A stretch of DNA of 64,000 bases. It comes from an uncultured virus (IMG/VR IMGVR_UViG_3300022753_000059). Its lineage: Duplodnaviria > Heunggongvirae > Uroviricota > Caudoviricetes. The stretch lies in the IMG/VR virus record IMGVR_UViG_3300022753_000059. One strand, given 5' to 3'. The stretch's first letter is position 1; the number at the start of each line of letters is the position of its first letter. This document shows positions 1 to 64,000 of this stretch, in pieces. Both the position numbers and the translations under genes were made by a program. The notes under the pieces were generated by a model. It made no database searches. It was not told where the DNA came from and saw nothing but the letters and a program-made list of their open reading frames with translations.

Positions 1-253
1 GCATGGTTCTGGGTGGTAGTTGTCAAACCAGAAATGGAATCGGCATGAGCGGATAAGCTGCTTTCCACGCTCTCGAAATGAGTAGTAAAGCCAGCAGCCG
101 ATACCTCTAAGGAACCTATCCTGGTAGCATGGTTCTGGGTGGTAGTTGTCAAACCAGAAATGGAATCGGCATGAGCGGATAAGCTGCTTTCCACGCTCTC
201 GAAATGAGTAGTAAAGCCAGCAGCCGATACCTCTAAGGAACCTATCCTGGTAG
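1..253. repeat. Exact 126-bp tandem repeat (at least 2 copies, cut by the window edge)
   Basis: 1-126 equals 127-252; encodes TRIGSLEVSAAGFTTHFESVESSLSAHADSISGLTTTTQNHA. Confidence 0.95.
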
Positions 254-1124
254 TGTGATTAGATATTGTGGTTCCATGAGTATTCAACGTAGTGGCCAAC
301 GACTCGTTATTAATCAGAATCGTCAGCTCACCAGCGTCAGTCCATGAAATATTGCCACCAGCCAACTTACCAGAGCCATCTGCCATCAAACGCCATTTAT
401 GGCCTATCAAACCAGACAGTCCAAGAGTCATGCTATCAGCGGCAGTAAATGTGTCCGTAAGATACCACTTGGTTCCTATATACAGCGAATCCGTATCAAA
501 GAACCAATGTGCTATCTGTGCCGTGTCCTTATTGATATGGAAAATGGTATCTCCAGCCTTATAACCATAGATACCAGGGCCACCATTGCCACCCATGATG
601 TCACTTGGGCCAATGTACACACCAGTCAAGTCACCAAGTGGGTCATTTTCAGTAGTATTCTCACGCTTACCCACAAAAATCTTTGGAGTAATCATGTAGG
701 TATTGCCGATGGTGGTCTTATTCGTTTCCCAGTCCTGGATCCAGTCAAGCATCGTGGCCTCCCTGATTACTGAATACTGGAATACTACTTGAGCAACAAA
801 TTCATCCTCCGTCTCAATGTTCATCGTCACGTTTCCAGACAACACATCACTGGGAATGGCTGTGAGTGCCATTCTCCTAACTGTTCCAGCTCCATTTGCG
901 CTTAGCTGGAAGGTGATGCCATTATTGCTCTTCTGAGTGGACGCAATCGTGAACGGAACTTTGACATCACCTCTGACAACAGATATGTCGCAATAGGCTT
1001 CATCCAATATAGGATTTGAACCATCAAAATCCGCTTTAATGGCACACGCACTGGGAGTTACCGTCACCGAATAAGCATCGTTGACGTTCACCAGTGTTAT
1101 CATACCTTTTGCTATTACTGCCAT
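1..1124 (-). CDS. Partial tail/tail-fibre-like protein (runs off the left edge) with 42-aa repeats
   Basis: ATG at 1124 (MAVIAKGMITLVNVND...), frame open to the window edge by manual translation; follows the tail module; not in the ORF track because it has no stop in the window. Confidence 0.7.
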   Translation of the reverse strand, partial: MAVIAKGMITLVNVNDAYSVTVTPSACAIKADFDGSNPILDEAYCDISVVRGDVKVPFTIASTQKSNNGITFQLSANGAGTVRRMALTAIPSDVLSGNVTMNIETEDEFVAQVVFQYSVIREATMLDWIQDWETNKTTIGNTYMITPKIFVGKRENTTENDPLGDLTGVYIGPSDIMGGNGGPGIYGYKAGDTIFHINKDTAQIAHWFFDTDSLYIGTKWYLTDTFTAADSMTLGLSGLIGHKWRLMADGSGKLAGGNISWTDAGELTILINNESLATTLNTHGTTISNHTTRIGSLEVSAAGFTTHFESVESSLSAHADSISGLTTTTQNHATRIGSLEVSAAGFTTHFESVESSLSAHADSISGLTTTTQNH

Positions 1125-1138
1125 ATATTCTTATTTTA

Positions 1139-1148
1139 CAAAGAATAG
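1139..1148 (-). promoter_or_regulatory. CTATTCTTTG motif, putative phage late promoter element
   Basis: Identical 10-mer lies 14-19 nt upstream of four structural-gene ATGs. Confidence 0.55.
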
Positions 1149-1180
1149 GAATACTGGCAGCGTCATGTTGTCAGTATTCC
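1148..1180 (-). terminator. Stem-loop, putative terminator after the DGR cassette
   Basis: GGAATACTGGCAGC...GTTGTCAGTATTCC inverted repeat. Confidence 0.45.
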
Positions 1181-1202
1181 ACGATTTCCAGTATTGCAGA
1201 GG

Positions 1203-1562
1203 CTAAGAAATGACTTCCAGGAACTCATCAGCTGTGCGTTTTGCGAACCTCCGATATTCCTGCATGGCATTAAATTCCTGGATGGCTTCCTCATCGGTAT
1301 TATCAAGCAGATAGTTGTTAATTATCGCTTGCATTTCATCATTCGTGTAACGCTGGCAGATGATGGCCGATATTACCGTACTGCGGTCGTATTGCCCAGC
1401 TGGAAGCGTAATGGAATGATACTTGTACTTCTGACCATCGGCTTGCTCCTTCTTGGTCAGCTTAACTACACCAAAATTGATGGTGTACACGTTGCGCCCC
1501 AGATTCCGCTCACATGTCACGAATTGAGGCTCGATGTCCGAATAGTTATACGTCAAATCCAT
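1203..1562 (-). CDS. Hypothetical phage protein (119 aa)
   Basis: ORF overlapping the RT stop, same strand as the operon. Confidence 0.75.
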   Translation of the reverse strand: MDLTYNYSDIEPQFVTCERNLGRNVYTINFGVVKLTKKEQADGQKYKYHSITLPAGQYDRSTVISAIICQRYTNDEMQAIINNYLLDNTDEEAIQEFNAMQEYRRFAKRTADEFLEVIS

Positions 1563-3036
1563 AATCTTCTACGAGTCTTGTTGATAGTTTATAATTATAT
1601 TTTATCTTCACTACATGGCAATGGCCCTCAAGATAGCATATCTTCCAGAAGAACTTGCTGTCCTTAAAGGCAGCGCGTCTTATCGCATAGCTGTTACAGT
1701 GAACCAAGAATCCAAAGTAACTGTTCATTCCGCTCACGGCACATTCAAGATCGCACAAGTCCAGGAGTGTCGGCTCATCTGCCTCATAGATGCGCTTGCA
1801 AATCTTGTCAAGCACGAAGATGGCATTGTACATGGAGCCTACTGTACGGTTGCTGAGATAGATGCGGTATTTCTTGATGACACTACCGACAAACTTCACA
1901 CCCTTGCGTACTTCCTGGAGATAGAACTTATCCTCATGCAGATGGAGGTGCAGCTTCTCTTTTAAGAATAGGGCAGCAAGATGGTACAAGTCGATAATGT
2001 CTTGCTTATTCGGGCCAGTAATTGCGAAATCGTCAACGAATCTGGTGTAGTAGCATCCACGTTTTGCGCATTCCTCATTCATGTATTCATCAAAGAATGA
2101 CATGTAGAAATTGGCGAACAGCTGACTGGTAAGATTACCTATAGGCATACCCACGAGTGGAGGCGCGTAAAAGAGACTCTTATGATGCTCCAGCTTATCC
2201 CATAAAGTCAAGTCACCCTTACGCTGGCAGTCATTCTGAGGTTCATGGCGTATTGTTTCCTGGGTAAGATAGATAAGCGTCTCGATGTCATTTTCGTGGT
2301 ATTTCTCACGGATGAACGGTATGAGCAAATCTTCCAGCGTCTGACAGTCAATGCTCATAAAGAACGAGCGAATGTCAAACTTACCAATCCACGATTCCTG
2401 GGTGTAATGCTTGCTCACGCGCTTCATGTCTGCTGCAAGCTTCTCAACGGCTTTCGTGGTTCCGTAGCCTTTCCTGCAATTGAACGACACATTGCCTTGC
2501 TCCTCGAACCTTTCCTCAAACAATGGCTCGATTCTCATACAAATCCAATGTTGTACGATACGGTCTCGGAAAGCAGCCGCGAAAACCTCACGGAGCTTTG
2601 GTCGGGTGACTACGAAACAAATGCTGGTGGTTGGCTTATAGACACGATATTCTGCCTCATAAGCTAATCTTGGAATGTCCTCTTCTGCAAATAATCTGTA
2701 AAGCGTACATTGATGGCTCGTCATCTTGTGCCTACAGCAATCGAAAAATGCGTCCACCCAGCCGACAAGGATCTCCTCATCAAGTTCGCACACCGCCCGA
2801 ACTACGTTACTGTTATACTTGTTGTTGTTGTTGAAGTTGCCATTGGAGAAGTTGATGTTCCATGCGTTAGTCTGGTTGTTCTCAGAACTACTCCAGCGGT
2901 TAGAGGACGATGCTGCGCGTACTAACTTATTCATAACTAAGTCTTTCGACCCAGTGACGCGCCCATTTAATTGTCGGAGTCCGTAAACTTGCATACGTAT
3001 ATGCTCAGTTGGATCGCTTGCGCTGTAAGGTTGCAT
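1546..3036 (-). CDS. DGR reverse transcriptase (start uncertain: 3036, 2994 or 2934)
   Basis: PKLREVFAAAFRDRIVQH, KFDIRSFFMSI, GMPIGNLTSQLFAN (DGR-type SQ motif), YTRFVDD catalytic motif. Confidence 0.95.
   Translation of the reverse strand: MQPYSASDPTEHIRMQVYGLRQLNGRVTGSKDLVMNKLVRAASSSNRWSSSENNQTNAWNINFSNGNFNNNNKYNSNVVRAVCELDEEILVGWVDAFFDCCRHKMTSHQCTLYRLFAEEDIPRLAYEAEYRVYKPTTSICFVVTRPKLREVFAAAFRDRIVQHWICMRIEPLFEERFEEQGNVSFNCRKGYGTTKAVEKLAADMKRVSKHYTQESWIGKFDIRSFFMSIDCQTLEDLLIPFIREKYHENDIETLIYLTQETIRHEPQNDCQRKGDLTLWDKLEHHKSLFYAPPLVGMPIGNLTSQLFANFYMSFFDEYMNEECAKRGCYYTRFVDDFAITGPNKQDIIDLYHLAALFLKEKLHLHLHEDKFYLQEVRKGVKFVGSVIKKYRIYLSNRTVGSMYNAIFVLDKICKRIYEADEPTLLDLCDLECAVSGMNSYFGFLVHCNSYAIRRAAFKDSKFFWKICYLEGHCHVVKIKYNYKLSTRLVEDYGFDV
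2787..2909 (-). repeat. DGR template repeat (TR), 123 bp
   Basis: 14 in-frame AAY codons; aligns to 3540-3662 and 55772-55894 with mismatches almost only at TR adenines. Confidence 0.97.
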
Positions 3037-3406
3037 TTCTCCACAATCCCATTTCAGTATAAATCTTGTTCATAGAGAGTGTGAATTGTGAGAACTGTTT
3101 GTTAGACAGTACGCGGACGTTTACACTTGTATCGGAATATTGTTTCAATATCCTTACGATTGTTTTCACTCTCGTTAAGTGGAAATGCGCCACGTGAATG
3201 CAGTCAAGACGCTCTTGCACAGCGTCATTGTCAGTTTCCAGCCCAATGTGAATTGACGTTAGAGCTTCATCAATCGCTTCCGAACACAAATTTACATAGT
3301 GTCGGAGGGCTGGTGTGTTAGGTGTCCGTCCTGCTACTGGAATCCACCACATAGCAAGAGTTTCGACCGCTCTGTAAAGCGAAGATTGAAAGACTGTTCG
3401 AGCCAT
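3005..3406 (-). CDS. avd: DGR accessory variability determinant (Avd-like four-helix bundle)
   Basis: 133-aa helical ORF between VR and TR; C-terminal GLW resembles the Avd GxW motif. Confidence 0.75.
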   Translation of the reverse strand: MARTVFQSSLYRAVETLAMWWIPVAGRTPNTPALRHYVNLCSEAIDEALTSIHIGLETDNDAVQERLDCIHVAHFHLTRVKTIVRILKQYSDTSVNVRVLSNKQFSQFTLSMNKIYTEMGLWRNATLQRKRSN

Positions 3407-3503
3407 CTTGTACGCTTTTATTTGTTACAGATTATTGTATTTATAAAACATATATGACCACACCGTTTTTGGCGAGGTCATATATGAATAGAGAAAAGGA
3501 TTA

Positions 3504-3526
3504 AGCGCGGTTGAAAGAACCGCGCT
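3504..3526 (-). promoter_or_regulatory. DGR target-recognition hairpin downstream of VR1
   Basis: Sense strand AGCGCGGTT-CTTTC-AACCGCGCT, perfect 9-bp stem just after the target stop codon. Confidence 0.85.
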
Positions 3527-3531
3527 GTTTC

Positions 3532-6500
3532 CTAAAATGCGCACACCGCCCGACCCACGCCACTGTAAAACTTGTTGCTGTTGCCGAAGTAGCCATTGGA
3601 GAAGTAGATGAGCCATGCGTAAGTCTGGCCGTACTCAGAACTACTCCAGCGGTGAGAGGACGTGAAATTGGTCATTACTCCATTGTTTATGGCCGTTGCG
3701 AAGATGTTAAGATTCGATGCAAGACCTTGGCGATAATACCAATATTGACGTGCCAATTCACCAGAAGCAGGGAGATACCAGTTATGGGCTTTGAACTGGG
3801 GTGCCAATTCTTCACCGTCCATAACCTTTGGCTCGTATGCGTAACAGTACGAAGCTGCTGGCCAGTAATACTGCTGATACTTCGATGCGTTACCGTTGGT
3901 GGCGATAATCTCATTGATGAGTTGACGCAAATTAGCAATCTCAGTCTGAACCATTCGCCCACTGGAGTATTGCGCACTTGGGATTGATAACCCTGCTGCA
4001 TCCAGTACGTTGTTGCGATGAGCTATGATAGCGAGAGTATGATGCAGACCAGTAGGAACTGATTCGCCCTCGTTTACTCCAGCTCCAGCCAAATCGTACA
4101 TAGCCGAAGTCAGCGTTCTCAATCCAATATCACCAGCACCAGTGTTAGCGGCAAATCCAGTCTTGAATCCGTATCTGTCACCATTGTCGGGGTCACGGTA
4201 GTTACTGTCCTCAATATACCACGTGGAGTTGTTAATCGTTCCAGCCTCCAAACCAGAAGAAGAAAACTCAGTAAGCGATGGAATATTATAGACATTGCTG
4301 ATACCATCGAAAGTGATGCCAGTAATACCATTCGTATTATCACCACTGTACAAGCCCCACGGTGCCGATGTAGATGTTCCAAGAGTCGTAATATCCTCCA
4401 GGGCCACCATACGTCTGTCTGGTATGCCTTCTGCCTTGTCAATCTCACCGATATAGAAGCAGATGCCGATTACAGACTTCAATGGGTTGAGCATATCACT
4501 ATACGAACCGTCTGAAAACACGTAGTCACCAAGCTGAGCTGGACGGAGATAGAGATAAAGGTTCTTTGATACCGTTATCGTTCTGTCTGTAGTCACAATG
4601 GTACATGTCAGAGGAATCGTCAACGCTGTCTCACTGATTCGATGAACGGTGACGACTCCAGTATTGGCATCCACCGTAGCATAAGTAGAAGTCGGTAATG
4701 ACCATGTGATAGACGTGAAGTTGTTGGCATTCGGAGAGTTTGGAATGATGGTAAACTTTCTTGTTCCAGCCTCACGGAATGTATTGTCACCACCAATCTG
4801 CGCACTGCTGATAGAACGCTGAATGTATGAGATATACAAGTCGTTGTTCTCATCATCAATGTCGCCAAACTTCTCAAACAGTGCCTTCTTCAAATCAAAG
4901 GTCATGTATTCAGTTGACTGCAAGGTGATACTTCCAGTGATTCTGACATTCTCGATACCGACAAGCCACCACAAGAAATCAGCAGTTACATCCGTCCATG
5001 CCACATCGTTCACTCGCAAGTTGCTGATTTGTCTTGTAGGATCAGTCTCATTGAACTTAGCATCATACAGCTCTGCGATGGTCTGGTACAAGTCAAGTGA
5101 ACCAACATTGTCACCAATAACGAATGACGTTAGGTATGTATAGGCATCCAGCGACAGAATCGAAAGATTAGGTAAGTCGCTGATTTCCAACGATGTAAGA
5201 TAACCACCTAACTTAATGGTTGAGAGTAACTTAGCGGTCGGGAACAACACAGAAGTAATCTGAGTGCCACGAAGATCAATGGAAGTCAAACGAATACAGT
5301 TCGATAAATTCAGCTGGCCACCCAATCCACTTTCTCCATGAAGGTCGATGGATGTAATGAGCGGAGTGCCTACTATCAATCGGCTTGGACGAAACTCTGG
5401 AGCATTTGTTGGCGTGGCGATAATGTTCACAAGACGCTCACCATTGATGGTAAAGTCGAGGTCTGGCTTTACTGAAAGGTCGCCCAAGTTACCGAATGAA
5501 CGGTAATAGTTACCACCCTTCAAACCGCACACTGTATCACCCAGGTTGCCGCTCTCATCAATCACAAAGTGATAAGTCTGGTTCGGTGCAACCCTAACAT
5601 GCGGATTACGCAATGTCTGGCCAACACGAGCGGTCGGATAGAGATACTGGTGCGGCACTACATCCAGGACTACGGTAGGACTGCTACCGTTGATACGAGG
5701 ATAGGTATTAAAACCAAAACCGTTGTCGCCATTCAACGCAAACTCACCGTATGCAGCGTATGAAGAAGCATAGATAAGCCTACGCTTGATGTATTGACGC
5801 TCCGATGCCAGCTGATCACCAAGAGACTGAGTAATCGGCTTAACAGAACGGTCACTTACGAATCCAAGCGATGTCGGGTATTCATAACGAATACGAGCTG
5901 TCTCATTATAAGCAACGGCTGGGAAATATTCCTGAATAGAGAAGAAATACTTCTGGAATGCTCCCCAAGCGGACTTCTCAATGCCATTGCTCTGGTCATT
6001 GGCCGTAATCAAATTGGTCATTCCAGTAAGAATCTCATTCATCATGGATGCCAGTTCATTATTGCCACCTTCCCACATCAGCTCAATAAGATTAAAGAGC
6101 ACATTGTTATTGCCCTCAGTGTACAGCAGCTCATTGGACTCAGAATATGGGTGCATACGATCAATATAGTATGGTTTAATCTGATAGCCAGAGTTATCCG
6201 TCTTGAATATCGTGTCAAGGTCATCACCGTGCATTTCAATGAGGTGCGTTGCAGGGTCAAGAACGTAGTACGTATTCTTTGAACAGTTGTCGGTTCCTGC
6301 AAGAAGGAAATTTACGAATGCGTAGTGGAACATCAACGAGCGTGTTCTGAAATAGTTGCCAATATTTGCCTTTGCATCAGCTACAATAGCGGCAATAAAG
6401 GCTGCGTTCAAATCATCCCAGGCACCAACTGATATACCACTGATTGCAGATGGATAAAGGGAATTAAGATTCTTTTGCTGATAGGCGTTATTAACCTTCA

Positions 6501-9500
6501 AACCAGCAGGAACCCAGCTGCCATCAACAAAATCATAACGATAAAGGTCATACATAGAAGCACCACCGCCACTCTGAGTCATCCAGTATTGCTTTGTCGT
6601 ATCAAGCCCTGGGTCATCAACAAATGCCGAATAATTGCCATCAACGTATGGAGTGATCATCGGATTGTGCATGAACAACCAATTCCAAGCATCCTTGTAA
6701 TATTCGATTGTCTCATCTAACGGCTGATCTTCTACGTGTCCGTTTTCGTCATCGGAATCGTATGTCGCACCAGCATCGAAATCAAGGTTGCCATCACCGT
6801 TGTATTCAAAATATTCTTCCCCGACATTGTATGTTACCTTTTCATCCCAAGGCACACGCATATCTGTCAATGGCTTATTATTATCAGAACCTTCAAGCAT
6901 GGCAAAGTCCTGGTGTACACTACTGTCATAACCCCAAGTCGGCTTATCCATCTTACCAGGGCCAAATGTTCCAAGGCCGTGGAATACTGGCTCAGAATCT
7001 CCAGGTCTCTGGATAAAATAAAGGAATGGACGCTCGATAACAGCTACACGAGCCTTTGAGTTCGCTTGCTGCATCGTATTCTTACCAACAATGGAAGTGT
7101 GAAGAAGATTATAAAGTTCGGTTGCTCCTTGTTTATGACTTTGCATAGAAGAAGCATAATTAATTTTCAACACAATCTTCTTTGCAGCTGGAGAGTCATC
7201 TGTCAGTTGGTATTTCATGCCATGATCAACGCCATTACCGTCAACCCAACCATCATTGGTAATTTTGTTACCATTAGAGTCTTTTGACTTATCAATGTTC
7301 CATTGCTGATTCCAATAGTAATACGTCTTAGCAGTAGAACCCTGGCCCTTACATGGAAGCATACCATTAATACGCCCAATCGTACCACTATGAGCATTAT
7401 CTGGAGTACCGTCTGCATTCAACATCGAAATCTCAAGCCATCCAGTCTGATCATCCTGCGATGTGTGGTTCGGTTCATAACCATGCCATACAAGAACATT
7501 ATACTTCTCTTTGGCCTTTGTGTAACTAATAACACCATCCTCCAAGATGTCATTCGCTATACGGAAAGCAATCTTCTCAGAAGATGTAGGAAGCGTACTG
7601 CGATAGTCGTTCATACACTCTTCTGCGGAAAGAACTTTCTTGTAACAACGTATAGAATAAATGTCGATGTCTGCATCAACCTGGCCGATGCGGATTCCAC
7701 CATGCCCAGCATTGGAAATAAACTCATTGGCATTGGAGATCTCAAATGGGAACTCACGATTGATGACACCGTTGACGAAGATTCGTACAAGAGCCACCGT
7801 TACATTGCTGGTGGTCGATGAACGTAAAGCATGAACAACATTGATAGCAATGTGTGTACGCTTTCCTTCCTCCCAGCCAAAGTTCTGGTCAACTTCTGTA
7901 GATGCGCTTCGAGTAAACAAGAAGCCATCGAGAGGTCGCATGAACAGACCAAGCGGTTTACCAGTTGCAGCAACTGTAGAGCAAATCTGGAGAATCGGAT
8001 CAATCTCGTTAGTGATATTGCGAACCTTGAAGTCTAACTCAAGTGTCATACTGGAAGCCGTATTGCTCTTGAATGCCTCCCACGGCTCGTATGGAATCGT
8101 CAAATACTGGCCAGCAAGAATACGGAGTATGCGCTGTCCGCTCTCATCAGATACCCAGCCATCGTTCACAAAGCCAAAATTCTGGAATACGGCACTATTA
8201 CCATTTCCGTCAACGACTTCAACATTGTCTTGGGCCGCATTAAGAATACGAGCTGGATTAGCCTCACTATTGTTACGCACCTTCGGATTCAAGAAGAAAT
8301 CGGCACCAGTAGTAGGGCTAAACTTTTCGGTATTGTCAACCGTAATGATTTCCACATCGCTGCCAGTGCTTTCCTCCAGGAAGTTGACCTCTGTATTACC
8401 AGATTTGCGGAACACCTTTAAGTAGCCGTACACAGTATCATCAACGCCATTTTCAATTTCAATTGTGGTAATGACATGCTGCTGCGTCTGAGGTGCCACG
8501 TTCTGTTCCAATCGAAGATACTCAGTATCGCCATCAAAGTTACCAATGACAACTGCAATCTCCATATTGTCACCAGAAGGATTAAACACAGCATAGTCAA
8601 AGAGGGTAGTCTGCTCATAGTTGACCACGTTCTTTTTCAGATTCTGGATGAGTAAATATGGCGTATTGTCCTCAGAATCCACTACTACCATGAATGAGTT
8701 AAAGATATGCTCAGATTCCAATGAATTACCGTCACCATCCACACAAGTCAACCATGACTCAATGGTATGTACTCCATGAGTAATTACCTTACACAACTGA
8801 GAAGCTGTATCGGTAATGGCAGAAGGTGTAAATGTTGATGTGGTATAGGTAGTCGTACCCACCGCAACCTCAATCTCACGATAGCCATCGCCTCCAGTTC
8901 CGCTAATCTTCATGTGAAGCGTCTTAGCAACGCCAGCACCATAGATATAATATGAAGGCTGGAGGTAGTTGGTGGTCACTGGAATATGGTAGTCAGAAGC
9001 CATTTCCAGTCTCAACGATGTCAGCACAACTGAATCGAAGATGATGTAGTTCGAGTTAGAGCCAAAGGACTCATCCGTTACATACACACGGACACGGTTG
9101 CTGCCAGTTGCTAAGAATGCCGTAATGTCAATCTCGTCATAGGTTGCAGACGCGGCCTTTGATGCCAGAGCCATAGAACCTTGGGTAGTCCATTGGCCGT
9201 TAGCGTATGTCTGGATGTAGAGCGTACCACTGTTACCAGTGTCATAACCTCCAGTCGTACTGGTGAACAAAAGATGCAGCTTAACGATTCCAGTGATGCT
9301 TACCAGACTGGTGGTACTGTCTGTAGTGCGTAGAAGCACCTCAGTACCTTCCGCTGTATAAGGAAGCGTCACCTCACCATCGCCATCTGGAGTGTAAGTC
9401 TGGGAACCCATCTTAACACTCCTCACACTCTGTTGGTTCTCCTGCACAGCTCTAACCAGCGTCTTAAATTCTTCCGCTGTAAGCTTCTCAGAAGAAGGAA

Positions 9501-9570
9501 TACTCTCTGTAGCCGCTTGCTGACTGGCATTGTTGGCTTTTTCGAGCAAACCAGAAATGTCTATTGCCAT
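3532..9570 (-). CDS. DGR target 1: 2012-aa putative receptor-binding/tail protein (LamG-like, CotH-like, LRR, Ig-like, C-terminal C-type-lectin-like fold)
   Basis: C-terminus WYLPASGEL...WSSSEY...RAVCAF holds VR1; LRR-like LNLSNCIRLTSIDLRGTQIT; Ig-like ITWSLPTSTYATVDANTGVVTV; lies in the tail module. Confidence 0.85.
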   Translation of the reverse strand: MAIDISGLLEKANNASQQAATESIPSSEKLTAEEFKTLVRAVQENQQSVRSVKMGSQTYTPDGDGEVTLPYTAEGTEVLLRTTDSTTSLVSITGIVKLHLLFTSTTGGYDTGNSGTLYIQTYANGQWTTQGSMALASKAASATYDEIDITAFLATGSNRVRVYVTDESFGSNSNYIIFDSVVLTSLRLEMASDYHIPVTTNYLQPSYYIYGAGVAKTLHMKISGTGGDGYREIEVAVGTTTYTTSTFTPSAITDTASQLCKVITHGVHTIESWLTCVDGDGNSLESEHIFNSFMVVVDSEDNTPYLLIQNLKKNVVNYEQTTLFDYAVFNPSGDNMEIAVVIGNFDGDTEYLRLEQNVAPQTQQHVITTIEIENGVDDTVYGYLKVFRKSGNTEVNFLEESTGSDVEIITVDNTEKFSPTTGADFFLNPKVRNNSEANPARILNAAQDNVEVVDGNGNSAVFQNFGFVNDGWVSDESGQRILRILAGQYLTIPYEPWEAFKSNTASSMTLELDFKVRNITNEIDPILQICSTVAATGKPLGLFMRPLDGFLFTRSASTEVDQNFGWEEGKRTHIAINVVHALRSSTTSNVTVALVRIFVNGVINREFPFEISNANEFISNAGHGGIRIGQVDADIDIYSIRCYKKVLSAEECMNDYRSTLPTSSEKIAFRIANDILEDGVISYTKAKEKYNVLVWHGYEPNHTSQDDQTGWLEISMLNADGTPDNAHSGTIGRINGMLPCKGQGSTAKTYYYWNQQWNIDKSKDSNGNKITNDGWVDGNGVDHGMKYQLTDDSPAAKKIVLKINYASSMQSHKQGATELYNLLHTSIVGKNTMQQANSKARVAVIERPFLYFIQRPGDSEPVFHGLGTFGPGKMDKPTWGYDSSVHQDFAMLEGSDNNKPLTDMRVPWDEKVTYNVGEEYFEYNGDGNLDFDAGATYDSDDENGHVEDQPLDETIEYYKDAWNWLFMHNPMITPYVDGNYSAFVDDPGLDTTKQYWMTQSGGGASMYDLYRYDFVDGSWVPAGLKVNNAYQQKNLNSLYPSAISGISVGAWDDLNAAFIAAIVADAKANIGNYFRTRSLMFHYAFVNFLLAGTDNCSKNTYYVLDPATHLIEMHGDDLDTIFKTDNSGYQIKPYYIDRMHPYSESNELLYTEGNNNVLFNLIELMWEGGNNELASMMNEILTGMTNLITANDQSNGIEKSAWGAFQKYFFSIQEYFPAVAYNETARIRYEYPTSLGFVSDRSVKPITQSLGDQLASERQYIKRRLIYASSYAAYGEFALNGDNGFGFNTYPRINGSSPTVVLDVVPHQYLYPTARVGQTLRNPHVRVAPNQTYHFVIDESGNLGDTVCGLKGGNYYRSFGNLGDLSVKPDLDFTINGERLVNIIATPTNAPEFRPSRLIVGTPLITSIDLHGESGLGGQLNLSNCIRLTSIDLRGTQITSVLFPTAKLLSTIKLGGYLTSLEISDLPNLSILSLDAYTYLTSFVIGDNVGSLDLYQTIAELYDAKFNETDPTRQISNLRVNDVAWTDVTADFLWWLVGIENVRITGSITLQSTEYMTFDLKKALFEKFGDIDDENNDLYISYIQRSISSAQIGGDNTFREAGTRKFTIIPNSPNANNFTSITWSLPTSTYATVDANTGVVTVHRISETALTIPLTCTIVTTDRTITVSKNLYLYLRPAQLGDYVFSDGSYSDMLNPLKSVIGICFYIGEIDKAEGIPDRRMVALEDITTLGTSTSAPWGLYSGDNTNGITGITFDGISNVYNIPSLTEFSSSGLEAGTINNSTWYIEDSNYRDPDNGDRYGFKTGFAANTGAGDIGLRTLTSAMYDLAGAGVNEGESVPTGLHHTLAIIAHRNNVLDAAGLSIPSAQYSSGRMVQTEIANLRQLINEIIATNGNASKYQQYYWPAASYCYAYEPKVMDGEELAPQFKAHNWYLPASGELARQYWYYRQGLASNLNIFATAINNGVMTNFTSSHRWSSSEYGQTYAWLIYFSNGYFGNSNKFYSGVGRAVCAF
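3540..3662 (-). repeat. DGR variable repeat 1 (VR1)
   Basis: Ungapped 123-bp match to TR; 18 mismatches, 17 at TR adenines. Confidence 0.97.
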
Positions 9571-9600
9571 AGTTTTGTTATTTTAATGAAGTTATAAAAA

Positions 9601-12066
9601 TTAGAATATAATCGGGAACGTGTATGGGAATACCGAGCTACCGTTCTGCAATTCACAAATGAACAGATCTGAGCCACTAATCTGATAGTCCAGTGTTATA
9701 GTCCTTGCTGTACGGTCAATTGCAGCATGAACCAGTTCTTCATTTTCATCATATACGGCCTCCCACCAGCCTTGAACCTCATGCTCAGTATCTGGGAGGT
9801 GATACTTCTTCCAAACAAACGTGAAGTTGTCGGCCACGTATGTCGGGTCAACAAGCTTTCCTTGGTAATACACATCTGCCTGGAGAACAGTAGCGCAAAC
9901 ACCATTCTTGAATGACTCTCCCTTGGTCGAAGATACCTTAATCGTATAACCGAGGATGTATTGCTTGCGGATAGTAAATGAATCCGTATAGACATTACCG
10001 CCAATCGTAACCTCACATTTAACTGTAAGTACGCTCTGACCATTCCAGTATTCACCATCTGGAAGAATCGTCAATGTTTTTGCGTTTTGTCGGCTAAAAA
10101 TCGTCCACGTACCATCATTCAGATAGTACCATTTACGCTGGCTGGATGTGGAAGAAAGATTCTCTTCCGTCATCGTCAACGTAATGGATTGTGGAGAGAA
10201 CTGCGTATTGGCAGATGACTCATCGCCTAATAGGTTGAAGCAGTCTGGGCCAGTAATCTTGATGGACTTGGAAATCATCTGCTGCTGAATAGTGTTGCTC
10301 AGATTATTCCAGTTCAACGTCACCTGGTCGCCAAAAGTCACTCTTCCTTGCTGATCCCAGGAAATGTTCATATTGGCAAAATATCCAGAGCCATCAGTCC
10401 TAAGAAGGAATGAGTTAGTCCTGGTGCCAATACTTCCATTGCCATCCATGTTCAATTTGAGCAACGGATTCTGAATGGTGCCACCAATACCACCACGGCT
10501 AAACCACGCGCCATAATCTTCCGTATCATTCAGAATTTCGTCCGTTGGCTGATACTGAGTTACAAGCCTTCCAGATTCAAGCTGGGGTGCCGTGAAGTAG
10601 AATGAGTGGCCATCTATAATCTGTGCCTCTGCCTCAAGAGTCGCGCTGGAAGCACCAATACCGTTGTGGTCATAGTCCGTGTACTCAAAATGCAGCTTCA
10701 ACTCCATGTCATCTGTCAATTCTTCTGGCTCTTGAAGCTCAAATGTTACAGAATGACGCACCCATTTATGCGCTGAACTATATGGTATGGTAATGGTGCC
10801 AACGGCCTTATTGTTTTGGCGTACATAGATGACACATGCTGATTTAGCATACCCCCAGAACGAGAACGTATAAAGCTTACCGATTCGAGACGTGAGCCAT
10901 GCGTTGACCTGGGGTGTGAATATCATGTCCTCTACCGCCAAATAAACGTAGCCAACTCCAGTAGGATTAACTAACGACTGGTCAATCATAATATTGGATG
11001 AGAAATCCACATCCAACGAATTGATGAATACGTTACGATGAATCTTTCCTGCGTAGAACGTAGAAGAAAATCCGTTCTCGTCACCAGCTGTCAATGTACC
11101 AGAAATATGGGCCGAACCAGTTACGAATAGCTTCTGGAAGTAACCGCCATAGTCACGAATCTTACCGAAGATTGGGTCTGTGATTCCATTGAGCTTACCA
11201 ACCCTAATCTGGCTGGCATCCTTGAAATTGGTCACACTGGAAAGGAGAATGATATTGAAGTCCGCAATCTCCATCCAGTCACCATTTCCAAGGCCATTCG
11301 TAATGAGCTTTACATTACGCAAATGGCGACCAGACCATTCAACCGTAATAGCATGAAAGTGATACGTCCAGTCTGTAGTAATAGCCACGCTCTCGCTACC
11401 ATCTGTGTGTACCTCATTGATATAACCCAGAGAGACGCTGCCAATACAAGCCTTGTTTGCGCGTACCTTATATGAAATCAATACACGATTCGGATTGGCC
11501 ACGAACTGATAGAAATTCTGGACGATACCGTTATTGAGTCCTGCACCAACAGAACCTACAGCAATCTTGAAAATACGACTGTTATCAAGGTAGCTGGGCG
11601 TGTAGGTCAACGTCACTCCAGTACGATTGACTGGAATGTATTGCGCTGTTGGGTCTTGGTAGTCAACGCCACCGATACTTTCTGGCCAACACAAGCTTGC
11701 ATTGCGTCCAATACCATCAATGACATCCATGTATGGGGCCTGGTCATCAGACGAAGTAAGGTATAGCGCACCAGACCTCTCTTCATTGAACAGATTGGTG
11801 ATTCTGGCAAAGTCAAGTATCTCATCGGTCTGAGGTGCATCGCCTTCAAGCAGCGCACCGATAAAATACGGACGCTCTTCTACCTCATTGGTTTCTGCAT
11901 TCACAGTTTCGTCTGTACCATAACTGAGAACGCACATCAATGAGTAGATGAGGTTTTGACCATCGAAATACTGCCTACGCACTATATCTCCAGTCTGTAA
12001 ACCCTGCGACTTCTTGGTGTCTGGATGCAGGGAAACCTTGAATTTCCTATATTGAAATACTGCCAT
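9601..12066 (-). CDS. Putative tail/baseplate structural protein with carbohydrate-binding-like beta domains
   Basis: 821-aa beta-rich ORF in the tail operon. Confidence 0.65.
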   Translation of the reverse strand: MAVFQYRKFKVSLHPDTKKSQGLQTGDIVRRQYFDGQNLIYSLMCVLSYGTDETVNAETNEVEERPYFIGALLEGDAPQTDEILDFARITNLFNEERSGALYLTSSDDQAPYMDVIDGIGRNASLCWPESIGGVDYQDPTAQYIPVNRTGVTLTYTPSYLDNSRIFKIAVGSVGAGLNNGIVQNFYQFVANPNRVLISYKVRANKACIGSVSLGYINEVHTDGSESVAITTDWTYHFHAITVEWSGRHLRNVKLITNGLGNGDWMEIADFNIILLSSVTNFKDASQIRVGKLNGITDPIFGKIRDYGGYFQKLFVTGSAHISGTLTAGDENGFSSTFYAGKIHRNVFINSLDVDFSSNIMIDQSLVNPTGVGYVYLAVEDMIFTPQVNAWLTSRIGKLYTFSFWGYAKSACVIYVRQNNKAVGTITIPYSSAHKWVRHSVTFELQEPEELTDDMELKLHFEYTDYDHNGIGASSATLEAEAQIIDGHSFYFTAPQLESGRLVTQYQPTDEILNDTEDYGAWFSRGGIGGTIQNPLLKLNMDGNGSIGTRTNSFLLRTDGSGYFANMNISWDQQGRVTFGDQVTLNWNNLSNTIQQQMISKSIKITGPDCFNLLGDESSANTQFSPQSITLTMTEENLSSTSSQRKWYYLNDGTWTIFSRQNAKTLTILPDGEYWNGQSVLTVKCEVTIGGNVYTDSFTIRKQYILGYTIKVSSTKGESFKNGVCATVLQADVYYQGKLVDPTYVADNFTFVWKKYHLPDTEHEVQGWWEAVYDENEELVHAAIDRTARTITLDYQISGSDLFICELQNGSSVFPYTFPIIF

Positions 12067-12070
12067 AGTT

Positions 12071-13852
12071 TTATAATATTTCTTCTACAACATCCCCAGA
12101 GCAAGCATCGCTAACCCAAAGAGAGCCATTAGTAACACTGATTTTCTGAACTTCCAACTCATACACCCTCATCTTCTTGCGGATTGTCAACTCATCGAAA
12201 GTTGCGGCAATGCCTCCATACAGTTCGCTCTCGTTAATCGCCCACCCATACCCAGCAAAACCGCTGGCAAAACGGACGGAGCTTAGACTTCCAGTGAAAT
12301 ATGAGTTTCCGTTATGAAGCACACCATCCACAACGCCTTCCAAAAACACGTCATCAGCGAACATCAAAGCATTCTCGATCAAGCGCGTCTTATAGGTATT
12401 GCTGACAATAGAAATACTGCTGACCTCAACTGGTTTACCGAATCTGAAAAACTCTGCATCAGTAGAGAGTAAGAGAGTAGCTGACCACGATAGACTCAGA
12501 TTTCTGAAAAGTGATGTGGTCTGTATATAGTTGGCCGACACGTCTATCTGGTGTGTGGTAGGCGTATCGTTGGCGACTGTAACGTATGGAAGAGTCAGAT
12601 ATACTGTGTCCTTATTGGCATTAGTTGACAATGCAGGGCCAGAAGCAGCACCTAAACGTATCTTCTTCTGGAATACGACACCACAATTAGTGGCATCTGT
12701 ATAATAGGTCTGCATAACTGTAGGGCCAGCATTCGCGCACCCAGCGGAGAAGGAATTAGGGAAATTACCGTCACCGTTAGCAGATACCATACGATAGTCA
12801 CTGGAAGAATTGTAAATATCAGTGAGGAGGACAATGCGAGTAGTGCTTGTCGCTCCATCGCTGCCACCAAGGTTCATTATGGCACCAGGAGCTAAAAAGG
12901 AAACGGTTGGCGTATTCCCTCGTACAACCTTCACAATTGACTTATCGAGGCCCTTAATGGACTTTCCATCTGCGATATATAAATCTGTATCGAGATTGAT
13001 ATGTGCTACCTCATTCTGAACATCATCTTGAACGGAGTAAAGTAACGCATCGCCAAATTCTCCAAGCTGGAAGCCATGCAAAAAATCCACGGCACCGCCG
13101 CCATGAGTCGTACCATCAATCGTGAGGTTTCCATAGACATGGCCATCCTTCATCACAAAGTCAACGGTACTCAGATTCAAATTCCCCTGGTGGAAATATT
13201 CATTCTGTCCGTTCTTGATGTGACCATTGGATATTTCGATAGTGCCGAGCGTAATCGTCTTTGCATTCGGAACAACAACGTCACCAGCCAGCTTAATAGA
13301 GTCATGGCTAATGTTTAGCACATTGCTATTGTCGATATATATTATCTGGGCGTTACCGAAATATATACCAGCATTAGCGAGTGTTAAATGACCATCAATA
13401 CTGGCATTTTCACTGACCACCAGAGAGCCATAGACCTTTGCGTACTTGTTATTGCTGGTAATATAGACATCGAATATCTTATCGTTGTTGTAGCCAGCCT
13501 CAAATCCATACAATGCAGACAGATTGCCAACCATCGAATCCCCATTACGAGAAAGATAGCCGACATCAGCCGCACCACCACCAGAACCGCCACCACTCAC
13601 AGTTGAAATAATTGCATTGGCCATCATGTAAGCGGCATTCTTCATCAGAATGTCTGAATATGCGGCTAACGATGCTGCAATAGCGGCTTGGTCTATCTCA
13701 CCTTGTGGAGTCAGAGGTGGGTTTACAGTATAATCTGGTGCATCTACCTGGTTGGCATCGCACATGCCTTGATACAACCTACTGTACAAGTCGTATAATT
13801 CAGAGGTCTGATCAAGTGCTGCTTCATTGAAATTTAACTGTGCTGCTGCCAT
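12071..13852 (-). CDS. Putative tail structural protein
   Basis: 593 aa; C-terminal FASGFAGYGW...DELTIRKKMRVYEL resembles Bacteroidetes phage tail proteins. Confidence 0.65.
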   Translation of the reverse strand: MAAAQLNFNEAALDQTSELYDLYSRLYQGMCDANQVDAPDYTVNPPLTPQGEIDQAAIAASLAAYSDILMKNAAYMMANAIISTVSGGGSGGGAADVGYLSRNGDSMVGNLSALYGFEAGYNNDKIFDVYITSNNKYAKVYGSLVVSENASIDGHLTLANAGIYFGNAQIIYIDNSNVLNISHDSIKLAGDVVVPNAKTITLGTIEISNGHIKNGQNEYFHQGNLNLSTVDFVMKDGHVYGNLTIDGTTHGGGAVDFLHGFQLGEFGDALLYSVQDDVQNEVAHINLDTDLYIADGKSIKGLDKSIVKVVRGNTPTVSFLAPGAIMNLGGSDGATSTTRIVLLTDIYNSSSDYRMVSANGDGNFPNSFSAGCANAGPTVMQTYYTDATNCGVVFQKKIRLGAASGPALSTNANKDTVYLTLPYVTVANDTPTTHQIDVSANYIQTTSLFRNLSLSWSATLLLSTDAEFFRFGKPVEVSSISIVSNTYKTRLIENALMFADDVFLEGVVDGVLHNGNSYFTGSLSSVRFASGFAGYGWAINESELYGGIAATFDELTIRKKMRVYELEVQKISVTNGSLWVSDACSGDVVEEIL

Positions 13853-14814
13853 TATTTCTGTATTTGAACTTTCTTAGTTAAGAATCCGCTGTGCGCACCC
13901 TTGAAGGATGCTATCTTTGCTTTGAGAGCGATGAAAGATGCAACATTGATAGGAGGTTGCGGCCCAAGCATAGTAGTAGTCATAATCTGGCCGATATATC
14001 CCAGCAATTCGTCAAGAACATTAGCCAGCTCAACACCCAACACGGCATCATCTGTTCCGCTATCACTTCCGACATAGACGGTTCCATCTTCGATTTTAAC
14101 TTTGGAGCTACCCATCTTATGCACAATGTCATCATCCGTCATCGTAGAACTGCCATCACCATGCTTAAACTCTATCTTGTCCTGGTTCATGGTCTGGGAG
14201 CTATCATTGTCGCCCACAACAACATTGAACTGCTTACCGTCAATGGTTTGTTTCACCTTATCGGAATCAGACTCATCCTGCACCTCAGTAACGATGGAGT
14301 TCTTCTTATAGGTAGTCTTGGTATAAACTCCAGTTTCTGCCAGCTCTTCAACGTCTGGAGATTCCTCGTCACTTTCGTCAAACTCTTCTCGCTCTGTTAC
14401 ACCAACGGTAATTGTATCGTGAGAATCCAACTGGATAACATCCACATGAGAAAACATGGCCACATATTCCGTATGCGTCACTGGATCTTCTGCAATTACG
14501 ACCTCAGAATAGAGCTTCGGGATGATTACCATACCCTTTGAATTATCCTGGAGTGCGCTAATCAACACGCCCTCATGGTAGCCTATCTGTACCTCATCAC
14601 CATTTGCTTCATGGGCTATAGACGAATATTCTTGCACGTCAACTGTACCGAACAGCTCATCATCCTCATCTGTATGTATCTTTTTCACAAACCCAGTTGT
14701 GCGTCCAGTGCCATGAACAGAATTGGTATGTGGGTCAACCAGACCATGCAAGGCTATCTTCTGGATGGCCTCGCGTATAATCTGATTTGAACGTAAATCG
14801 CTGCTCCTACTCAT
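13852..14814 (-). CDS. Putative baseplate spike/assembly protein (gpV-like)
   Basis: Position after the hub-like gene; beta-repeat C-terminal half. Confidence 0.55.
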   Translation of the reverse strand: MSRSSDLRSNQIIREAIQKIALHGLVDPHTNSVHGTGRTTGFVKKIHTDEDDELFGTVDVQEYSSIAHEANGDEVQIGYHEGVLISALQDNSKGMVIIPKLYSEVVIAEDPVTHTEYVAMFSHVDVIQLDSHDTITVGVTEREEFDESDEESPDVEELAETGVYTKTTYKKNSIVTEVQDESDSDKVKQTIDGKQFNVVVGDNDSSQTMNQDKIEFKHGDGSSTMTDDDIVHKMGSSKVKIEDGTVYVGSDSGTDDAVLGVELANVLDELLGYIGQIMTTTMLGPQPPINVASFIALKAKIASFKGAHSGFLTKKVQIQK

Positions 14815-16255
14815 CTGTTTTTTCCTTCTTTATTTTAGAAATACAATATGGTAACTTGATAGTTTGACGATAGCCACCAGTTCCGAAGGACGTGGAAACC
14901 TCATCTACTAAATAATAGCCGTTTTTTTCTGGATAGCGGTTATCAACCAGCTCAACTTTTGTGGCTGTTTTCAGTGCAAAATCACCGAAAAGTGTCAAAG
15001 AGCCTTCGATTCCGTTCATATTGTAGCTTTCCAGATACTTTATCGCCTCATCCAGCAAGTCCTCTTTGGAAATTCCAATCTTACGAGACATGTATGGAAT
15101 GACGTTGTATTGCTTCAAATCCACCTTGTCTTTCGATTTTGTCAAAGGCGTTGCACCAAGCTTCATAGCCTTCTTAGACAGTTTCGTCTCATTCAGCACC
15201 TGGTATTTCTTTGAACCCTCCTTCGAGGAATCGTAATCTGGGTTACGTCTTACTGTGATATGGTAGAACTTGCTATCATTGGTCAATGCCGTTGCTTCAA
15301 CTGCCAAAAATGCTTTATCCGTGTCCATCAATGTAAGTCCATCCTGGGCTACATGATAATCGAACAGAATTTTCGGAACCTCCGAATTAGGATCACCATT
15401 CAGTATTGAATCTTTCCCTGGATTTGAGAAATATGAACGGCCAACCGCTATACATGGTGTTCCATTATTGTCTTTCACATAGGCAAACACCTTATACTTT
15501 CCCCATTCTGTAAGCACGTCAGCAACAGTCAAATCGGTTGTGAGGTTCACTTTTCCGATATTGATTTCGCAAGCTTTGGTGTCTGGGTGTAACGATAATC
15601 CAGAATCTTTCAGAAGTTTGTACTTTCCATCATCAGCAAGGAAATCATTCACAGTCATGTTCTTCGATGCCGTTACTTTAGGACAAGATATTTTCTTGAG
15701 TCCGCTGGCCAGATTCTCACACTTTATCTCAATAGGAGTAGAAATACTACACTTAGTAATATAGCCATCGAACATAATGCTCATCTTCTCCTTGTATTTG
15801 TTGAGCATACTGGAATCATTGTATATAGATTTGCCTTGTTTGTTAGGCTTCATTGTGGCCATAATATCCAAATCTTCTCTTACAAGAGGATTCAAATATC
15901 CAAGTCTAATACGAATACGCTGGCCAACCTTGAAGTCTGCAACGGTAGCCAGCTTAGAATCTGTCCTGGTAGTTACGAGAACACCATTGTCATCCAGGTT
16001 TGCTGTTATCTTTGAACTGTACTCTTCACCATTAATCTGGGTGATGGTCTTTTTGATAACAGTGCCACGAGGAAACTTAACAGATGCCTCACCAATGAGT
16101 TTCCGATAAGAATCCTCTATCTGCAAGCTCTCAACTTCCGCTATAAGTAGCGGAGAAGATGGCTCTTCCATAGGCTTCTTTGGGTCTTGTAAATCCCAAA
16201 TTTCTATCAAGCATATCAGCACCTGGTAGCTGGGTTGTGAATCATTTCGTGCCAT
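14807..16255 (-). CDS. Putative baseplate hub (late control D-like)
   Basis: GQRIRIRLGY, FDGYITK, GSLTLFG, GYYLVDEVSTSFG..GYRQ motifs; ATG 16255. Confidence 0.65.
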   Translation of the reverse strand: MARNDSQPSYQVLICLIEIWDLQDPKKPMEEPSSPLLIAEVESLQIEDSYRKLIGEASVKFPRGTVIKKTITQINGEEYSSKITANLDDNGVLVTTRTDSKLATVADFKVGQRIRIRLGYLNPLVREDLDIMATMKPNKQGKSIYNDSSMLNKYKEKMSIMFDGYITKCSISTPIEIKCENLASGLKKISCPKVTASKNMTVNDFLADDGKYKLLKDSGLSLHPDTKACEINIGKVNLTTDLTVADVLTEWGKYKVFAYVKDNNGTPCIAVGRSYFSNPGKDSILNGDPNSEVPKILFDYHVAQDGLTLMDTDKAFLAVEATALTNDSKFYHITVRRNPDYDSSKEGSKKYQVLNETKLSKKAMKLGATPLTKSKDKVDLKQYNVIPYMSRKIGISKEDLLDEAIKYLESYNMNGIEGSLTLFGDFALKTATKVELVDNRYPEKNGYYLVDEVSTSFGTGGYRQTIKLPYCISKIKKEKTDE

Positions 16256-16256
16256 A

Positions 16257-17327
16257 TTATATCTCCTCTCCTGCAAGAGCGTTAATACCACTATCAATGC
16301 CAGCGTTTACTGCGGATGATACGGCACTTGTCGCCATATTAGCAGCAATCTCAGCAAGTTTACTGTCAAGAATGAACTTGTACCACTTATTCATAGGACT
16401 CAGTTCTATCTCCTTGTTCAAGATTGCGATAGTGTCCTTGGTTACTTGCACATCCTCATCTGGCTCTACGGCTACACATGAGAACGAGTACGGCTGCTCA
16501 TTCTTGCACTCTGGATCACCCAGGGAATAATCCGTAATAATCATCTTGTCAACATTGAACTGCTTAAAGATGAAGTGATTGACGGAAATAACACCACCGT
16601 ATTGGCACATCTGAATAAACTTCTGCACCAAGGTATCTGGGTAAACGTCTATCTGGTCGCTAACGATGATTCCAGATACGTTGAACTTCAAGTCGCCTCC
16701 AGATACCAATTCCTTTCGCGTAAAGTCACGGCCCTGGACGGTACTCATCACGATATTCTTTGCAGACGATACAGTAACATGAGGCGCAAGGTCAATGAAC
16801 AGCAAAGTTTTTGAGTTTACTGTATATTCGGTTCCAACGGTTTTGTTTCGGCCATCACCAGAAGGCACCTCTGAATACTTGACATCAGTAGTAATCACGT
16901 CATCCTTACCGTCATAGTGCATCATCAAGGCTTCTGGAACTTTTGCGCCATACTTGTCATGGGCATAGATTACCGAACCGTTACTCATGGTCACACATCC
17001 CCATTCATTGTCATCAATCTGCTTCTTCTGATCCTTAATGAGTGTGGTGTGGTTCTTGTCTTGCTGTTTCAGTACGGTCTCACGTAGCTGTTTCTCCAAA
17101 TATCGTTGATACTTTGGGAACAGCTTGTTGATTTCTGCCTCAACAATTTGCATGGCCTCACGCTTGACTACATGGGCCAGCATTATCTTATATGCGCGGT
17201 TATTCTTGAATTTAATAGGACTGGCTGGTGAACTTGAGTATGACCAACCAAGACTGGAAGCGGCATCCATGCCACCTTTAGTAACCGAGAATTTTAGCGA
17301 GTTCCACGCGCCTCCAAAGTAACTCAT
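16257..17327 (-). CDS. Tail-tube-initiator-like protein (DUF6046-like)
   Basis: Directly after the tape measure; KNIVMSTVQGRDFTRKELVSGGD motif. Confidence 0.55.
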   Translation of the reverse strand: MSYFGGAWNSLKFSVTKGGMDAASSLGWSYSSSPASPIKFKNNRAYKIMLAHVVKREAMQIVEAEINKLFPKYQRYLEKQLRETVLKQQDKNHTTLIKDQKKQIDDNEWGCVTMSNGSVIYAHDKYGAKVPEALMMHYDGKDDVITTDVKYSEVPSGDGRNKTVGTEYTVNSKTLLFIDLAPHVTVSSAKNIVMSTVQGRDFTRKELVSGGDLKFNVSGIIVSDQIDVYPDTLVQKFIQMCQYGGVISVNHFIFKQFNVDKMIITDYSLGDPECKNEQPYSFSCVAVEPDEDVQVTKDTIAILNKEIELSPMNKWYKFILDSKLAEIAANMATSAVSSAVNAGIDSGINALAGEEI

Positions 17328-17330
17328 TGT

Positions 17331-20300
17331 TTATCCGTGATATGTTTCGTCAAAATCGTGTACTACATCTATGAGAGCCTGGGTCAACTGCTGCTTCACA
17401 TCGTTGATTACGGCTACATTATCTGGGTTAGTGAGGTCGATGGACTTCACGTTCATCAGATTTTCAATTTTTACAATTACTTGCTTCGGTGCGGCAGAAT
17501 TGTTGTTATAGTGCGACTTGTAGTTGGACTGATTGGCACCTCCAGTACCGCCAACAACTCTTGGAATGACTGGTGTATTACCACCTGGATTCTGCCTCTG
17601 TAATGCTTGTTGCATTTCGGCATCGGTCATATCCACTAATGGCCCATGTCCGCTTTCTGGAACCCATTTGCCATTTTGCCAGGTATATTTCACACCATTC
17701 AAAGTTTTTTCACTGCCACTTTGAGAACCGTTTGGATCGCCAAAACCCCATATTGGACTATTGACAAAACTATTGAAGTATGGCTGAATCTTTGGACTCA
17801 GTTTATTCACCATATCAATAATCTGCTGGTGGAAAGTAAGGAAATGCCTTCTTGCTTCATCCGCTGTAAGCGTAACTTGTTCAAGTTTTCCAGTCTGCTG
17901 ATTCAGATATGTATAGGTGCCAGAATGCCATTGATTGTCATACCAACCAAAATACTTCATAAATTGGTCGGAACCAAAAGCACCATATCGCTGACTATTG
18001 AATATATCAATACCACCATGCAGCAAGAAATTACCCAACAAATCAGTCGTTACTTCTTGCTGAGTTTCGTGAGCGGTCAATATTTTCTGCAAGTCAGCAA
18101 GCTGTGTGGCCAATGCTGTTTGCGGATTATTCCACATAAACTGATCGTACAATCCTTTCTGCAATGCAGTAACGTAGTGATAACTCATACGGTTAGTAGC
18201 CATTGAGTTCTCACCAATTTGGCTCATGTTCCAATATTCACTGCCTTTATAGTATTGTAATGACTGTGCGTAAGAAGTGAGGTCTTTAATAACAGCATAG
18301 AAATCTTGCGGAGTCGCTGCTTGCAAGATTCTGGCTTGGTAGCTATCAATCAGTTCACGTAGCTGGGAGCCTTCGCTCGTGTCTCTACCCAAACTATAGA
18401 GCAATCTTGAAGCGGCAATTTGGCTAAAGGCATTCTTTGTTTCATATTCGCCATAGTCCACGCCATTGAACATAAGATGATAATAATCATGGCCATTTGC
18501 GTGTTGCCATTTCCGTCTCTCAACAGCCATTTGAGGATCATTAAGATCAATAGCAAACCCTCCAATAGCAGCAATCCATTCATCCTTATTCGAGAACTTA
18601 CCAAATGCAGCACTGGCATTCTCAAAAGTTTCTTTATTTGATTCCTTGAATGGCGTGGCATCTTTGATTTCCTGCTCTGCTTGCTTCATCAAACCAAGCT
18701 GTTCACGCATTAGATTGATATGTTCACCGATAGCACGATTAGTGTCTAATTGCTTATTATAAACAATAGACAAATACTTATCTGCCATCGTAGCATGTTC
18801 AGAGTAGTTTATACCATTTATAGTATTGGTACTGGAAATGAAATCATTGTTTGCTTGCGTAGCTACATCAATAGCCTCGTGATACTTATGGAAATAATAA
18901 GCAGCACCACCAACGGCCAACCCAATAGCAGCAACCCAGCCAATTGGATTCGAGAACAATGCAGTAGCAACACCTGGAGCGGCCAGTAAACCACCGCCAA
19001 TGCCTCCAATAATACTGCCCCACATGCCTCCGTTCTCTTCATCAATAGAATTTCCAATAGCGTAGCCCAAGCCACCACCAACAATACCACCAAGACCAGT
19101 ACGGATTGAACCCCAGACACCTGGAGCCAATCCCATACCACGGCCCATACCGCCCATAGCACCGCCACGGCCACCGTACATCCTCTGATAGCGTTCCCAG
19201 ACAGCTGGAGAGATTTCTTTGCCATGAGCCATTGTAGCAGCACCATAATTAAATGCGCCACCCCAGCCCATAGAAGCATTTGCTCTTCTAAACGCCATCA
19301 TAGCAGCTGTACTCCTACGAATATTAGCTGCAAGCGTTACAAACCCATTGATAAATGCACCGAATCCCTGGGTAAGACGAATGGCACCAAGAACTGCGTA
19401 CCAAGCAGACTTCAAAACACGGAGTCCGTAAATGACTGGCCACATCCTCAGTTGAAGTTCCAAGAACAGCATAATTGGCTTTCTGAATTTCTCGTAGAAG
19501 TCCATAATCGTCTTAGTGAAATCACCAAGGATTCTTGCAAAGTTCAAAATGTCCTCTGCAAATGCCTTAATACGACTTCTTGCATCGTCCGTACCCAGCC
19601 ATTCAGTTACGCTCTTGAGCATGTCGGCAATCTGAGGACGTACAGCTTCAAAAGCTTGCATAGCACCCTCTGTAAACATAGAAGTTGTCTGCGCCCACAA
19701 GCCTTGTACTGTATTCTGTTTAGCTTCTGCCAAACGAGTTGATATACCAGAAGATTTACGGTTCTCTTCGATAATCTTATCCCACTTCTCTACAGACTGC
19801 ATGAGTGATACACCACCCTGGGCGGCTGTTACACGGAATAAGTCAAACGTAGAACTCTGCGCTCCAGCTTCTGCCAAATCCTTGAAAATGGCATAAGGAG
19901 AACGTAATGTACCATCGGCATTTCTGGCAGTAACACCGAATCTATCTAATGCGGCCTTCTGACTCTTGGAGGGTTTCAAAAGGTTGTTCATCAACTGGCG
20001 AATTGTCGTACCAGCGTGAGAACCCTTCAAACCAGCATCACCAAGAATACCGATCATACCAGTAGTCTCATCAAAGCTCCAGTTGTTAGCTCTTGCGATT
20101 GATGCAAAATACTTGTATGACTCTGCCATTTCTGGAAGCGTAGTATTCGACATGGTGAATGTCATTGTCATCTTGTCGGCAATATCACGCATCTGATTAG
20201 CACCCATGCCGTATGCTGTCATAATATTGGTCACAACATCGGCTGTCTCACCAAGGTCAGTGTCTGCGATAAGGGCAATATCTGTAATAGGTCGGATTGC

Positions 20301-21356
20301 ACTATTGATTTCCTCAATATTCAAACCAGCCATAGCGAGGAAGCGACTTGCGTCTGCAACCTCTGGAGCCGTGAACTTAGTCTTTACGCCAATTTGACGG
20401 ACGTTGCGCTCCATAGCATGAAAACGTCCTTCAAAATTTTCACGGTTATCATGCGAACCAAGGATGTTCTTGGTGGTCTGCATGATATTGTCGTATTCAG
20501 TAGCACTACTGATAGCACTACCGATACCAGTGCCTAACCCTGCAATACCGTATGCGATACCCATACCCTTCAAGATGTCAACGGCTCCAATGCCACCGAC
20601 ATCCATAGGAGTTGCACCCAACATCTTATAACCAAGCGCATTCGGGTAAAGGCTTCTGTATCTTGCGCGTACTGGAGCAACACGAGTACCGCCCCTTGCG
20701 CGTCCACGAGGAACTGGAGTTGGCTCTACAAAATTCTCCCTGGCAGCAGTCCAAGCGTTCATTACGCCTGGGTTTTGTCTGGCAAATGCGCGTGTACCAG
20801 CCTTACGTGACTGTTCCATATATCGCTGGTACAATGGGTCTGTCTTATAGTTCCAGCCAAACATAGCCGCATTGTCGCGGATAAGCTTTGCCCTTGCTGC
20901 GTAACTGGATTGTAAACGCTCCCAACGCTGAACAACTGGATCCTTCATGGGTTGACGGTTCAACGTACTGGAAACACGTCTGCCATTACCACCTCCAGTA
21001 GCAACAGTTGTAGTCCTGGATGCTGCGCGTCCACGAGAAGTTGCACCAGCAACGCTACCGCCACCAGCACCAACCGTCATGTTCAACGACCTTGCGGTGG
21101 CCATGAGCCGTTCCAGTTTTCCCTGCAATCTGTCAATCTTAGCCTCTGCTTGCTTCGTATTGATGAAAACCTCTGCCTTGACCTTACCAAGAGAGGAAAT
21201 ATTAGTTTTGAGACTATTGATCTTCTGATTCAGCTTCTGGAATGGAGCCGATGCCTTCTTGAGCTGTTCGGAAGCCATTGTAAAACGCCCGATAGCTTGC
21301 ACCGCATCTTCCGCAAAGACGTTAATGTCGTAATTGACTACATAATTCTGCGCCAT
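17331..21356 (-). CDS. Tail tape measure protein
   Basis: TP901-type core (TKFTAPEVADASRFLAMAG, GLKGSHAGT), Gly/Ala-rich hydrophobic segments; ATG 21356. Confidence 0.92.
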   Translation of the reverse strand: MAQNYVVNYDINVFAEDAVQAIGRFTMASEQLKKASAPFQKLNQKINSLKTNISSLGKVKAEVFINTKQAEAKIDRLQGKLERLMATARSLNMTVGAGGGSVAGATSRGRAASRTTTVATGGGNGRRVSSTLNRQPMKDPVVQRWERLQSSYAARAKLIRDNAAMFGWNYKTDPLYQRYMEQSRKAGTRAFARQNPGVMNAWTAARENFVEPTPVPRGRARGGTRVAPVRARYRSLYPNALGYKMLGATPMDVGGIGAVDILKGMGIAYGIAGLGTGIGSAISSATEYDNIMQTTKNILGSHDNRENFEGRFHAMERNVRQIGVKTKFTAPEVADASRFLAMAGLNIEEINSAIRPITDIALIADTDLGETADVVTNIMTAYGMGANQMRDIADKMTMTFTMSNTTLPEMAESYKYFASIARANNWSFDETTGMIGILGDAGLKGSHAGTTIRQLMNNLLKPSKSQKAALDRFGVTARNADGTLRSPYAIFKDLAEAGAQSSTFDLFRVTAAQGGVSLMQSVEKWDKIIEENRKSSGISTRLAEAKQNTVQGLWAQTTSMFTEGAMQAFEAVRPQIADMLKSVTEWLGTDDARSRIKAFAEDILNFARILGDFTKTIMDFYEKFRKPIMLFLELQLRMWPVIYGLRVLKSAWYAVLGAIRLTQGFGAFINGFVTLAANIRRSTAAMMAFRRANASMGWGGAFNYGAATMAHGKEISPAVWERYQRMYGGRGGAMGGMGRGMGLAPGVWGSIRTGLGGIVGGGLGYAIGNSIDEENGGMWGSIIGGIGGGLLAAPGVATALFSNPIGWVAAIGLAVGGAAYYFHKYHEAIDVATQANNDFISSTNTINGINYSEHATMADKYLSIVYNKQLDTNRAIGEHINLMREQLGLMKQAEQEIKDATPFKESNKETFENASAAFGKFSNKDEWIAAIGGFAIDLNDPQMAVERRKWQHANGHDYYHLMFNGVDYGEYETKNAFSQIAASRLLYSLGRDTSEGSQLRELIDSYQARILQAATPQDFYAVIKDLTSYAQSLQYYKGSEYWNMSQIGENSMATNRMSYHYVTALQKGLYDQFMWNNPQTALATQLADLQKILTAHETQQEVTTDLLGNFLLHGGIDIFNSQRYGAFGSDQFMKYFGWYDNQWHSGTYTYLNQQTGKLEQVTLTADEARRHFLTFHQQIIDMVNKLSPKIQPYFNSFVNSPIWGFGDPNGSQSGSEKTLNGVKYTWQNGKWVPESGHGPLVDMTDAEMQQALQRQNPGGNTPVIPRVVGGTGGANQSNYKSHYNNNSAAPKQVIVKIENLMNVKSIDLTNPDNVAVINDVKQQLTQALIDVVHDFDETYHG

Positions 21357-21375
21357 TATAGCTTGATATTGTTTA

Positions 21376-21385
21376 CAAAGAATAG
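21376..21385 (-). promoter_or_regulatory. CTATTCTTTG motif, putative late promoter element
   Basis: 19 nt upstream of the tape-measure ATG. Confidence 0.55.
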
Positions 21386-21416
21386 GGTATTGCCATTTCT
21401 TGTGGTTAAGAAAAAT

Positions 21417-21447
21417 CCCCATCACCACAGTATTATGATGATGGGGA
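21417..21447 (-). terminator. Stem-loop terminator after the chaperone frameshift ORF
   Basis: TCCCCATCA...TGATGGGGA inverted repeat followed by a T-run on the minus strand. Confidence 0.6.
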
Positions 21448-21452
21448 GCGGA

Positions 21453-21662
21453 TTATTTTTTAGAAGAGCCGAGGAGTCCTAATGTATTTGCTTGTTGAAT
21501 GCGTACTTGGTGAGCGTCCAGCCATTCAGCATCGTTGGCGATAATGGCGAACTCTTCATCGCTTAGACTCTCAACATCTATTCCTGGGAAATAATGCCGA
21601 ATAAATATCAGCTTTTGTCGGAAATAATCCTTATCGCCTACTTCCCAGGCTTTGATAAATTT
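21453..21662 (-). CDS. Tail assembly chaperone C-terminal extension (gpGT-like), reached by -1 frameshift
   Basis: Open -1 frame FIKAWEVGDKDYFRQKL...GSSKK with no ATG/GTG/TTG; slippery A AAT TTA at 21656-21662. Confidence 0.8.
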   Translation of the reverse strand, partial: KFIKAWEVGDKDYFRQKLIFIRHYFPGIDVESLSDEEFAIIANDAEWLDAHQVRIQQANTLGLLGSSKK

Positions 21663-22039
21663 ATGAGATTGCCGTGACGCATTTCAATAATGCGAGAGAG
21701 CTGGCCCATCAAGCCGAAGAGGAACAGCGAGTCATCGTCCACCAGTTCCATGTCACCAGCGAGGAAACAATCCTTTGCCAGTGTGCGCATGGCTACGGCC
21801 TGGTTTGTCTGGGATGCTGAGAGATACTTGGAGAATGCCTGGAAGGTAGGTTGACGGAAATAGCCTACATAGACTTCCTTCTCGTCAAACTCATTTCCTT
21901 CGACAACGAGAGGGAACACCACGCGGAGCTTGGGGTCGCCTTCCTTGATTTCCTTAACTTTTGCCTCGATTTGTTTTGCCAATTTCTCATTAGTGAGCTG
22001 GCCATCCTCATTGAAGAGGGGTTCTTTGATTACTGCCAT
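21638..22039 (-). CDS. Tail assembly chaperone (gpG-like)
   Basis: Between tube and tape measure; ATG 22039; ends in a slippery site. Confidence 0.8.
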   Translation of the reverse strand: MAVIKEPLFNEDGQLTNEKLAKQIEAKVKEIKEGDPKLRVVFPLVVEGNEFDEKEVYVGYFRQPTFQAFSKYLSASQTNQAVAMRTLAKDCFLAGDMELVDDDSLFLFGLMGQLSRIIEMRHGNLINLSKPGK

Positions 22040-22169
22040 AATTTTGAATATTAAAAATGGATTATCTTTATGATGAATAGAGAGCGATAACATATATCGT
22101 TTGAAAAGTGGGGAGATATTTTCATACCTCCCCACTCGATAGTATTAATCAAGACCGTGTAACACCTTA

Positions 22170-22634
22170 TTAGGTATTAGCACTGGTGCTTGGGATAATC
22201 TTGAACGGATTCAAGTCGAACTCCTTGGTGATATTGGTATCGTCCTGCTCAGCCTCCATACCGTCCTCAGTGAAGAGACAGCCTTTGAGCGTTACAGTTT
22301 CCGTAGTCCAATCATCAGTACCAAGCTCGTTGGCAAACGAGATTACAAGATCGAACTCTCCCAGGTTCATCAGAGAGCCTTTCAGAGCGCGGAGCTGCAC
22401 CTGGGTATTGTAGTCCATAGTGATGGATGCCGTGTACTCATGGTTTCCGAAACCACGATTCACTGGCTCACCACCAAGGCCATAGTTGGTCTTGACGTTA
22501 CGCTTGATATTCCACTTGATGCCAGACACACCCTGGAGGATGGTCGGATTGGCAGACGCTGAACCAGTAAGAGCTGGTGCTGTCAGCTCAATCATCGCCC
22601 ACGAATAGGCTACGTTGTTTACTATTGTTGCCAT
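22170..22634 (-). CDS. Tail tube protein
   Basis: 154 aa after the sheath; YSWAMIEL, NYGLGGEPVNRGFGN motifs. Confidence 0.8.
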   Translation of the reverse strand: MATIVNNVAYSWAMIELTAPALTGSASANPTILQGVSGIKWNIKRNVKTNYGLGGEPVNRGFGNHEYTASITMDYNTQVQLRALKGSLMNLGEFDLVISFANELGTDDWTTETVTLKGCLFTEDGMEAEQDDTNITKEFDLNPFKIIPSTSANT

Positions 22635-22639
22635 TTACT

Positions 22640-23977
22640 TTAAGCGGATAATACCAATCCCTCAGTTACCTTGATTTCCTTGGCAGTGCCGATGGGAACC
22701 ATAGTGTACTGGATGATCAGTCGGTCGTTCTTGAGAATGTTCTGGTCGGCAGGAATTGTCACCTGGCCGATTCCGCTGATTTCCTCTGCATCGCGCATAG
22801 CGTTGAGAATATCAGTTATCAAATTGCTAAATACCGTAATCTGAGCTACGGACAAGCGTCCAGTTGAAGGATCAACCTTTATAGGAGAGTTCACATAAGG
22901 CAGGAGAGCCGTGCGAACAGACCTACGAGATTTGTTGATTACGCGGTTCCTGGAGATTGTGCGATAGTCGCCATCGGAGCATGTCTGGTCGCCAGTGAAG
23001 TACACGTGGCCCTCAAGACCTGCATAGCGGCAAAGGAACACATAGCCCAGGTCATCAAGATGATCAATCTGAACTTGAGTCAGCGAGTCGTAACGAGTCG
23101 GATTTGTCAGAGCGTGACTAACGACAGTTGCGTTACCGAAACCAAGCTCGATGTCAGTAAAGTAATCTGCCAGGTCATGCTGCTGTACCCAACCGATGCT
23201 CTCTGCAACATTAGAAGCTGCGAGACATCCCAGCGCGATACCAATGTTACCTACTGGAGTACAAGAATCCAGAGAGGTCTGCATAGCAGCAATCTCATCA
23301 TTGGAATCCTGGCCCAGAAGAACACTGACATAACGAGCTTTAGAGATACAAGTAGGAATCTTGCTCCATACAACAGACGTTACAGAGGAATTGGATGTCA
23401 AAACCTTTGCCGTGTTAGCATTCAGCAAGATAACACAAGGAGCATTGTAATCGTTAGCGAGGCTTTCAGCAACAAGCTCCAGACTATCACGAAGCTGGAT
23501 TGTGTACTGCTCAGCATTCTCACTGGCCAATTTCCACAGACTCTGCTCAGTCCATACACCGAACTGGTTGATGACACCGTGAGCGGCCTTCTGCATATCA
23601 ATCAGAACATTCCAGTTGCTTGAGCAATTGGCGAATGCGATGAACAAACGACCCGAATTGCTGTTCTTCTGGAAGAACTGCTTGATGTGATAGTAAGGAA
23701 TGCCATAGAGGAAGTCAGCACTTACTGTGTCACTTTCCACAGTAGTAGTCTCACCAGTGTACGGCATGATACCGAGTTCTTCCGCATCCTCAAGGCAATT
23801 CAGCTCAACAACGGTGTTCTGGAGCTTTGCAGCGAGGGTAGCACCAACGCCTACAGTCCAAAAGTTAGATTGGGCAGAAATATCAAATAGCAGACCGCAC
23901 ACCTTCTCAGTAAGGTTCACCCTTTCGGTTCCAATGTTACCATCGGTATCGGTCATAAATACACCACCTAATGCCAT
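22640..23977 (-). CDS. Tail sheath protein (DUF2586-like)
   Basis: 445 aa; LDDLGYVFLCRYAGLEG, DYRTISRNRVINK, VPIGTAKEIKV. Confidence 0.85.
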   Translation of the reverse strand: MALGGVFMTDTDGNIGTERVNLTEKVCGLLFDISAQSNFWTVGVGATLAAKLQNTVVELNCLEDAEELGIMPYTGETTTVESDTVSADFLYGIPYYHIKQFFQKNSNSGRLFIAFANCSSNWNVLIDMQKAAHGVINQFGVWTEQSLWKLASENAEQYTIQLRDSLELVAESLANDYNAPCVILLNANTAKVLTSNSSVTSVVWSKIPTCISKARYVSVLLGQDSNDEIAAMQTSLDSCTPVGNIGIALGCLAASNVAESIGWVQQHDLADYFTDIELGFGNATVVSHALTNPTRYDSLTQVQIDHLDDLGYVFLCRYAGLEGHVYFTGDQTCSDGDYRTISRNRVINKSRRSVRTALLPYVNSPIKVDPSTGRLSVAQITVFSNLITDILNAMRDAEEISGIGQVTIPADQNILKNDRLIIQYTMVPIGTAKEIKVTEGLVLSA

Positions 23978-23995
23978 TGTTGTTAATTTTATAGA

Positions 23996-24439
23996 TTATT
24001 GTTTGAAATATGGATTTCGATAAAGAATAGCAGTGCCTCTGTCAGAAGGTTTAGTGCCTTTCGTGAACACCTCGCCAGCTTTACCAATGTACAGCTCCCT
24101 ATAGTTGGGGAATGCTTTCAACACTGATTTCACATGTTCTGGAATGTCCGATTCTGGCACTTGCACTGCTTCAACTTTTTTGTCCTTTTTAGCAGTCTGC
24201 TTTTTCTCTTTGGCAGCGGCAGGAGCTTCCTCTTCGTTAGTCGGCTCCTCAACTGTCTCAGTAGGCTGTTCCTGGGTTGCTTCCTGGGTTGCTTCCTGGG
24301 TTGCTTCCTGGGTTGCTTCCTGGGTTGCTTCCTGGGTTGCTTCCTGGGAGGTCTGTTCACCTTCCATTACACCAACCTGCTCAGTCTCATCTACTGTAGG
24401 AGTAGCTGGGGTTTCTGCTATTACTTTCTTTTTAGCCAT
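23996..24439 (-). CDS. Hypothetical protein with an acidic low-complexity QEAT repeat
   Basis: 147-aa ORF between capsid and sheath. Confidence 0.75.
   Translation of the reverse strand: MAKKKVIAETPATPTVDETEQVGVMEGEQTSQEATQEATQEATQEATQEATQEATQEQPTETVEEPTNEEEAPAAAKEKKQTAKKDKKVEAVQVPESDIPEHVKSVLKAFPNYRELYIGKAGEVFTKGTKPSDRGTAILYRNPYFKQ
24269..24348. repeat. 12-bp tandem repeat, about 6.7 perfect copies
   Basis: TTCCTGGGTTGC x6 plus TTCCTGGG. Confidence 0.95.
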
Positions 24440-24458
24440 AATGTTGTTTTAATTAAAA

Positions 24459-24492
24459 TAGGGAGCGGAGTATCAGTCACCTCCACTCCCTA
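24459..24492 (-). terminator. Intrinsic terminator after the capsid gene
   Basis: TAGGGAGCGGAG...CTCCACTCCCTA stem, T-run on the minus strand. Confidence 0.65.
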
Positions 24493-24519
24493 CACATTCA
24501 TTTTTCGAGATACTAATCG

Positions 24520-25644
24520 TTATCCGTTGTTGCTGCTTCCACTTGCGGCAGAGCCATAAGCGTAAGTAGTCCAAATGACGATTTCAGAAGGAAGAACGAT
24601 GTTGACATCGACCTTCATGCGCATCTGGAAGAAGTACAGCTCAGAGTTGGCTTGCAGCTTCTCTACCTTCACAGATTCCTGGTCGGTAGCGTAGTCAACG
24701 CCCATCCAGAGGCAGCTATCCATTTCCTTGGTGAACTTACCAAGAGCGATAGTCTGTTCGGGAATACCGTCAATGACTACAACACGCTTGCCCTTGAAGC
24801 GATACTTGTTCACGTCAGCGTTCTCAGTGTACTTCACGTCCTTGCTGGACAGATACTGGTCGTAAATATCCCAGAGATCCCAGCCCATGACGAACACGAG
24901 CTTCTTGCTCTTGCGGAGCTTCTTAGGACACTTGCGATACATCGCGTACAGAGCGGTCTCTACGGCCTGGCCAGTAGAAAGAGCTGTGTTACCAGCGAGA
25001 ATCACCTTACCAGAAGCAGCCTCGTTCTTCTGAGCCTCAGTTGCGCCAGTAGGATTGGCTGCAACAGCGGCATTGGCAGCGAGGTTGTCGAGGCAGCGTA
25101 CAATGAAGCCATCGAAATACTTCATCGGGCCAGCATCACTGGTGCCACCGATGGTCACGTTGTCGTTGCTGTTAGAAGTCAGCGTAGGATCTGCGCCACC
25201 CTTCTTAGAACACCAGATGCTATCACCGATGTACTGATCCTTGCGGTCAACCAGCAAGTGAAGCATGGTAGCCTGCACCTTCGGATCAAGCTCACGGAAG
25301 ATAAGCTCGCCTTCGGGCTGGAAGGGCTTCCAATACTCCTCGAAATCACGAGGATTGAACTCCAGATATACCATGAAATCACTGGGATCCAGGTAACGCT
25401 CAGCAAACGTGTACTCGTTCATACCGTCTGAGCCAGAACCACCATGAGTGGAGTTGGGAGTAGCAACATTGTCCTGGATAATCTTACCCAGAGATACGTG
25501 AGGCAGAACCTTACGCTTCTGAATACCTGGAACAATATGAATCAACCCCTCCTGGTAGGTGTCATTTCCTTGCGCGGTATATACCAGAAGATCCTCAAGG
25601 ACTTCACCAGCGTAGGTATTACCAGCATAGTTAATTGTTGCCAT
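24520..25644 (-). CDS. Major capsid protein (putative)
   Basis: 374 aa directly after the protease/scaffold gene, followed by a terminator. Confidence 0.8.
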   Translation of the reverse strand: MATINYAGNTYAGEVLEDLLVYTAQGNDTYQEGLIHIVPGIQKRKVLPHVSLGKIIQDNVATPNSTHGGSGSDGMNEYTFAERYLDPSDFMVYLEFNPRDFEEYWKPFQPEGELIFRELDPKVQATMLHLLVDRKDQYIGDSIWCSKKGGADPTLTSNSNDNVTIGGTSDAGPMKYFDGFIVRCLDNLAANAAVAANPTGATEAQKNEAASGKVILAGNTALSTGQAVETALYAMYRKCPKKLRKSKKLVFVMGWDLWDIYDQYLSSKDVKYTENADVNKYRFKGKRVVVIDGIPEQTIALGKFTKEMDSCLWMGVDYATDQESVKVEKLQANSELYFFQMRMKVDVNIVLPSEIVIWTTYAYGSAASGSSNNG

Positions 25645-25670
25645 TACTTATAATTTATTAAAAGTTTCAG

Positions 25671-26930
25671 TTAAAATGTTTTGAGTTCAACATCACCGAC
25701 AACGGCCTTCACCTTCTCAGCCATCTTTGCCTGTGCGTCTTTCAGCTGCTCCTCAATGTGATCCTTGTTTGCAGGGTCATTGGCGATTTGCTGCGAGATA
25801 ACCTCACGTGCTGGGATGGAGTCAAGGGTAGTCTTGACGGTTTCGAGATTGTCCTGGGCCATCTGGATCCAAGAATCCTTGGACTTCTCATCAATTTTGC
25901 CAGCGTCAATGGCATCCTGCACGAGCTTTTCAATAGCGGCATCGTGAGCTGCCTTCTCCGCATCCTTGTAGGTCTTGAGGTCAGCCTTAACCTTGTCAAG
26001 CTCAGTCTGCATGTTGGTCACAGCAGCTTCCTTACCCTGGTACTCAATCTTGAGTTTATCCAGCTGAGACTGAACCTCCTTGAGATCAGCTTCTGCCTTC
26101 AAAAGCTCTGTGATACGACCAGATACAGATGCAACCGCAACGTCAGCAGAAAAACCAAGCTGAGCGGCCACAGCCTCAAAATTTACTTGCTTTTCCATTT
26201 TTGTTTGATTTTGGTTTGAATCTTGTTCACTTTGTAAACGAATAGCGGCTACTTCTTCGAGAAGTTTATTTTCATCCACTTCCTCAACGATAGTTGCCAT
26301 GATGTCGCGCAAAGACACGGCATTTGTTATTCCTTCAATTTGATTTTTTACTTTTTCAGTGACTTGCTTGGAAGTCTTTAGAATATGGTTGGCTGGAAGA
26401 ATGCCAGCAGCAACAGCTTCTTTCGCGCTGAAATAAGTACCGTCAGCCTCACCTTCACCATCCATAATGGCACGTACCTTTTCTTTCGATAGGCCAAAAC
26501 GCTTGGTGTAGATGGTCTCAATCTGGGTACGGAAAGCATTGACCATGTTCTTCACATTCTCATCCTCAGAATCCTGCGAGTAAACGAAAGGATTGTGAAT
26601 CATAAGGATGGAATAATCGTGCATGTACAAATGATCTCCAGCTGACCAGATAACGCTACCCATTGATGCAGCAATACCCTCAATCACACAGTCAACCTCG
26701 ATAGGACAAGACTGGATGATTGAGAACGTACTCATGCCATACAACACAGAACCACCGTCTGAATTGATAAGGACGATAATCTTCGATGGCTTAACATAGT
26801 CTTGCAACCAAAGAAACTCCTCATTAAAGCATTCGGTAGAACAACTGTCAACAGCTCCAAAGAAACGTATAATGGCAGGAGCATTCGCTTCGGCCTTACC
26901 AACCACATACTTGAGTTTATTTACGTCCAT
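25671..26930 (-). CDS. ClpP-like (S14) prohead protease with C-terminal coiled-coil scaffold
   Basis: INSDGGSV, GIAASMGS, MIHNP motifs; ATG 26930. Confidence 0.88.
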   Translation of the reverse strand: MDVNKLKYVVGKAEANAPAIIRFFGAVDSCSTECFNEEFLWLQDYVKPSKIIVLINSDGGSVLYGMSTFSIIQSCPIEVDCVIEGIAASMGSVIWSAGDHLYMHDYSILMIHNPFVYSQDSEDENVKNMVNAFRTQIETIYTKRFGLSKEKVRAIMDGEGEADGTYFSAKEAVAAGILPANHILKTSKQVTEKVKNQIEGITNAVSLRDIMATIVEEVDENKLLEEVAAIRLQSEQDSNQNQTKMEKQVNFEAVAAQLGFSADVAVASVSGRITELLKAEADLKEVQSQLDKLKIEYQGKEAAVTNMQTELDKVKADLKTYKDAEKAAHDAAIEKLVQDAIDAGKIDEKSKDSWIQMAQDNLETVKTTLDSIPAREVISQQIANDPANKDHIEEQLKDAQAKMAEKVKAVVGDVELKTF

Positions 26931-26946
26931 TGTCAATCAATTTTTT

Positions 26947-26956
26947 CAAAGAATAG
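26947..26956 (-). promoter_or_regulatory. CTATTCTTTG motif, putative late promoter element
   Basis: 16 nt upstream of the protease ATG. Confidence 0.55.
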
Positions 26957-26982
26957 AATGAATTATTTATAAATGTTGAATT

Positions 26983-27729
26983 TTACTCTTGAAGGTCAGA
27001 AAATTGTGCGGCTTGTTCAATGGTCGGCTCATCGTGGTTTTCATGCTTATCCACGTTATTTTCCTCCAATTGGTCAGTATGATTTGTGAACGGAGGCATT
27101 ACTACATACCTATCCACATAATTCTTATATTTATAGGATGTGTAATCATAGAACCAAATCTGGTAGTCAATCCAGTAGGGCTGTACCCCATCGTCAAAAG
27201 TCAATGGCTGATCCCAGTATTGCAACTGAAAGCGGTTGACCAAAGCTGGGAAATCTGCCTTATGCTGATTGATAGCGTCATTGATGAGCGAAAATGCACG
27301 GAATCCATCCATTTCTACGTCATCATCACCATTGTTCAAGCGGTTAAGGACATAATGCAGACGCAACACGCCTTTTCCTTCATTAATACGATATGTACCA
27401 ACATTCCAGTACATATCTATAAAATGAATAAAACAAGCTGGAAATGCGAGAGCGTATTCATTGTTGTATTCATTGTGCTTAATGCGATTCAATTGACCGT
27501 TATCCAACTTTATGGTCTTGAACAGCAATGGGCTGTCATCATTGTTTGGGTCAACGTGTATTCCTTCCAGAATCTTACGCACAGCAAGATATACTTCACA
27601 CATGGCATTCATAGTCACGGCCTCTTCAATGGTCGTTGGCTGTGAAGATTGAGACTCTTGCACTTGTTCCTGGATTGTCTGTATATCTTCTTGCGGTATC
27701 GCGTTAAGCAAAGATTTATCTATAATCAT
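26983..27729 (-). CDS. Hypothetical virion protein (possible tail completion protein)
   Basis: 248-aa ORF in the head/neck cluster. Confidence 0.6.
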   Translation of the reverse strand: MIIDKSLLNAIPQEDIQTIQEQVQESQSSQPTTIEEAVTMNAMCEVYLAVRKILEGIHVDPNNDDSPLLFKTIKLDNGQLNRIKHNEYNNEYALAFPACFIHFIDMYWNVGTYRINEGKGVLRLHYVLNRLNNGDDDVEMDGFRAFSLINDAINQHKADFPALVNRFQLQYWDQPLTFDDGVQPYWIDYQIWFYDYTSYKYKNYVDRYVVMPPFTNHTDQLEENNVDKHENHDEPTIEQAAQFSDLQE

Positions 27730-28223
27730 TTCGGAAATCCTTCAAATATTTTTACTGATAGAGCTTTAATTCTTTTGTCAAGTACGGTGGAGAAACCTAT
27801 GAATTGACGTTGAACACTGGGAACTCCAGTGCGTCCGTATGTATGAGAACCGCTTGGGTCGTTATGTACAGCTGCATAACAGAATCCTTTATGTCTGGCA
27901 GCTGTTCCAAAAGCATTCGGATCAGTATAAATACGCATCTGCGTCTTTGTCTGTTCCTTATACTTGATGGAGTTTTTCAATGTGCCAGTCTCGTGCATAA
28001 TCGGATGTTTATAGCTACGAGTACGTTCCCTCCATGTCATAGAGTTGTTGGTATTCATCCTATGCAAATCAAAGGATTCCTGGAACACCTCAACGGCAGC
28101 TTTGGAAGCTTCAACCTTGAAGTTCCACAACTGTAATCCAAAACGATGCTGCAACGGCCTCCATTGCTGCGTCAATTGTTCTGGAGTGATGGGCGTTCCG
28201 CGTCTATTCCTTATCTTTGCCAT
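27726..28223 (-). CDS. Virion morphogenesis protein (Mu gpG / tail S-like)
   Basis: ETGTLKNSI, YAAVHN, QRQFIG motifs. Confidence 0.75.
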   Translation of the reverse strand: MAKIRNRRGTPITPEQLTQQWRPLQHRFGLQLWNFKVEASKAAVEVFQESFDLHRMNTNNSMTWRERTRSYKHPIMHETGTLKNSIKYKEQTKTQMRIYTDPNAFGTAARHKGFCYAAVHNDPSGSHTYGRTGVPSVQRQFIGFSTVLDKRIKALSVKIFEGFPK

Positions 28224-29127
28224 TAAAATACTTCTCCTTTATTCGTTGTGAAATAGACTCAAGCTGTTCCCGATGTTCCTCCTTGATCTGGAAGTATGGA
28301 TGTTCATCGGAAAATATTCTTCCACCTAATGCCACACTCTCCTTGAAAGTAGGATTGAACCAGAACGGCATTGAAGGAACAATTACGCGCTCATTGTTTA
28401 CATCCTTAATCTGACCATACACATCCTCATCTTCAACAAGGAAGCAGCGGCATCCGTGTTCAATCGGTGGTATGAGCCATGCTGGGAATCGAGACTTTGG
28501 TGCCGAATATCCTTCATACTGCAAGTGCCAGGGCCTCACACGCTCATCGCCTTGTGTCATGTAAGTAAGGATGGTGGTTTCCTTCAATTTATACAAGCCA
28601 GCCGCAACAATCATGGCATATTCAACATCCATGTCCTCAGTTGCAGCGTATGTCTTGTTATATTTAGCGAATATTGCGTGGAACTCATCGTCCGTATCGT
28701 CATCATCTTCATCGCCATCTTCATCATCCAACTCATCTTCATCTGGAAGATTCATCGCCATCTGATACTCTTCTGCAACGGCAAAATCAATGAGGTTGTC
28801 AACGGCAGCAAGAATGACGTTACGTTTTGCCTCCTGCTCTGGAGTCAAATTCTCATAGTTCCTCAAAAGGTCAATGGCATCTTCGTATGTTCCACCGAAT
28901 CCGTCAATGGCGTGGTGAATCAACAAGTCGGCACGTAAAGCCATCAACTCTTCCATCACCTCCCACTGATCGCTGTCTTTATCAATGCTTTCAAGCAACC
29001 GCTCGAATATAGCAAGCAGGGCCGCAAATTCTTTCTCTTTGCGTTCCTCATCTTGCTTCGGCAGTTTCTGTGCTTGAACCTGGGAGAGAGAAGCCCTACC
29101 GATTACTTTCTCCCCGACAGAAAATTT
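28204..29127 (-). CDS. MuF / SPP1 gp7-like minor head protein; frame is open back to a slippery site in the portal gene
   Basis: YMTQGDERVRPWH and PPIEHGCRC motifs; the ORF track starts at TTG 28998 but the frame is open to 29127. Confidence 0.8.
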   Translation of the reverse strand, partial: KFSVGEKVIGRASLSQVQAQKLPKQDEERKEKEFAALLAIFERLLESIDKDSDQWEVMEELMALRADLLIHHAIDGFGGTYEDAIDLLRNYENLTPEQEAKRNVILAAVDNLIDFAVAEEYQMAMNLPDEDELDDEDGDEDDDDTDDEFHAIFAKYNKTYAATEDMDVEYAMIVAAGLYKLKETTILTYMTQGDERVRPWHLQYEGYSAPKSRFPAWLIPPIEHGCRCFLVEDEDVYGQIKDVNNERVIVPSMPFWFNPTFKESVALGGRIFSDEHPYFQIKEEHREQLESISQRIKEKYFNGKDKE

Positions 29128-30416
29128 ACGGCTCCACGCGCATGTCCGTACCTTTTATAGTATTCTTCGTCTGACATGATGTAACGGTCGCCATCACCTC
29201 CAGTGGAAGCACCACCACCAACGCCACCAGCTTCGAGATTAAGCTGCTTACCGACAACGACACCGAATGTCTTTTCGATTTCGTCAGCGGCAATCTCGTA
29301 ACGCTCAGTCAAGAACTGGTAGAGGTCAATCTGGTCTTTGTCTGACATTTCAAGACGCTTAGCGTACTTGAACTCCAAACCAGGCTTAATGTAGCCCATC
29401 AAAACCAAGCGAGGCAGGATTTCCTCGTTCATCACATTCTCGATATACTCACGGTACACCTCCACACGGTCACGGAATACATCCTGGTGTGCGCGAGTGG
29501 AACCGACATACGACTGGGTTTCACCAGCCATAGACTCAGAACCAAGGATGAGGTTCGACACTTCCTTGTTCACCAAAGCAATCAGTCCAGTAAACACCTT
29601 CTCAGAGTTTGACATCGTGAATGTCTTGATGTCAACCTCATCGTTCAAGCCAGTAACGACAACCTTATTCTGAGCGGCACTGGCAATATCATTGGCTAAT
29701 CGCTTGCGGTCAGTCGTACTCTCTGATTCTGTCTTACCATGAATAATTGGCTGGCCGTATGTGTGTGAGAAATTCACGTAGTTAGCCATCGTGAACTTCT
29801 TTGCAAGAATCAATGGCGTGGTAGCTGAGAACAGACCAAGTGTTCCAGAGTTGATGAGAATGTAGTGATCACGATATTGGCGGTCATCAAAGTTCCAGCC
29901 TGGACTCCACATACTTTGACGCTTTACAATACGCCTTTGGTCGGCCAACACATTACGTCTCTCAATCTGGTTGACGTACTTGAGCTTTCCAGTGCGCTCA
30001 TCAATATCTGGCAGAATCTCAAGGGCCGTATAACCATAGAGCTTTGACTCTACAATGCCACGGATAATCTTGATGAACTGGGTGCCTTGAATCTTCTTGG
30101 TTTCCTCCACATCACGGACATATTTACCCTTCTCATTCAACCTTGCAAGCATATAACGCTCACCGACAATCTGGGATTCCAGTGTTTCAAGAACAGACGC
30201 AAGATGGGCATCCTGCTGAACACAAGCGTCATAAAGGTCAATCAGTTTCCCACGGTCATCCAGAACCATACCTTCGTGGATATGACTCTGAATGGACTTG
30301 AAGTGACAGTACCTCTCTATCTCTCTGGTATATTCCTGGATTGTTTTCTTGCTCGTGCGGAATATGCTTTCCAGAAGATCTATGTTGAACTTTTCTGAAC
30401 TTTCTACTGTAGCCAT
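29103..30416 (-). CDS. Portal protein (DUF935 / Mu gp29-like)
   Basis: DAHLASVLE, YGYTALEI, YGQPIIHGK, NKEVSNLILG, SYVGSTRAH motifs; precedes MuF. Confidence 0.85.
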   Translation of the reverse strand: MATVESSEKFNIDLLESIFRTSKKTIQEYTREIERYCHFKSIQSHIHEGMVLDDRGKLIDLYDACVQQDAHLASVLETLESQIVGERYMLARLNEKGKYVRDVEETKKIQGTQFIKIIRGIVESKLYGYTALEILPDIDERTGKLKYVNQIERRNVLADQRRIVKRQSMWSPGWNFDDRQYRDHYILINSGTLGLFSATTPLILAKKFTMANYVNFSHTYGQPIIHGKTESESTTDRKRLANDIASAAQNKVVVTGLNDEVDIKTFTMSNSEKVFTGLIALVNKEVSNLILGSESMAGETQSYVGSTRAHQDVFRDRVEVYREYIENVMNEEILPRLVLMGYIKPGLEFKYAKRLEMSDKDQIDLYQFLTERYEIAADEIEKTFGVVVGKQLNLEAGGVGGGASTGGDGDRYIMSDEEYYKRYGHARGAVNFLSGRK

Positions 30417-30431
30417 TGAAAAATCTTTTTT

Positions 30432-30441
30432 CAAAGAATAG
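30432..30441 (-). promoter_or_regulatory. CTATTCTTTG motif, putative late promoter element
   Basis: 15 nt upstream of the portal ATG. Confidence 0.55.
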
Positions 30442-30626
30442 AAAATGTCTCTTTAGTCCGTTTTCATGGCATTCAAAAGAGTACATTTCATATAAGTATG
30501 CTTTCACTTTTTTGATATGTTAAAATTTGATTGTGTTTCCAAAAATAAACGTATTATTTATAATACGTTTCAAAAATTCTATATGTTAAAAGCATATTTT
30601 CATTAGGTAGTTAAAAGATTTTTCCG

Positions 30627-30634
30627 TAACTTTG
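30627..30634 (+). promoter_or_regulatory. Bacteroidetes housekeeping promoter -7 element (TAACTTTG)
   Basis: Matches TAnnTTTG, 35 nt upstream of ATG 30670. Confidence 0.75.
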
Positions 30635-30669
30635 CACCCGATTTCATAACCACTTAAACAAAAGTCAGT

Positions 30670-31206
30670 ATGAACACAGAATTAAATTATTATCGAATCA
30701 AGACCGAGTGGACTTCCGAGCAAGAAGATGGTTCACTGGTGAAGCTCAAGACAGAAGAGCTTGCGTTTGCAACAAGTTACACAGAGGCTGAGAAAATCGC
30801 CTATGCGCTTGTCGAGGATCAGAGACGTGACAAATACGGCTCCGTATCTATTGACATCACAAAGACGAAAATCACAGAACTTCTGTATAACGACATCCTG
30901 GTACACGATGAACGCCTTATCGGTGGACTCGTCTGCAACTACTTCGACTCAGAGGATGACCAGGTTGGCATCTATGCTGTCAAGGTCATGTTCATTGACA
31001 TTGACGAAAAGAGCGGTAAGGAGAAGAAGTCAGTAGAAACTATCTTCACTCCTGCAAAATCCAATACCAATGCTGCTGCATGTATCAACGAGCATCTGGA
31101 AGGCTCAATGAGGGATTATGTAATCCGCGACATCAAATTTGACAAGGCCGAGGCTGTTCTTTGGCCGAAGGATATTCAGCAGTCTAAAATGAACCAAGCA
31201 GCATAA
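30670..31206 (+). CDS. DUF4494-like protein
   Basis: EDGSLVKLKTEE..ATSYTEAE and DEKSGKEKK motifs. Confidence 0.7.
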   Translation: MNTELNYYRIKTEWTSEQEDGSLVKLKTEELAFATSYTEAEKIAYALVEDQRRDKYGSVSIDITKTKITELLYNDILVHDERLIGGLVCNYFDSEDDQVGIYAVKVMFIDIDEKSGKEKKSVETIFTPAKSNTNAAACINEHLEGSMRDYVIRDIKFDKAEAVLWPKDIQQSKMNQAA

Positions 31207-31210
31207 CACT

Positions 31211-31651
31211 ATGCAGCTCAAGGTATCTGGAAGGCCAGTAAATATCACTTGTAACGAGCATTCCTTTCCAGAATTTCCGAATTTGCTCTTCGGGAAAATT
31301 GACAAAGCATCCTATTTTGATGCTTCCGCATATCTTCAAGAGAATCATCCAGAGATTAGCGTCATGGATTTTATGTCTCAGTGTGAGCCGCTGATATTAA
31401 AGCTGCTCAAATCATACGGCATAACATCCGAACAAGTTTTTATCACTAACCAGGATGGTCACATTTTAATTGATGGTACTTTCAGCTACCTCTTCCTATC
31501 TTTTGTTGAACAAGATTTCTTAGCATACATCTTTGATAGGATTCACGAGGTATTCGCTAACGGCTTCTCCGTATCTGACACATATCTACTGCATCATGCT
31601 TCAAGACGTTTGTCTAAGGAACTATTGAGCATGATAGCAAATGGAAAATAA
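31211..31651 (+). CDS. Hypothetical protein
   Basis: 146-aa ORF in operon. Confidence 0.7.
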   Translation: MQLKVSGRPVNITCNEHSFPEFPNLLFGKIDKASYFDASAYLQENHPEISVMDFMSQCEPLILKLLKSYGITSEQVFITNQDGHILIDGTFSYLFLSFVEQDFLAYIFDRIHEVFANGFSVSDTYLLHHASRRLSKELLSMIANGK

Positions 31652-31979
31652 TCTGAGGGAGTCAGAACACCACATCCTCATATTCAACCCAACCAAGCGT
31701 CTTGTCGCAATCGCCCAATCAACATGGGCCGCTGGCCGTATGTTCAAAACCAACCAGCAACGTGTGAAAGACGTTTGCATTGGAAAACAAATATCGACAT
31801 GTGGGTTCTATTTCCGTTATCTGGACGATAGCGTTGAGGTCACGTTCCAAGACCTTGGAACTCTGTCACTCAAAGAGTATGACGAGTTATGCGGTGTTGA
31901 CAGACCAATATACGCCACGAACAAAATGAGCCGTAAAGGTATGAAGTATAAAACAAGAAAAAAGCAAGAAGAAGTATGA
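31641..31979 (+). CDS. Hypothetical DNA-binding protein (NUMOD1-like HTH)
   Basis: [10 protein letters not shown]...[19 protein letters not shown] pattern. Confidence 0.5.
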
Positions 31980-32410
31980 AAATCAAAATCATCAACAAGT
32001 CAGCCAATGAGCTGCCATCCTACGAGACCATCCAGTCCGCTGGAATGGATCTGAGAGCAAACAATGATAATCCCATCATTCTCGCTCCAATGAAACGTGT
32101 ACTCATCCCGACTGGTCTGTACATTCAGCTTCCAGTTGGTTACGAAGCACAAGTTCGCCCACGCAGCGGACTGGCTCTCAAAAATGGTATAACAGTCCTT
32201 AATGCACCTGGAACGGTGGATGCCGATTACCGTGGTGAAATAGGCGTTATCCTCTTTAATGCAAGCGATGAACCGTTTGTCATCAACCGTGGCGAGCGTA
32301 TCGCCCAGATGGTAATTGCCAAACATGAACGTGCCGAGTTTGAACTCGTTGAATCACTGGATGATTCCGAGCGAGGACAAGGTGGTTTCGGACACACTGG
32401 AGTAGCGTAA
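31976..32410 (+). CDS. dut: dUTPase (trimeric type)
   Basis: [37 protein letters not shown]. Confidence 0.97.
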
Positions 32411-32465
32411 TCATTCATAGGTACGGCATAGGGTAACTTGTGCCGTACCATTAATTTCATACATT

Positions 32466-34433
32466 ATGAGTGCAACAGTACAATCGACCGAGGTGAACAA
32501 AATTGAAACATTGTTGGGCCAAATCAAAAAGCACAACGAATCTTACCGTCTTGGATGTCCAGAAGTATCTGACCAAGAATACGATGCAGAAGTAGAACTT
32601 CTCAAAAGCCTCGATCCAGACAATGACTGGTTCAAACATACAGAGCCAGTAAACGTGCCGACAAGCCGTAAGGTGTCTCTTCCAATTCCAATGAAATCTC
32701 TGAACAAGGTGAAGAACCTTCCAGAACTATTCGCATGGTATAACCAGTTTAACATCAATGAAGAGGAACACGTTATCATCACGCCAAAATTCGATGGCCT
32801 CTCACTCCTTTACAACGAGGACACACTCCAGGCTTATTCGAGAGGCGGTGCTGACAACGAAGGCCAGGATTGTACCAAACATGCAAAGATGGCTGGGTTC
32901 AAGCGTGATAACAATATTCTCTATTACTCTTTCGGGGAGTTTGTATTCAGCTGCAAAAACTGGGAGGAACACTTTGCAGGAAAGAAGTCGGAAGAGACTG
33001 GAGAACCGTACAAATCTCCAAGAAATACGGCAGCTGGATTGCTCATGCGCGACCAGCCTTCCGAGTTGTTAAAGTACGTAGATTTCTTCCGCTACGGCAC
33101 AGATGACAACTCACTTACACAGTTCAAGACATACATAGACGTATATCGGTATCTTTGCAAGACATACGACCAGCCATTCCTCATGGCCGCAATTCGGCCC
33201 AAAGACATCACTGAGGATTATTTGCTCAGTCTATTCAAAGAATGGCGAAAGCAATACTACATTGATGGTTTGGTCATCTATATCAACGACCTTTCCCTCT
33301 GGGAGAAGATTGGCCGACACACGACAACTGGCAATCCTCTATACGCCATTGCATACAAACATCCAGACTTCACGGAATCTTTCGAGACTACCGTAAAAGG
33401 AATTGCATGGAGAGCAAGTAAGGCTGGAGCATTGAAGCCAGTTGTAAATATCGAGACAGTTGACACTGGTGATTGCCAGATGGAGAATCCTACTGGCTAC
33501 AACGCAGGATGGATTAACAACATGGAAATCGCCAAAGGTGCCAAAATCCTCGTCACTCGATCTGGAGGCGTGATACCTAAGATTCTCCAGACTCTCATTC
33601 CTGCCACCGAAGAAGAACAGCATGAAATGTGGGATGAACTGGCATTCTGTCCTCATTGCGGAGAGCCTACGTCTTGGAACTCAAGCTACAAGGAACTCAT
33701 GTGTACAAATCCAGATTGTCCTGGCATCAAGCTCGCCAAAATCATATTCTTCTTCACGATATGCGGTGCGGAGAATATGGGTGAAGAAACATTCGCTAAA
33801 CTCTACGATGCTGGCTTCACATCCATAAAGGCTATACTCAATATGACAGCTTCCGATGTTATGAGTATTGATGGATTCGGAGAAAACATGGCCAGCATTA
33901 TTGCCGAGAACGCGAATAAGATCAAAGCTGGAGTCGAACTGCCTACGCTAATGCAAGCAAGCGACTGTTTCCCAGGTATCGGAAAGGTGAAGGCCCAGAA
34001 GATTATTGAAAAACTGTCAGAGGAAAGCCTGGAAGATCTGTATGACGATGAAGTCATCATAGACGTTGAAACCAACAAAGAACTCGTGAAAGAGGCTGAA
34101 AACGAAACGTGGCGTTCATTCTTCCAGGGCTACAATGCCTTCAAGAAATTCATAAAAGACAATGGGCTTACCATCAAAGAGCCAGAAAAAGTTGCCGTTG
34201 ACGCAAACGGACAGTTCAAGGGAATGTCTATTTGCTTCTCTGGAGTCAGAGACGCTTCACTGGAACAGCGCATAGTCGCTGGAGGTGGTGCCATTGCCAG
34301 CGGTGTCAGCAAGAATACAACGCACCTTGTGGTCAAGGATAAATCGGGAACATCAAGTAAAATCTCAAAAGCAAACCAACTTGGTATTCCAATTATCCAG
34401 ATTGATGAATTTGACGATTTCTTCAAAGTATGA
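32466..34433 (+). CDS. ligA: NAD-dependent DNA ligase
   Basis: KFDG adenylation motif, SPRNTAAG, Cys4 zinc finger, HhH repeats, C-terminal BRCT (GVSKNTTHLV). Confidence 0.95.
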   Translation: MSATVQSTEVNKIETLLGQIKKHNESYRLGCPEVSDQEYDAEVELLKSLDPDNDWFKHTEPVNVPTSRKVSLPIPMKSLNKVKNLPELFAWYNQFNINEEEHVIITPKFDGLSLLYNEDTLQAYSRGGADNEGQDCTKHAKMAGFKRDNNILYYSFGEFVFSCKNWEEHFAGKKSEETGEPYKSPRNTAAGLLMRDQPSELLKYVDFFRYGTDDNSLTQFKTYIDVYRYLCKTYDQPFLMAAIRPKDITEDYLLSLFKEWRKQYYIDGLVIYINDLSLWEKIGRHTTTGNPLYAIAYKHPDFTESFETTVKGIAWRASKAGALKPVVNIETVDTGDCQMENPTGYNAGWINNMEIAKGAKILVTRSGGVIPKILQTLIPATEEEQHEMWDELAFCPHCGEPTSWNSSYKELMCTNPDCPGIKLAKIIFFFTICGAENMGEETFAKLYDAGFTSIKAILNMTASDVMSIDGFGENMASIIAENANKIKAGVELPTLMQASDCFPGIGKVKAQKIIEKLSEESLEDLYDDEVIIDVETNKELVKEAENETWRSFFQGYNAFKKFIKDNGLTIKEPEKVAVDANGQFKGMSICFSGVRDASLEQRIVAGGGAIASGVSKNTTHLVVKDKSGTSSKISKANQLGIPIIQIDEFDDFFKV

Positions 34434-34439
34434 TGAAAG

Positions 34440-34466
34440 TGGAGGTCTTAGGGCCTCCATTTTTGT
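34440..34466 (+). terminator. Intrinsic terminator
   Basis: TGGAGGTC...GGCCTCCA followed by TTTTT. Confidence 0.75.
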
Positions 34467-34513
34467 TTGAAATGTTAAATTTTGACTCATTTGCACATTT
34501 TTTCAAAGTATTA

Positions 34514-34545
34514 TTTGGCGGTTAGAATTTCATTTTGTAACTTTG
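34514..34545 (+). promoter_or_regulatory. Bacteroidetes promoter (-33 TTTG, -7 TAACTTTG)
   Basis: TTTG-N20-TAACTTTG upstream of the recombinase. Confidence 0.8.
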
Positions 34546-34573
34546 CACCACAAAAGTGAAACAAAAGCAATTT

Positions 34574-35161
34574 ATGGCAAAGAAAAATCAACTCACAACA
34601 AGCGACTATCTGGAGTATAGCGAATATGAACGGCTCCTGGAATGTCTGCACAAGGACGGTAAGCTGTTATGGGAACTCTACGCAAGAATTTCCTTCTGTA
34701 CAGCTTGTCGGGCATCTGATGTACTTAATTTCAGATGGAAAGATATTCTTGACAAGGATTTCCTCAATGTTACAGAGCAAAAGACTGGAAAGACTCGCGC
34801 CATCAAGATAAACGGAACTGTCAAGAGGCGCATACGGCTACTCTATGAACTAATGGACTCTCCAGAAAAGAACGACTACATCTTCAAGAGTCCGTACACT
34901 GGAAGGTCTCTCACTATCCAGTGTATCAACAAGCAGCTCAAGGAGTTCAAGTGGAAGTACAAACTCAACATTGACCACTTCTCCACCCATACATTCCGTA
35001 AGACATTCGGACGCTACGTTTATGAAACAAACAACCGTAGCGCAGAAAGCCTTATCTTACTCAACAAGATTCTGAACCATACGAGCATCCAGATTACCAA
35101 GACTTACATCGGTATCACGCAGGACGAGATCAACAATATCTTCGACTCCATCAAGTTCTGA
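34574..35161 (+). CDS. Tyrosine recombinase (catalytic domain only)
   Basis: RASD, K, HTFRKT, LNH, TKTYI catalytic residues; about 195 aa. Confidence 0.92.
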   Translation: MAKKNQLTTSDYLEYSEYERLLECLHKDGKLLWELYARISFCTACRASDVLNFRWKDILDKDFLNVTEQKTGKTRAIKINGTVKRRIRLLYELMDSPEKNDYIFKSPYTGRSLTIQCINKQLKEFKWKYKLNIDHFSTHTFRKTFGRYVYETNNRSAESLILLNKILNHTSIQITKTYIGITQDEINNIFDSIKF

Positions 35162-35233
35162 TACCACCCCAATAAATTGAAGCGCATTCGTGCGCCCTTG
35201 CATCTTATTTATTCACAGTTTAGCAAATTCATT

Positions 35234-35809
35234 ATGTGTGAAAGTGCAAGGAAGGCGAATGCTTCCAAAAACGCTTGTTCTATTTGCGGTGGTAGCATTA
35301 ATATCGGAGAGTTCGATATTAGGGCAATCCTTACCAGAAAGATGAAGGCAGAACACCTCTGCTTTACGTGTGCTTTCTGGAAAGACAAGATCGACCATCC
35401 AGTTCCAGGAAGAGAAATTATCAATGGTTGTCATTATGTGTTCCATGAATGGCTCAGACAGCCAGTACCTTTCCAGGGCAGTTGTGGCCATCATTATTAC
35501 ATCCTCAAAACGGATGGCAGTGTAAAACGCTCAAACAACGTATGGTTCCAAGGAGAGATTCCAGAGCGTTTCAAAAGACAGTTACCAAACACAGCAAGAC
35601 TCATCACGAAGAAAGCCTACTATCTCATCAAGAACATGGGCGACTTCAAATGTTGCAAAAAGGGTTGCTGGGATCGCTACCATTGCTATTTTTATGACCA
35701 CACCATTGAAGCTGAGACTGGCCCTTGGAACCAGATTCCAAAGAACCACAAGGTCGGTGCTGAAAACTGTGAAACTTTCCTCAATATGAACACGATGTAT
35801 GAACAGTAG
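35234..35809 (+). CDS. Cys-rich hypothetical protein
   Basis: CxxC pairs; ATG 35234. Confidence 0.7.
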   Translation: MCESARKANASKNACSICGGSINIGEFDIRAILTRKMKAEHLCFTCAFWKDKIDHPVPGREIINGCHYVFHEWLRQPVPFQGSCGHHYYILKTDGSVKRSNNVWFQGEIPERFKRQLPNTARLITKKAYYLIKNMGDFKCCKKGCWDRYHCYFYDHTIEAETGPWNQIPKNHKVGAENCETFLNMNTMYEQ

Positions 35810-36122
35810 TGCCTTGCTAACAATACTTGCGTGTATTCTAATTGTCGGCATCATCATTTTAATAATGGCCGTTAGAAGCACCAATAGGCATATCGAAGCA
35901 CTCGCTTTCTGTATGCACGAGATTCACAAATCTGTATCTCAACAGAGATATATTGACAAGAATCTGGAGAACTTCAAAATAGGTTCTCTCAAATACATCC
36001 TCATCGGCACAAGGCTATACATATCAGCTATCATGGAGAAATCAATCATGGAAGAGCGATATGAAGATGCCCAGCAATGTAAAAATGCAATCAAAGAAAT
36101 TTCAAAACTTATAGATTTTTAA
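35799..36122 (+). CDS. Hypothetical membrane-anchored protein
   Basis: N-terminal hydrophobic helix. Confidence 0.65.
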   Translation: MNSSALLTILACILIVGIIILIMAVRSTNRHIEALAFCMHEIHKSVSQQRYIDKNLENFKIGSLKYILIGTRLYISAIMEKSIMEERYEDAQQCKNAIKEISKLIDF

Positions 36123-36124
36123 TT

Positions 36125-36334
36125 ATGGAATATGTATTAGGATTAATCGTATTGATTGTGCTGTTAGCAATCGTTGTGTTCATTCCGTGCTTCATCATTC
36201 AGAGTCTCGCTTGCAAAGACTGTCCTCTGAAAGAGAAATGCGAGAAAGAAGTGAGAGACAATGGCATCACGCTATGCCACAACAACAACCATCTACACAT
36301 GAATTATTTTAATCACTTCAACCCAATGATATGA
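36125..36334 (+). CDS. Small membrane protein
   Basis: Hydrophobic N-terminus, CxxC. Confidence 0.6.
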   Translation: MEYVLGLIVLIVLLAIVVFIPCFIIQSLACKDCPLKEKCEKEVRDNGITLCHNNNHLHMNYFNHFNPMI

Positions 36335-36669
36335 TAGGCGCAACAATACCCATCGTCTGTTCAACCCCAGCCGTTGACAATAGTGTCCAGATAGAGACAA
36401 TCACACCAGACTGGCCACAAGAAGTAACATTCACATTCCAGGTTCCAGCCGCTATGATAACGACTGAAACAATTGTGAAGCGACACAAAAAGAAAGATCC
36501 GTACATAACCTACATATCTCGCCATCACAGCAGAACATCAAAGCTGATGACTGGATATTCTCGCGTGAACTACTGGAAGCGCATAAGAAGCAGTATTTGG
36601 CAAAAACCATCTGCCAACATCCTTCCGACAATTCAACTCATATTCATTTTAATACTCATACAATTATGA
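36331..36669 (+). CDS. Hypothetical protein
   Basis: ORF fills the operon gap with overlapping start/stop. Confidence 0.45.
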   Translation: MIGATIPIVCSTPAVDNSVQIETITPDWPQEVTFTFQVPAAMITTETIVKRHKKKDPYITYISRHHSRTSKLMTGYSRVNYWKRIRSSIWQKPSANILPTIQLIFILILIQL

Positions 36670-37181
36670 TTCTTGAAAAACTCTCAAAGGAAAAGCTCAT
36701 AGAAGCTCTACACAAACCAATCATGGAATGCTCTGAGGAAGAAATCAGATTCGTGTTCCACATTTTTGGATTCGACCTCAAAGAAGCTTGCTTCAATGAT
36801 AACATCGGAATGAATTTCGAGGTGCATTACAAGCGCGTGTACATCGTGCGTGTCGTGTGTACATTATCTCATCTTCTCAGTTTCGAGAACGAGTACATCG
36901 ACTTTGGCGACAAAACGCATGGAATCTCAATGGGCCACACTGAGACATTGGCAGAGACTATGGTGGTGTTCATCAACATGTTCACGCCCAACCTCCTCCA
37001 GTCTGCTGGATATGAAATCAAGTATGACCCAGAAAACTCTCTGTTTGAAAATCTGGAAGAGGCTCAGGATTATCTCAAGACCATCCAGGAAGAGGCTCAG
37101 AAGATTATCAGCGTGAACCATCCAGACCCAGTTCCAGCCCCAACCCCTAAAAAAGAGAATCCAGATGAAGCAACCAATTGA
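36666..37181 (+). CDS. Hypothetical protein
   Basis: ATG 36666, in operon. Confidence 0.7.
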   Translation: MILEKLSKEKLIEALHKPIMECSEEEIRFVFHIFGFDLKEACFNDNIGMNFEVHYKRVYIVRVVCTLSHLLSFENEYIDFGDKTHGISMGHTETLAETMVVFINMFTPNLLQSAGYEIKYDPENSLFENLEEAQDYLKTIQEEAQKIISVNHPDPVPAPTPKKENPDEATN

Positions 37182-38067
37182 TTTAGTCATTCCATACGTA
37201 AACTACACTGATGAGGAATGGCAGCAAACATTCATCGCTACATGTGAGCAAAACAACATCACACCAGCACCAGAAAGATGGTGCGATATGGGTACTCTGG
37301 TGTATTTGTTCAGAGGCGTTGCTCAGTATATGCCCTGGGTGAGAACGGTTCATCTTCTCGTTGAACGTGAAAGCCAGGTGCCAAAATGGATTGACCGCTC
37401 CAAGGTAAACATCGTGTACCACCATGACATCATACCTTCATGGAACCTTCCGACATACAATTCACAGTGCTTTGAATTGTTCCTTCACAAAATCAAAGGA
37501 CTCAGCGACTACTTCTTGTACGGAAACGATGACATTTTCCCATTGCAGCCAATGGAGCCAGAGGATTTCTTCGACAAGGACACGATGAGGCCCAAGATAA
37601 GAGCATTCGTATCGAATGTAAGCATTATCGACACGTACACTTTTGCACTCCATAACAGCGAAAGATTTGCTCGCAGAATGTTGGAAAGCGGAGAAGTGAA
37701 CCTTGACAAATCATTTAGGTTCGGACATTCCATCAACCCAATGTGCAAGGCTACCTGGCAGAAAATCTGGGAATTTGATGAGAACGCCATAAAAGGCTCC
37801 CTTACGACATTCCGAGACAGCAGGAACATGAACCAGGACGTACACCAATGCTACCATTATCTGAGCGGAAACTACACCAGAAGCAACCGAAAGACAATGT
37901 ACACCAATGTCAAAGATATGCAGAAAGTCCTGGATGGCATCCGCAGCACCGATGTACAAATGCTCTGCATCAATGACACGGCAGTTGACAACATAGAGCA
38001 AGTTTCAATGATTATTAACTTTGAGCTTCAAAAGAAGTTCCCAGAAAAATGTAAATACGAATTATGA
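37165..38067 (+). CDS. Stealth-family sugar-phosphate transferase
   Basis: IDLVIPYVN, YMPWVRTVHL, LPTYNS..FE..LHKIKGLSDYFLYGNDD, LCIND (CR1-CR4-like). Confidence 0.9.
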   Translation: MKQPIDLVIPYVNYTDEEWQQTFIATCEQNNITPAPERWCDMGTLVYLFRGVAQYMPWVRTVHLLVERESQVPKWIDRSKVNIVYHHDIIPSWNLPTYNSQCFELFLHKIKGLSDYFLYGNDDIFPLQPMEPEDFFDKDTMRPKIRAFVSNVSIIDTYTFALHNSERFARRMLESGEVNLDKSFRFGHSINPMCKATWQKIWEFDENAIKGSLTTFRDSRNMNQDVHQCYHYLSGNYTRSNRKTMYTNVKDMQKVLDGIRSTDVQMLCINDTAVDNIEQVSMIINFELQKKFPEKCKYEL

Positions 38068-38867
38068 ACAGAGAAGAATTAGCAAAGATGTGGGCCGACA
38101 AGTTTGACGCTATATATCTGCTGCACTTTATACCCAGCAAAGACAGACTGGCTCCAGCACTGGAAGAATTGAACCGCGTAGGCATCACTGATCATCCGAA
38201 ATTCGTTCTGGATGAGAAAGTGTTCACGCCTTTTGACCGCATCATCTTCAAAAATCTCCGTAGGCCGTACTATGGCGACAACATGACTGAAAAACAGCGC
38301 AGAATCCTGGATATTTCCAAGCAGCACTACGATGTCATCAAGAAGGCGTATGAAAGCGGCTACAAGCGCATTCTCATCATGGAAGATGACGTATGCTTCC
38401 TCAGAGACCTCGATCTGATTAAAACATACATCACCAATATGCCAAACAACTTTGACATACACATCCTGGATTACAGATTCTATCATCCGATGGATAGCGT
38501 GAAGCCGACTGTAGAGGAAAAATACAACAAGGCCCTGGCAGCAAAAATCAACGACTACTACTGTAACGTATCTGACTTTGAGGCCATATATTCGGCAGCT
38601 TGCTACGCCATCAACAGAACGTACATGTATCACATCATCCAGAACACGGAATATCAGCTCCAGCCGATTGACATGCTGACATGTGCCACGCCTGGGAACA
38701 TTGATGAACACATGAGATTCAAACGCTGCATACCAGTGAAGAACGTGGCCATCCAGAGAGCAATCGGCTCATGCGCAACTGGTGGCAACAAGAACGTGAA
38801 GATTTACAAAATGTATGACGATCTGAAATTGGATGTCAACGATTATGCAATAGAAATTAACTGTTAA
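38064..38867 (+). CDS. Glycosyltransferase (GT25-like)
   Basis: HYDVIKKAY...ILIMEDDV, SAACYAIN motifs. Confidence 0.8.
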   Translation: MNREELAKMWADKFDAIYLLHFIPSKDRLAPALEELNRVGITDHPKFVLDEKVFTPFDRIIFKNLRRPYYGDNMTEKQRRILDISKQHYDVIKKAYESGYKRILIMEDDVCFLRDLDLIKTYITNMPNNFDIHILDYRFYHPMDSVKPTVEEKYNKALAAKINDYYCNVSDFEAIYSAACYAINRTYMYHIIQNTEYQLQPIDMLTCATPGNIDEHMRFKRCIPVKNVAIQRAIGSCATGGNKNVKIYKMYDDLKLDVNDYAIEINC

Positions 38868-38904
38868 GCCTTGGGCGGCTTTGTAAAACCCAAAAACAAA
38901 CATT

Positions 38905-39213
38905 ATGAATTTCGGACAAGCAATTGAAGCAGTAAAGCAAGGAAAGCTTGCAGCTCGTAAGGGATGGAATGGTAAGGGCATGTTTATCTTCATGCGCCCA
39001 GAGTGTGAACTGACAGCAGAAACAGTGGTTCTGAAAGTCCAGTCGCTCCCATCTGCATTCAAGGAATGGGTCGCTAAGAACTACAGCGACTCACAGAAGG
39101 ATGTCATCAAGTTCACTCCGTACCTCTGTATGAAAGCAGCTGACAACACCGTTGTGAACGGTTGGCTGGCTTCTCAGACCGACATGCTATCTGAGGACTG
39201 GGAGATTCTGTAA
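38905..39213 (+). CDS. DUF2829-family protein (Tad2-like anti-defence candidate)
   Basis: [25 protein letters not shown] and [13 protein letters not shown]. Confidence 0.85.
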
Positions 39214-39221
39214 CCAGTCCG

Positions 39222-39260
39222 TTTTCTGCCACTTCATAGATTATTTGGAGTGGCAGAAAA
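39222..39260. terminator. Putative bidirectional terminator
   Basis: TTTTCTGCCACT...AGTGGCAGAAAA inverted repeat. Confidence 0.6.
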
Positions 39261-39324
39261 ATTTTCTCGCAAAATCGTAAACATTCATATACAAGCAAGT
39301 CTATTCATAGTAAAAACAAAAGCA

Positions 39325-39522
39325 ATGACAAGAAAAAGTATCATTATTGATTTCGACATTGATTTGAAGTTCTGGCACTTGATACCTTCCATCAATATCA
39401 ACCTTCACTCACATGAGCTGGAGTTTGAATTTATGTGCATTGGATTGTACGCATCAATCAAGAAGCCAGCTGAGAGTGAATCGTGGGATAAGCTTCCAAA
39501 GTTCAAATCTTTATTCAAATAA
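39325..39522 (+). CDS. Hypothetical protein
   Basis: ATG 39325 after an A-rich leader. Confidence 0.55.
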   Translation: MTRKSIIIDFDIDLKFWHLIPSININLHSHELEFEFMCIGLYASIKKPAESESWDKLPKFKSLFK

Positions 39523-39526
39523 GTGT

Positions 39527-39880
39527 ATGGACGAAATATACAAACGATATAATCTCATGGTAGATCTCAAGCGTTATTATAAATCAATATCGCAAGAAGA
39601 ACTACAAAAAGCCATCCAAGCATGTGCGGCCACGAAGGAAGAAATGGAGAGCGTGGCCAAACAAATTGGAGCGGCCATCAAACAGCCATCACTATCAGAT
39701 ATGCAACAACAGCTTCAAGCATATCTGAAAGGCTACAGCAAACAAAATATTGACCGCAGGAAACGTCATGGTAAATGCCGATTTGACAAGCAGGGGCTTA
39801 TTCGTAGAATGTGTACATACTGGAATAAACCTATATTGCCAGATACTTGCAAGAAATGTATTAAAGACAATAAAATATGA
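39527..39880 (+). CDS. Hypothetical protein
   Basis: ATG 39527, in operon. Confidence 0.6.
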   Translation: MDEIYKRYNLMVDLKRYYKSISQEELQKAIQACAATKEEMESVAKQIGAAIKQPSLSDMQQQLQAYLKGYSKQNIDRRKRHGKCRFDKQGLIRRMCTYWNKPILPDTCKKCIKDNKI

Positions 39881-40128
39881 AAGAAGAAATCAGATACCTA
39901 TATGATAACCGCGCAACCGACAATGTTGTAAAGGCGCACATCATCGCATATCTACCACATCCAGAACGGCCAGATGACAAACTAATTGTTTATCGCTGGT
40001 TCGGAATCCATAAACAATATTGGTGGTATGGTGTCACGGATGAGGAAGAGCAAGATTTATGGAAAGATTATGTTCAAAAGGCTCTAAAGCTTAGAAAGGA
40101 AAGAAGATGCAAGAAACATTATACATAA
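39877..40128 (+). CDS. Hypothetical protein
   Basis: Start overlaps the end of the preceding ORF. Confidence 0.6.
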   Translation: MKEEIRYLYDNRATDNVVKAHIIAYLPHPERPDDKLIVYRWFGIHKQYWWYGVTDEEEQDLWKDYVQKALKLRKERRCKKHYT

Positions 40129-40141
40129 TAAAATACAAACA

Positions 40142-40843
40142 ATGAAATTATCAAATATTACATTTACTGGCATTGACGGTCGTACAGACCTTGGTGTCTT
40201 ATGGGAAATTCAACAGAAGTACCCAATTGTAGAATGGGGTGTATTGGTTGCTAAGAACTGGAAGGACAATGGCAATCGTTATTTCAACCCAAGTTATTTG
40301 GACTCTTTAGAAAATCGCGGACTCAATCTGTCCGCACATCTTTGTGGCAGCATAGCTCGTGCGGCTGTTAGAGGAGATATAGAACCATTCAGAGAATGGG
40401 CGTGTGGCTATAGCTACATATTTCAACGCTGTCAACTCAACGTAGCGACATCACAAAACAACCCCATGAGTTTTGACTATTCGGGCGAAATCTGCAATTA
40501 TTTCGATGAAGTCATTTTACAACAGAAGTCGGCTCGTGAAGTGCCATTATTCCTCAACAGCAAAGTAAGTCGCCACATTACATGCCTTCTTGATGCCAGT
40601 GGAGGACAAGGTATCGACACGCCTATTGAGATATTGAATCTGCCACATAAGATTGGATATGCTGGAGGTATCAATGCAGATAACGTGGCAGACAAGCTCG
40701 CATACCTACTTGAAAGTGATGACGTGTATGATTTCTGGATTGATATGGAAAGCGGAGTCCGCACAAACGACTGGTTTGATACCGACAAAGTATGGCACAT
40801 TCTGGAAGTTTGCGACAAAATTATTAAAATGTATGAGCCGTAA
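40142..40843 (+). CDS. PRAI(TrpF)-like TIM-barrel protein
   Basis: LLDASGGQG, GYAGGINADNV, WIDMESGVR. Confidence 0.7.
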   Translation: MKLSNITFTGIDGRTDLGVLWEIQQKYPIVEWGVLVAKNWKDNGNRYFNPSYLDSLENRGLNLSAHLCGSIARAAVRGDIEPFREWACGYSYIFQRCQLNVATSQNNPMSFDYSGEICNYFDEVILQQKSAREVPLFLNSKVSRHITCLLDASGGQGIDTPIEILNLPHKIGYAGGINADNVADKLAYLLESDDVYDFWIDMESGVRTNDWFDTDKVWHILEVCDKIIKMYEP

Positions 40844-41045
40844 ATTGACCAGAAAAGACAAGCTGATTCACGCATCTGATTTCAAGTGCGTAGAATGCGG
40901 AGAGCAAGCGGAAGTATTCTTTCCAGTCATGGATCCAGATATTCCGTCTTACCCATATTGCAAAAAGTGTGCTGACAAGGCCCACCAAGAATTAATCATC
41001 AAAATACTCGAAATAGACAGAAAATACAACAATGGAGAGAATTGA
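40833..41045 (+). CDS. Small zinc-finger protein
   Basis: CVEC...CKKC; ATG 40833. Confidence 0.6.
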   Translation: MSRKLTRKDKLIHASDFKCVECGEQAEVFFPVMDPDIPSYPYCKKCADKAHQELIIKILEIDRKYNNGEN

Positions 41046-41235
41046 CTTATACAACCAGAGGTCGCTCACGATGGACGAAATGAGCGAACTGTTCGCGGCA
41101 AATAACCCTGGGTTTATTCCGACACTCCAGGCGGTTGGCCGCTACGCAAGGAAAATAGGCTTCAAACGTGCCACACAGCGGCAGAACGGAAAACAAGTGT
41201 ACTTCTATGTAAAACCTCAGAACAATGGAATCTAA
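41032..41235 (+). CDS. Hypothetical protein
   Basis: Overlapping ORF in operon. Confidence 0.6.
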   Translation: MERIDLYNQRSLTMDEMSELFAANNPGFIPTLQAVGRYARKIGFKRATQRQNGKQVYFYVKPQNNGI

Positions 41236-43093
41236 CATCATCATCCCATACAGCCATCACCACCGTGATTGCGCGATGATGATTGGCAAACCATGTACCC
41301 AGGCTGTGTTCGAGTATCTGTTCGATGAATACCAGGCCAGAATGAAGGCTGGGAAACCGATAGCGGATATTCCGTTCAGCAAGTCCAAGATTTCAAAGGC
41401 CAGATCAATCAACCGCGAGACGGTGGGCAGGACTCTTGATGCACTGGAGAAAATGAAGCTCATTACAATCAATGACAATTACTATTCTCTGGATGGCAAA
41501 CTGTACATGGCCCTCATCAAAGCATTCTCAGCTACACCATACAACAATCGGCAGCGTTTCATTGAGTTGCTGGCAGACGGTTGTATTGATGAGCTGGAAG
41601 CGTTTGGTGTATCACTTGATGGGGTTTCTGAAAAAGAAATCGCAGCAATGTCTGGTTCAATCATCGAAACTGACGATTTTTCGGCAGGGTTGTCGAAAAA
41701 CCAGCAAGTATGTATAAAAACCGACAGTGTTGTCGAAAATCCGTCACCTATGTCGAAAAACCAGCAGTGGTGTCGATTTTTCGACAAGTATAACGCCAAT
41801 TTTGTCGATTTTTCGGCAGTAATTCGTGAAAATATGTCGGATTTCCAGCAAGTGTGTCGATTTTTATGCACCCTTACCGATGAGGAATTGCCAGATTCCG
41901 ACATTCAGAAGCTCGCAAAGGCCATCACTGACGGAAAATCGACACTCGATGATGAAGAAATGCAGATTTTTCTCCTCCTGGGGTGTCGATTTTTATGCAG
42001 GGGGGTGACGGATTTCCGACAGTTAGGTGTCGATTTTTCGTCACCAGAAATAAATATAAATAATAAAATAAAAAAAGAAAGTTCCAAGCGAAGCTTGGTA
42101 AAAGAAAAAGAAAAAAAAGAAGAACTTGATTCAAACATTCCAGACCAAGATGAAGAAGATGACGAGCCATCTGACTTCCAGGTTGACCCAAACATGATGG
42201 GTGACTCTTTGCTCCTTTACCAGCTTGACAAGAAAAAGAAGAGCCTTCCTTACTTCCCAGCTTCATCCATTGAAGAATTTACATCCGACATCCGAAACTG
42301 TCTCGATCGTGCCGACAAAATTTTCATCAACAAGCTATGGGAACTTTTCCATGACCATTTCGACCAGGACGAGAACAAGGACGATGAAGGCAATGTGATT
42401 TGCGATGCCAGTACGGAAGTTGATAACAAGGCCATCTTCAAGGATGACTTCATCCCAGACTTCATTCGATATGCAAGAGAGGAAACCGAGAACATTATCC
42501 AGAACGGACAGGTTAAAGTTGATGGCGAGGAGTATGAAGTGACAGCACAGCCTATTGACGGAAACGACTACTACCTCATCCCAGGATTTGAAATCAAGAC
42601 TCTTTGTGATGGCGACCATTATATCGTGTCAGCATCCAGAGTCCACAATATCTTCGGAGAGCAAATCAAGGACACTCCAGCCAACGTCAAGACGCAGCGT
42701 GGCAATGAGGCTGGCCGTGAAGATGACTACGCCTACATGAGAAAGGTCATCCAGATTGGTTCCGATGATGAGCTTTACAGCAAGCTTACACCGATTGAAC
42801 TGGCCGTTTACAACTTCCTATGTGACAATTTCCAGATTGATGAGAACGGAGAGATCCTGGATGTCAACCAATCGTTCCTCCCAGAGAGACAGTTCAGATT
42901 GTTCCTGGCAGAGATAAAGCAAAACGGAATAACCCAGAACGAGTTCGTTGAGGTAATCTTTAACAACAAGCTCGATGAAGGTGGCATATCATTACGCAAC
43001 CGTATGTTCTCAGCCCAGAAGATTCGGAACTGGAATACCAAGCACAGCGTCACCAGCATCGTTGACGAATATGAACATCAAACCCAGGAATAG
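41225..43093 (+). CDS. Putative replication initiator (N-terminal HTH-like region, internal iteron-like array)
   Basis: FSKSKISKARSINRETVGRTLDALEKMKLI winged-HTH pattern; repeats and an A-rich tract in mid-gene. Confidence 0.6.
   Translation: MESNIIIPYSHHHRDCAMMIGKPCTQAVFEYLFDEYQARMKAGKPIADIPFSKSKISKARSINRETVGRTLDALEKMKLITINDNYYSLDGKLYMALIKAFSATPYNNRQRFIELLADGCIDELEAFGVSLDGVSEKEIAAMSGSIIETDDFSAGLSKNQQVCIKTDSVVENPSPMSKNQQWCRFFDKYNANFVDFSAVIRENMSDFQQVCRFLCTLTDEELPDSDIQKLAKAITDGKSTLDDEEMQIFLLLGCRFLCRGVTDFRQLGVDFSSPEININNKIKKESSKRSLVKEKEKKEELDSNIPDQDEEDDEPSDFQVDPNMMGDSLLLYQLDKKKKSLPYFPASSIEEFTSDIRNCLDRADKIFINKLWELFHDHFDQDENKDDEGNVICDASTEVDNKAIFKDDFIPDFIRYAREETENIIQNGQVKVDGEEYEVTAQPIDGNDYYLIPGFEIKTLCDGDHYIVSASRVHNIFGEQIKDTPANVKTQRGNEAGREDDYAYMRKVIQIGSDDELYSKLTPIELAVYNFLCDNFQIDENGEILDVNQSFLPERQFRLFLAEIKQNGITQNEFVEVIFNNKLDEGGISLRNRMFSAQKIRNWNTKHSVTSIVDEYEHQTQE
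41671..42122. repeat. Iteron-like array plus A-rich tract; putative replication origin
   Basis: About 14 TGTCGA(A/T)4-5-type motifs in both orientations, then an A-rich run at 42048-42122. Confidence 0.7.
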
Positions 43094-43096
43094 GCA

Positions 43097-43252
43097 ATGG
43101 ACGTTGAATACAAAAACAGACTCCTTGCGAAATACAAGGATATAGCCGACAAGTATCTGGAGGAAGAGACCAAACATCCACTCACTCCAGAGGAAATCGA
43201 AAAAGAGAGAAAAAGGCTGGGTGCGTTACGAATGGTGTATGGCGCAACATAA
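43097..43252 (+). CDS. Small hypothetical protein (51 aa)
   Basis: ATG 3 nt after the previous stop; manual translation. Confidence 0.5.
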   Translation: MDVEYKNRLLAKYKDIADKYLEEETKHPLTPEEIEKERKRLGALRMVYGAT

Positions 43253-43257
43253 CAACA

Positions 43258-44160
43258 TCATTTCGCCAGCCTATTGCGCAACAATTCATTGAAGTTGCTG
43301 AGATACCCCAGTGCCTCGTCATAATCCAGGAAATAGTTTCCAGCTATGTAACGGAAGTGAGAGGTCGGGGTATCTTTTTCTTTGTCCTGCACGAGCTTCA
43401 TCTTATCGTTGATGTACCAGTATTTTTCTCCTTTAGCGGCCTTGCATACGACTGGCTCGATACGATGAAGCTTATCATTCCACACTTTGCCCAGCTTATT
43501 CAGTTCACGGTTCATGCGTCTGGTGGCCACTACGGTTTGTAGCGTGAAATGATAGGAGTAAAGATCGCAGACATTCGTCTCGTGCATGTTATGGCCAATC
43601 TCCTTCGTGTCATACCAGAAGTAGCAGTACAATTCCATCTGTCCGCTTTCTAAGTCCACTGAGCGAATAACACCCAGTCCTATATGGGAACCTTTGGCGA
43701 ACTCTACGCGGTCATTGATGGCTGGAATGAACTTCTTGCGTACAGTCATAGTCTCGTTATCAAATTCCCAGCCTTGTCTGGCTAATTCTATGATCATGTT
43801 GGTGGCCTTGTCGGGGTCGGGGTGTGAAAGTGATGAGCAAGGATAAGAACCATTCTCAATATTCCAGGTTCCATTCTCTGACCTATTAGCACAGATTTTA
43901 GTCATGTTCAAATCATTGCTCGATATGAGTAGGAATCTTCCAGTGTCTGATTCAACGGCAATATCTCCGCAGCCGAAGCCATGCTCAAACCATTCGATGA
44001 AAGTTTGGGCCTTGTCGGGGCCTGGTTCGGAGAAAGTCGGGAGTTCTGTGAGAGTAAGGATTCGGGATTGTTGGAGAAAAGCAGCGACAAGCTGGCAATC
44101 GGTCGCTGTCTGGAAATTGTGAGCCTTGAGATAGGCTTGGACTTGTTTCTTCGTTTTCAT
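43258..44160 (-). CDS. Hypothetical protein (300 aa)
   Basis: Long ORF with an upstream TACCTTTG promoter element at 44225-44232. Confidence 0.8.
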   Translation of the reverse strand: MKTKKQVQAYLKAHNFQTATDCQLVAAFLQQSRILTLTELPTFSEPGPDKAQTFIEWFEHGFGCGDIAVESDTGRFLLISSNDLNMTKICANRSENGTWNIENGSYPCSSLSHPDPDKATNMIIELARQGWEFDNETMTVRKKFIPAINDRVEFAKGSHIGLGVIRSVDLESGQMELYCYFWYDTKEIGHNMHETNVCDLYSYHFTLQTVVATRRMNRELNKLGKVWNDKLHRIEPVVCKAAKGEKYWYINDKMKLVQDKEKDTPTSHFRYIAGNYFLDYDEALGYLSNFNELLRNRLAK

Positions 44161-45159
44161 AATTCTGTGAAGTTGTACGATGTCAATTTTGGGTCTGGAA
44201 TGCTCTTTTCGGGCTTCCAGTGTGCAAAGGTAAGCATAATTTTCGGAACTATGCGCACCCGAATCCCTATTTCTGAAAAATGAGGCTGAAATTTTTGGGG
44301 TCGGGAAAAATTTTGGGTTTTAATATTGGGCGTTTTTAGTGTTTGGCCGAAAAATCGTTGTAGCGGCATTTTAATAGGCTTGGTGGATAGATTGTTCACC
44401 GATGATTAGAAAGTCGCTCAGAATGGCAGGAAATGGCCTAAAACGTAGTTTTAGAATATTTGCTGGAAGTGTGTAAATGGATATGGGAAAGTGTGAGGGC
44501 AATTTTGTGGCGTGTTGAGGACATGATAGGTACATAAAGATAATGTTCGGGCGCATGTGTGTAAGGTAAACGCTGGAGGTAATACACATCCAGCTTACAA
44601 AAGTGAAAATCTTTTTGGAAAACGAGACCTAAAATTTCGGGGCAAAATATATTTATGGAATCCGCACCCACATACCCACCCACCTCCGTCTTTTTTATTG
44701 AAAATCAGCGAGTTACGAGTTTCACTTCTCGCAAAAGTGAAACGTCAGCCCTCATACGTGGACGCATGTGGGTGTACGCTCGCGCATCCACGAAAACCCT
44801 CCAAATTGGAGGGTTCAGCTCGCGTATATATGTGCGCTCCCATCCACGCCCAGCCATCAGCGTGTACGCGCCAAGTCTCGCGTGTCATCACCCTGCGCAT
44901 AATGGGCGCGTAAGTGATTGTGCGTGAGACTGTTACGTGTGTGAGGCGTGGACGTGAGTGGGCGCAAGTGGGCTGGAGTGGGCGTGTGACGTGGCTGCAC
45001 GTGGACGCATCGTGGACGTACACGCCCTGGCCACGCACACACGAACTCCGCGTGGACGTGGCGCGAGGACTCCACAACCGCAGGGCTTGTGCGTGAGGGC
45101 TTTGCCCCACGTGTGAAGCCCCGTTAGTCCTTCACGCAGATGCAGCGCAGAGTTCACCG

Positions 45160-45167
45160 TAACTTTG
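45160..45167 (+). promoter_or_regulatory. Bacteroidetes -7 promoter element (TAACTTTG)
   Basis: Upstream of ATG 45228. Confidence 0.65.
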
Positions 45168-45227
45168 CACCGTCACTTCGACAAACGGCACCCACCGATT
45201 TTGGGCAATTAAAAATTTTCAATTTTT

Positions 45228-45767
45228 ATGGCAACTTCAATCAACAACACCGCCGCAAATGCTAACGTAGTTAGCAAGTCCGCAACCGCTAACGCTGCAA
45301 CGCAGCCAGTTAAAACTCAGAGAGTTTTAGAGACTCGTGACCAGTGGGTCGTGATTTTCAATCACGCTGTCTCTCTCGTGGTCATGCTCACGAAGGGCGA
45401 AGCACTCCCGAAGGATGCTCGCAAAGGCTTTGCCTTTGGTACGACCAAGGAAGCACCCCACTGCCGCCAGTATGCCCAATCTTTGATTGGGGGGTTCCTC
45501 ACTGGCAAGGCTGGCAAAGTCCTCGCTCAACACGAAGTGTTGGCAAGCCGTGAGAAACGCGAAGAGATTGCTTGCAATCTCTTGTTGCAGACCTCACTCG
45601 CCAAGGATGGGCAGGCAGGAGCGAAGCGCATTCTCAGCAAAGCTGAGCCGAAACAAGCCAAGGCATTTGCAAATGCAGTCCTAAAAGGACTGGAAGAGCA
45701 GCCCGCTCCAGTTGCTCAGAATGAGCAAAAGAGCCAGCCCAAGCCGAAGAAAAAGGCGAAGAAATAA
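45228..45767 (+). CDS. Basic Ala/Lys-rich hypothetical protein
   Basis: Has its own promoter, AT-rich leader and terminator. Confidence 0.8.
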   Translation: MATSINNTAANANVVSKSATANAATQPVKTQRVLETRDQWVVIFNHAVSLVVMLTKGEALPKDARKGFAFGTTKEAPHCRQYAQSLIGGFLTGKAGKVLAQHEVLASREKREEIACNLLLQTSLAKDGQAGAKRILSKAEPKQAKAFANAVLKGLEEQPAPVAQNEQKSQPKPKKKAKK

Positions 45768-45797
45768 GCCTACGGCTTACGCTCCGACACCGACAAG

Positions 45798-45823
45798 CCT
45801 CACCCCTTTGGGGTGGGGTTTTT
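45798..45823 (+). terminator. Intrinsic terminator
   Basis: CCTCACCCC-TTT-GGGGTGGGG followed by TTTT. Confidence 0.75.
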
Positions 45824-47264
45824 GTTTGCCCTTATATGTGGGCGCGTATGGGCATCCACACGCTCGCGCATTTTACGCACACGTGCGCGTCCACACGCCT
45901 CCACATCGCACCCACAAGGCAATCGTGGGCGGTCACGTTACGTCCACGCAAGCCCACACAATTCGCGTGACCGCCCACGAAACGCACCGCGCACGTTGTC
46001 TGCACGTCCACGCCTATCCACGCAAGACCCTTGCGCGTCCACCCCAGCCCACAACCGCCTCGTACACGTGGCCATCCGTCACGCTGCACGTTCACGCCTG
46101 GCCACACGAGTCACGTGGGAGTCCATCCAGCAACATGGAGGCCCACAAGTCGCTAAATGCGTGATGGTCGTCCAGCAATGGGGGATGTGGATGTCCACGA
46201 GGCTTCTCACGTGCGCACCCACGATGAATGCGTGACCTTCCACGCTTGTACCTGGGAGTCCACGTGGCGCGTCATGGCTATCCACGTGGCTGACATGGGC
46301 GTATGTGGGCTGGCATCGTGGACGCAACTGGACGTAGCTGGGTGTGAGACGTGGGTGAACGTGGACGGATGCTGGACGTATGTGGACACGAGACATGTAC
46401 GTGAGTGGGCGTAGCTGGAGGCATCATGGACACGGATGGTCGTGAGACGTGGACGTATATGGACGAGACTGGACGCATATCATGGACGGAGGTGGTGGCG
46501 ACTGGATGAGTGTGGAGGCTCGTGTTGGACGTGAGTGGGCATGACTGGATGACCACGATGCACAACGTGGATGCCCAGGACTTCTCGTGGTCGCCCACAA
46601 GTTTCGTGGATGCCCATAATATTCGTGGGAGTCCACGAAACTTGTGGGCATCCAGCTAATCATGTGACCGCCCAAAAACCTCGTGGATGCCCAGCAGGGC
46701 GACATGGATGTCCAGAACGCAATGACGTGGGAGTCCACGAGGCTTTCTCGCGTGGGCGTGGGTGAAATGCGCGTGGCTTTCCATCGTGCGTTGGGGATGG
46801 GGCCACGTGTAACGTATCGTGGATGCCCAGATCACGTACACGTGGGAGTACACGTAACGCTCCGTGGATGCCCAGGATTCACGTGTCATGGACGGCCACG
46901 GAGAGTGCGTGGGCCTCTGAGAGACAGCCGACAATGGGCGACCACGTGCCTCCACGTGTACCCACACTGGACACGGATGGACGGTGGCGTGGTCGCCCAG
47001 TGTGCGCATTGTGGACGCATCGGGTGGACGTATCGCGTAGCTCGCCCAGACCCCAGTCCATGTGGACGAGGCGTATGTAATTGCCCTGGAGCATAATGTG
47101 CGTCCAGGCTCGCCCATAGTATTAACCCGACATTTCACCCTTTGGGTGAAGATTTTTTTAATAAAAAGTTTTTCGCAAAAAGTTTGGTGGCAGAATTTTG
47201 GCAGCCGATATTTGTGGTGTTCTCAGTTCAATCGTGGCGACGTTTGAAAATTCGAGAATGCACT

Positions 47265-47290
47265 GCACTTTCGGTGCTTGCTCTTTGACA
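47265..47290 (+). promoter_or_regulatory. boxB-like hairpin plus boxA-like antitermination element
   Basis: GCAC-TTTCG-GTGC then TGCTCTTTGACA (rrn boxA consensus TGCTCTTTAACA). Confidence 0.55.
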
Positions 47291-47610
47291 TACTGAGTTG
47301 TCGATAAGTGAGCGATACACACTTGCGTCTGACGCACTTTATGAGTGTGCATCCCACGAGCGACACGGACAAATGGCGCAAACGTCTGACGTTTGCAAAG
47401 TGAACTCCAACGGACAACAAAGGACTGATGCTTAAACTCCCCACCTACATGGTGCTCGTGACAAGGCGAGAATGCGTACACTCGTACTTCTGTGCGAATT
47501 GTGTCCGAAAAGAGCGAGTCAAGCGAACAAAATTTTTATTAACTTCCCCTTGCACGGAAGGCGGTGCATGAGGGCGACAACACACGTTAAGGGCGTGAGC
47601 CGACAAAATT

Positions 47611-48225
47611 ATGGCTAAACAGCAAAACAATTCTCAGAGTGTGGCAACAAAGTTCAACGTAACTTTCGGTGTACGTGGTTATGACGCTATCCCTGCAAAT
47701 GCAGCCGTGTTGCTCAACGAGCGTAAGATGCGCATTGATGGCGAACTCAAGTCTGTAACCGAGTTCATGGCTGTCGAGGGTGTAAAATCTACCAAGACAA
47801 CCGACCTTGTGCTCCCAGTGCTCGCAATCATGCTGGCAGATGCACGTACAAGAGGCGGTTTTGCCAACGACTTCAAGGTGTGTGTGGTAGGCTCCCAGAA
47901 GGTCGAAACCAAGCTCACAGCCAAGAGCGCGTTCACGAAGTGGCTCAAGGGCAATGTCATCTACAAGTCCAACTCCCAGGGTGAACTCAACAAAGCACTC
48001 GTGCTTGACGAGGGTCTGTACCTCCGCAACACAGCCCTGCGTGTATCGGACAAGCAACCCATCTACACGGCTACTGGTGACACCCTCCGTGTGTTGCTCT
48101 TCAAGACTGCCGAAGCAATCACCAAGCAAGCAACCATGTTCAAGGACATCGTAGGTCAGGCAAAGAGCATCTTCAACGCTGCCTACACAACCGAGAAACC
48201 AGCCGAGGAAAAAGCAGCCGCATAA
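47611..48225 (+). CDS. Hypothetical protein (204 aa)
   Basis: ATG with A-rich context, followed by a terminator. Confidence 0.8.
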   Translation: MAKQQNNSQSVATKFNVTFGVRGYDAIPANAAVLLNERKMRIDGELKSVTEFMAVEGVKSTKTTDLVLPVLAIMLADARTRGGFANDFKVCVVGSQKVETKLTAKSAFTKWLKGNVIYKSNSQGELNKALVLDEGLYLRNTALRVSDKQPIYTATGDTLRVLLFKTAEAITKQATMFKDIVGQAKSIFNAAYTTEKPAEEKAAA

Positions 48226-48251
48226 CGCTTGCAGGACATACGACACGAGAC

Positions 48252-48283
48252 ACCGCCCAGCCGCAAAGGTTGGGCGGTTCTCT
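48252..48283 (+). terminator. Intrinsic terminator
   Basis: ACCGCCCAGCC-GCAAA-GGTTGGGCGGT followed by TCTCTT. Confidence 0.7.
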
Positions 48284-48455
48284 TATACACATACGTGGGC
48301 GCACATACATAACGTGTCCACGCTTATACGTTACGCGCATGAGTGTGTGCGTGTATGTATGATATATGTGTGGACGTGTTGTGTATTGTCGATGCTAAAT
48401 GCGTGAGTTTTTCAAAATTTTCGGGAGTCCGAGCAACCCTTAAAAAGTCACAACT

Positions 48456-49079
48456 ATGCAGTTATCAGATATTCTCACAGTCGAGCAAGTAGGCGCAATG
48501 CGTGAAATCTCCAGCAAGCCTACATTCGCACAGATTTATGTGCCATTTTTGTCAGACGGAGCGCGTGGTTTTATCAGTGCTTTCGTTGGTCGTAAAAGCG
48601 ATGAAAACTTCTGGAAGCGGTTGCGCTCAGAATATAACTATGCGCCCAGCGTCATGGTGTGTGTTGTGGGCAAAAGCGTTGAGGTGATGCAAGTTCGCCA
48701 AAGCGTGATTTTTGCCAAACACCTGGGGGATATGCTAAAGCGTGGTGCCAAAATCTGCTGGGTGTGCAACCGTGTGGCTTTTGAGGTGAACTGGGATAAC
48801 TGGAAGTCAGTGTACAAGTCGCTTACCGCTGTACAAAGCGAGTCCGATGCGCTCCCAGTGCCACCAAGTCGCTACCAGATGCGAAGGATGCGTGAAGAGC
48901 GTGGGCGTGAAAAGGCGTTCTATGAGGCGGCAAGCGTAATCAGAAATAAGAAGCTCAACAAGCGTGGATATAACATGAGCTTTGACGAGATTCGCGCCCA
49001 GATGAGGCACGATGCCTACGAGAAGCAACTGCGTGGCGTTGAGATTGAAGCGAGAAAAATATACATGACGGTGTTGTAA
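48456..49079 (+). CDS. Hypothetical protein
   Basis: 207-aa ORF followed by a terminator. Confidence 0.75.
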   Translation: MQLSDILTVEQVGAMREISSKPTFAQIYVPFLSDGARGFISAFVGRKSDENFWKRLRSEYNYAPSVMVCVVGKSVEVMQVRQSVIFAKHLGDMLKRGAKICWVCNRVAFEVNWDNWKSVYKSLTAVQSESDALPVPPSRYQMRRMREERGREKAFYEAASVIRNKKLNKRGYNMSFDEIRAQMRHDAYEKQLRGVEIEARKIYMTVL

Positions 49080-49101
49080 AGTTGAATAAAAATTGAAGCG
49101 G

Positions 49102-49135
49102 AGCCGTGACTGGAGCAATCTGGTCACGGCTTTTA
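49102..49135 (+). terminator. Intrinsic terminator
   Basis: AGCCGTGACTGGA...TCTGGTCACGGCT followed by TTTT. Confidence 0.75.
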
Positions 49136-49150
49136 TTATGCCCAAAAGTC

Positions 49151-49408
49151 ATGGAAAATCAAAAAAACGTAGTGAGCAGCTTCTTCTACTACATGTGGAA
49201 TGCGTGGTGCGAGGAAGAATGCAAAAAGGCTTTCGAGGGAGGCGACTGGATGCACTTCTGGAAGAAATGGTGCGGCATCTGTGATGCTCACGGAGTCTGG
49301 GGTGCGGCTGAACGCTTCTTTGCAGAGCTTAGTGAGAGAAATAAGGACTTGCTTGTGAAGCGAGCATGTCAAGTGTATAACCGAGGCGAAAGGATAGACA
49401 ACGTATGA
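49151..49408 (+). CDS. Hypothetical protein
   Basis: ATG 49151. Confidence 0.65.
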   Translation: MENQKNVVSSFFYYMWNAWCEEECKKAFEGGDWMHFWKKWCGICDAHGVWGAAERFFAELSERNKDLLVKRACQVYNRGERIDNV

Positions 49409-49599
49409 CAATCAAGCAATTAAAAGTGGGCGACTACTTCAAGCTCAAGCCCAACGGACGTGTATATGTCCGTGGAAAGTTCGAGCGCATTTCAAAGCGT
49501 TATTCGTACTGCGACTTCAACGATGTTTGCAGCGAGCATTTTGCCAAAGGTGACAGAGAGGTGATTACCGATCTGGAGGACGAAGATTTCAATAAATAA
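49405..49599 (+). CDS. Hypothetical protein
   Basis: ATGA-coupled to the previous ORF. Confidence 0.65.
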   Translation: MTIKQLKVGDYFKLKPNGRVYVRGKFERISKRYSYCDFNDVCSEHFAKGDREVITDLEDEDFNK

Positions 49600-49729
49600 A
49601 CCTAAAGCGTAACCAAAATGAAAAAACCAAGGATTATCCACCGTGCAGTCAAGGTATGTTCCTGCAACGGCTATCAAATCACGCACTACAATCGTGCATA
49701 GTCAATAACCAATCAAACGAAACGAAACA

Positions 49730-49948
49730 ATGAAACAGTTTATCAAAAAGGCATTGCACGTTATCGGTCATGTGCTGTTTGTATGCCTCAAATTCACGGT
49801 TCGCACACTGTTGAAGATTGACCGTAAGTTCTGGAAGCGTTACTTCAATATTGAAACGCCTCTTTACAAACTCTGGTGGAACAGCCATGCGGAAGCCATG
49901 CAGAAAAAGCTGGATAAGGTTCATGTAGAGTTGAAGAAAGCGGCATAA
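49730..49948 (+). CDS. Hypothetical protein
   Basis: A-rich leader plus ATG. Confidence 0.6.
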   Translation: MKQFIKKALHVIGHVLFVCLKFTVRTLLKIDRKFWKRYFNIETPLYKLWWNSHAEAMQKKLDKVHVELKKAA

Positions 49949-49960
49949 CATTCCCAGCCT

Positions 49961-50236
49961 ATGTTCACGATGAATAAAATGTTCGACAAGTTCACGAACT
50001 ATAATGCCTACTATGTGGCGAATAGGGCCGCAAGCAAGGAAGTGGACGAGCCGAGGCTTGCGAAAATCATCCAGGCATTGAGAGACCTTCTGAAAAAGCC
50101 GTACATCCGATTTATGTGGCTGGCCGATGCTGTTGAAGCGTCTTGTATTGTCTATGATGGCTCAGAGCGCGTGACAAAGCTGGTTCCTATAAGCGAGATC
50201 GAAAAAATGATTGAAGAACGTAACATGCACAAATGA
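49961..50236 (+). CDS. Hypothetical protein
   Basis: ORF in operon. Confidence 0.6.
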   Translation: MFTMNKMFDKFTNYNAYYVANRAASKEVDEPRLAKIIQALRDLLKKPYIRFMWLADAVEASCIVYDGSERVTKLVPISEIEKMIEERNMHK

Positions 50237-50239
50237 CTT

Positions 50240-50551
50240 ATGAAAATCAACTGTCAAGAAAGATACGATGAGGTTCTGGAGTATGCGAAGTCCATCAATG
50301 ATGAGACCTTCCAGGAGTGTATCAACCGTCTTAAAACGTGGGAGGAAAACGCAAAGGAGCAGGGCCGCGATATGGAAATTCATCTTTTCCGTGACCATGA
50401 GCCGAAGAGCTTTTTCTTCCGTGAAGTTTATGCGGACGGTCGTAACGGAATATGCGGAGGCGTTCTGTACCACGGTGTTCCAGGCGAGAGAGATAACAGT
50501 ATGGCTGTCTGCATTGATGGACGAGCCTACGGTTGGCGTATTCACACCTAA
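50240..50551 (+). CDS. DUF4120-like protein
   Basis: MKINCQE.YDEV...CGGVLYHG...GWRIHT pattern recalled from Bacteroidetes mobile elements. Confidence 0.6.
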   Translation: MKINCQERYDEVLEYAKSINDETFQECINRLKTWEENAKEQGRDMEIHLFRDHEPKSFFFREVYADGRNGICGGVLYHGVPGERDNSMAVCIDGRAYGWRIHT

Positions 50552-50562
50552 AGCGCGAAGTT

Positions 50563-50811
50563 ATGGAAAGTGGTAGGGCTAAGAAAATCAATGATGCTAT
50601 CGAAAAGATAAAAGAGCATCTGGACGAGGTTTCGTCTCTTGGTTGGGATATTGTTCACGAATTTGAAGATGAGTTCGGAATAGATAACTACGACTGGGAG
50701 AAGATACCCGATAAGACTAACCGTGAGATTTGCGAGACAGCTAACAACTGTGGCATGATCGAAACCTGGAATGAATTTCTGTTTGGTAAACTGAAAGTGC
50801 AGGAGGATTGA
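50563..50811 (+). CDS. Hypothetical protein
   Basis: ATG 50563. Confidence 0.6.
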   Translation: MESGRAKKINDAIEKIKEHLDEVSSLGWDIVHEFEDEFGIDNYDWEKIPDKTNREICETANNCGMIETWNEFLFGKLKVQED

Positions 50812-51098
50812 TGATGGCCAGAGAGATTACTGATGCGTATATCTACGTTCCCACAATGAAGATTGACCGCAAGCGAATGACCTTTGATGAAGTGAAAGCG
50901 TTCTGCCAGGAAAACAATCTTGGTATCTGGAGCGGCACCCAGGTCGTAAGCGTGTCAGACTTCAAATTTGAACCCAAATGGGTAAGAATCATGGAGTATT
51001 GCTTTGATACTGGCAATGGCTATTATACTGAACCAGACATCACTTTGGTTCCATTTGGCACCACTGTTGAGTATGGTATGTTCCAATTCCCCAAATAA
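50811..51098 (+). CDS. Hypothetical protein
   Basis: Start coupled to the previous stop. Confidence 0.6.
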   Translation: MMAREITDAYIYVPTMKIDRKRMTFDEVKAFCQENNLGIWSGTQVVSVSDFKFEPKWVRIMEYCFDTGNGYYTEPDITLVPFGTTVEYGMFQFPK

Positions 51099-51201
51099 TC
51101 GAGCAAATTCCCCAAATATTAAGAAAAGTTAAAGTGCGAGAAATGGACACCTTTGGACTCCAGTCTCGCACTATTCGTAAACAACAAAACAGAAGAGTTA
51201 T

Positions 51202-51342
51202 ATGGACAAATCTTATTTGAAAGCAATGATCAACCAGGAAAAAGAGGCTTTGAACAAAGCGATGAACAACAATGCCTCTAAGGAAGTGGTCTCAGCAATA
51301 CAGCGGCGTTTGCGAGCTTTTGAGGAAGATATGAAACTTTAA
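51202..51342 (+). CDS. Small hypothetical protein (46 aa)
   Basis: Manual translation MDKSYLKAMINQE... Confidence 0.45.
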   Translation: MDKSYLKAMINQEKEALNKAMNNNASKEVVSAIQRRLRAFEEDMKL

Positions 51343-51371
51343 TTATTTCTCAACCAAACAAATTGTGTATT

Positions 51372-52253
51372 ATGAACGTAAACGAAATTTTCTTTGCAGT
51401 AAGTGGTTTGACTTCTACTTCTGCCAACCACGTAGCTAACCTTGCAAAAGAGTATGTGCAGAACGTGGAAAGCGATATTAACAATGTGCAGTTCTATAAG
51501 AGCGAGGTCGCTCTGATCGGCACGAGTGATAAAAATCTGATTGAGGACGGTATTTCTGATGAAGCACTGTTGCGCATTCCAGACAAACTCCATGCGATTG
51601 TCAATGCGAAATCATTGATTGCATGGCTCCGAGAGGCTATCAAGGCGCGTACAGCTTTGCTCAATGCGGTCAATTCTATGGATATTTCCGAGTGGGCTGC
51701 TGAGTTCAATATAACGCTTCCAGTCGCTCCAGTCCGTAGAAAGACTCTTACCAAAGAGGATGTCCTGGCAACCATGAATATCAAGGAGCGTAACCGTGTC
51801 TATTCACTGGAAACGCAAGCTGCTGTTATCGGTAAGTATATCCATCCAGACGGCAAGTTTGCCGATGAGCGCAAGGAGTTCGCTGAGAAGCTGCGCAACA
51901 AGCATAGCGTGAAGGGTGAAGGCCGCGACACTCTGTTATATACCTATACCCCGACTGTCTCTGAGGAAACGCTGGAGAACATCTACTTCCAGCTACAGAA
52001 GGAACACCGTAGCATCCAGGCTGAGCTGAACGGAATCCTCCATGAGATTGAGGAGAAGATTCGTGAAGATGAAATGGCCGCAACTTCCGAGCATCTTGAA
52101 GCGCAAACTTCTTACAATGCTGAGTGGAAGGAGCTGAATATCCGCTTCCAGTCCTACAAGGAGAAGGAAGCTAAGCGCATAGCGGATTTGAAGATTGTGA
52201 TTCCAAACAATCTCCAGTCCATCTATGATACTGTAAATTCACTGGGTAAGTAA
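51372..52253 (+). CDS. Helical/coiled-coil hypothetical protein upstream of the structured RNA candidate
   Basis: 293 aa, GLTSTSANHVANLAKE N-terminal motif, heptad-rich C-terminal half. Confidence 0.85.
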   Translation: MNVNEIFFAVSGLTSTSANHVANLAKEYVQNVESDINNVQFYKSEVALIGTSDKNLIEDGISDEALLRIPDKLHAIVNAKSLIAWLREAIKARTALLNAVNSMDISEWAAEFNITLPVAPVRRKTLTKEDVLATMNIKERNRVYSLETQAAVIGKYIHPDGKFADERKEFAEKLRNKHSVKGEGRDTLLYTYTPTVSEETLENIYFQLQKEHRSIQAELNGILHEIEEKIREDEMAATSEHLEAQTSYNAEWKELNIRFQSYKEKEAKRIADLKIVIPNNLQSIYDTVNSLGK

Positions 52254-52258
52254 CCATA

Positions 52259-52500
52259 ATGCTTGTAACTGAGGACTGACCGTATTGACGAGAAACCGAG
52301 GTGAATGTATATGGATAAGCGTTTTTACATATTAATAAAGAATAATATTATTTACAGCAAATGTTACCCGATGGCGAGTCCTAAAGCCTGGGAAGCGAGG
52401 AATCGTGGAGGCTCTGATCTTGCTCTTGTTGCTGTCGGGTAGTTCTCGATATTGCTCTTGTTATTGTTCTTGTAACGCTTTATCCATACGCAACAAGTAT
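52259..52500 (+). ncRNA. Candidate structured ncRNA (~240 nt)
   Basis: Several nested helices with G-U pairs and a GGAA tetraloop fill the intergenic gap. Confidence 0.7.
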
Positions 52501-52517
52501 TTTTAATTTCTACAGCT

Positions 52518-52925
52518 ATGATTATAGATTTAACTTTTGGACAACTTGTGGCAATGTGTAAATATCTTGGTTACACTAAGATGCTTCCAGCCAATGAGGG
52601 TTATATAGACACAGCTAAAAATGAGCTTGTAATGTTTGGCCCGACATGCCCTATTGAGGAAGCAATTCCAGATGATTGTACATTTGAAGTTGTTTCTTTG
52701 GAAGAGGACAAGTGGAAAGTGGTTCCGAAAATGACCAAAGTTCCTACAAAAGCAATTGAGTTTGTTAGAAAAGCATTTTCTTATTTCGGTGAGGAAGCGC
52801 AACTTGTCGCCAATGGAGAGGCCATGACAGACACAGACATCGACTATTGCAAGAAAGGTCTTTCTGCTATGCGCTCTGCGATCGAAGCGTTTCCACAATT
52901 TGCCAAAGATTATGGAAAACAGTGA
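52518..52925 (+). CDS. Hypothetical protein
   Basis: 135-aa ORF. Confidence 0.7.
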   Translation: MIIDLTFGQLVAMCKYLGYTKMLPANEGYIDTAKNELVMFGPTCPIEEAIPDDCTFEVVSLEEDKWKVVPKMTKVPTKAIEFVRKAFSYFGEEAQLVANGEAMTDTDIDYCKKGLSAMRSAIEAFPQFAKDYGKQ

Positions 52926-53286
52926 GAAACGTACCGACCATCCCAACTACGGTACAGTAATCAAGACTCCAGACGGTCGCCTTGTCTGTCATATCTGCGG
53001 ACGAGAGTTCACCAAGCTTGGGTCTCATATCGTCCAGAAGCATGGGATAACCTCCAGAAAGTACAAGCAAATGTTCGGTCTGGAGGTTGGCAAAGGACTG
53101 ATTACGACTGAACATAAACAGCATTTGAGGGATTGTGTAATGCGCAATTACGAAAAGGTTGTAGCTGAGAATCTTATCGAATGTGGTGATTCTACCCGAT
53201 TTACGCCTGGTCATCCTGGACGCACTCGTGAAATGGTATCTGAGCAGACGAGGCGTAAATTGATTCAAAACTGCTTCAAAAAATAA
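52912..53286 (+). CDS. Ros/MucR-like zinc-finger protein
   Basis: LVCHICGREFTKLGSHIVQKHGIT..KYKQMFGL. Confidence 0.7.
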   Translation: MENSEKRTDHPNYGTVIKTPDGRLVCHICGREFTKLGSHIVQKHGITSRKYKQMFGLEVGKGLITTEHKQHLRDCVMRNYEKVVAENLIECGDSTRFTPGHPGRTREMVSEQTRRKLIQNCFKK

Positions 53287-53306
53287 AACATAAAACCAAA
53301 CGAAAC

Positions 53307-54110
53307 ATGGAAGCGTACAAAACAGAAGAATACCGTGGTTATACCATCAACATCTATTATGATGAAGATGCGCAATCACCACGTGAATGGGATAATCTGG
53401 GAACGATTTATTCCAATAGCAGGAGTTATGACCCAGATAATCACAGTATCGAAGAGATATTGAATGATGAGCATACTGGTATGAGCCAGGAGTTCAAAGA
53501 GAATTACATCTGGTTGAAAATCCGTGGCTATCAGCATAGTGGACTGACAATCAGCGTGAGTGGCGGCTATCCATATAATGACCCCTGGGATAGCGGTTTG
53601 TTTGGGGTTATTGCTGTATCGAAAGAAAAGGCGATTAAAGAGTTCGGCAAAAAGATATGTACAAAGAAAGTGCGTGAGAAAGCTTTGAACTGTTTGCGAG
53701 GTGAGGTTGAAACGCTTGATATGTACTATACTGGTGATGTCTATGGTTTTGTAATCGAAGATGAAAATGGCGATGAGGTTGATTCGTGCTGGGGTTACTT
53801 CGGTTCTGAATACATAGACAAAGATTTGATTCCAGAATGCAAAAGTATAATTGATTCCATGCTTGAGAGGCGCGAGAAAGTACATAATGAGCGCATTGAG
53901 ACCGTTAAGGCCAACATTGCAATGCTTGTTGGAAATGTGTTCCCATACGCCAACGAGAGTTTCAGAATATCGCACGACATGTTCGGGTTCCCAGTAATTC
54001 AGAAGGCGACTGTCAATAGAGGGCGGTTGCGAGAAGATTTCTATAAAGATATAAACTTGTCGGCACTCCCAGAGGATGTGCTGGCTAATATGGCAAAATT
54101 AATTGCATGA
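53307..54110 (+). CDS. Hypothetical phage protein
   Basis: 267-aa ORF (SPREWDNLG, DSCWGYFG). Confidence 0.8.
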   Translation: MEAYKTEEYRGYTINIYYDEDAQSPREWDNLGTIYSNSRSYDPDNHSIEEILNDEHTGMSQEFKENYIWLKIRGYQHSGLTISVSGGYPYNDPWDSGLFGVIAVSKEKAIKEFGKKICTKKVREKALNCLRGEVETLDMYYTGDVYGFVIEDENGDEVDSCWGYFGSEYIDKDLIPECKSIIDSMLERREKVHNERIETVKANIAMLVGNVFPYANESFRISHDMFGFPVIQKATVNRGRLREDFYKDINLSALPEDVLANMAKLIA

Positions 54111-54196
54111 GAATTATTACGTTTCGTTTGGCGTTGTGCTGGAGGTGTTCGGCATGATGCCAGCACCTTCCAGTACAACTTTTATTTCTAAAGCGT

Positions 54197-54724
54197 ATGA
54201 AAGAAGATATAACTGCCGCTGAGAAATTGCGGAACATTGCGAATTGGCTTGACTACCAGAACGAGAACTTTAACGACCGTATGACATCCATCCAGATGAT
54301 TGAGCAAGTGTATGACGCTTGTAACGAATGCGACCTTGAGTTTGCCGATGATCTTGACTGGGAGGATGAGGACGATGAGGAGTTCAAGCTGGCGAAGAAA
54401 ATCAACGAGATATTTGGCTATCCATACTACATTCTCCACCAGCCAGATTTCGAGTTCTACATTCCAGAGTGGGCCTTGAATTACATGGTGAATGGTACGT
54501 CCGATAACTTGAATGAAGAAGAGATTGCCGTTGCGGATGCCTGGATGAAAGAGACGTTCCCGAATGGATTCACTATGGAAGTGGATTGGCACAATTGCAA
54601 GGAACTTGATTTCTGGCCAGCTTTCGGAACACGTAATCCGAATGCGCTCACAGATCGTGGCGAGTCGCCATTCCAGGGATGCAAGACGTACAACTGTTTA
54701 TTCTATAATGCCAAACCACAATAA
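54197..54724 (+). CDS. Acidic hypothetical protein
   Basis: 175-aa ORF. Confidence 0.75.
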   Translation: MKEDITAAEKLRNIANWLDYQNENFNDRMTSIQMIEQVYDACNECDLEFADDLDWEDEDDEEFKLAKKINEIFGYPYYILHQPDFEFYIPEWALNYMVNGTSDNLNEEEIAVADAWMKETFPNGFTMEVDWHNCKELDFWPAFGTRNPNALTDRGESPFQGCKTYNCLFYNAKPQ

Positions 54725-54726
54725 CA

Positions 54727-55302
54727 ATGAAGCATAAGGTTTCCATCAAGACGTTCAACAATGGCGTTTTGTCTTTGAGTGAGTTCAAAGATGTAAGGCT
54801 GTCAACTAAAGATGTGGTTGGTATCGTCCTGCAAACTGAAACAATAGGTCTGATTCTGGCACCTCCAGTCTGGAAAGAGCCTTGGGGTGATGATAAGATT
54901 TGCGTTGAAGTGCAAGATGAATACAATTTCATTGATGAAGCGGTTGCACTCTCTGAGTTGAGTGGCCTCCAGCTTACAAAGAACATCATTGAAGCGAACA
55001 AGGACTTTCATGGAATGTTTGCTGCAAAGCGGTGTTTTGAGTATGAACGAGCTGGGCTACAGTGGTATATGCCATGTCTCTATGAGCTTTCCATGCTTGC
55101 GGCCTACAAGAACGAAATCAATGAGGTTCTTGTTAATCTTAGAATGCCAGAAACGCAACTTGGTCAAGAGTGGAACTGGTGCAGTTCTGAATATAAATTC
55201 AACGGTTCCTGGGCTATCAACTTCCTTACTGGAAATTACGGTGTAGGTGGTAAATTCTGTCTTGGTACGGTAAGAGCCGTATCATTTTATGAAAAATTAT
55301 AA
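54727..55302 (+). CDS. C-type-lectin-like (DUF1566-like) protein, paralogue of DGR target 2 with a diverged VR-like segment
   Basis: Shares GIVLQTETIGLILA and GMFAAKRCFEYE.AGLQWY with 55324-56037; ends WCSSEY...VRAVSF. Confidence 0.85.
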   Translation: MKHKVSIKTFNNGVLSLSEFKDVRLSTKDVVGIVLQTETIGLILAPPVWKEPWGDDKICVEVQDEYNFIDEAVALSELSGLQLTKNIIEANKDFHGMFAAKRCFEYERAGLQWYMPCLYELSMLAAYKNEINEVLVNLRMPETQLGQEWNWCSSEYKFNGSWAINFLTGNYGVGGKFCLGTVRAVSFYEKL

Positions 55303-55323
55303 ACATTTTAATATCAATCATTT

Positions 55324-56037
55324 ATGGAACACAAGATTTCAGTTAAGACGTACAATGATGGTATCATGTCCGTCAATGAGTTCAAAAACGCAAACCTTAA
55401 CAAAAAGGAGGTTGCTGGTATCGTACTTCAAACCGAGACAATCGGGCTTATCCTGGCTCTGCCTATCTGGAAAGAAAAGTGGGGCGATGAGGATATTTGT
55501 GTTGACGTGAAAGACGAAGATGATTACATTGGTGAGTCTAAAGCGTTGACCACTCTGTGTGGCCTGGAAGCGACCAAGCGTATCATTGAGGCCCACAAGG
55601 ATTATGAAGGCATGTTTGCAGCGAAGCGTTGCTTCGAGTATGAGTGTGCTGGCCTCCAGTGGTATCTCCCAAGCCTTTACGAGCTGGGTATGCTGAGCGC
55701 ATTCAAGGAGGAAATCAACGCTGTGCTGGATGAGTTGAGCCTTCCAGAAGCAAAGCTGGGTGATGATTGGAGCTGGAGTAGTTCTGAGTACTACCAGACT
55801 ATCGCATGGGGCATCAACTTCTCCAATGGCTACTTCGGCAACTTCTCCTACAGCTACTACAAGTTTTACAGTATCGTAGTTCGGGCGGTGTGCGCATTTG
55901 AGTCACTGCGAGGCGTTCTTTCAACGCCGAGCGAAAAGACAAGTCTTTCCGACCTCACAGATGAGGAGCTGGCCGCTGAGTTCAAGAAGCGTGGCTTTGA
56001 AGGCGAGCTGACCATGAAGAAAACCATTCAGATCTAA
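55324..56037 (+). CDS. DGR target 2: 237-aa C-type-lectin-like (DUF1566-like) protein with an internal VR
   Basis: WYLPSLYEL...WSSSEY...RAVCAF, then 46 more residues; contains VR2. Confidence 0.92.
   Translation: MEHKISVKTYNDGIMSVNEFKNANLNKKEVAGIVLQTETIGLILALPIWKEKWGDEDICVDVKDEDDYIGESKALTTLCGLEATKRIIEAHKDYEGMFAAKRCFEYECAGLQWYLPSLYELGMLSAFKEEINAVLDELSLPEAKLGDDWSWSSSEYYQTIAWGINFSNGYFGNFSYSYYKFYSIVVRAVCAFESLRGVLSTPSEKTSLSDLTDEELAAEFKKRGFEGELTMKKTIQI
55772..55894 (+). repeat. DGR variable repeat 2 (VR2), remote target
   Basis: Matches TR 2787-2897; 9 substitutions outside the AAC run, all at TR adenines; 12-bp in-frame insertion at the AAC run. Confidence 0.95.
55912..55928 (+). promoter_or_regulatory. 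DGR hairpin downstream of VR2 (inside the CDS)
   Basis: GGCGTT-CTTTC-AACGCC, same GTTCTTTCAAC core and spacing as the VR1 hairpin. Confidence 0.85.
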
Positions 56038-56042
56038 CGAGT

Positions 56043-56264
56043 ATGGTACTGAACATCGAAACTCAGAACGTAGAAAGCACCCTGGCACTTGTCCAGGAGT
56101 GCTTTCTTAATCAAAATGTATGCGTCCGTAAGGTCTATGATAAGACTGCGGACTTTGAAATTAAACCCACTCCCGATGCGGAGCCTGGTGAGTTTGTCTA
56201 TGGAGCTGCAAGTTTGCTTGAGCTTGCTGGCGAGATTCCTCTTTCAAGCATACGTATTTACTAA
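56043..56264 (+). CDS. Hypothetical protein
   Basis: ORF in operon. Confidence 0.6.
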   Translation: MVLNIETQNVESTLALVQECFLNQNVCVRKVYDKTADFEIKPTPDAEPGEFVYGAASLLELAGEIPLSSIRIY

Positions 56265-56284
56265 TCCAAATAACCAAACGAAAC

Positions 56285-56710
56285 ATGGAGAAAATACAAG
56301 ACGCAATCAAGCGATTGCACGAAGAAATCAAAAACATAGGCGACTTCTACGATGATAATGAAATCACCGTAATTTTGAAAGATATGGGTGACTTCAATTT
56401 AGAGAAGATTGCCGATGAGTTTGTTGAACACGAGTGGGAGCATCCGATTAGGCGTTGCAGCTGGTGTGGCGATCTTATGGTGGAGGGCTATCTGCTTGGT
56501 GATGATTATGCGTGTTGTGATGAATGCCGTAATGAAATCTATAAGCGTGATTGCGGAGCCACAACAGATGAAGAAGCCTACATTCTTTATCTCAAGGATT
56601 GTTATATGCTGGAGGATGAAGATATTGAAGGCTTGACAAGTGAGCAAATATCAGAAAAATATAATGACTACGATGTTTCAGATGATGTGTTCTGGACATC
56701 CTGGGAATAA
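56285..56710 (+). CDS. Acidic Cys-containing hypothetical protein
   Basis: CSWCG...CCDEC. Confidence 0.7.
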   Translation: MEKIQDAIKRLHEEIKNIGDFYDDNEITVILKDMGDFNLEKIADEFVEHEWEHPIRRCSWCGDLMVEGYLLGDDYACCDECRNEIYKRDCGATTDEEAYILYLKDCYMLEDEDIEGLTSEQISEKYNDYDVSDDVFWTSWE

Positions 56711-56722
56711 ACACCAATAACT

Positions 56723-56950
56723 ATGGCAACATTACAAGTAGGCACCACTTTTCAACAAGCATGGAGGGGTTGCAGTAATCCGATATTATTCAAAGTCCTG
56801 GAATTAGACAGAGACCGTGATTATCTAAAGGTATTATGTACCGATGTCAAAGGTTTGTCTCACGAAGAAGAGTGGGAAGGCCCTGGTGATGGTTTAGCAT
56901 TCACGGAAAATGTCATTGATATGGGCGAGTATAAAATAATTAAACCGTAA
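56723..56950 (+). CDS. Hypothetical protein
   Basis: ORF in operon. Confidence 0.6.
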   Translation: MATLQVGTTFQQAWRGCSNPILFKVLELDRDRDYLKVLCTDVKGLSHEEEWEGPGDGLAFTENVIDMGEYKIIKP

Positions 56951-56954
56951 GACT

Positions 56955-57293
56955 ATGGCACACGAAATCAATTGTCCAGTTTTCAAGCCATTCGAGTGGT
57001 TGACTGGGGAAGAGGGTGAAAATACTTGGCCTATGTTGGAAGATTACTGCGATGATGACGAGTATTATGAGCAGGACGCAATCTTGCGATACTTGTATGA
57101 CAATAATCCAAGAAATCTTCCAGAGAAGTTCCAAAACATGTCTAAAGCGGAGCTTATAAAGTTCTATAAGGACAATGCACCTACCACAATCGCAAATGCC
57201 ATGAAAAAGATGGCAGACGATATTATCAACGGAGAATTAAAAATCAACTTTATTTTTGAAAATTATGAACAAGAACATAAAGATGAAGCGTAA
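56955..57293 (+). CDS. Hypothetical protein
   Basis: ORF in operon. Confidence 0.65.
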   Translation: MAHEINCPVFKPFEWLTGEEGENTWPMLEDYCDDDEYYEQDAILRYLYDNNPRNLPEKFQNMSKAELIKFYKDNAPTTIANAMKKMADDIINGELKINFIFENYEQEHKDEA

Positions 57294-58419
57294 CGTGACA
57301 TTCCGTGACGCTGATATGAACAGCTGGGAAATCAACATCGAGCTGCGTAACGAAGAAGTCAAAAGGCGTAACATTGATACGCTTGAAGAGTACACTTCCA
57401 AGTATGAGGTGTCTGTTAGTGGCACTGGTGGCTACAGTTGTGGTCAATGTGACGAACATATCAATCCGAGAACCGATGGTCAGAAGCGTCTGCTGGAGTT
57501 CTGGAATAAGTACCATCTGAACGGCATGTCTGCTGGCACCAACCGTCAAAACGCCTATATCCGAGGAGAGGAATACGAGAAGGAGTACAACAGTTTCGTG
57601 GAAACCTTCTCTCAGTACAGCGTGAAATTCTGGGATAAGATGGTCGAGAATCTGAGCGACATTCTGATGAAGCACTATAACATCGACATCATTGCAGCCT
57701 TGCGTATGGTAGAGGTGGCTGAGAAGTATATGAATGGCAATCCGTTCAAGTACATTATCGGCATCAAAGACAGTCTTTTCTCACATGGCAACGGAAAGCA
57801 GGATCTCTATGTCGAGTATTTCTTCCTGGCAATGCACGATCTTCTGAATGACCGTGGCTACAGATATGGCTCTGGATGGCTTGGAATCCCCCTCCCAGCT
57901 GACATCGAGAAGCAAATCAACGACATCTGCCAGCAAATCGAGGAAGAGGAGGACGAACTTACCGAATCCCTGGTTCCAGTGTTCAATATGGGTGCCGATG
58001 ATTTTGAGGCAACCGATGAGATTGTGCAGAAGGTTATGGAGTTGCGTGAGTGCGATGAAGAAGAGGCTAAGCGTTTCATTGCTCTTGGAATGCACCTTGG
58101 ATGTACCTTCGGTGACTTGAACGACACATTTGAGGAAGATGATGCCGACAAGTGCCGCTACAATGCTAACGGTATCGAGTATTATATCGGCACCGATGAT
58201 GAGCTTGAGGCCATCGCTGATGATTACATTCATAACGATGGTGACTACGAATACTTCTGGAGGGAGGCGGTTGCGGCCCAAAAGACCACTGACAGCCTTG
58301 AAGATTGGCTGGATGAGGTGCTACGTATGGATGGCTGGGCAAGCATTCTCAATCATTGGAATGGAAGCTCAGACTCCTACATGGTAGCTGGTGAGTGCAT
58401 TGAAGTTTGTAGAACCTAA
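57283..58419 (+). CDS. Acidic hypothetical protein (start 57265 or 57283)
   Basis: About 380-aa ORF. Confidence 0.8.
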   Translation: MKRNVTFRDADMNSWEINIELRNEEVKRRNIDTLEEYTSKYEVSVSGTGGYSCGQCDEHINPRTDGQKRLLEFWNKYHLNGMSAGTNRQNAYIRGEEYEKEYNSFVETFSQYSVKFWDKMVENLSDILMKHYNIDIIAALRMVEVAEKYMNGNPFKYIIGIKDSLFSHGNGKQDLYVEYFFLAMHDLLNDRGYRYGSGWLGIPLPADIEKQINDICQQIEEEEDELTESLVPVFNMGADDFEATDEIVQKVMELRECDEEEAKRFIALGMHLGCTFGDLNDTFEEDDADKCRYNANGIEYYIGTDDELEAIADDYIHNDGDYEYFWREAVAAQKTTDSLEDWLDEVLRMDGWASILNHWNGSSDSYMVAGECIEVCRT

Positions 58420-58433
58420 AGCGCGAGACAACC

Positions 58434-58706
58434 ATGAAAATTGCAGTATTGGATTTTACATGTAACAGCCTTGATACTATTGAGGTTGATAAGTCGTTCA
58501 TTGACGAATTTTATCATGGTGAAGTGGAAGAGTTCCTTGTCGGCTGGTGCGGATATTCAACATCTAACTGCGAATGGATAAGTGATGTCAAGGTGGAGAA
58601 CCTTGGTATGGACTTAAACAGCTTTGGTGGTGATGATGATTTAGAACTTTCCGAGAGCGACAAAGAGAGGTTTAATATCAAAGAGCAAGACAATGAAGTG
58701 CAGTAA
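58434..58706 (+). CDS. Hypothetical protein
   Basis: ORF in operon. Confidence 0.65.
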   Translation: MKIAVLDFTCNSLDTIEVDKSFIDEFYHGEVEEFLVGWCGYSTSNCEWISDVKVENLGMDLNSFGGDDDLELSESDKERFNIKEQDNEVQ

Positions 58707-59055
58707 CTTTTACGAAATCGTGAAGCAAGTGAAGCGACACGAGCAGGAGGAGCTGACTAAGGCTCTGAAAGCATGGGGTGGAGCATTCAATTTTGAGCAA
58801 CACCCAGATACCGACCGCCCTATCATTGCCGTGAACATGGATAACTGTGAACCAGAACCCCAGGATGTCTATGTGAACAGTGTGGCAGTTGATGAGGACG
58901 GTTATATGACTCTCAAGTGTATTGGTAAGCTGGATGGGCAGGATTATGAAGTTGAGCCAGACGATGTGTTCGCTGGTCATCTTGAATACGTAATCTCGTA
59001 CATTCCAGAGACTGACACGGTTAAAGATGTGACTACGCCTTTTGTGCTTAGTTAA
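58693..59055 (+). CDS. Hypothetical protein, distant paralogue of 63270-63842
   Basis: NF.E.V...K..EQ.E...A..A.GG pattern shared with 63270-63842. Confidence 0.7.
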   Translation: MKCSNFYEIVKQVKRHEQEELTKALKAWGGAFNFEQHPDTDRPIIAVNMDNCEPEPQDVYVNSVAVDEDGYMTLKCIGKLDGQDYEVEPDDVFAGHLEYVISYIPETDTVKDVTTPFVLS

Positions 59056-59075
59056 TAAAAATTATTCGCTTTTTG

Positions 59076-59119
59076 AGCCGTGGTTAGCAACTGTGGAAGC
59101 TGGCCACGGCTTTTCTTTT
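59076..59119 (+). terminator. Intrinsic terminator
   Basis: AGCCGTGGTTAGC...GCTGGCCACGGCT followed by TTTCTTTT. Confidence 0.75.
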
Positions 59120-59215
59120 CAAATGTTAAAGTGGACGAATTTTCACACCTTAACACAACCTTTCCACTATTCATATAAAACAACCAATTAATAACAATAA
59201 ACAAAACGAAACGTC

Positions 59216-60901
59216 ATGGGATATTGTAATTCAGACATTAGCCACAACTGGGCGCACCAGTTGAAGAGCAGTCAAGGTGGAAGCAGCAATTTTAGCTTCC
59301 AGGGTAAGAAAATCTATAGCTACAGCACGGTCATCGGCCAGATTGTAGAAGTGAACAAGCAGACAATCTACCTATTGAATACTGGTAGTGCGTCCAATAC
59401 AACGAGCAAGCACCAGAGCCTTGTTTTCGGTGCTATTCCTAACGATGCCATTAAGTTCTCCATATCATTGGGCGACTTCCGTTGGAATTGGCGTGGCTAT
59501 GGCGGCTGGAATGGTGATTTTGACGAGAAAGAGCAAATCAGCCTGGTCAAGAAGTACATTGTTGCTCTTTATAAGTACATCGAGTTGTTCGAGGATTCAA
59601 AGACAATCTCTACAGAGCAGAACTTCTCTTTGAAGTGGTACGATGAAGCACAGCGTTTCTGTGATGTTACGAAGTGTACGACACTCAAGAAGCTGTACAA
59701 AAACTGGAATGCCGATTCTATCCAGATGTTCCATAACATCCAGAAGCCAGAGCAGCTGAGACGTATGCTACATGCGCTGAACAGCGGTGAACGAGACATG
59801 AAGCTCCTGGTTGACCTTACGCTTGGTAAGGGCGTGTATGCTGAATACGTGACGAGAACTAAGGGCGCACGTTCTGGCCAGAATACGCGAGACATCAACA
59901 AGCGTTTGGGCTTCGAGTCAAGAAGTTGCAGTTATCAAGCTTATTATGAGCCGTACAAGCTTTTGTACCTCAACAAAAATGAATGTAAAATCCTGCATCG
60001 AAACCGTACATTCCTGGAGCATACAGCTTATGGACGTGTTGAAGGCGGCTGGGATCGCAAGACGATTGAGAAGTACCGCAAGCAGGGAATCCTTATCCAG
60101 AAGATGTGTGAGACGAGGCGTGAGAACCTTATCAAGAATCTGGAGTATGAATGTATCAGTATGCGGAACAGACGGATGCAAGAGGCGAAAAAACGTCTGG
60201 AGAAATATATCGGTATGACTGGCTGGGCCTCATCCTCATGGTATAACGTCAAAGGTTTCACATCGTTCAATTATAATGGTACGGTGTATGACCAGTTCGG
60301 CTCCTACAACCGTTCTCGTGAACTGAGCATGGCTGAGTACGTTGAGTTCACGAAGATGAATAAGGAACAGCAACAAGAGTTCATCCGCACTAAGCAAGAC
60401 TGGATGCTTGCAATCCTCCAGGAAGAATTGCGTGAGCATAACGAATGGAAGCGTCATCAAGAGCTGGCAGAGATTGAACGCCAGGAAAAGCTGCGCATTC
60501 GTGAAATGAAGAAGGATTACATTGAGGCTAAGAAGGCAGAAGGTGACAGCGGTCTCATCCAGCTGTTTCACGAAGGTCTGATAGACGGTGGCTTCTATGG
60601 TAAGGGTGCATCGTTCTTCCACGGTGGAAACGCTCTCCTGCGTGTCAATGAAAAGACGCAACGAGTAGAGACTTCCAAGGGCATTTTCGTTTCGTTTGTG
60701 GAATGTAAGCGTCTTTGGGTCATCGTGAATCGCTGGCACAATAACGGAACAACCTTCACTTCATCTGATGAGAAGGTACACTCTACTACACATGACTGGG
60801 ATATTTCATGTTACCAGGACGATATTATGATTGCTGGGTGCCACGCCATCCATTATTCTGAAATGGAGTACGCGGCTCGTCAGTTAGGTTTCATTTCTTA
60901 A
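59216..60901 (+). CDS. Hypothetical phage protein (561 aa)
   Basis: Long ORF; IYSYST.IG, SNTTSKHQ, IAGCHAI motifs. Confidence 0.85.
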   Translation: MGYCNSDISHNWAHQLKSSQGGSSNFSFQGKKIYSYSTVIGQIVEVNKQTIYLLNTGSASNTTSKHQSLVFGAIPNDAIKFSISLGDFRWNWRGYGGWNGDFDEKEQISLVKKYIVALYKYIELFEDSKTISTEQNFSLKWYDEAQRFCDVTKCTTLKKLYKNWNADSIQMFHNIQKPEQLRRMLHALNSGERDMKLLVDLTLGKGVYAEYVTRTKGARSGQNTRDINKRLGFESRSCSYQAYYEPYKLLYLNKNECKILHRNRTFLEHTAYGRVEGGWDRKTIEKYRKQGILIQKMCETRRENLIKNLEYECISMRNRRMQEAKKRLEKYIGMTGWASSSWYNVKGFTSFNYNGTVYDQFGSYNRSRELSMAEYVEFTKMNKEQQQEFIRTKQDWMLAILQEELREHNEWKRHQELAEIERQEKLRIREMKKDYIEAKKAEGDSGLIQLFHEGLIDGGFYGKGASFFHGGNALLRVNEKTQRVETSKGIFVSFVECKRLWVIVNRWHNNGTTFTSSDEKVHSTTHDWDISCYQDDIMIAGCHAIHYSEMEYAARQLGFIS

Positions 60902-60913
60902 AACGGAAGCGGT

Positions 60914-61813
60914 ATGGAAAAGTATTCTAAAGACATTATTTGCCTCGTCAACCAGCAAGTGTTTGGTGACGAAGAGGAGCATCAAATCGAAATGGAATTT
61001 TTCGATGGGTATGCTATATCTGTGAATTGTAGGTACGGACTTACGTACCCGATGCTCAAACACCTCAGTAAGCCTATGAAGGCAGAGGTGGAAAACTACA
61101 CTGGAAGGGAGCTGGAAAGCCCATTCGACATCGCTTTGATGTACGCAAAGCCCTTCAAGCTCCCGACTGATGCTCGTGCAGACAAAGAGCATGATTTCCT
61201 CATGTCTATTCTCACTGAACGCCAGGTCGAAGAGTTTGAAAGATTCTCTGAAAAGCTGGAAGAGCGCGAATATGTGTTGGTCTATTTCGACCTCAATACC
61301 GACTGTGGCATCAACTTCTACTATGGTGGTAAGTTCTTCAACGATGTGGATGCGGCTGAATATTTTGTCAACAAAGGCATCATCGGCCAGGACAAGATGT
61401 TGAACCCACATCATCCTTCTCATCAATATGTTGTAGATGAGCTGAGTATTGACAGCAATGCTAAGATCGAGCGCATTTATTTCGAGAAGAACTCAGAGGA
61501 GAATCACGAGTTCTATTACCTCATATCCAGGCCGCTTGATTTGGCTACGGACGTGGTTCTGATATGGAACCGTGGCGGTCACAGCAAGTTCAACCAGAAT
61601 GAGGTACGGTTCTTCAATGACAGCAAGGCCGCTGCTGCTTATGCGGCAAAGGCTAAAGCGCGAGAATTTGCAGAGGAGCTGGAGTCATTCGGTATCACCT
61701 GGAATATGGAGGAAATCAAGTTCTTCAATCATCTTCCGACTCTCTATTATAGCTTCAATGTATGGGGCAATGATGGCTACAATGTACATATTGTTCACGG
61801 TAAATATAAATAA
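60914..61813 (+). CDS. Hypothetical protein
   Basis: 299-aa ORF. Confidence 0.8.
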   Translation: MEKYSKDIICLVNQQVFGDEEEHQIEMEFFDGYAISVNCRYGLTYPMLKHLSKPMKAEVENYTGRELESPFDIALMYAKPFKLPTDARADKEHDFLMSILTERQVEEFERFSEKLEEREYVLVYFDLNTDCGINFYYGGKFFNDVDAAEYFVNKGIIGQDKMLNPHHPSHQYVVDELSIDSNAKIERIYFEKNSEENHEFYYLISRPLDLATDVVLIWNRGGHSKFNQNEVRFFNDSKAAAAYAAKAKAREFAEELESFGITWNMEEIKFFNHLPTLYYSFNVWGNDGYNVHIVHGKYK

Positions 61814-61818
61814 AGCCT

Positions 61819-62370
61819 ATGAATATTCGAGAATTGAGAAAGGCATTCCCTTTCATTACGACCGATGAATTGAAATATGCGGTCAAACATAACGAGTACA
61901 AGACTGAGAGAGGCTTCTTGAAGCGTATGGCACAAATCAATGCCAAATACGAAGAGAAGGCCAATCGTAAGGACATCGTATCTATCACTATCAAAATAGT
62001 GTGGAAGCGTTCAAGCGTGTGGGGCAGCAATCCTTACGCTGAATACTGGGTACGATACGTTGATGGAACCACCAACTATGGGAAAGGCTATACATGTAGC
62101 GGTTGCGGCTATGACAAGACATCAACTGTGATTGCCGAGATCTTCAACCAGGAGTTCTCTGGTATGTTGTACCGCAAGCGTCATTCCAGAAAGAAAGCCC
62201 CTTACGGCATCCGTATGGACGGATGGTTCCCATCGTTCTCTGGAGGTGTAGGAGAGAGTTGTTATGGCGCAATCTCCAGCTTCCTTGGTGGCCACTGGAA
62301 GCATGTGGCCTGGAGTGATAACTTCGACCAGTTCGAGGCTAATTTCAAATGTAAAAAGAAAGCAGCATGA
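61819..62370 (+). CDS. Basic hypothetical protein
   Basis: 183-aa ORF (SGCGYDKTS). Confidence 0.75.
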   Translation: MNIRELRKAFPFITTDELKYAVKHNEYKTERGFLKRMAQINAKYEEKANRKDIVSITIKIVWKRSSVWGSNPYAEYWVRYVDGTTNYGKGYTCSGCGYDKTSTVIAEIFNQEFSGMLYRKRHSRKKAPYGIRMDGWFPSFSGGVGESCYGAISSFLGGHWKHVAWSDNFDQFEANFKCKKKAA

Positions 62371-62687
62371 ATACGCCCATCTTTACATTGTCTGCCACCC
62401 ACTTGAGCAACGAGGATGAAATCTTCGATGCTCTTGCGGTGGTGGATTATGAATCCGAGGACGCTGCTATCGGTGCCGCTCGTGAACTGGCTGGGAAACT
62501 GGCCAGCAGCTATGATGACGTTTGCCAGGTTACTGTGTACGGTGGCGAATGGCGCACTCCTGGAGGTGATGTGCATGGGGAAACCTACGACATATTCACA
62601 ATCTCCAGTAAATCTAAGGAAAAGACTATGGAAGCCCGAAAAAAGGCTGGATATGTTCAACTTGAAGTAAACGAATACATTGGTTAA
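62367..62687 (+). CDS. Hypothetical protein
   Basis: ATGA-coupled ORF. Confidence 0.7.
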   Translation: MNTPIFTLSATHLSNEDEIFDALAVVDYESEDAAIGAARELAGKLASSYDDVCQVTVYGGEWRTPGGDVHGETYDIFTISSKSKEKTMEARKKAGYVQLEVNEYIG

Positions 62688-62688
62688 T

Positions 62689-63078
62689 ATGGAAAGAACA
62701 AAACTATGGCCATGTCCGTTAGACGAGAAGAATCTTTGCACCGACTGGATTGAAGAACTTTTCGAGGATAATGGCATCCTGCGAACACCTAATGACGGTC
62801 ATAACGGAGTGAATCAGTTTATCGCTTTCGTTGAAAAACGGCTCTGCTGCATAACGTGGGAGCATGGAAGCAACCAGCTGTCATTCAATGTGCTTCCAGA
62901 CCATTTCGGAGCGTTCTATGCTGATGAATGCGCTACCAAGGCAATCGAGTTTATGAAAGCGAAGGTTGCTGAGATTGAATCGTGTGACAATGGAAGTGGA
63001 AACAAGATTTCCGTCCAGTACAACATCGAGCAGAATGATCGTATTGATTTCTTCTTTTACTGGGATAATTGTGATTAG
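62689..63078 (+). CDS. Hypothetical protein
   Basis: ATG 62689. Confidence 0.7.
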   Translation: MERTKLWPCPLDEKNLCTDWIEELFEDNGILRTPNDGHNGVNQFIAFVEKRLCCITWEHGSNQLSFNVLPDHFGAFYADECATKAIEFMKAKVAEIESCDNGSGNKISVQYNIEQNDRIDFFFYWDNCD

Positions 63079-63080
63079 CT

Positions 63081-63266
63081 ATGGCATACGTAAACGACTT
63101 TGGTGACTCTGTTGCAATCAATATGAGTCACCAGCAAATGAAGGATCTGAAAGACTTGCTGAATGAGGCCGTAACATCTGAATCTGTTGATGGCCACAAG
63201 AAGGAAAGCTATCAGAAACTTTATTACGCGATTGACAATTTTGAATACGAACAACAAAACGGTTAG
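63081..63266 (+). CDS. Small hypothetical protein
   Basis: ORF in operon. Confidence 0.6.
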   Translation: MAYVNDFGDSVAINMSHQQMKDLKDLLNEAVTSESVDGHKKESYQKLYYAIDNFEYEQQNG

Positions 63267-63269
63267 ACT

Positions 63270-63842
63270 ATGTTTCATACAAATTTCAAAGAACTTGTAG
63301 ATAAGATTAAGCTGCAAGAACAAAGGGAGGTGAAGATGGCCGCTCTTGCTCATGGCGGTAGGTGTGTCATGGAGCAAGATGAAGATTCACAGCTTCCTCG
63401 CATTACGGTATATTTCCAGGGATTCACTGATAGCGTTGACCAGGTTGATGTTACTGAGGTGATTGTGGAAAATGACAAGTTATTCATCAAAGGCAAGATG
63501 TATGAGTCATGTGAAGAGGTGGAGTTTCCAGCTGAGCAAGTATATCCTGGAGAGCTTCACTACGTCCTTGATTCCATTAAGCCGACCAAAGAATTAGATT
63601 CGACAATGGCATACAACTACAACGTATTTGAAGATACGATTGACCTCCAGGAGATTTCATCCCAGGCGGTAAGCGAGATTATGAACAAGATTGACTGTGA
63701 CCGTTTCACGGCATTTGAAATGTGCCAGAAGTGGGCCGATGAGTTTACGGAGAAATTCCGAAACCATAATTGGGGTGACGATGACATGTCGTACTACGAT
63801 CACATCGACTTCTTTATCGAACAAAAGCTGAAAGAATTATGA
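63270..63842 (+). CDS. Hypothetical protein, distant paralogue of 58693-59055
   Basis: 190-aa ORF. Confidence 0.75.
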   Translation: MFHTNFKELVDKIKLQEQREVKMAALAHGGRCVMEQDEDSQLPRITVYFQGFTDSVDQVDVTEVIVENDKLFIKGKMYESCEEVEFPAEQVYPGELHYVLDSIKPTKELDSTMAYNYNVFEDTIDLQEISSQAVSEIMNKIDCDRFTAFEMCQKWADEFTEKFRNHNWGDDDMSYYDHIDFFIEQKLKEL

Positions 63843-64000
63843 AAGCGGAACTTGACAAGATTAAAGAGTTCTCGCTCTCCATGAGAGAAGAGGACTGTGT
63901 GCGCATGTTTGGCGAAAGCGTTGGCCACCACCTATGGTCAAAGTACACCAGCTTCAGCAATGATTTCATGCGCTGGTATTGTTATCTGGACAAAGATAAT
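63839..64000 (+). CDS. Partial hypothetical protein (runs off the right edge)
   Basis: ATGA-coupled start MKAELDKIKEF... Confidence 0.55.
   Translation, partial: MKAELDKIKEFSLSMREEDCVRMFGESVGHHLWSKYTSFSNDFMRWYCYLDKDN

Follow-up and report, generated by a model that had tools for sequence, protein, structure and literature searches.

Where does translation of the minor head protein encoded next to the portal gene begin, and does the portal reading frame end where it appears to end? The window analysed here is a 64,000-nucleotide stretch of DNA from an uncultured virus (IMG/VR IMGVR_UViG_3300022753_000059), a phage that is a member of a large group of gut Bacteroidales phages. Its portal gene occupies 29103..30416 on the minus strand and encodes 437 aa in the 0 frame, from the ATG at 30416 to the TAA at 29105-29103. 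The window's protein matched Pfam Portal_Mu (PF06074) with an E-value of 4.7e-48 and 164.7 bits against a cut-off of 23.9. The match covered profile positions 2-336 of 336, which places it above the gathering score among DUF935-type portals, and it also matched PHROG 113, portal protein. The 3' end of this ORF reads GCC GTA AAT TTT CTG TCG GGG AGA AAG TAA on the minus strand. The -1 frame is closed by a TAA at 29155..29157 (minus strand), after which an ORF opens nine codons before the AAA of the slip site and reads KFSVGEKVIGRASLSQVQAQKLPKQDEERKEKEFAALLAIFER... up to the TAG at 28206-28204. Counted from the slip site, the -1 ORF (28204..29127, minus strand) comprises 307 codons plus the TAG and contains a MuF-like module. 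The 0 frame ends five codons past the heptamer and MuF lies in the -1 frame, so the window does not have the layout of a single portal-MuF ORF. A sequence-only reading of this DNA had described the portal end, a heptamer at 29127-29121, the closure of the -1 frame by TAA and its run into MuF, all of which hold on the minus strand.

The slippery heptamer A AAT TTT was read directly at 29121..29127 (minus strand). It has the X XXY YYZ form of a programmed -1 ribosomal frameshift site and lies in the 0-frame phase (GTA AAT TTT, 29129-29121). Conservation of the heptamer and of the gene overlap, which had been proposed as a check, was borne out by 175 of 188 related loci, where AAATTTT is kept in the same phase. 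By collection, the in-phase heptamer was found in 2/2 phage records, 77/80 viral, 70/80 metagenome and 26/26 genome loci, loci of these four collections possibly overlapping (e.g. L053 and L192, whose contigs are equally long). Once related junctions were reduced to 65 distinct ones, it was invariant and in phase in all 65. The preceding codon was GTA in 19, GAA in 14, AAA in 11, ACA in 10, GCA in 6, CAA in 3, GGA in 1 and TCA in 1, every one of these eight codons ending in A; Asn was always AAT and Phe always TTT. The three third-codon positions within the heptamer are invariant, whereas adjacent third positions vary by 0.62-0.73. Rarity of the heptamer was dropped as evidence because the window is not enriched in it, having 21 copies of AAATTTT where 18.5 are expected, a count of 21 being reached in 33 of 100 shuffles. 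A second in-phase AAATTTT, in the head protease gene (26178-26184), where the -1 frame reads KF and then a stop, was considered as a dnaX-like truncating frameshift; it was rejected, as the site is not conserved and relatives have VSF or other residues at that place.

Downstream of the heptamer we located a predicted stimulatory hairpin (29083..29115, minus strand). Its 5' arm GGGGAGAAAG (29115-29106) pairs with the 3' arm TTCTCTCTCC (29092-29083) across a loop, after a spacer of 5 nt. The stem GGGAGA...TCTCCC that the sequence-only reading had suggested is part of this 10-bp helix, which is supported by covariation, and RNAalifold returned the same helix as the one drawn by hand. In 47 distinct junctions, 92.1% of cells were paired compared to 57-73% in slid registers, and 8 of the 10 helix pairs showed compensatory changes on both sides. 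In these junctions the covariation score was 0.510 compared to 0.296 after shuffling, a value reached by 0 of 500 shuffles, with controls that ignore relatedness among rows and a 5' arm that is also doubly coding sequence. An alignment of 75 rows gave similar values (90.8% paired, covariation score 0.509). The arm sequences themselves vary widely among relatives, e.g. GGGUAUGCG/CGCAUACCC and GGACGAAG/CUUCGUCC. The hairpin window was more stable than 95% of same-locus windows in 64 of 65 junctions. The window's own hairpin, at -11.9 kcal/mol, is among the weakest of the family yet still falls within the top 3% of the 40-nt windows of its locus; the 71-nt fold of the window's site gave z = -0.26. 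The site therefore possesses the downstream RNA structure expected of a programmed -1 ribosomal frameshift site.

The product of the -1 ORF starts with a disordered linker, from residue 1 to about residue 20, followed by a full MuF-like module, and it is conserved in the alignment from residue 1. Its AF2 model has a pLDDT of 86.2 and a first helix at residues 27-48. The core MuF motif (28438..28590, minus strand; ...DERVRPWHLQYEG...HGCRCFLV) corresponds to residues 180-230. The window's protein did not reach the cut-off of Phage_Mu_F PF04233 (E 0.0028, 18.8 bits vs 29.6) nor that of NCBIfam TIGR01641, phageSPP1_gp7 (E 1.5e-4, 22.1 vs 39.65), and we therefore name it MuF-like, a divergent member. 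PF04233 was matched at E <= 0.01 by 11 of 11 aligned family members (best 2.4e-7), and phmmer ties the -1 product to fusions whose MuF part passes Pfam, such as P0067 (46.2 bits). In BFVD the top five matches were 'phage head morphogenesis domain' proteins (E 1.6e-7 to 5.7e-6), the best matches having TM of 0.52-0.60 across 272-305 columns. Among solved structures, a PDB sequence search for MuF had no match and Foldseek had none at E <= 0.001. Homology to MuF proteins that pass the profile, together with the shared fold, assigns the -1 product to the Phage_Mu_F / SPP1 gp7 minor head proteins. Coding selection on this frame was visible in a frame-blind DNA alignment: variability upstream of the site peaked at 0-frame codon position 3 (0.68), and past the hairpin at -1-frame position 3 (0.696, compared to 0.55 and 0.53 at the other two positions). 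Codon periodicity thus passes from the 0 to the -1 frame at the slip site, and, as is expected past a frameshift site, the long -1 ORF is under coding selection with no conserved start of its own.

A natural comparison is provided by relatives whose MuF starts at an ATG of its own. Ten such loci, of the L071 and L167 types, have AAT TTC or AAC TAT in place of the heptamer and no conserved hairpin, so that the signal is absent where it is not needed, as selection for a programmed -1 frameshift would produce. These relatives also show that MuF is able to work unfused. In a quick tree of MuF proteins, the L071 type is nested, on a long branch, in a group of 41 rows whose other 40 are frameshift types (SH-aLRT 87), and the L167 type falls in an unresolved basal polytomy; this placement suggests that heptamer and hairpin were lost secondarily in own-ATG types. 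The converse arrangement was observed in distant homologues, all 17 long ones scanned being uninterrupted Portal_Mu plus Phage_Mu_F proteins. Sixteen of the 17 are 664-889 aa long; in P0091, the shortest (539 aa), the portal domain is represented by its C-terminal half alone. The window's portal and -1 ORF align collinearly along P0067, the match in the -1 frame running onward from residue 42 of the stop-to-stop -1 ORF P0001, which is residue 33 of the -1 product. Covalent portal-MuF fusions thus occur in phages, as the sequence-only reading had stated, and are described as uninterrupted genes in Microbacterium phages of clusters EA3/EA5/EA8 and EB (PMC7302621). Domain order is the same as that predicted here, and so is overall length (539-889 aa vs 737 aa). 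The difference is that in these fusions every portal subunit has MuF, whereas the two frames found here would give plain portal and a fraction of fusion.

Taken together, these sequence features make it very likely that a programmed -1 ribosomal frameshift produces both the 437-aa portal and a 737-aa portal-MuF protein. Most ribosomes on the portal mRNA would pass AAU UUU and terminate five codons on, yielding the 437-aa portal. Some would pause at the hairpin that begins 5 nt past the heptamer; tRNA-Asn on AAU and tRNA-Phe on UUU would then slip back by one base onto AAA UUU, and translation would proceed in the -1 frame. Such simultaneous slippage predicts the junction peptide ...GAVNF-SVGEK, and the peptide given by the sequence-only reading, GAVNF-FSVGEK, has to be corrected. 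In the fusion, residues 1-432 of the portal would be joined through a flexible linker, some 20 residues long, to a complete MuF/gp7-like head protein. Since the C-terminus of the portal points into the capsid, MuF would end up within the procapsid, at a copy number governed by the slip efficiency; a minority of portal subunits may carry MuF, as that reading had hypothesised. The covalent fusion would replace, or supplement, non-covalent portal-gp7 docking of the SPP1 kind, and could either stay intact or be cleaved by the head protease. Slippage itself, its efficiency and the fate of the fusion are what we infer here.

The main competing explanations concern initiation within the -1 frame. No ATG, GTG or TTG lies in the stretch from the upstream -1 stop to the heptamer, either in any of the 65 distinct junctions or in the window, and the -1 frame of the commonest junction types has a stop codon immediately 5' of AAA TTT. 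Termination-reinitiation was rejected, since neither the window nor BS-TP1 has a start codon close to the portal stop. In the window's -1 frame, the part ahead of the first conserved helix is free of ATG, GTG and TTG. The earliest canonical start is a TTG (28996..28998, minus strand) at codon 43 past the slip site, that is residue 44, within helix 27-48; the first ATG (28954..28956, minus strand), at codon 57, falls in helix 54-77 of the model. The earlier statement that no ATG precedes the domain is accordingly correct for the whole MuF module and incorrect for the Pfam core (residues 180-230), which is preceded by ATGs, the first being that at 28956.

Frameshifting could be accompanied by internal initiation at TTG 28998 or ATG 28956, the former giving some portal-MuF and the latter free MuF, so that the fusion would account for just a part of the MuF supply. 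The window does have canonical start codons past the slip site, and in the interval from the slip site to the first helix an ATG occurs in 12 of 65 junction types and some ATG, GTG or TTG in 34 of 65, types that may make free MuF. Moreover, MuF works as a separate protein both in the own-ATG relatives and in SPP1 (PMC6316719). The window's two candidates, however, lie within helices of a confident model. Initiation at TTG 28998 or at a later ATG would truncate or remove the conserved N-terminal helix and has no conserved counterpart, the position of TTG 28998 not being conserved among the 65 distinct junctions. Starts assigned by gene callers in close homologues are likewise scattered over residues 18-65 of P0001 (9-56 of the -1 product). 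Ahead of the first helix, 53 of 65 junctions lack an ATG, and 31 of 65, the window's type among them, lack ATG, GTG and TTG alike. We regard this dual route as unlikely.

Much less credible still is that MuF arises by independent initiation only, from a canonical or non-canonical codon, the heptamer and hairpin having another role, for instance in mRNA stability or in a translational-coupling pause. The BS-TP1 record does annotate MuF as a separate gene with an internal ATG start, and starts are hard to judge from sequence in Bacteroidales because these bacteria do not need a Shine-Dalgarno sequence. This explanation is nevertheless at odds with a -1-frame coding signature and protein conservation that begin just past the hairpin, 5' of any start in the window, and with MT835494, which runs for 83 codons without a canonical start. 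It also leaves the invariant wobble bases of the heptamer unexplained, and heptamer and hairpin vanish exactly where an ATG appears.

RNA-polymerase slippage on the A3T4-5 run, making a shifted mRNA in place of a ribosomal slip, is highly improbable. T5 follows AAA in 25 of 65 junctions, but known RNA-polymerase slippage tracts are longer than runs of 4-5 bases, and ribosomal -1 frameshifting is what the strict X XXY YYZ phase, the unvarying A ahead of AAT and the hairpin 5 nt downstream are typical of. An assembly or sequencing indel in a truly uninterrupted portal-MuF gene, of the kind known in distant relatives, is effectively refuted, since 65 distinct junction sequences, drawn from many independent assemblies, from bacterial chromosomes and from an isolated phage, share the two frames and a 0-frame stop lying 4-7 codons past the heptamer. 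The predicted frameshift is thus supported, and each refutation named by the sequence-only reading that sequences can address (independent initiation, an unconserved heptamer, an assembly error) came out in its favour.

The closest parallel is the tail assembly chaperone -1 frameshift of the lambda gpG/gpGT type, reportedly described by Xu, Hendrix and Duda in 2004. In both cases a -1 slip on X XXY YYZ near the 3' end of a structural gene gives a C-terminally extended product, in an arrangement that is position-conserved across many phages. The same phage has its own chaperone site: the tail chaperone ORF (21638-22144, minus strand) carries A AAT TTA at 21662-21656, the near-identical site that had been pointed out, and its -1 extension stops just short of the tape measure gene. 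The BS-TP1 tail chaperone likewise has A AAT TTA. Unlike portal-MuF, whose two partners both belong to the head and whose signal includes a covarying hairpin, the lambda type joins two chaperone ORFs whose products are assembly factors absent from virions. Other -1 frameshifts in bacterial systems, those of E. coli dnaX and phage T7 gene 10A/10B, also combine a heptamer with a downstream hairpin, and T7 10B is a minor capsid protein that is likewise C-terminally extended; heptamers and genes are different, and the dnaX product is shortened, not extended. In SPP1, gp7, of the MuF family, is targeted to the procapsid in few copies by binding the portal gp6 non-covalently (PMC6316719). The two systems involve the same kinds of protein family and presumably serve one end, to have a few copies of MuF at the portal within the capsid, but SPP1 uses separate genes and non-covalent docking, whereas a covalent link by recoding is predicted here. 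We found no report of a portal-MuF frameshift in the literature searched.

Proteins of the MuF/gp7 kind are present in a few copies inside the head and help infection to begin, and in many phages they bear toxin domains. To our knowledge, SPP1 is the only phage for which it is known how their copy number is set, gp7 docking there on the portal. If our reading is true, a conserved frameshift would extend a fraction of portal subunits into portal-MuF and in this way serve to dose capsid cargo genetically, and phages would gain a second example of recoding in a structural gene. Annotation would also have to be corrected in a large group of gut Bacteroidales phages, whose MuF genes now have arbitrary internal starts. 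The frameshift is directly testable, because a cultured relative, BS-TP1, exists on Bacteroides salyersiae BG8. More speculatively, and with more doubt than conviction, portal-to-MuF -1 frameshifting might be a second widespread, position-conserved recoding class of tailed phages, comparable to that of the tail chaperone, that arose repeatedly with different heptamers. It might dose portal-tethered internal cargo, MuF by itself or bearing toxins or anti-defence enzymes, so that each capsid receives a few copies; later cutting of the linker by the head protease would free the cargo for ejection.

The portal gene (29103-30416, minus strand; Pfam Portal_Mu, E 4.7e-48; PHROG 113) ends with GCC GTA AAT TTT CTG TCG GGG AGA AAG TAA and thus contains, as the sequence-only reading had pointed out, the slippery heptamer A AAT TTT, at 29127-29121. 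The window holds 21 AAATTTT sites where 18.5 would be expected; judged from such counts the heptamer alone is not beyond chance, and the weight rests on relatives. We compared related loci from four collections: the records of two phages (Bacteroides phage BS-TP1; MT835494), the top 80 of 204 related viral contigs (14 contigs met twice were counted once), the best 80 of 302 related metagenome contigs and 26 of the 26 relatives found among prokaryote genome contigs. In 175 of these 188 loci, which are not all independent because the collections may overlap, the 3' end of the portal gene carries AAATTTT in an unchanged phase (phage records 2/2, viral contigs 77/80, metagenome contigs 70/80, genomes 26/26). 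Of the metagenome positives, L125 lies on a contig of low coverage, and its ORF upstream of the heptamer is broken. The 13 loci without an in-phase heptamer comprised three truncated or partial matches (L133, L165, L174) and ten of different gene layout. Among the 65 distinct junction sequences of L001-L176, AAT is preceded by eight codons for eight amino acids, each with a final A (GTA 19, GAA 14, AAA 11, ACA 10, GCA 6, CAA 3, GGA 1, TCA 1), while inside the heptamer Asn is AAT and Phe is TTT in 65/65. In a DNA alignment blind to frame, variability was zero at all three 0-frame third positions of the heptamer, compared to 0.62-0.73 for the three third positions upstream of it. The comparison indicates that the heptamer is under nucleotide-level selection.

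Upstream of the heptamer the -1 frame is closed by a TAA (29157-29155, minus strand), which had been placed 10 codons away; the stop is there, the frame opens 9 codons before the heptamer, and these contain no ATG, GTG or TTG. From AAA TTT at 29127 the frame runs through 307 codons to a TAG at 28206-28204 (minus strand; the -1 product). Tblastn and protein alignments reach residue 1 of this product in nearly all relatives. Codon-position variability switches frame at the slip site: in the frame-blind alignment variability peaks at the 0-frame third position upstream (0.68) and at the -1-frame third position after the hairpin (0.696 vs 0.55 and 0.53). In a protein-guided codon alignment the linker gave 0.526/0.320/0.674, resembling the undisputed coding region after it.

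Independent initiation of MuF, at TTG 28998 or a later ATG, had been named as a result that would refute the frameshift. This TTG is the first canonical start of the window's -1 frame and falls at residue 44, within a confident first helix of the AlphaFold model (residues 27-48, EERKEKEFAALLAIFERLLESI) that is conserved family-wide; the first ATG, at 28956, lies within the second helix, and disorder is confined to residues 1-14. The -1 frame thus runs into MuF without ATG, GTG or TTG before the first conserved helix; the earlier claim of no ATG ahead of the domain holds for the MuF module as a whole, as ATGs do precede the Pfam core match at residues 180-230. In none of the 65 distinct junctions does a start codon lie in the stretch from the upstream -1 stop to the heptamer, and in the commonest types a -1-frame stop codon immediately precedes AAA TTT. 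Ahead of the first helix, located by a custom pattern (40 codons were used in 2/65 where it failed), 53/65 junctions have no ATG and 31/65 no ATG, GTG or TTG. Gene-caller starts in close homologues are scattered from residue 18 to 65 of P0001, the stop-to-stop -1 ORF (9-56 of the -1 product). Across these junctions no start codon is conserved in the MuF frame. The public record of BS-TP1 starts MuF (gp44; L001 3166-3942) at an internal ATG, 47 codons past the slip site, so that between portal and MuF some 110 nt of -1 frame, open and conserved, carry no annotation.

A possible stem, GGGAGA...TCTCCC, had been suggested about 6 nt downstream of the heptamer. It was recovered as a hairpin pairing 29115-29106 with 29092-29083 (minus strand) and starting 5 nt after the heptamer. 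On 47 distinct junctions RNAalifold returned exactly the same 10 pairs as the hand-drawn helix; 92.1% of helix cells were paired, compared to 57-73% with the 3' arm slid by 1-3 columns, and 8 of the 10 pairs showed both-sided changes. The covariation score of 0.510, compared to 0.296 for shuffled alignments, was matched by 0/500 shuffles, bearing in mind that kinship among sequences can beat shuffles even without structure and that the 5' arm is doubly coding. A 75-row alignment, with one row (L197) taken at wrong coordinates, gave 90.8% paired and 0.509. The arms are diverse (GGGAGAG/CUCUCCC, GGAAGGAG/CUCCUUCC, GGACGAAG/CUUCGUCC, GGGAAUG/CAUUCCC, GGGUAUGCG/CGCAUACCC). When the 40 nt beginning 3 nt past the heptamer were compared with every other 40-nt window of the same locus, 64/65 junctions were more stable than 95% of them, with a mean energy of -16.5 kcal/mol. 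The hairpin under study is weak for the family (-11.9 kcal/mol vs a background of -5.4 ± 3.0, rank 0.030).

The -1 product is a divergent MuF/SPP1-gp7-like protein. It scores 18.8 bits against Pfam Phage_Mu_F and 22.1 against NCBIfam TIGR01641, below the cut-offs of 29.6 and 39.65; PF04233 is matched at E <= 0.01 by 11/11 of its aligned relatives, and phmmer connects it to proteins with a Pfam-passing MuF domain. Its model (pLDDT 86.2) has 'phage head morphogenesis domain' proteins as best BFVD matches, over nearly the full length (E 1.6e-7, TM 0.52-0.60); no solved structure was matched by sequence (PDB) or by model (Foldseek). The surrounding genes form the head-then-tail module of a contractile-tailed phage, with head maturation protease, probable capsid protein, tail sheath, tail tube, tail chaperone and tape measure. 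Two ORFs at 31952-34433 (plus strand) are divergently transcribed from the head module: a likely dUTPase (31976-32410), whose BS-TP1 counterpart is annotated as such, and a 655-aa protein (32466-34433) which, from its translation, looks like an NAD-dependent DNA ligase.

A near-identical site was also correctly foreseen in the tail assembly chaperone (21638-22144, minus strand), which ends ...CTC ATA AAT TTA TCA... with A AAT TTA at 21662-21656; its -1 extension (21453-21683) ends just short of the tape measure gene (17331-21428). The BS-TP1 chaperone retains A AAT TTA; in MT835494 the corresponding position of the alignment reads A AAC TTA, not a canonical heptamer. A second in-phase GTA AAT TTT lies within the head maturation protease gene (25671-26936; heptamer 26178-26184, minus strand), where the -1 frame reads KF then stop. 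A dnaX-like truncated protease is probably a chance reading, as the site is unconserved (VSF or other residues in relatives). Close by, 8/10 aligned proteins have a Met (K-M-E-x-x-E, about 26190-26200, minus strand) where the protease domain gives way to the C-terminal helical half. This Met may mark the start of a nested scaffold, of the sort known in Mu I/Z and lambda C/Nu3.

The ten heptamer-less relatives of changed layout are of two kinds. In L071, L072 and L089 the end of the portal gene reads GCT AAT TTC CTG ... AAA TGA and the MuF ATG overlaps the portal stop; in L167, L168, L170, L172, L173, L175 and L176 the portal gene reads GCG AAC TAT TTA and MuF begins at an ATG of its own in the +1 frame, some 17 residues ahead of the conserved helix. 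Both kinds lack the hairpin. Since relatives with their own ATG are without both heptamer and hairpin, heptamer, hairpin and missing start occur together. From these relatives it is also evident that a MuF protein of this family is able to work unfused. In a quick tree of MuF proteins the L071 type falls in a 41-row group, the other 40 rows of which have the frameshift layout (SH-aLRT 87, long branch), and the L167 type sits in a basal polytomy.

Record names of the relatives mention Bacteroides, Prevotella, Segatella, Palleniella, Phocaeicola, Alistipes, Muribaculaceae, Tannerellaceae, Porphyromonadaceae and Dysgonamonadaceae, two bins being labelled otherwise. BS-TP1, whose host is Bacteroides salyersiae, is temperate, and the accessible portion of its account does not contain the word 'frameshift' (PMC12694917). 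Five chromosomes (L198-L202, junction at 1801 in each), named for five species given as four genera (three Bacteroides species, Alistipes, Phocaeicola), have portal-MuF junctions identical to one another and to that of MT835494, suggesting a temperate element in wide circulation.

Covalent portal-MuF fusions, mentioned for some phages in the sequence-only reading, do occur. Among the 150 matches listed for the -1 ORF, 18 exceed 500 aa; 17 were domain-scanned (P0145, matched near its N-terminus, was left out), and 17/17 are uninterrupted Portal_Mu and Phage_Mu_F proteins of 539-889 aa, some with C-terminal nuclease-like or ADP-ribosyltransferase-like domains. The 727-aa homologue P0067 aligns with the window portal over 3-389 and with P0001 residues 42-308 (33-299 of the -1 product), with portal ahead of MuF as in the window; the predicted frameshift product has 737 aa. 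The distant fusions P0075, P0092, P0122, P0129 and P0136 carry C-terminal PBECR2, ART or CdiA_C-like domains and, by their domain matches, are three-part portal-MuF-toxin proteins. In-frame fusions are reported for Microbacterium phages in the part of that paper available to us (PMC7302621). Searches of article texts brought up no account of portal-to-MuF frameshifting, predictions of which might stand in supplements; the accessible text of the PRFect paper mentions only MuF-VIP2 (PMC10885494).

The proposal of a programmed -1 frameshift is therefore confirmed in its observation and supported in its interpretation by comparative evidence, and slippage very probably yields a portal-MuF fusion. 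The hairpin would pause ribosomes with tRNA-Asn on AAU and tRNA-Phe on UUU at the portal 3' end, and a fraction would re-pair on AAA UUU, then read on into MuF; the slip itself, like its efficiency, is inferred. In SPP1, according to the part of the source available, binding of gp7 by the portal protein gp6 targets a few gp7 copies to the procapsid interior (PMC6316719). Fusion would place MuF inside the capsid via the portal C-terminus. The linker between portal and MuF might be cut later; the Mu portal undergoes C-terminal processing.

Follow-up and report, generated by a model that had tools for sequence, protein, structure and literature searches.

The gene at positions 55324–56037 (plus strand) raises the question of whether a small protein encoded far from the tail genes is a second target of the DGR whose reverse transcriptase (RT) lies at the opposite end of the same sequence, and what such a protein might do. 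The sequence analysed, referred to here as the window, is the whole stretch of 64,000 nucleotides of the uncultured virus record IMGVR_UViG_3300022753_000059, a gut phage of the Bacteroides type. The original prediction, made from the sequence, was that one RT and one template repeat (TR) serve two very different targets. The anatomy of the template and variable repeats and the alleles present in related populations agree with this: the targets are a 2012-amino acid protein of the tail module (target 1) and a 237-amino acid lectin-fold protein (target 2), and the variable region of the latter, VR2, is very probably a genuine second, non-adjacent target of the single DGR seen in the window.

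The left end of the window carries, on the minus strand, a complete DGR cassette that closes a myovirus-type tail module, in which PHROGs identified tail sheath, tape measure, baseplate hub and portal. The RT (1546–2733, minus strand) matched Pfam RVT_1 (E = 2.6e-12) and PHROG 1423, 'reverse transcriptase' (E = 7e-64), with sub-threshold matches only to other RT classes in NCBIfam. It possesses the motifs IGNLTSQ and FVDD, the former of the [ILV]GxxxSQ type that we take to be typical of DGR RTs. These family matches and motifs identify a DGR-type RT near the template repeat. The RT is a single ORF, the open frame of which extends upstream to 3036, through the TR. The TR itself, delimited by local alignment and codon-register reading, occupies 2787–2897 of the minus strand, or 2782–2897 with its IMH*-type 3' end (2782–2799, CGGGCGGTGTGCGAACTT). 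It contains 38 A per 111 nt, an (AAC)4 run included, and is the sole template repeat within the window.

The nearest cultured relative found was Bacteroides phage BS-TP1 (PQ571274.1), which infects B. salyersiae and has a genome of 111,694 bp; its major capsid protein is 63.7% identical to that of the window and its RT (gp25) 43% identical. An ORF of 133 amino acids (3005–3406, minus strand) separates target 1 from the TR, where an accessory (Avd) gene would be expected. It had no match in Pfam, NCBIfam or PDB sequences, was unlike gp26 of BS-TP1, and is a putative DGR accessory protein, assigned by position only. Target 1 (3532–9570, minus strand) stands at the end of the tail module, has an Lcl_C-like C-terminal domain according to Pfam, and is 27% identical to BS-TP1 gp27 over about 2000 amino acids. 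Its variable region, VR1, occupies 3540–3650, with an IMH at 3535–3552 and a hairpin at 3504–3526, all on the minus strand.

Target 2 lies 52.9 kb from this cassette on the opposite strand. VR2 had been placed at 55772–55894 (plus strand) as a match to TR 2787–2897 (minus strand), and alignment with codon register returned the same coordinates, both repeats running from GCTGGAG to GTGTGCG; with its IMH-type end (55882–55899), VR2 spans 55772–55899. Outside the AAC run, VR2 and TR share 99 ungapped positions, 30 of them A, and differ at nine. All nine differences fall on TR adenines, as claimed (hypergeometric p = 8.3e-6), leaving zero non-A substitutions. VR1, equal in length to the TR, differs from it at 17 positions, of which 16 are at A and one is T>G. 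Both variable regions are related to the TR as those of a DGR are, by differences almost only at TR adenines. When loci bearing a TR were compared with the window by blastn, three places only were matched, namely TR, VR1 and VR2.

The 3' end that VR1 and VR2 were said to have in common was also found, both ending in CGGGCGGTGTGCGCATTT, with the TR ending in ...GCGAACTT. The resulting contrast between the IMH (...GCGCATTT, found in the two VRs) and the IMH* (...GCGAACTT, found in the TR) is the asymmetry expected of a functional DGR target. A common hairpin core follows both VRs, again in line with the prediction, with the loop CTTTC in each. The VR1 hairpin (3504–3526) has a 9-bp stem and z = -4.6. 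That of VR2, GGCGTT-CTTTC-AACGCC, was recovered in the centroid fold at 55912–55928 (plus strand), has a 6-bp stem and begins 12 nt past the IMH, within coding sequence; the 69-nt piece that contains it does not fold more stably than shuffled sequences (z = -0.4). Fold analysis of the TR found no comparable hairpin. A distant orthologue keeps the CTTTC loop and has CTCGGCAAT/ATTGCCGAG as its VR2 stem, which amounts to two compensatory pair changes at the cost of two amino-acid changes; this apparent covariation in two lineages is suggestive. Internal VRs are described in the accessible text of Wu et al. 2018 (PMC5758913) as having an IMH constrained by coding sequence.

The predicted match requires correction in one respect, since the two repeats differ in length: VR2 comprises 123 nt and the TR 111 nt. 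The additional 12 nt (4 codons) all lie inside the AAC run, where VR2 has eight NNC codons (55837–55860), GGC AAC TTC TCC TAC AGC TAC TAC, against AAC AAC AAC AAC in the TR. The equal length that is canonical for TR and VR is thus found in VR1 and not in VR2, and plain copying of the TR as it now stands cannot have produced the VR2 allele of the window. All eight codons are nevertheless derivable from AAC by changes at A. Run length was counted in the 76 of 120 listed homologues that fit a motif bracketing the run: it was four codons in 66, five in seven, and six, eight (the window) and nine in one each. None of their 322 run residues was of a kind underivable from AAC (K, E, Q, M, W). An expansion by four codons is larger than the other run lengths typical among relatives of target 2, the single 9-codon relative apart.

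A template other than the visible TR, either a further TR beyond the window or an (AAC)8 TR that was ancestral and has since contracted, would account directly for eight codons in VR2 against four in the TR, and the window covers 64 kb of a genome of probably 104–122 kb, about half of which lies beyond it. This explanation is nonetheless very unlikely. VR1 of the same genome has a run of four codons, and (AAC)4 is present in the TR of the window, in the TR of a metagenome relative (L046) and in that of BS-TP1; the TR-flanked ends of contigs from runs X9 and X13 likewise contain four AAC units within the 30 letters shown. In BS-TP1, VR1 exceeds the TR of that genome by one codon, and the complete genome has one TR. 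Differences in length between TR and VR were reported in 25 of 372 DGRs (7%), with 74% of indels next to AAC, and the accessible text of that survey puts the AAC-adjacent indels down to template slippage in reverse transcription (Wu et al. 2018, PMC5758913). On the strength of the (AAC)4 TRs, the run spectrum in relatives, VR1 of BS-TP1 and this survey, the additional 12 nt most likely arose by RT slippage on the (AAC)4 run and would not be a sign of another template. The insert may alternatively be a duplication of GGCAACTTC plus one codon, although the spectrum of four to nine codons among relatives favours slippage on the run.

Searches with target 2 returned 494 homologues at E ≤ 0.001. 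Two proposed checks could be made on relatives, for A-biased divergence of VR2 and for an invariant TR. The 16 closest orthologues (91–100% identical) carry 16 distinct VR2 alleles and are almost invariant elsewhere. Variation was seen in 13 of the 16 AAC-codon columns, some with seven or more residues, in 5 of the 10 other VR codons with A at position 1 or 2, and in none of the 14 VR codons without A at those positions, so that within the VR it was confined to A-bearing codons. Outside the VR, 20 of 197 columns varied, mostly with two alleles. As to the template, one metagenome yielded a TR (L046) identical to that of the window, a VR1 (L047) that differs from it at A sites only, and a VR2 orthologue (L048; 88% identical over 834 nt) that is collinear with the TR and again differs at A sites only. 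These assembled contigs, taken across samples, support the conclusion that VR2 is actively diversified in the population.

Were VR2 instead a relic, a former target no longer rewritten, the variation among relatives would represent old standing diversity. A relic could explain why the VR2 allele of the window is out of register with the TR, and the variation is indeed known from assembled contigs across samples and not from reads within one sample. It would not be expected, however, that every one of 16 orthologues so nearly identical otherwise has a different VR2 allele with the non-adenine VR codons unchanged, nor that the IMH and hairpin remain intact and VR2 is free of non-A substitutions outside the run. 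A true non-target, the paralogue of target 2 described below, has by contrast lost all DNA similarity to the TR. We regard a relic as very improbable and treat VR2 as an active target in what follows.

The predicted gene of 237 amino acids was confirmed as ORF 55324–56037 in the ORF list, and its lectin-like fold was supported by an AF2 model and Foldseek. The tail that follows RAVCAF comprises 45 residues, one fewer than the 46 originally counted. Pfam Lcl_C/DUF1566 matched target 2 with E = 2.6e-6 and 28.2 bits, below the gathering score of 34.9 bits; precomputed annotations assign PF07603 to nearly every one of the 120 homologues listed, and an alignment profile of target 2 matched the Lcl-family chain 8q4e_A (E = 0.0024). 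Target 2 is accordingly assigned an Lcl_C (PF07603) domain of C-type-lectin fold with the VR at its C-terminal end. The AF2 model used was built from a diverse alignment of 50 rows (pLDDT 89.8, pTM 0.79); an earlier model from 73 close homologues (pLDDT 56.5) was discarded. In the model used, a disordered linker (199–205) joins a compact domain (residues 1–192) to a short module at the C-terminus, which has a helix at 213–222.

The best PDB matches of this model in Foldseek were the Bacteroides ovatus fimbrial tip protein 4eps (E = 3.7e-6, TM 0.58) and the C-terminal domain of Legionella Lcl, 8q4e (E = 2.7e-3); animal C-type lectins matched far less well. In BFVD the domain occurs in phage proteins of tail-fibre size and in small DUF1566 proteins, for example a 228-amino acid protein of a crAss-like phage (TM 0.69/0.71), and the ESM Atlas returned only DUF1566/Lcl_C-type clusters. 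The 8q4e structure is cited in the Legionella Lcl paper, and 4EPS-like DGR variable proteins of Bacteroides form 'domain group 1', 70% of which are prophage-encoded according to the available text of Macadangdang et al. (bioRxiv 10.1101/2024.11.15.621889). No literature joining 'HbP1' and DUF1566 was found. A prediction of a three-copy complex of target 2 scored 0.24, where the mark is 0.42, and counts neither for nor against such a complex. The C-terminal tail alone matched the LEM domain weakly (E = 0.02; 14.9 bits, where the cutoff is 24), which serves as a lead only. The first 30 residues of target 2 are hydrophilic, and its most hydrophobic stretch of 19 residues (30–48, mean Kyte-Doolittle 1.81) is modelled as buried beta strands; by our own reading of hydrophobicity and model, target 2 probably has no signal peptide.

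The setting of the gene is as first described, among small plus-strand hypothetical genes outside the tail module: it sits in a tight run of genes almost all without a family match, with gaps of 5–21 nt to its neighbours. The nearest recognised structural gene is about 25 kb away. The wider plus-strand block includes a dUTPase, an NAD-dependent ligase, an integrase-family ORF, a Stealth CR2 protein and a ROS/MucR-like regulator, a content compatible with an early or accessory region. A Tad2-like (anti-Thoeris) ORF, 16 kb upstream of target 2, is the nearest recognisable anti-defence gene. Scans of 51–60 kb found no sigma-70 promoter scoring above shuffles and no informative terminator at target 2. 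Immediately upstream of target 2 is a tandem paralogue of 191 amino acids (54727–55302, plus strand), 58% identical over residues 1–195. Its DNA has no match to the TR and no GC-rich IMH, and the protein has no C-terminal tail; it is therefore not a DGR target.

The arrangement in the window recurs in BS-TP1. The cassette of that phage has the same order, a target of about 2000 amino acids, an accessory gene, TR and RT, represented by gp27 (2187 amino acids), the four-helix-bundle protein gp26, the TR and gp25. As in the window, a small DUF1566 protein, gp76, is encoded 50 kb away on the other strand. The VR of gp76 is collinear with the TR, from which it differs within the repeat at A only, and the complete genome has just three stretches of TR-like sequence, namely the TR, the VR1 of gp27 and the VR of gp76. 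In contrast to target 2, to which it is about 31% identical, gp76 has its VR at the very C-terminus and no tail. The paper describing BS-TP1 (Gut Microbes 2025, PMC12694917) names gp27 as DGR target in the text available, and its main text contains no occurrence of 'gp76' or of mass spectrometry.

A counterpart of target 2 was present in a sheep-rumen Bacteroidaceae MAG (G002) as a gene of 231 amino acids, 47% identical, which shares with target 2 the MEHK start and the TDEEL...RKR tail. The VR of this gene and the TR of the window are 91% identical, and the gene adjoins others about 95% identical to window 58863–63859; a search of this incomplete MAG for an RT with one query found none. One 48-kb contig of a further data set (run X8) encodes an orthologue of target 2 and, 9 kb on, a second IMH-like site with a tail of the G002 type, so that at least one relative has two small VR-bearing lectin genes. 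Scanning with the IMH pattern recovered mostly unrelated DGR-like loci. Resemblance to the window beyond the IMH match of roughly 30 nt was seen in 1 of 26 loci from genome contigs and 4 of 39 metagenome loci, and among viral contigs the contig of G001 alone matched. A blastn search of phages with 54700–56300 gave no match, and a search of viral contigs with target 2 found no related locus. G001, the nearest record to the window, is a fragment of 41.7 kb that is 100% identical wherever the two were compared; assuming collinearity, it spans about 131–41864 of the window and contributes no sequence past it. Contigs from runs X9, X11 and X13 end at the edges of VR2; heterogeneity or low depth could produce such ends, and they were not counted as evidence. 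Runs X1–X7 contain 99% of the sequence words of the locus, and the runs listed for it include none of RNA.

With respect to function, our working guess is that target 2 would be a soluble, non-virion variable binder made during infection, to which we give a little less than even confidence; somewhat over a third is left to a virion-associated accessory adhesin and the rest to other roles. The intracellular, early role first proposed, for example as a binder of host defence proteins, is a possible reading of its position among small plus-strand genes and of the lack of a signal-like segment at the N-terminus. That the modelled fold is nearest to extracellular adhesin domains would count neither for nor against such a role decisively.

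The adhesin, a possibility that we consider somewhat doubtful, might be a decoration or tail-accessory lectin; it would be docked to the virion by the C-terminal tail and encoded outside the structural module, and both targets would then serve adsorption or adherence. Phage structural genes can lie outside the main structural module, and the nearest folds are those of a type V pilus tip protein (4eps) and of the C-terminal domain of Legionella Lcl, both extracellular adhesin domains. Phage tail-fibre proteins in BFVD share the domain of target 2, as does target 1, and a flexible linker with a short conserved C-terminal module would suit docking. This is opposed by the location of the gene, which is tightly packed among small plus-strand genes without annotation and lies about 25 kb from the nearest recognised structural gene, by the lack of the C-terminal tail in both gp76 of BS-TP1 and the fixed paralogue, and by target 2 itself, for which no structural PHROG or Pfam match was found.

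The soluble, non-virion binder might also be one member of an antibody-like repertoire in a Bacteroides phage lineage with genomes of roughly 108 kb. Such a repertoire would be composed of target 2, the fixed tandem paralogue and the further VR-bearing copy in relatives, with one or two members rewritten by the tail-fibre DGR, and could track molecules of the host or of rival phages in the infected cell or at lysis. We consider this unlikely. If it were true, the paralogue without an IMH would represent an 'archived' specificity and slippage on the AAC run would add variation in loop length.

In Bordetella phage BPP-1, A-to-N mutagenic retrohoming acts on a variable region of C-type-lectin fold (Mtd), with IMH and IMH* and a downstream hairpin. 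The relation of TR to VR, the specificity for adenine, the anatomy of IMH and hairpin and the hypervariation across populations are all observed in the sequences examined here. A retrohoming mechanism is presumed by analogy with the BPP-1 paradigm and published surveys. The RT, with the accessory protein, would copy a transcript of the TR into cDNA, misincorporating opposite template adenines, and the cDNA would replace either VR1, at the end of the 2012-amino acid protein, or VR2 in the 237-amino acid protein. Homing would be guided on the 3' side by the common GC-rich IMH and the hairpin behind it, and on the 5' side by plain homology. In this manner about 16–20 codons could be rewritten on the predicted ligand-binding face of the DUF1566/Lcl_C C-type-lectin-fold domain, and slippage on the (AAC)4 run would have added the four AAC-derived codons of the VR2 copy in the window.

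The anatomy of IMH and IMH* and of the downstream hairpin read in the window is like that of BPP-1. The BPP-1 target, however, is single, adjacent and part of the virion, whereas the window has two targets, which belong to the DUF1566/Lcl_C subclass of CLec proteins and are not Mtd-like. The original prediction implied that a remote, non-structural second target was new, and here it did not hold, as precedents exist in Quimbyvirus, in phage Shimadzu and in the survey of Wu et al. 2018. Quimbyvirus ('Quimbyviridae'), a Bacteroides gut phage, has a second VR distal to the structural module and on the opposite strand, which is read as non-structural in the accessible text of Benler et al. 2021 (PMC8008677). 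According to the same text, it resembles the window in that a single DGR serves two targets of the C-type-lectin kind, the first directly behind the tail genes, and it shows adenine-specific variation among near-identical genomes. It belongs to a different lineage, its RT is in three overlapping frames where that of the window is a single ORF, and the neighbours of its remote target are methyltransferases, a nuclease and a tRNA ligase, in contrast to the unannotated neighbours of target 2.

Roseburia phage Shimadzu likewise has a second VR, in orf43 (function not assigned), besides a tail-gene VR next to the RT. In the portion of Cornuault et al. available (bioRxiv 10.1101/575076), the second VR is experimentally shown to be diversified, and read analysis demonstrated diversification at both. 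Shimadzu is an unrelated temperate phage with a Firmicutes host, whereas the case in the window is known from assembled sequences. Non-adjacent targets were found in 45 of 372 DGRs by Wu et al. 2018 (PMC5758913), those associated with phages lying nearly all within 50 kb; at 52.9 kb, target 2 is slightly past this usual range. Two-target cassettes occur in small gut myoviruses (Baykov et al. 2023), and Roux et al. 2021 state that their own survey would miss remote targets.

With run lengths of four to nine codons from a 4-codon template, the window and its relatives clearly illustrate, in natural sequences, how a DGR can diversify length. The same layout in BS-TP1, which can be cultured, renders the question of the ligand, raised in 2019–2021, experimentally approachable. 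Every element of the finding has a precedent and the understanding of DGRs is unchanged; with its many natural alleles, the window joins Quimbyvirus and Shimadzu among the few phage cases in which a DGR also diversifies a protein encoded away from the tail module.

The substitutions in the two variable repeats were compared with the template repeat (TR; window 2787-2897, minus strand). Across both repeats, a single change affects a TR position other than adenine; it lies in VR1 (3540-3650, minus strand) at window 3554 of the same strand, where the TR reads GTT and VR1 reads GGT, and was not present in the VR1 of a metagenome relative (L047). Four of the nine VR2 substitutions (55772-55894, plus strand) located outside the run, that is, the (AAC)4 codons of the TR and eight NNC codons of VR2, are the same in VR1, all four being A to T changes that yield TAC or TTT. 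The run itself begins with GGC AAC in both repeats. Given that tyrosine is the most frequent run residue among homologues of target 2, selection for Tyr, Phe or Gly is a more probable origin of these matches than exchange between the VRs.

Target 2 (55324-56037, plus strand) is preceded by a tandem paralogue of 191 amino acids (54727-55302, plus strand; 58% identity, residues 1-195) that does not possess its C-terminal tail. Neither similarity to the TR in the VR-equivalent region nor a GC-rich IMH was found in this paralogue, which is a fixed copy adjoining the diversified gene.

Further small lectin genes bearing a VR were present in relatives. A sheep-rumen Bacteroidaceae MAG encodes one of 231 amino acids (L079 13023-13799, minus strand; G002:C15), 47% identical to target 2, with a VR exhibiting 91% identity to the window's TR. 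A contig from sequencing run X8 carries an additional such gene approximately 9 kb downstream of the target 2 orthologue. Carried onto the window, this spacing places the gene approximately 1 kb past the right end, so that a third DGR target may be present in this genome just beyond it.

At the left edge (window 1-253), a 126-nt unit is repeated in tandem without mismatch (2.0 copies, 100% matches). The repeat lies within an ORF (3-1124, minus strand) that extends past the window's edge, and G001, the closest public fragment, appears to terminate within it.

Two further genes of the plus-strand block gave family matches: an ORF at 38905-39213 resembles Tad2 (Thoeris anti-defence 2; Pfam E=1.5e-26), and one at 37165-38067 encodes a Stealth CR2 protein (capsule-type phosphotransferase family; E=3.6e-30). 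An integrase-family ORF of 201 amino acids (34556-35161, plus strand; Phage_integrase E=3.3e-18) encodes the catalytic domain only. The cultured Bacteroides phage BS-TP1 has been described as temperate, yet as lacking chromosomal homologues in databases (PMC12694917).

BS-TP1 possesses a second RT, gp79 (L080 10344-11606; PHROG 1423 in the BS-TP1 annotation). No homologue of gp79 was found in the window, nor any TR-like copy next to gp79 in BS-TP1. The gp79 gene lies 0.8 kb downstream of gp76, the small DUF1566 counterpart of target 2, and is followed by an unannotated, gene-free stretch of 1.35 kb.
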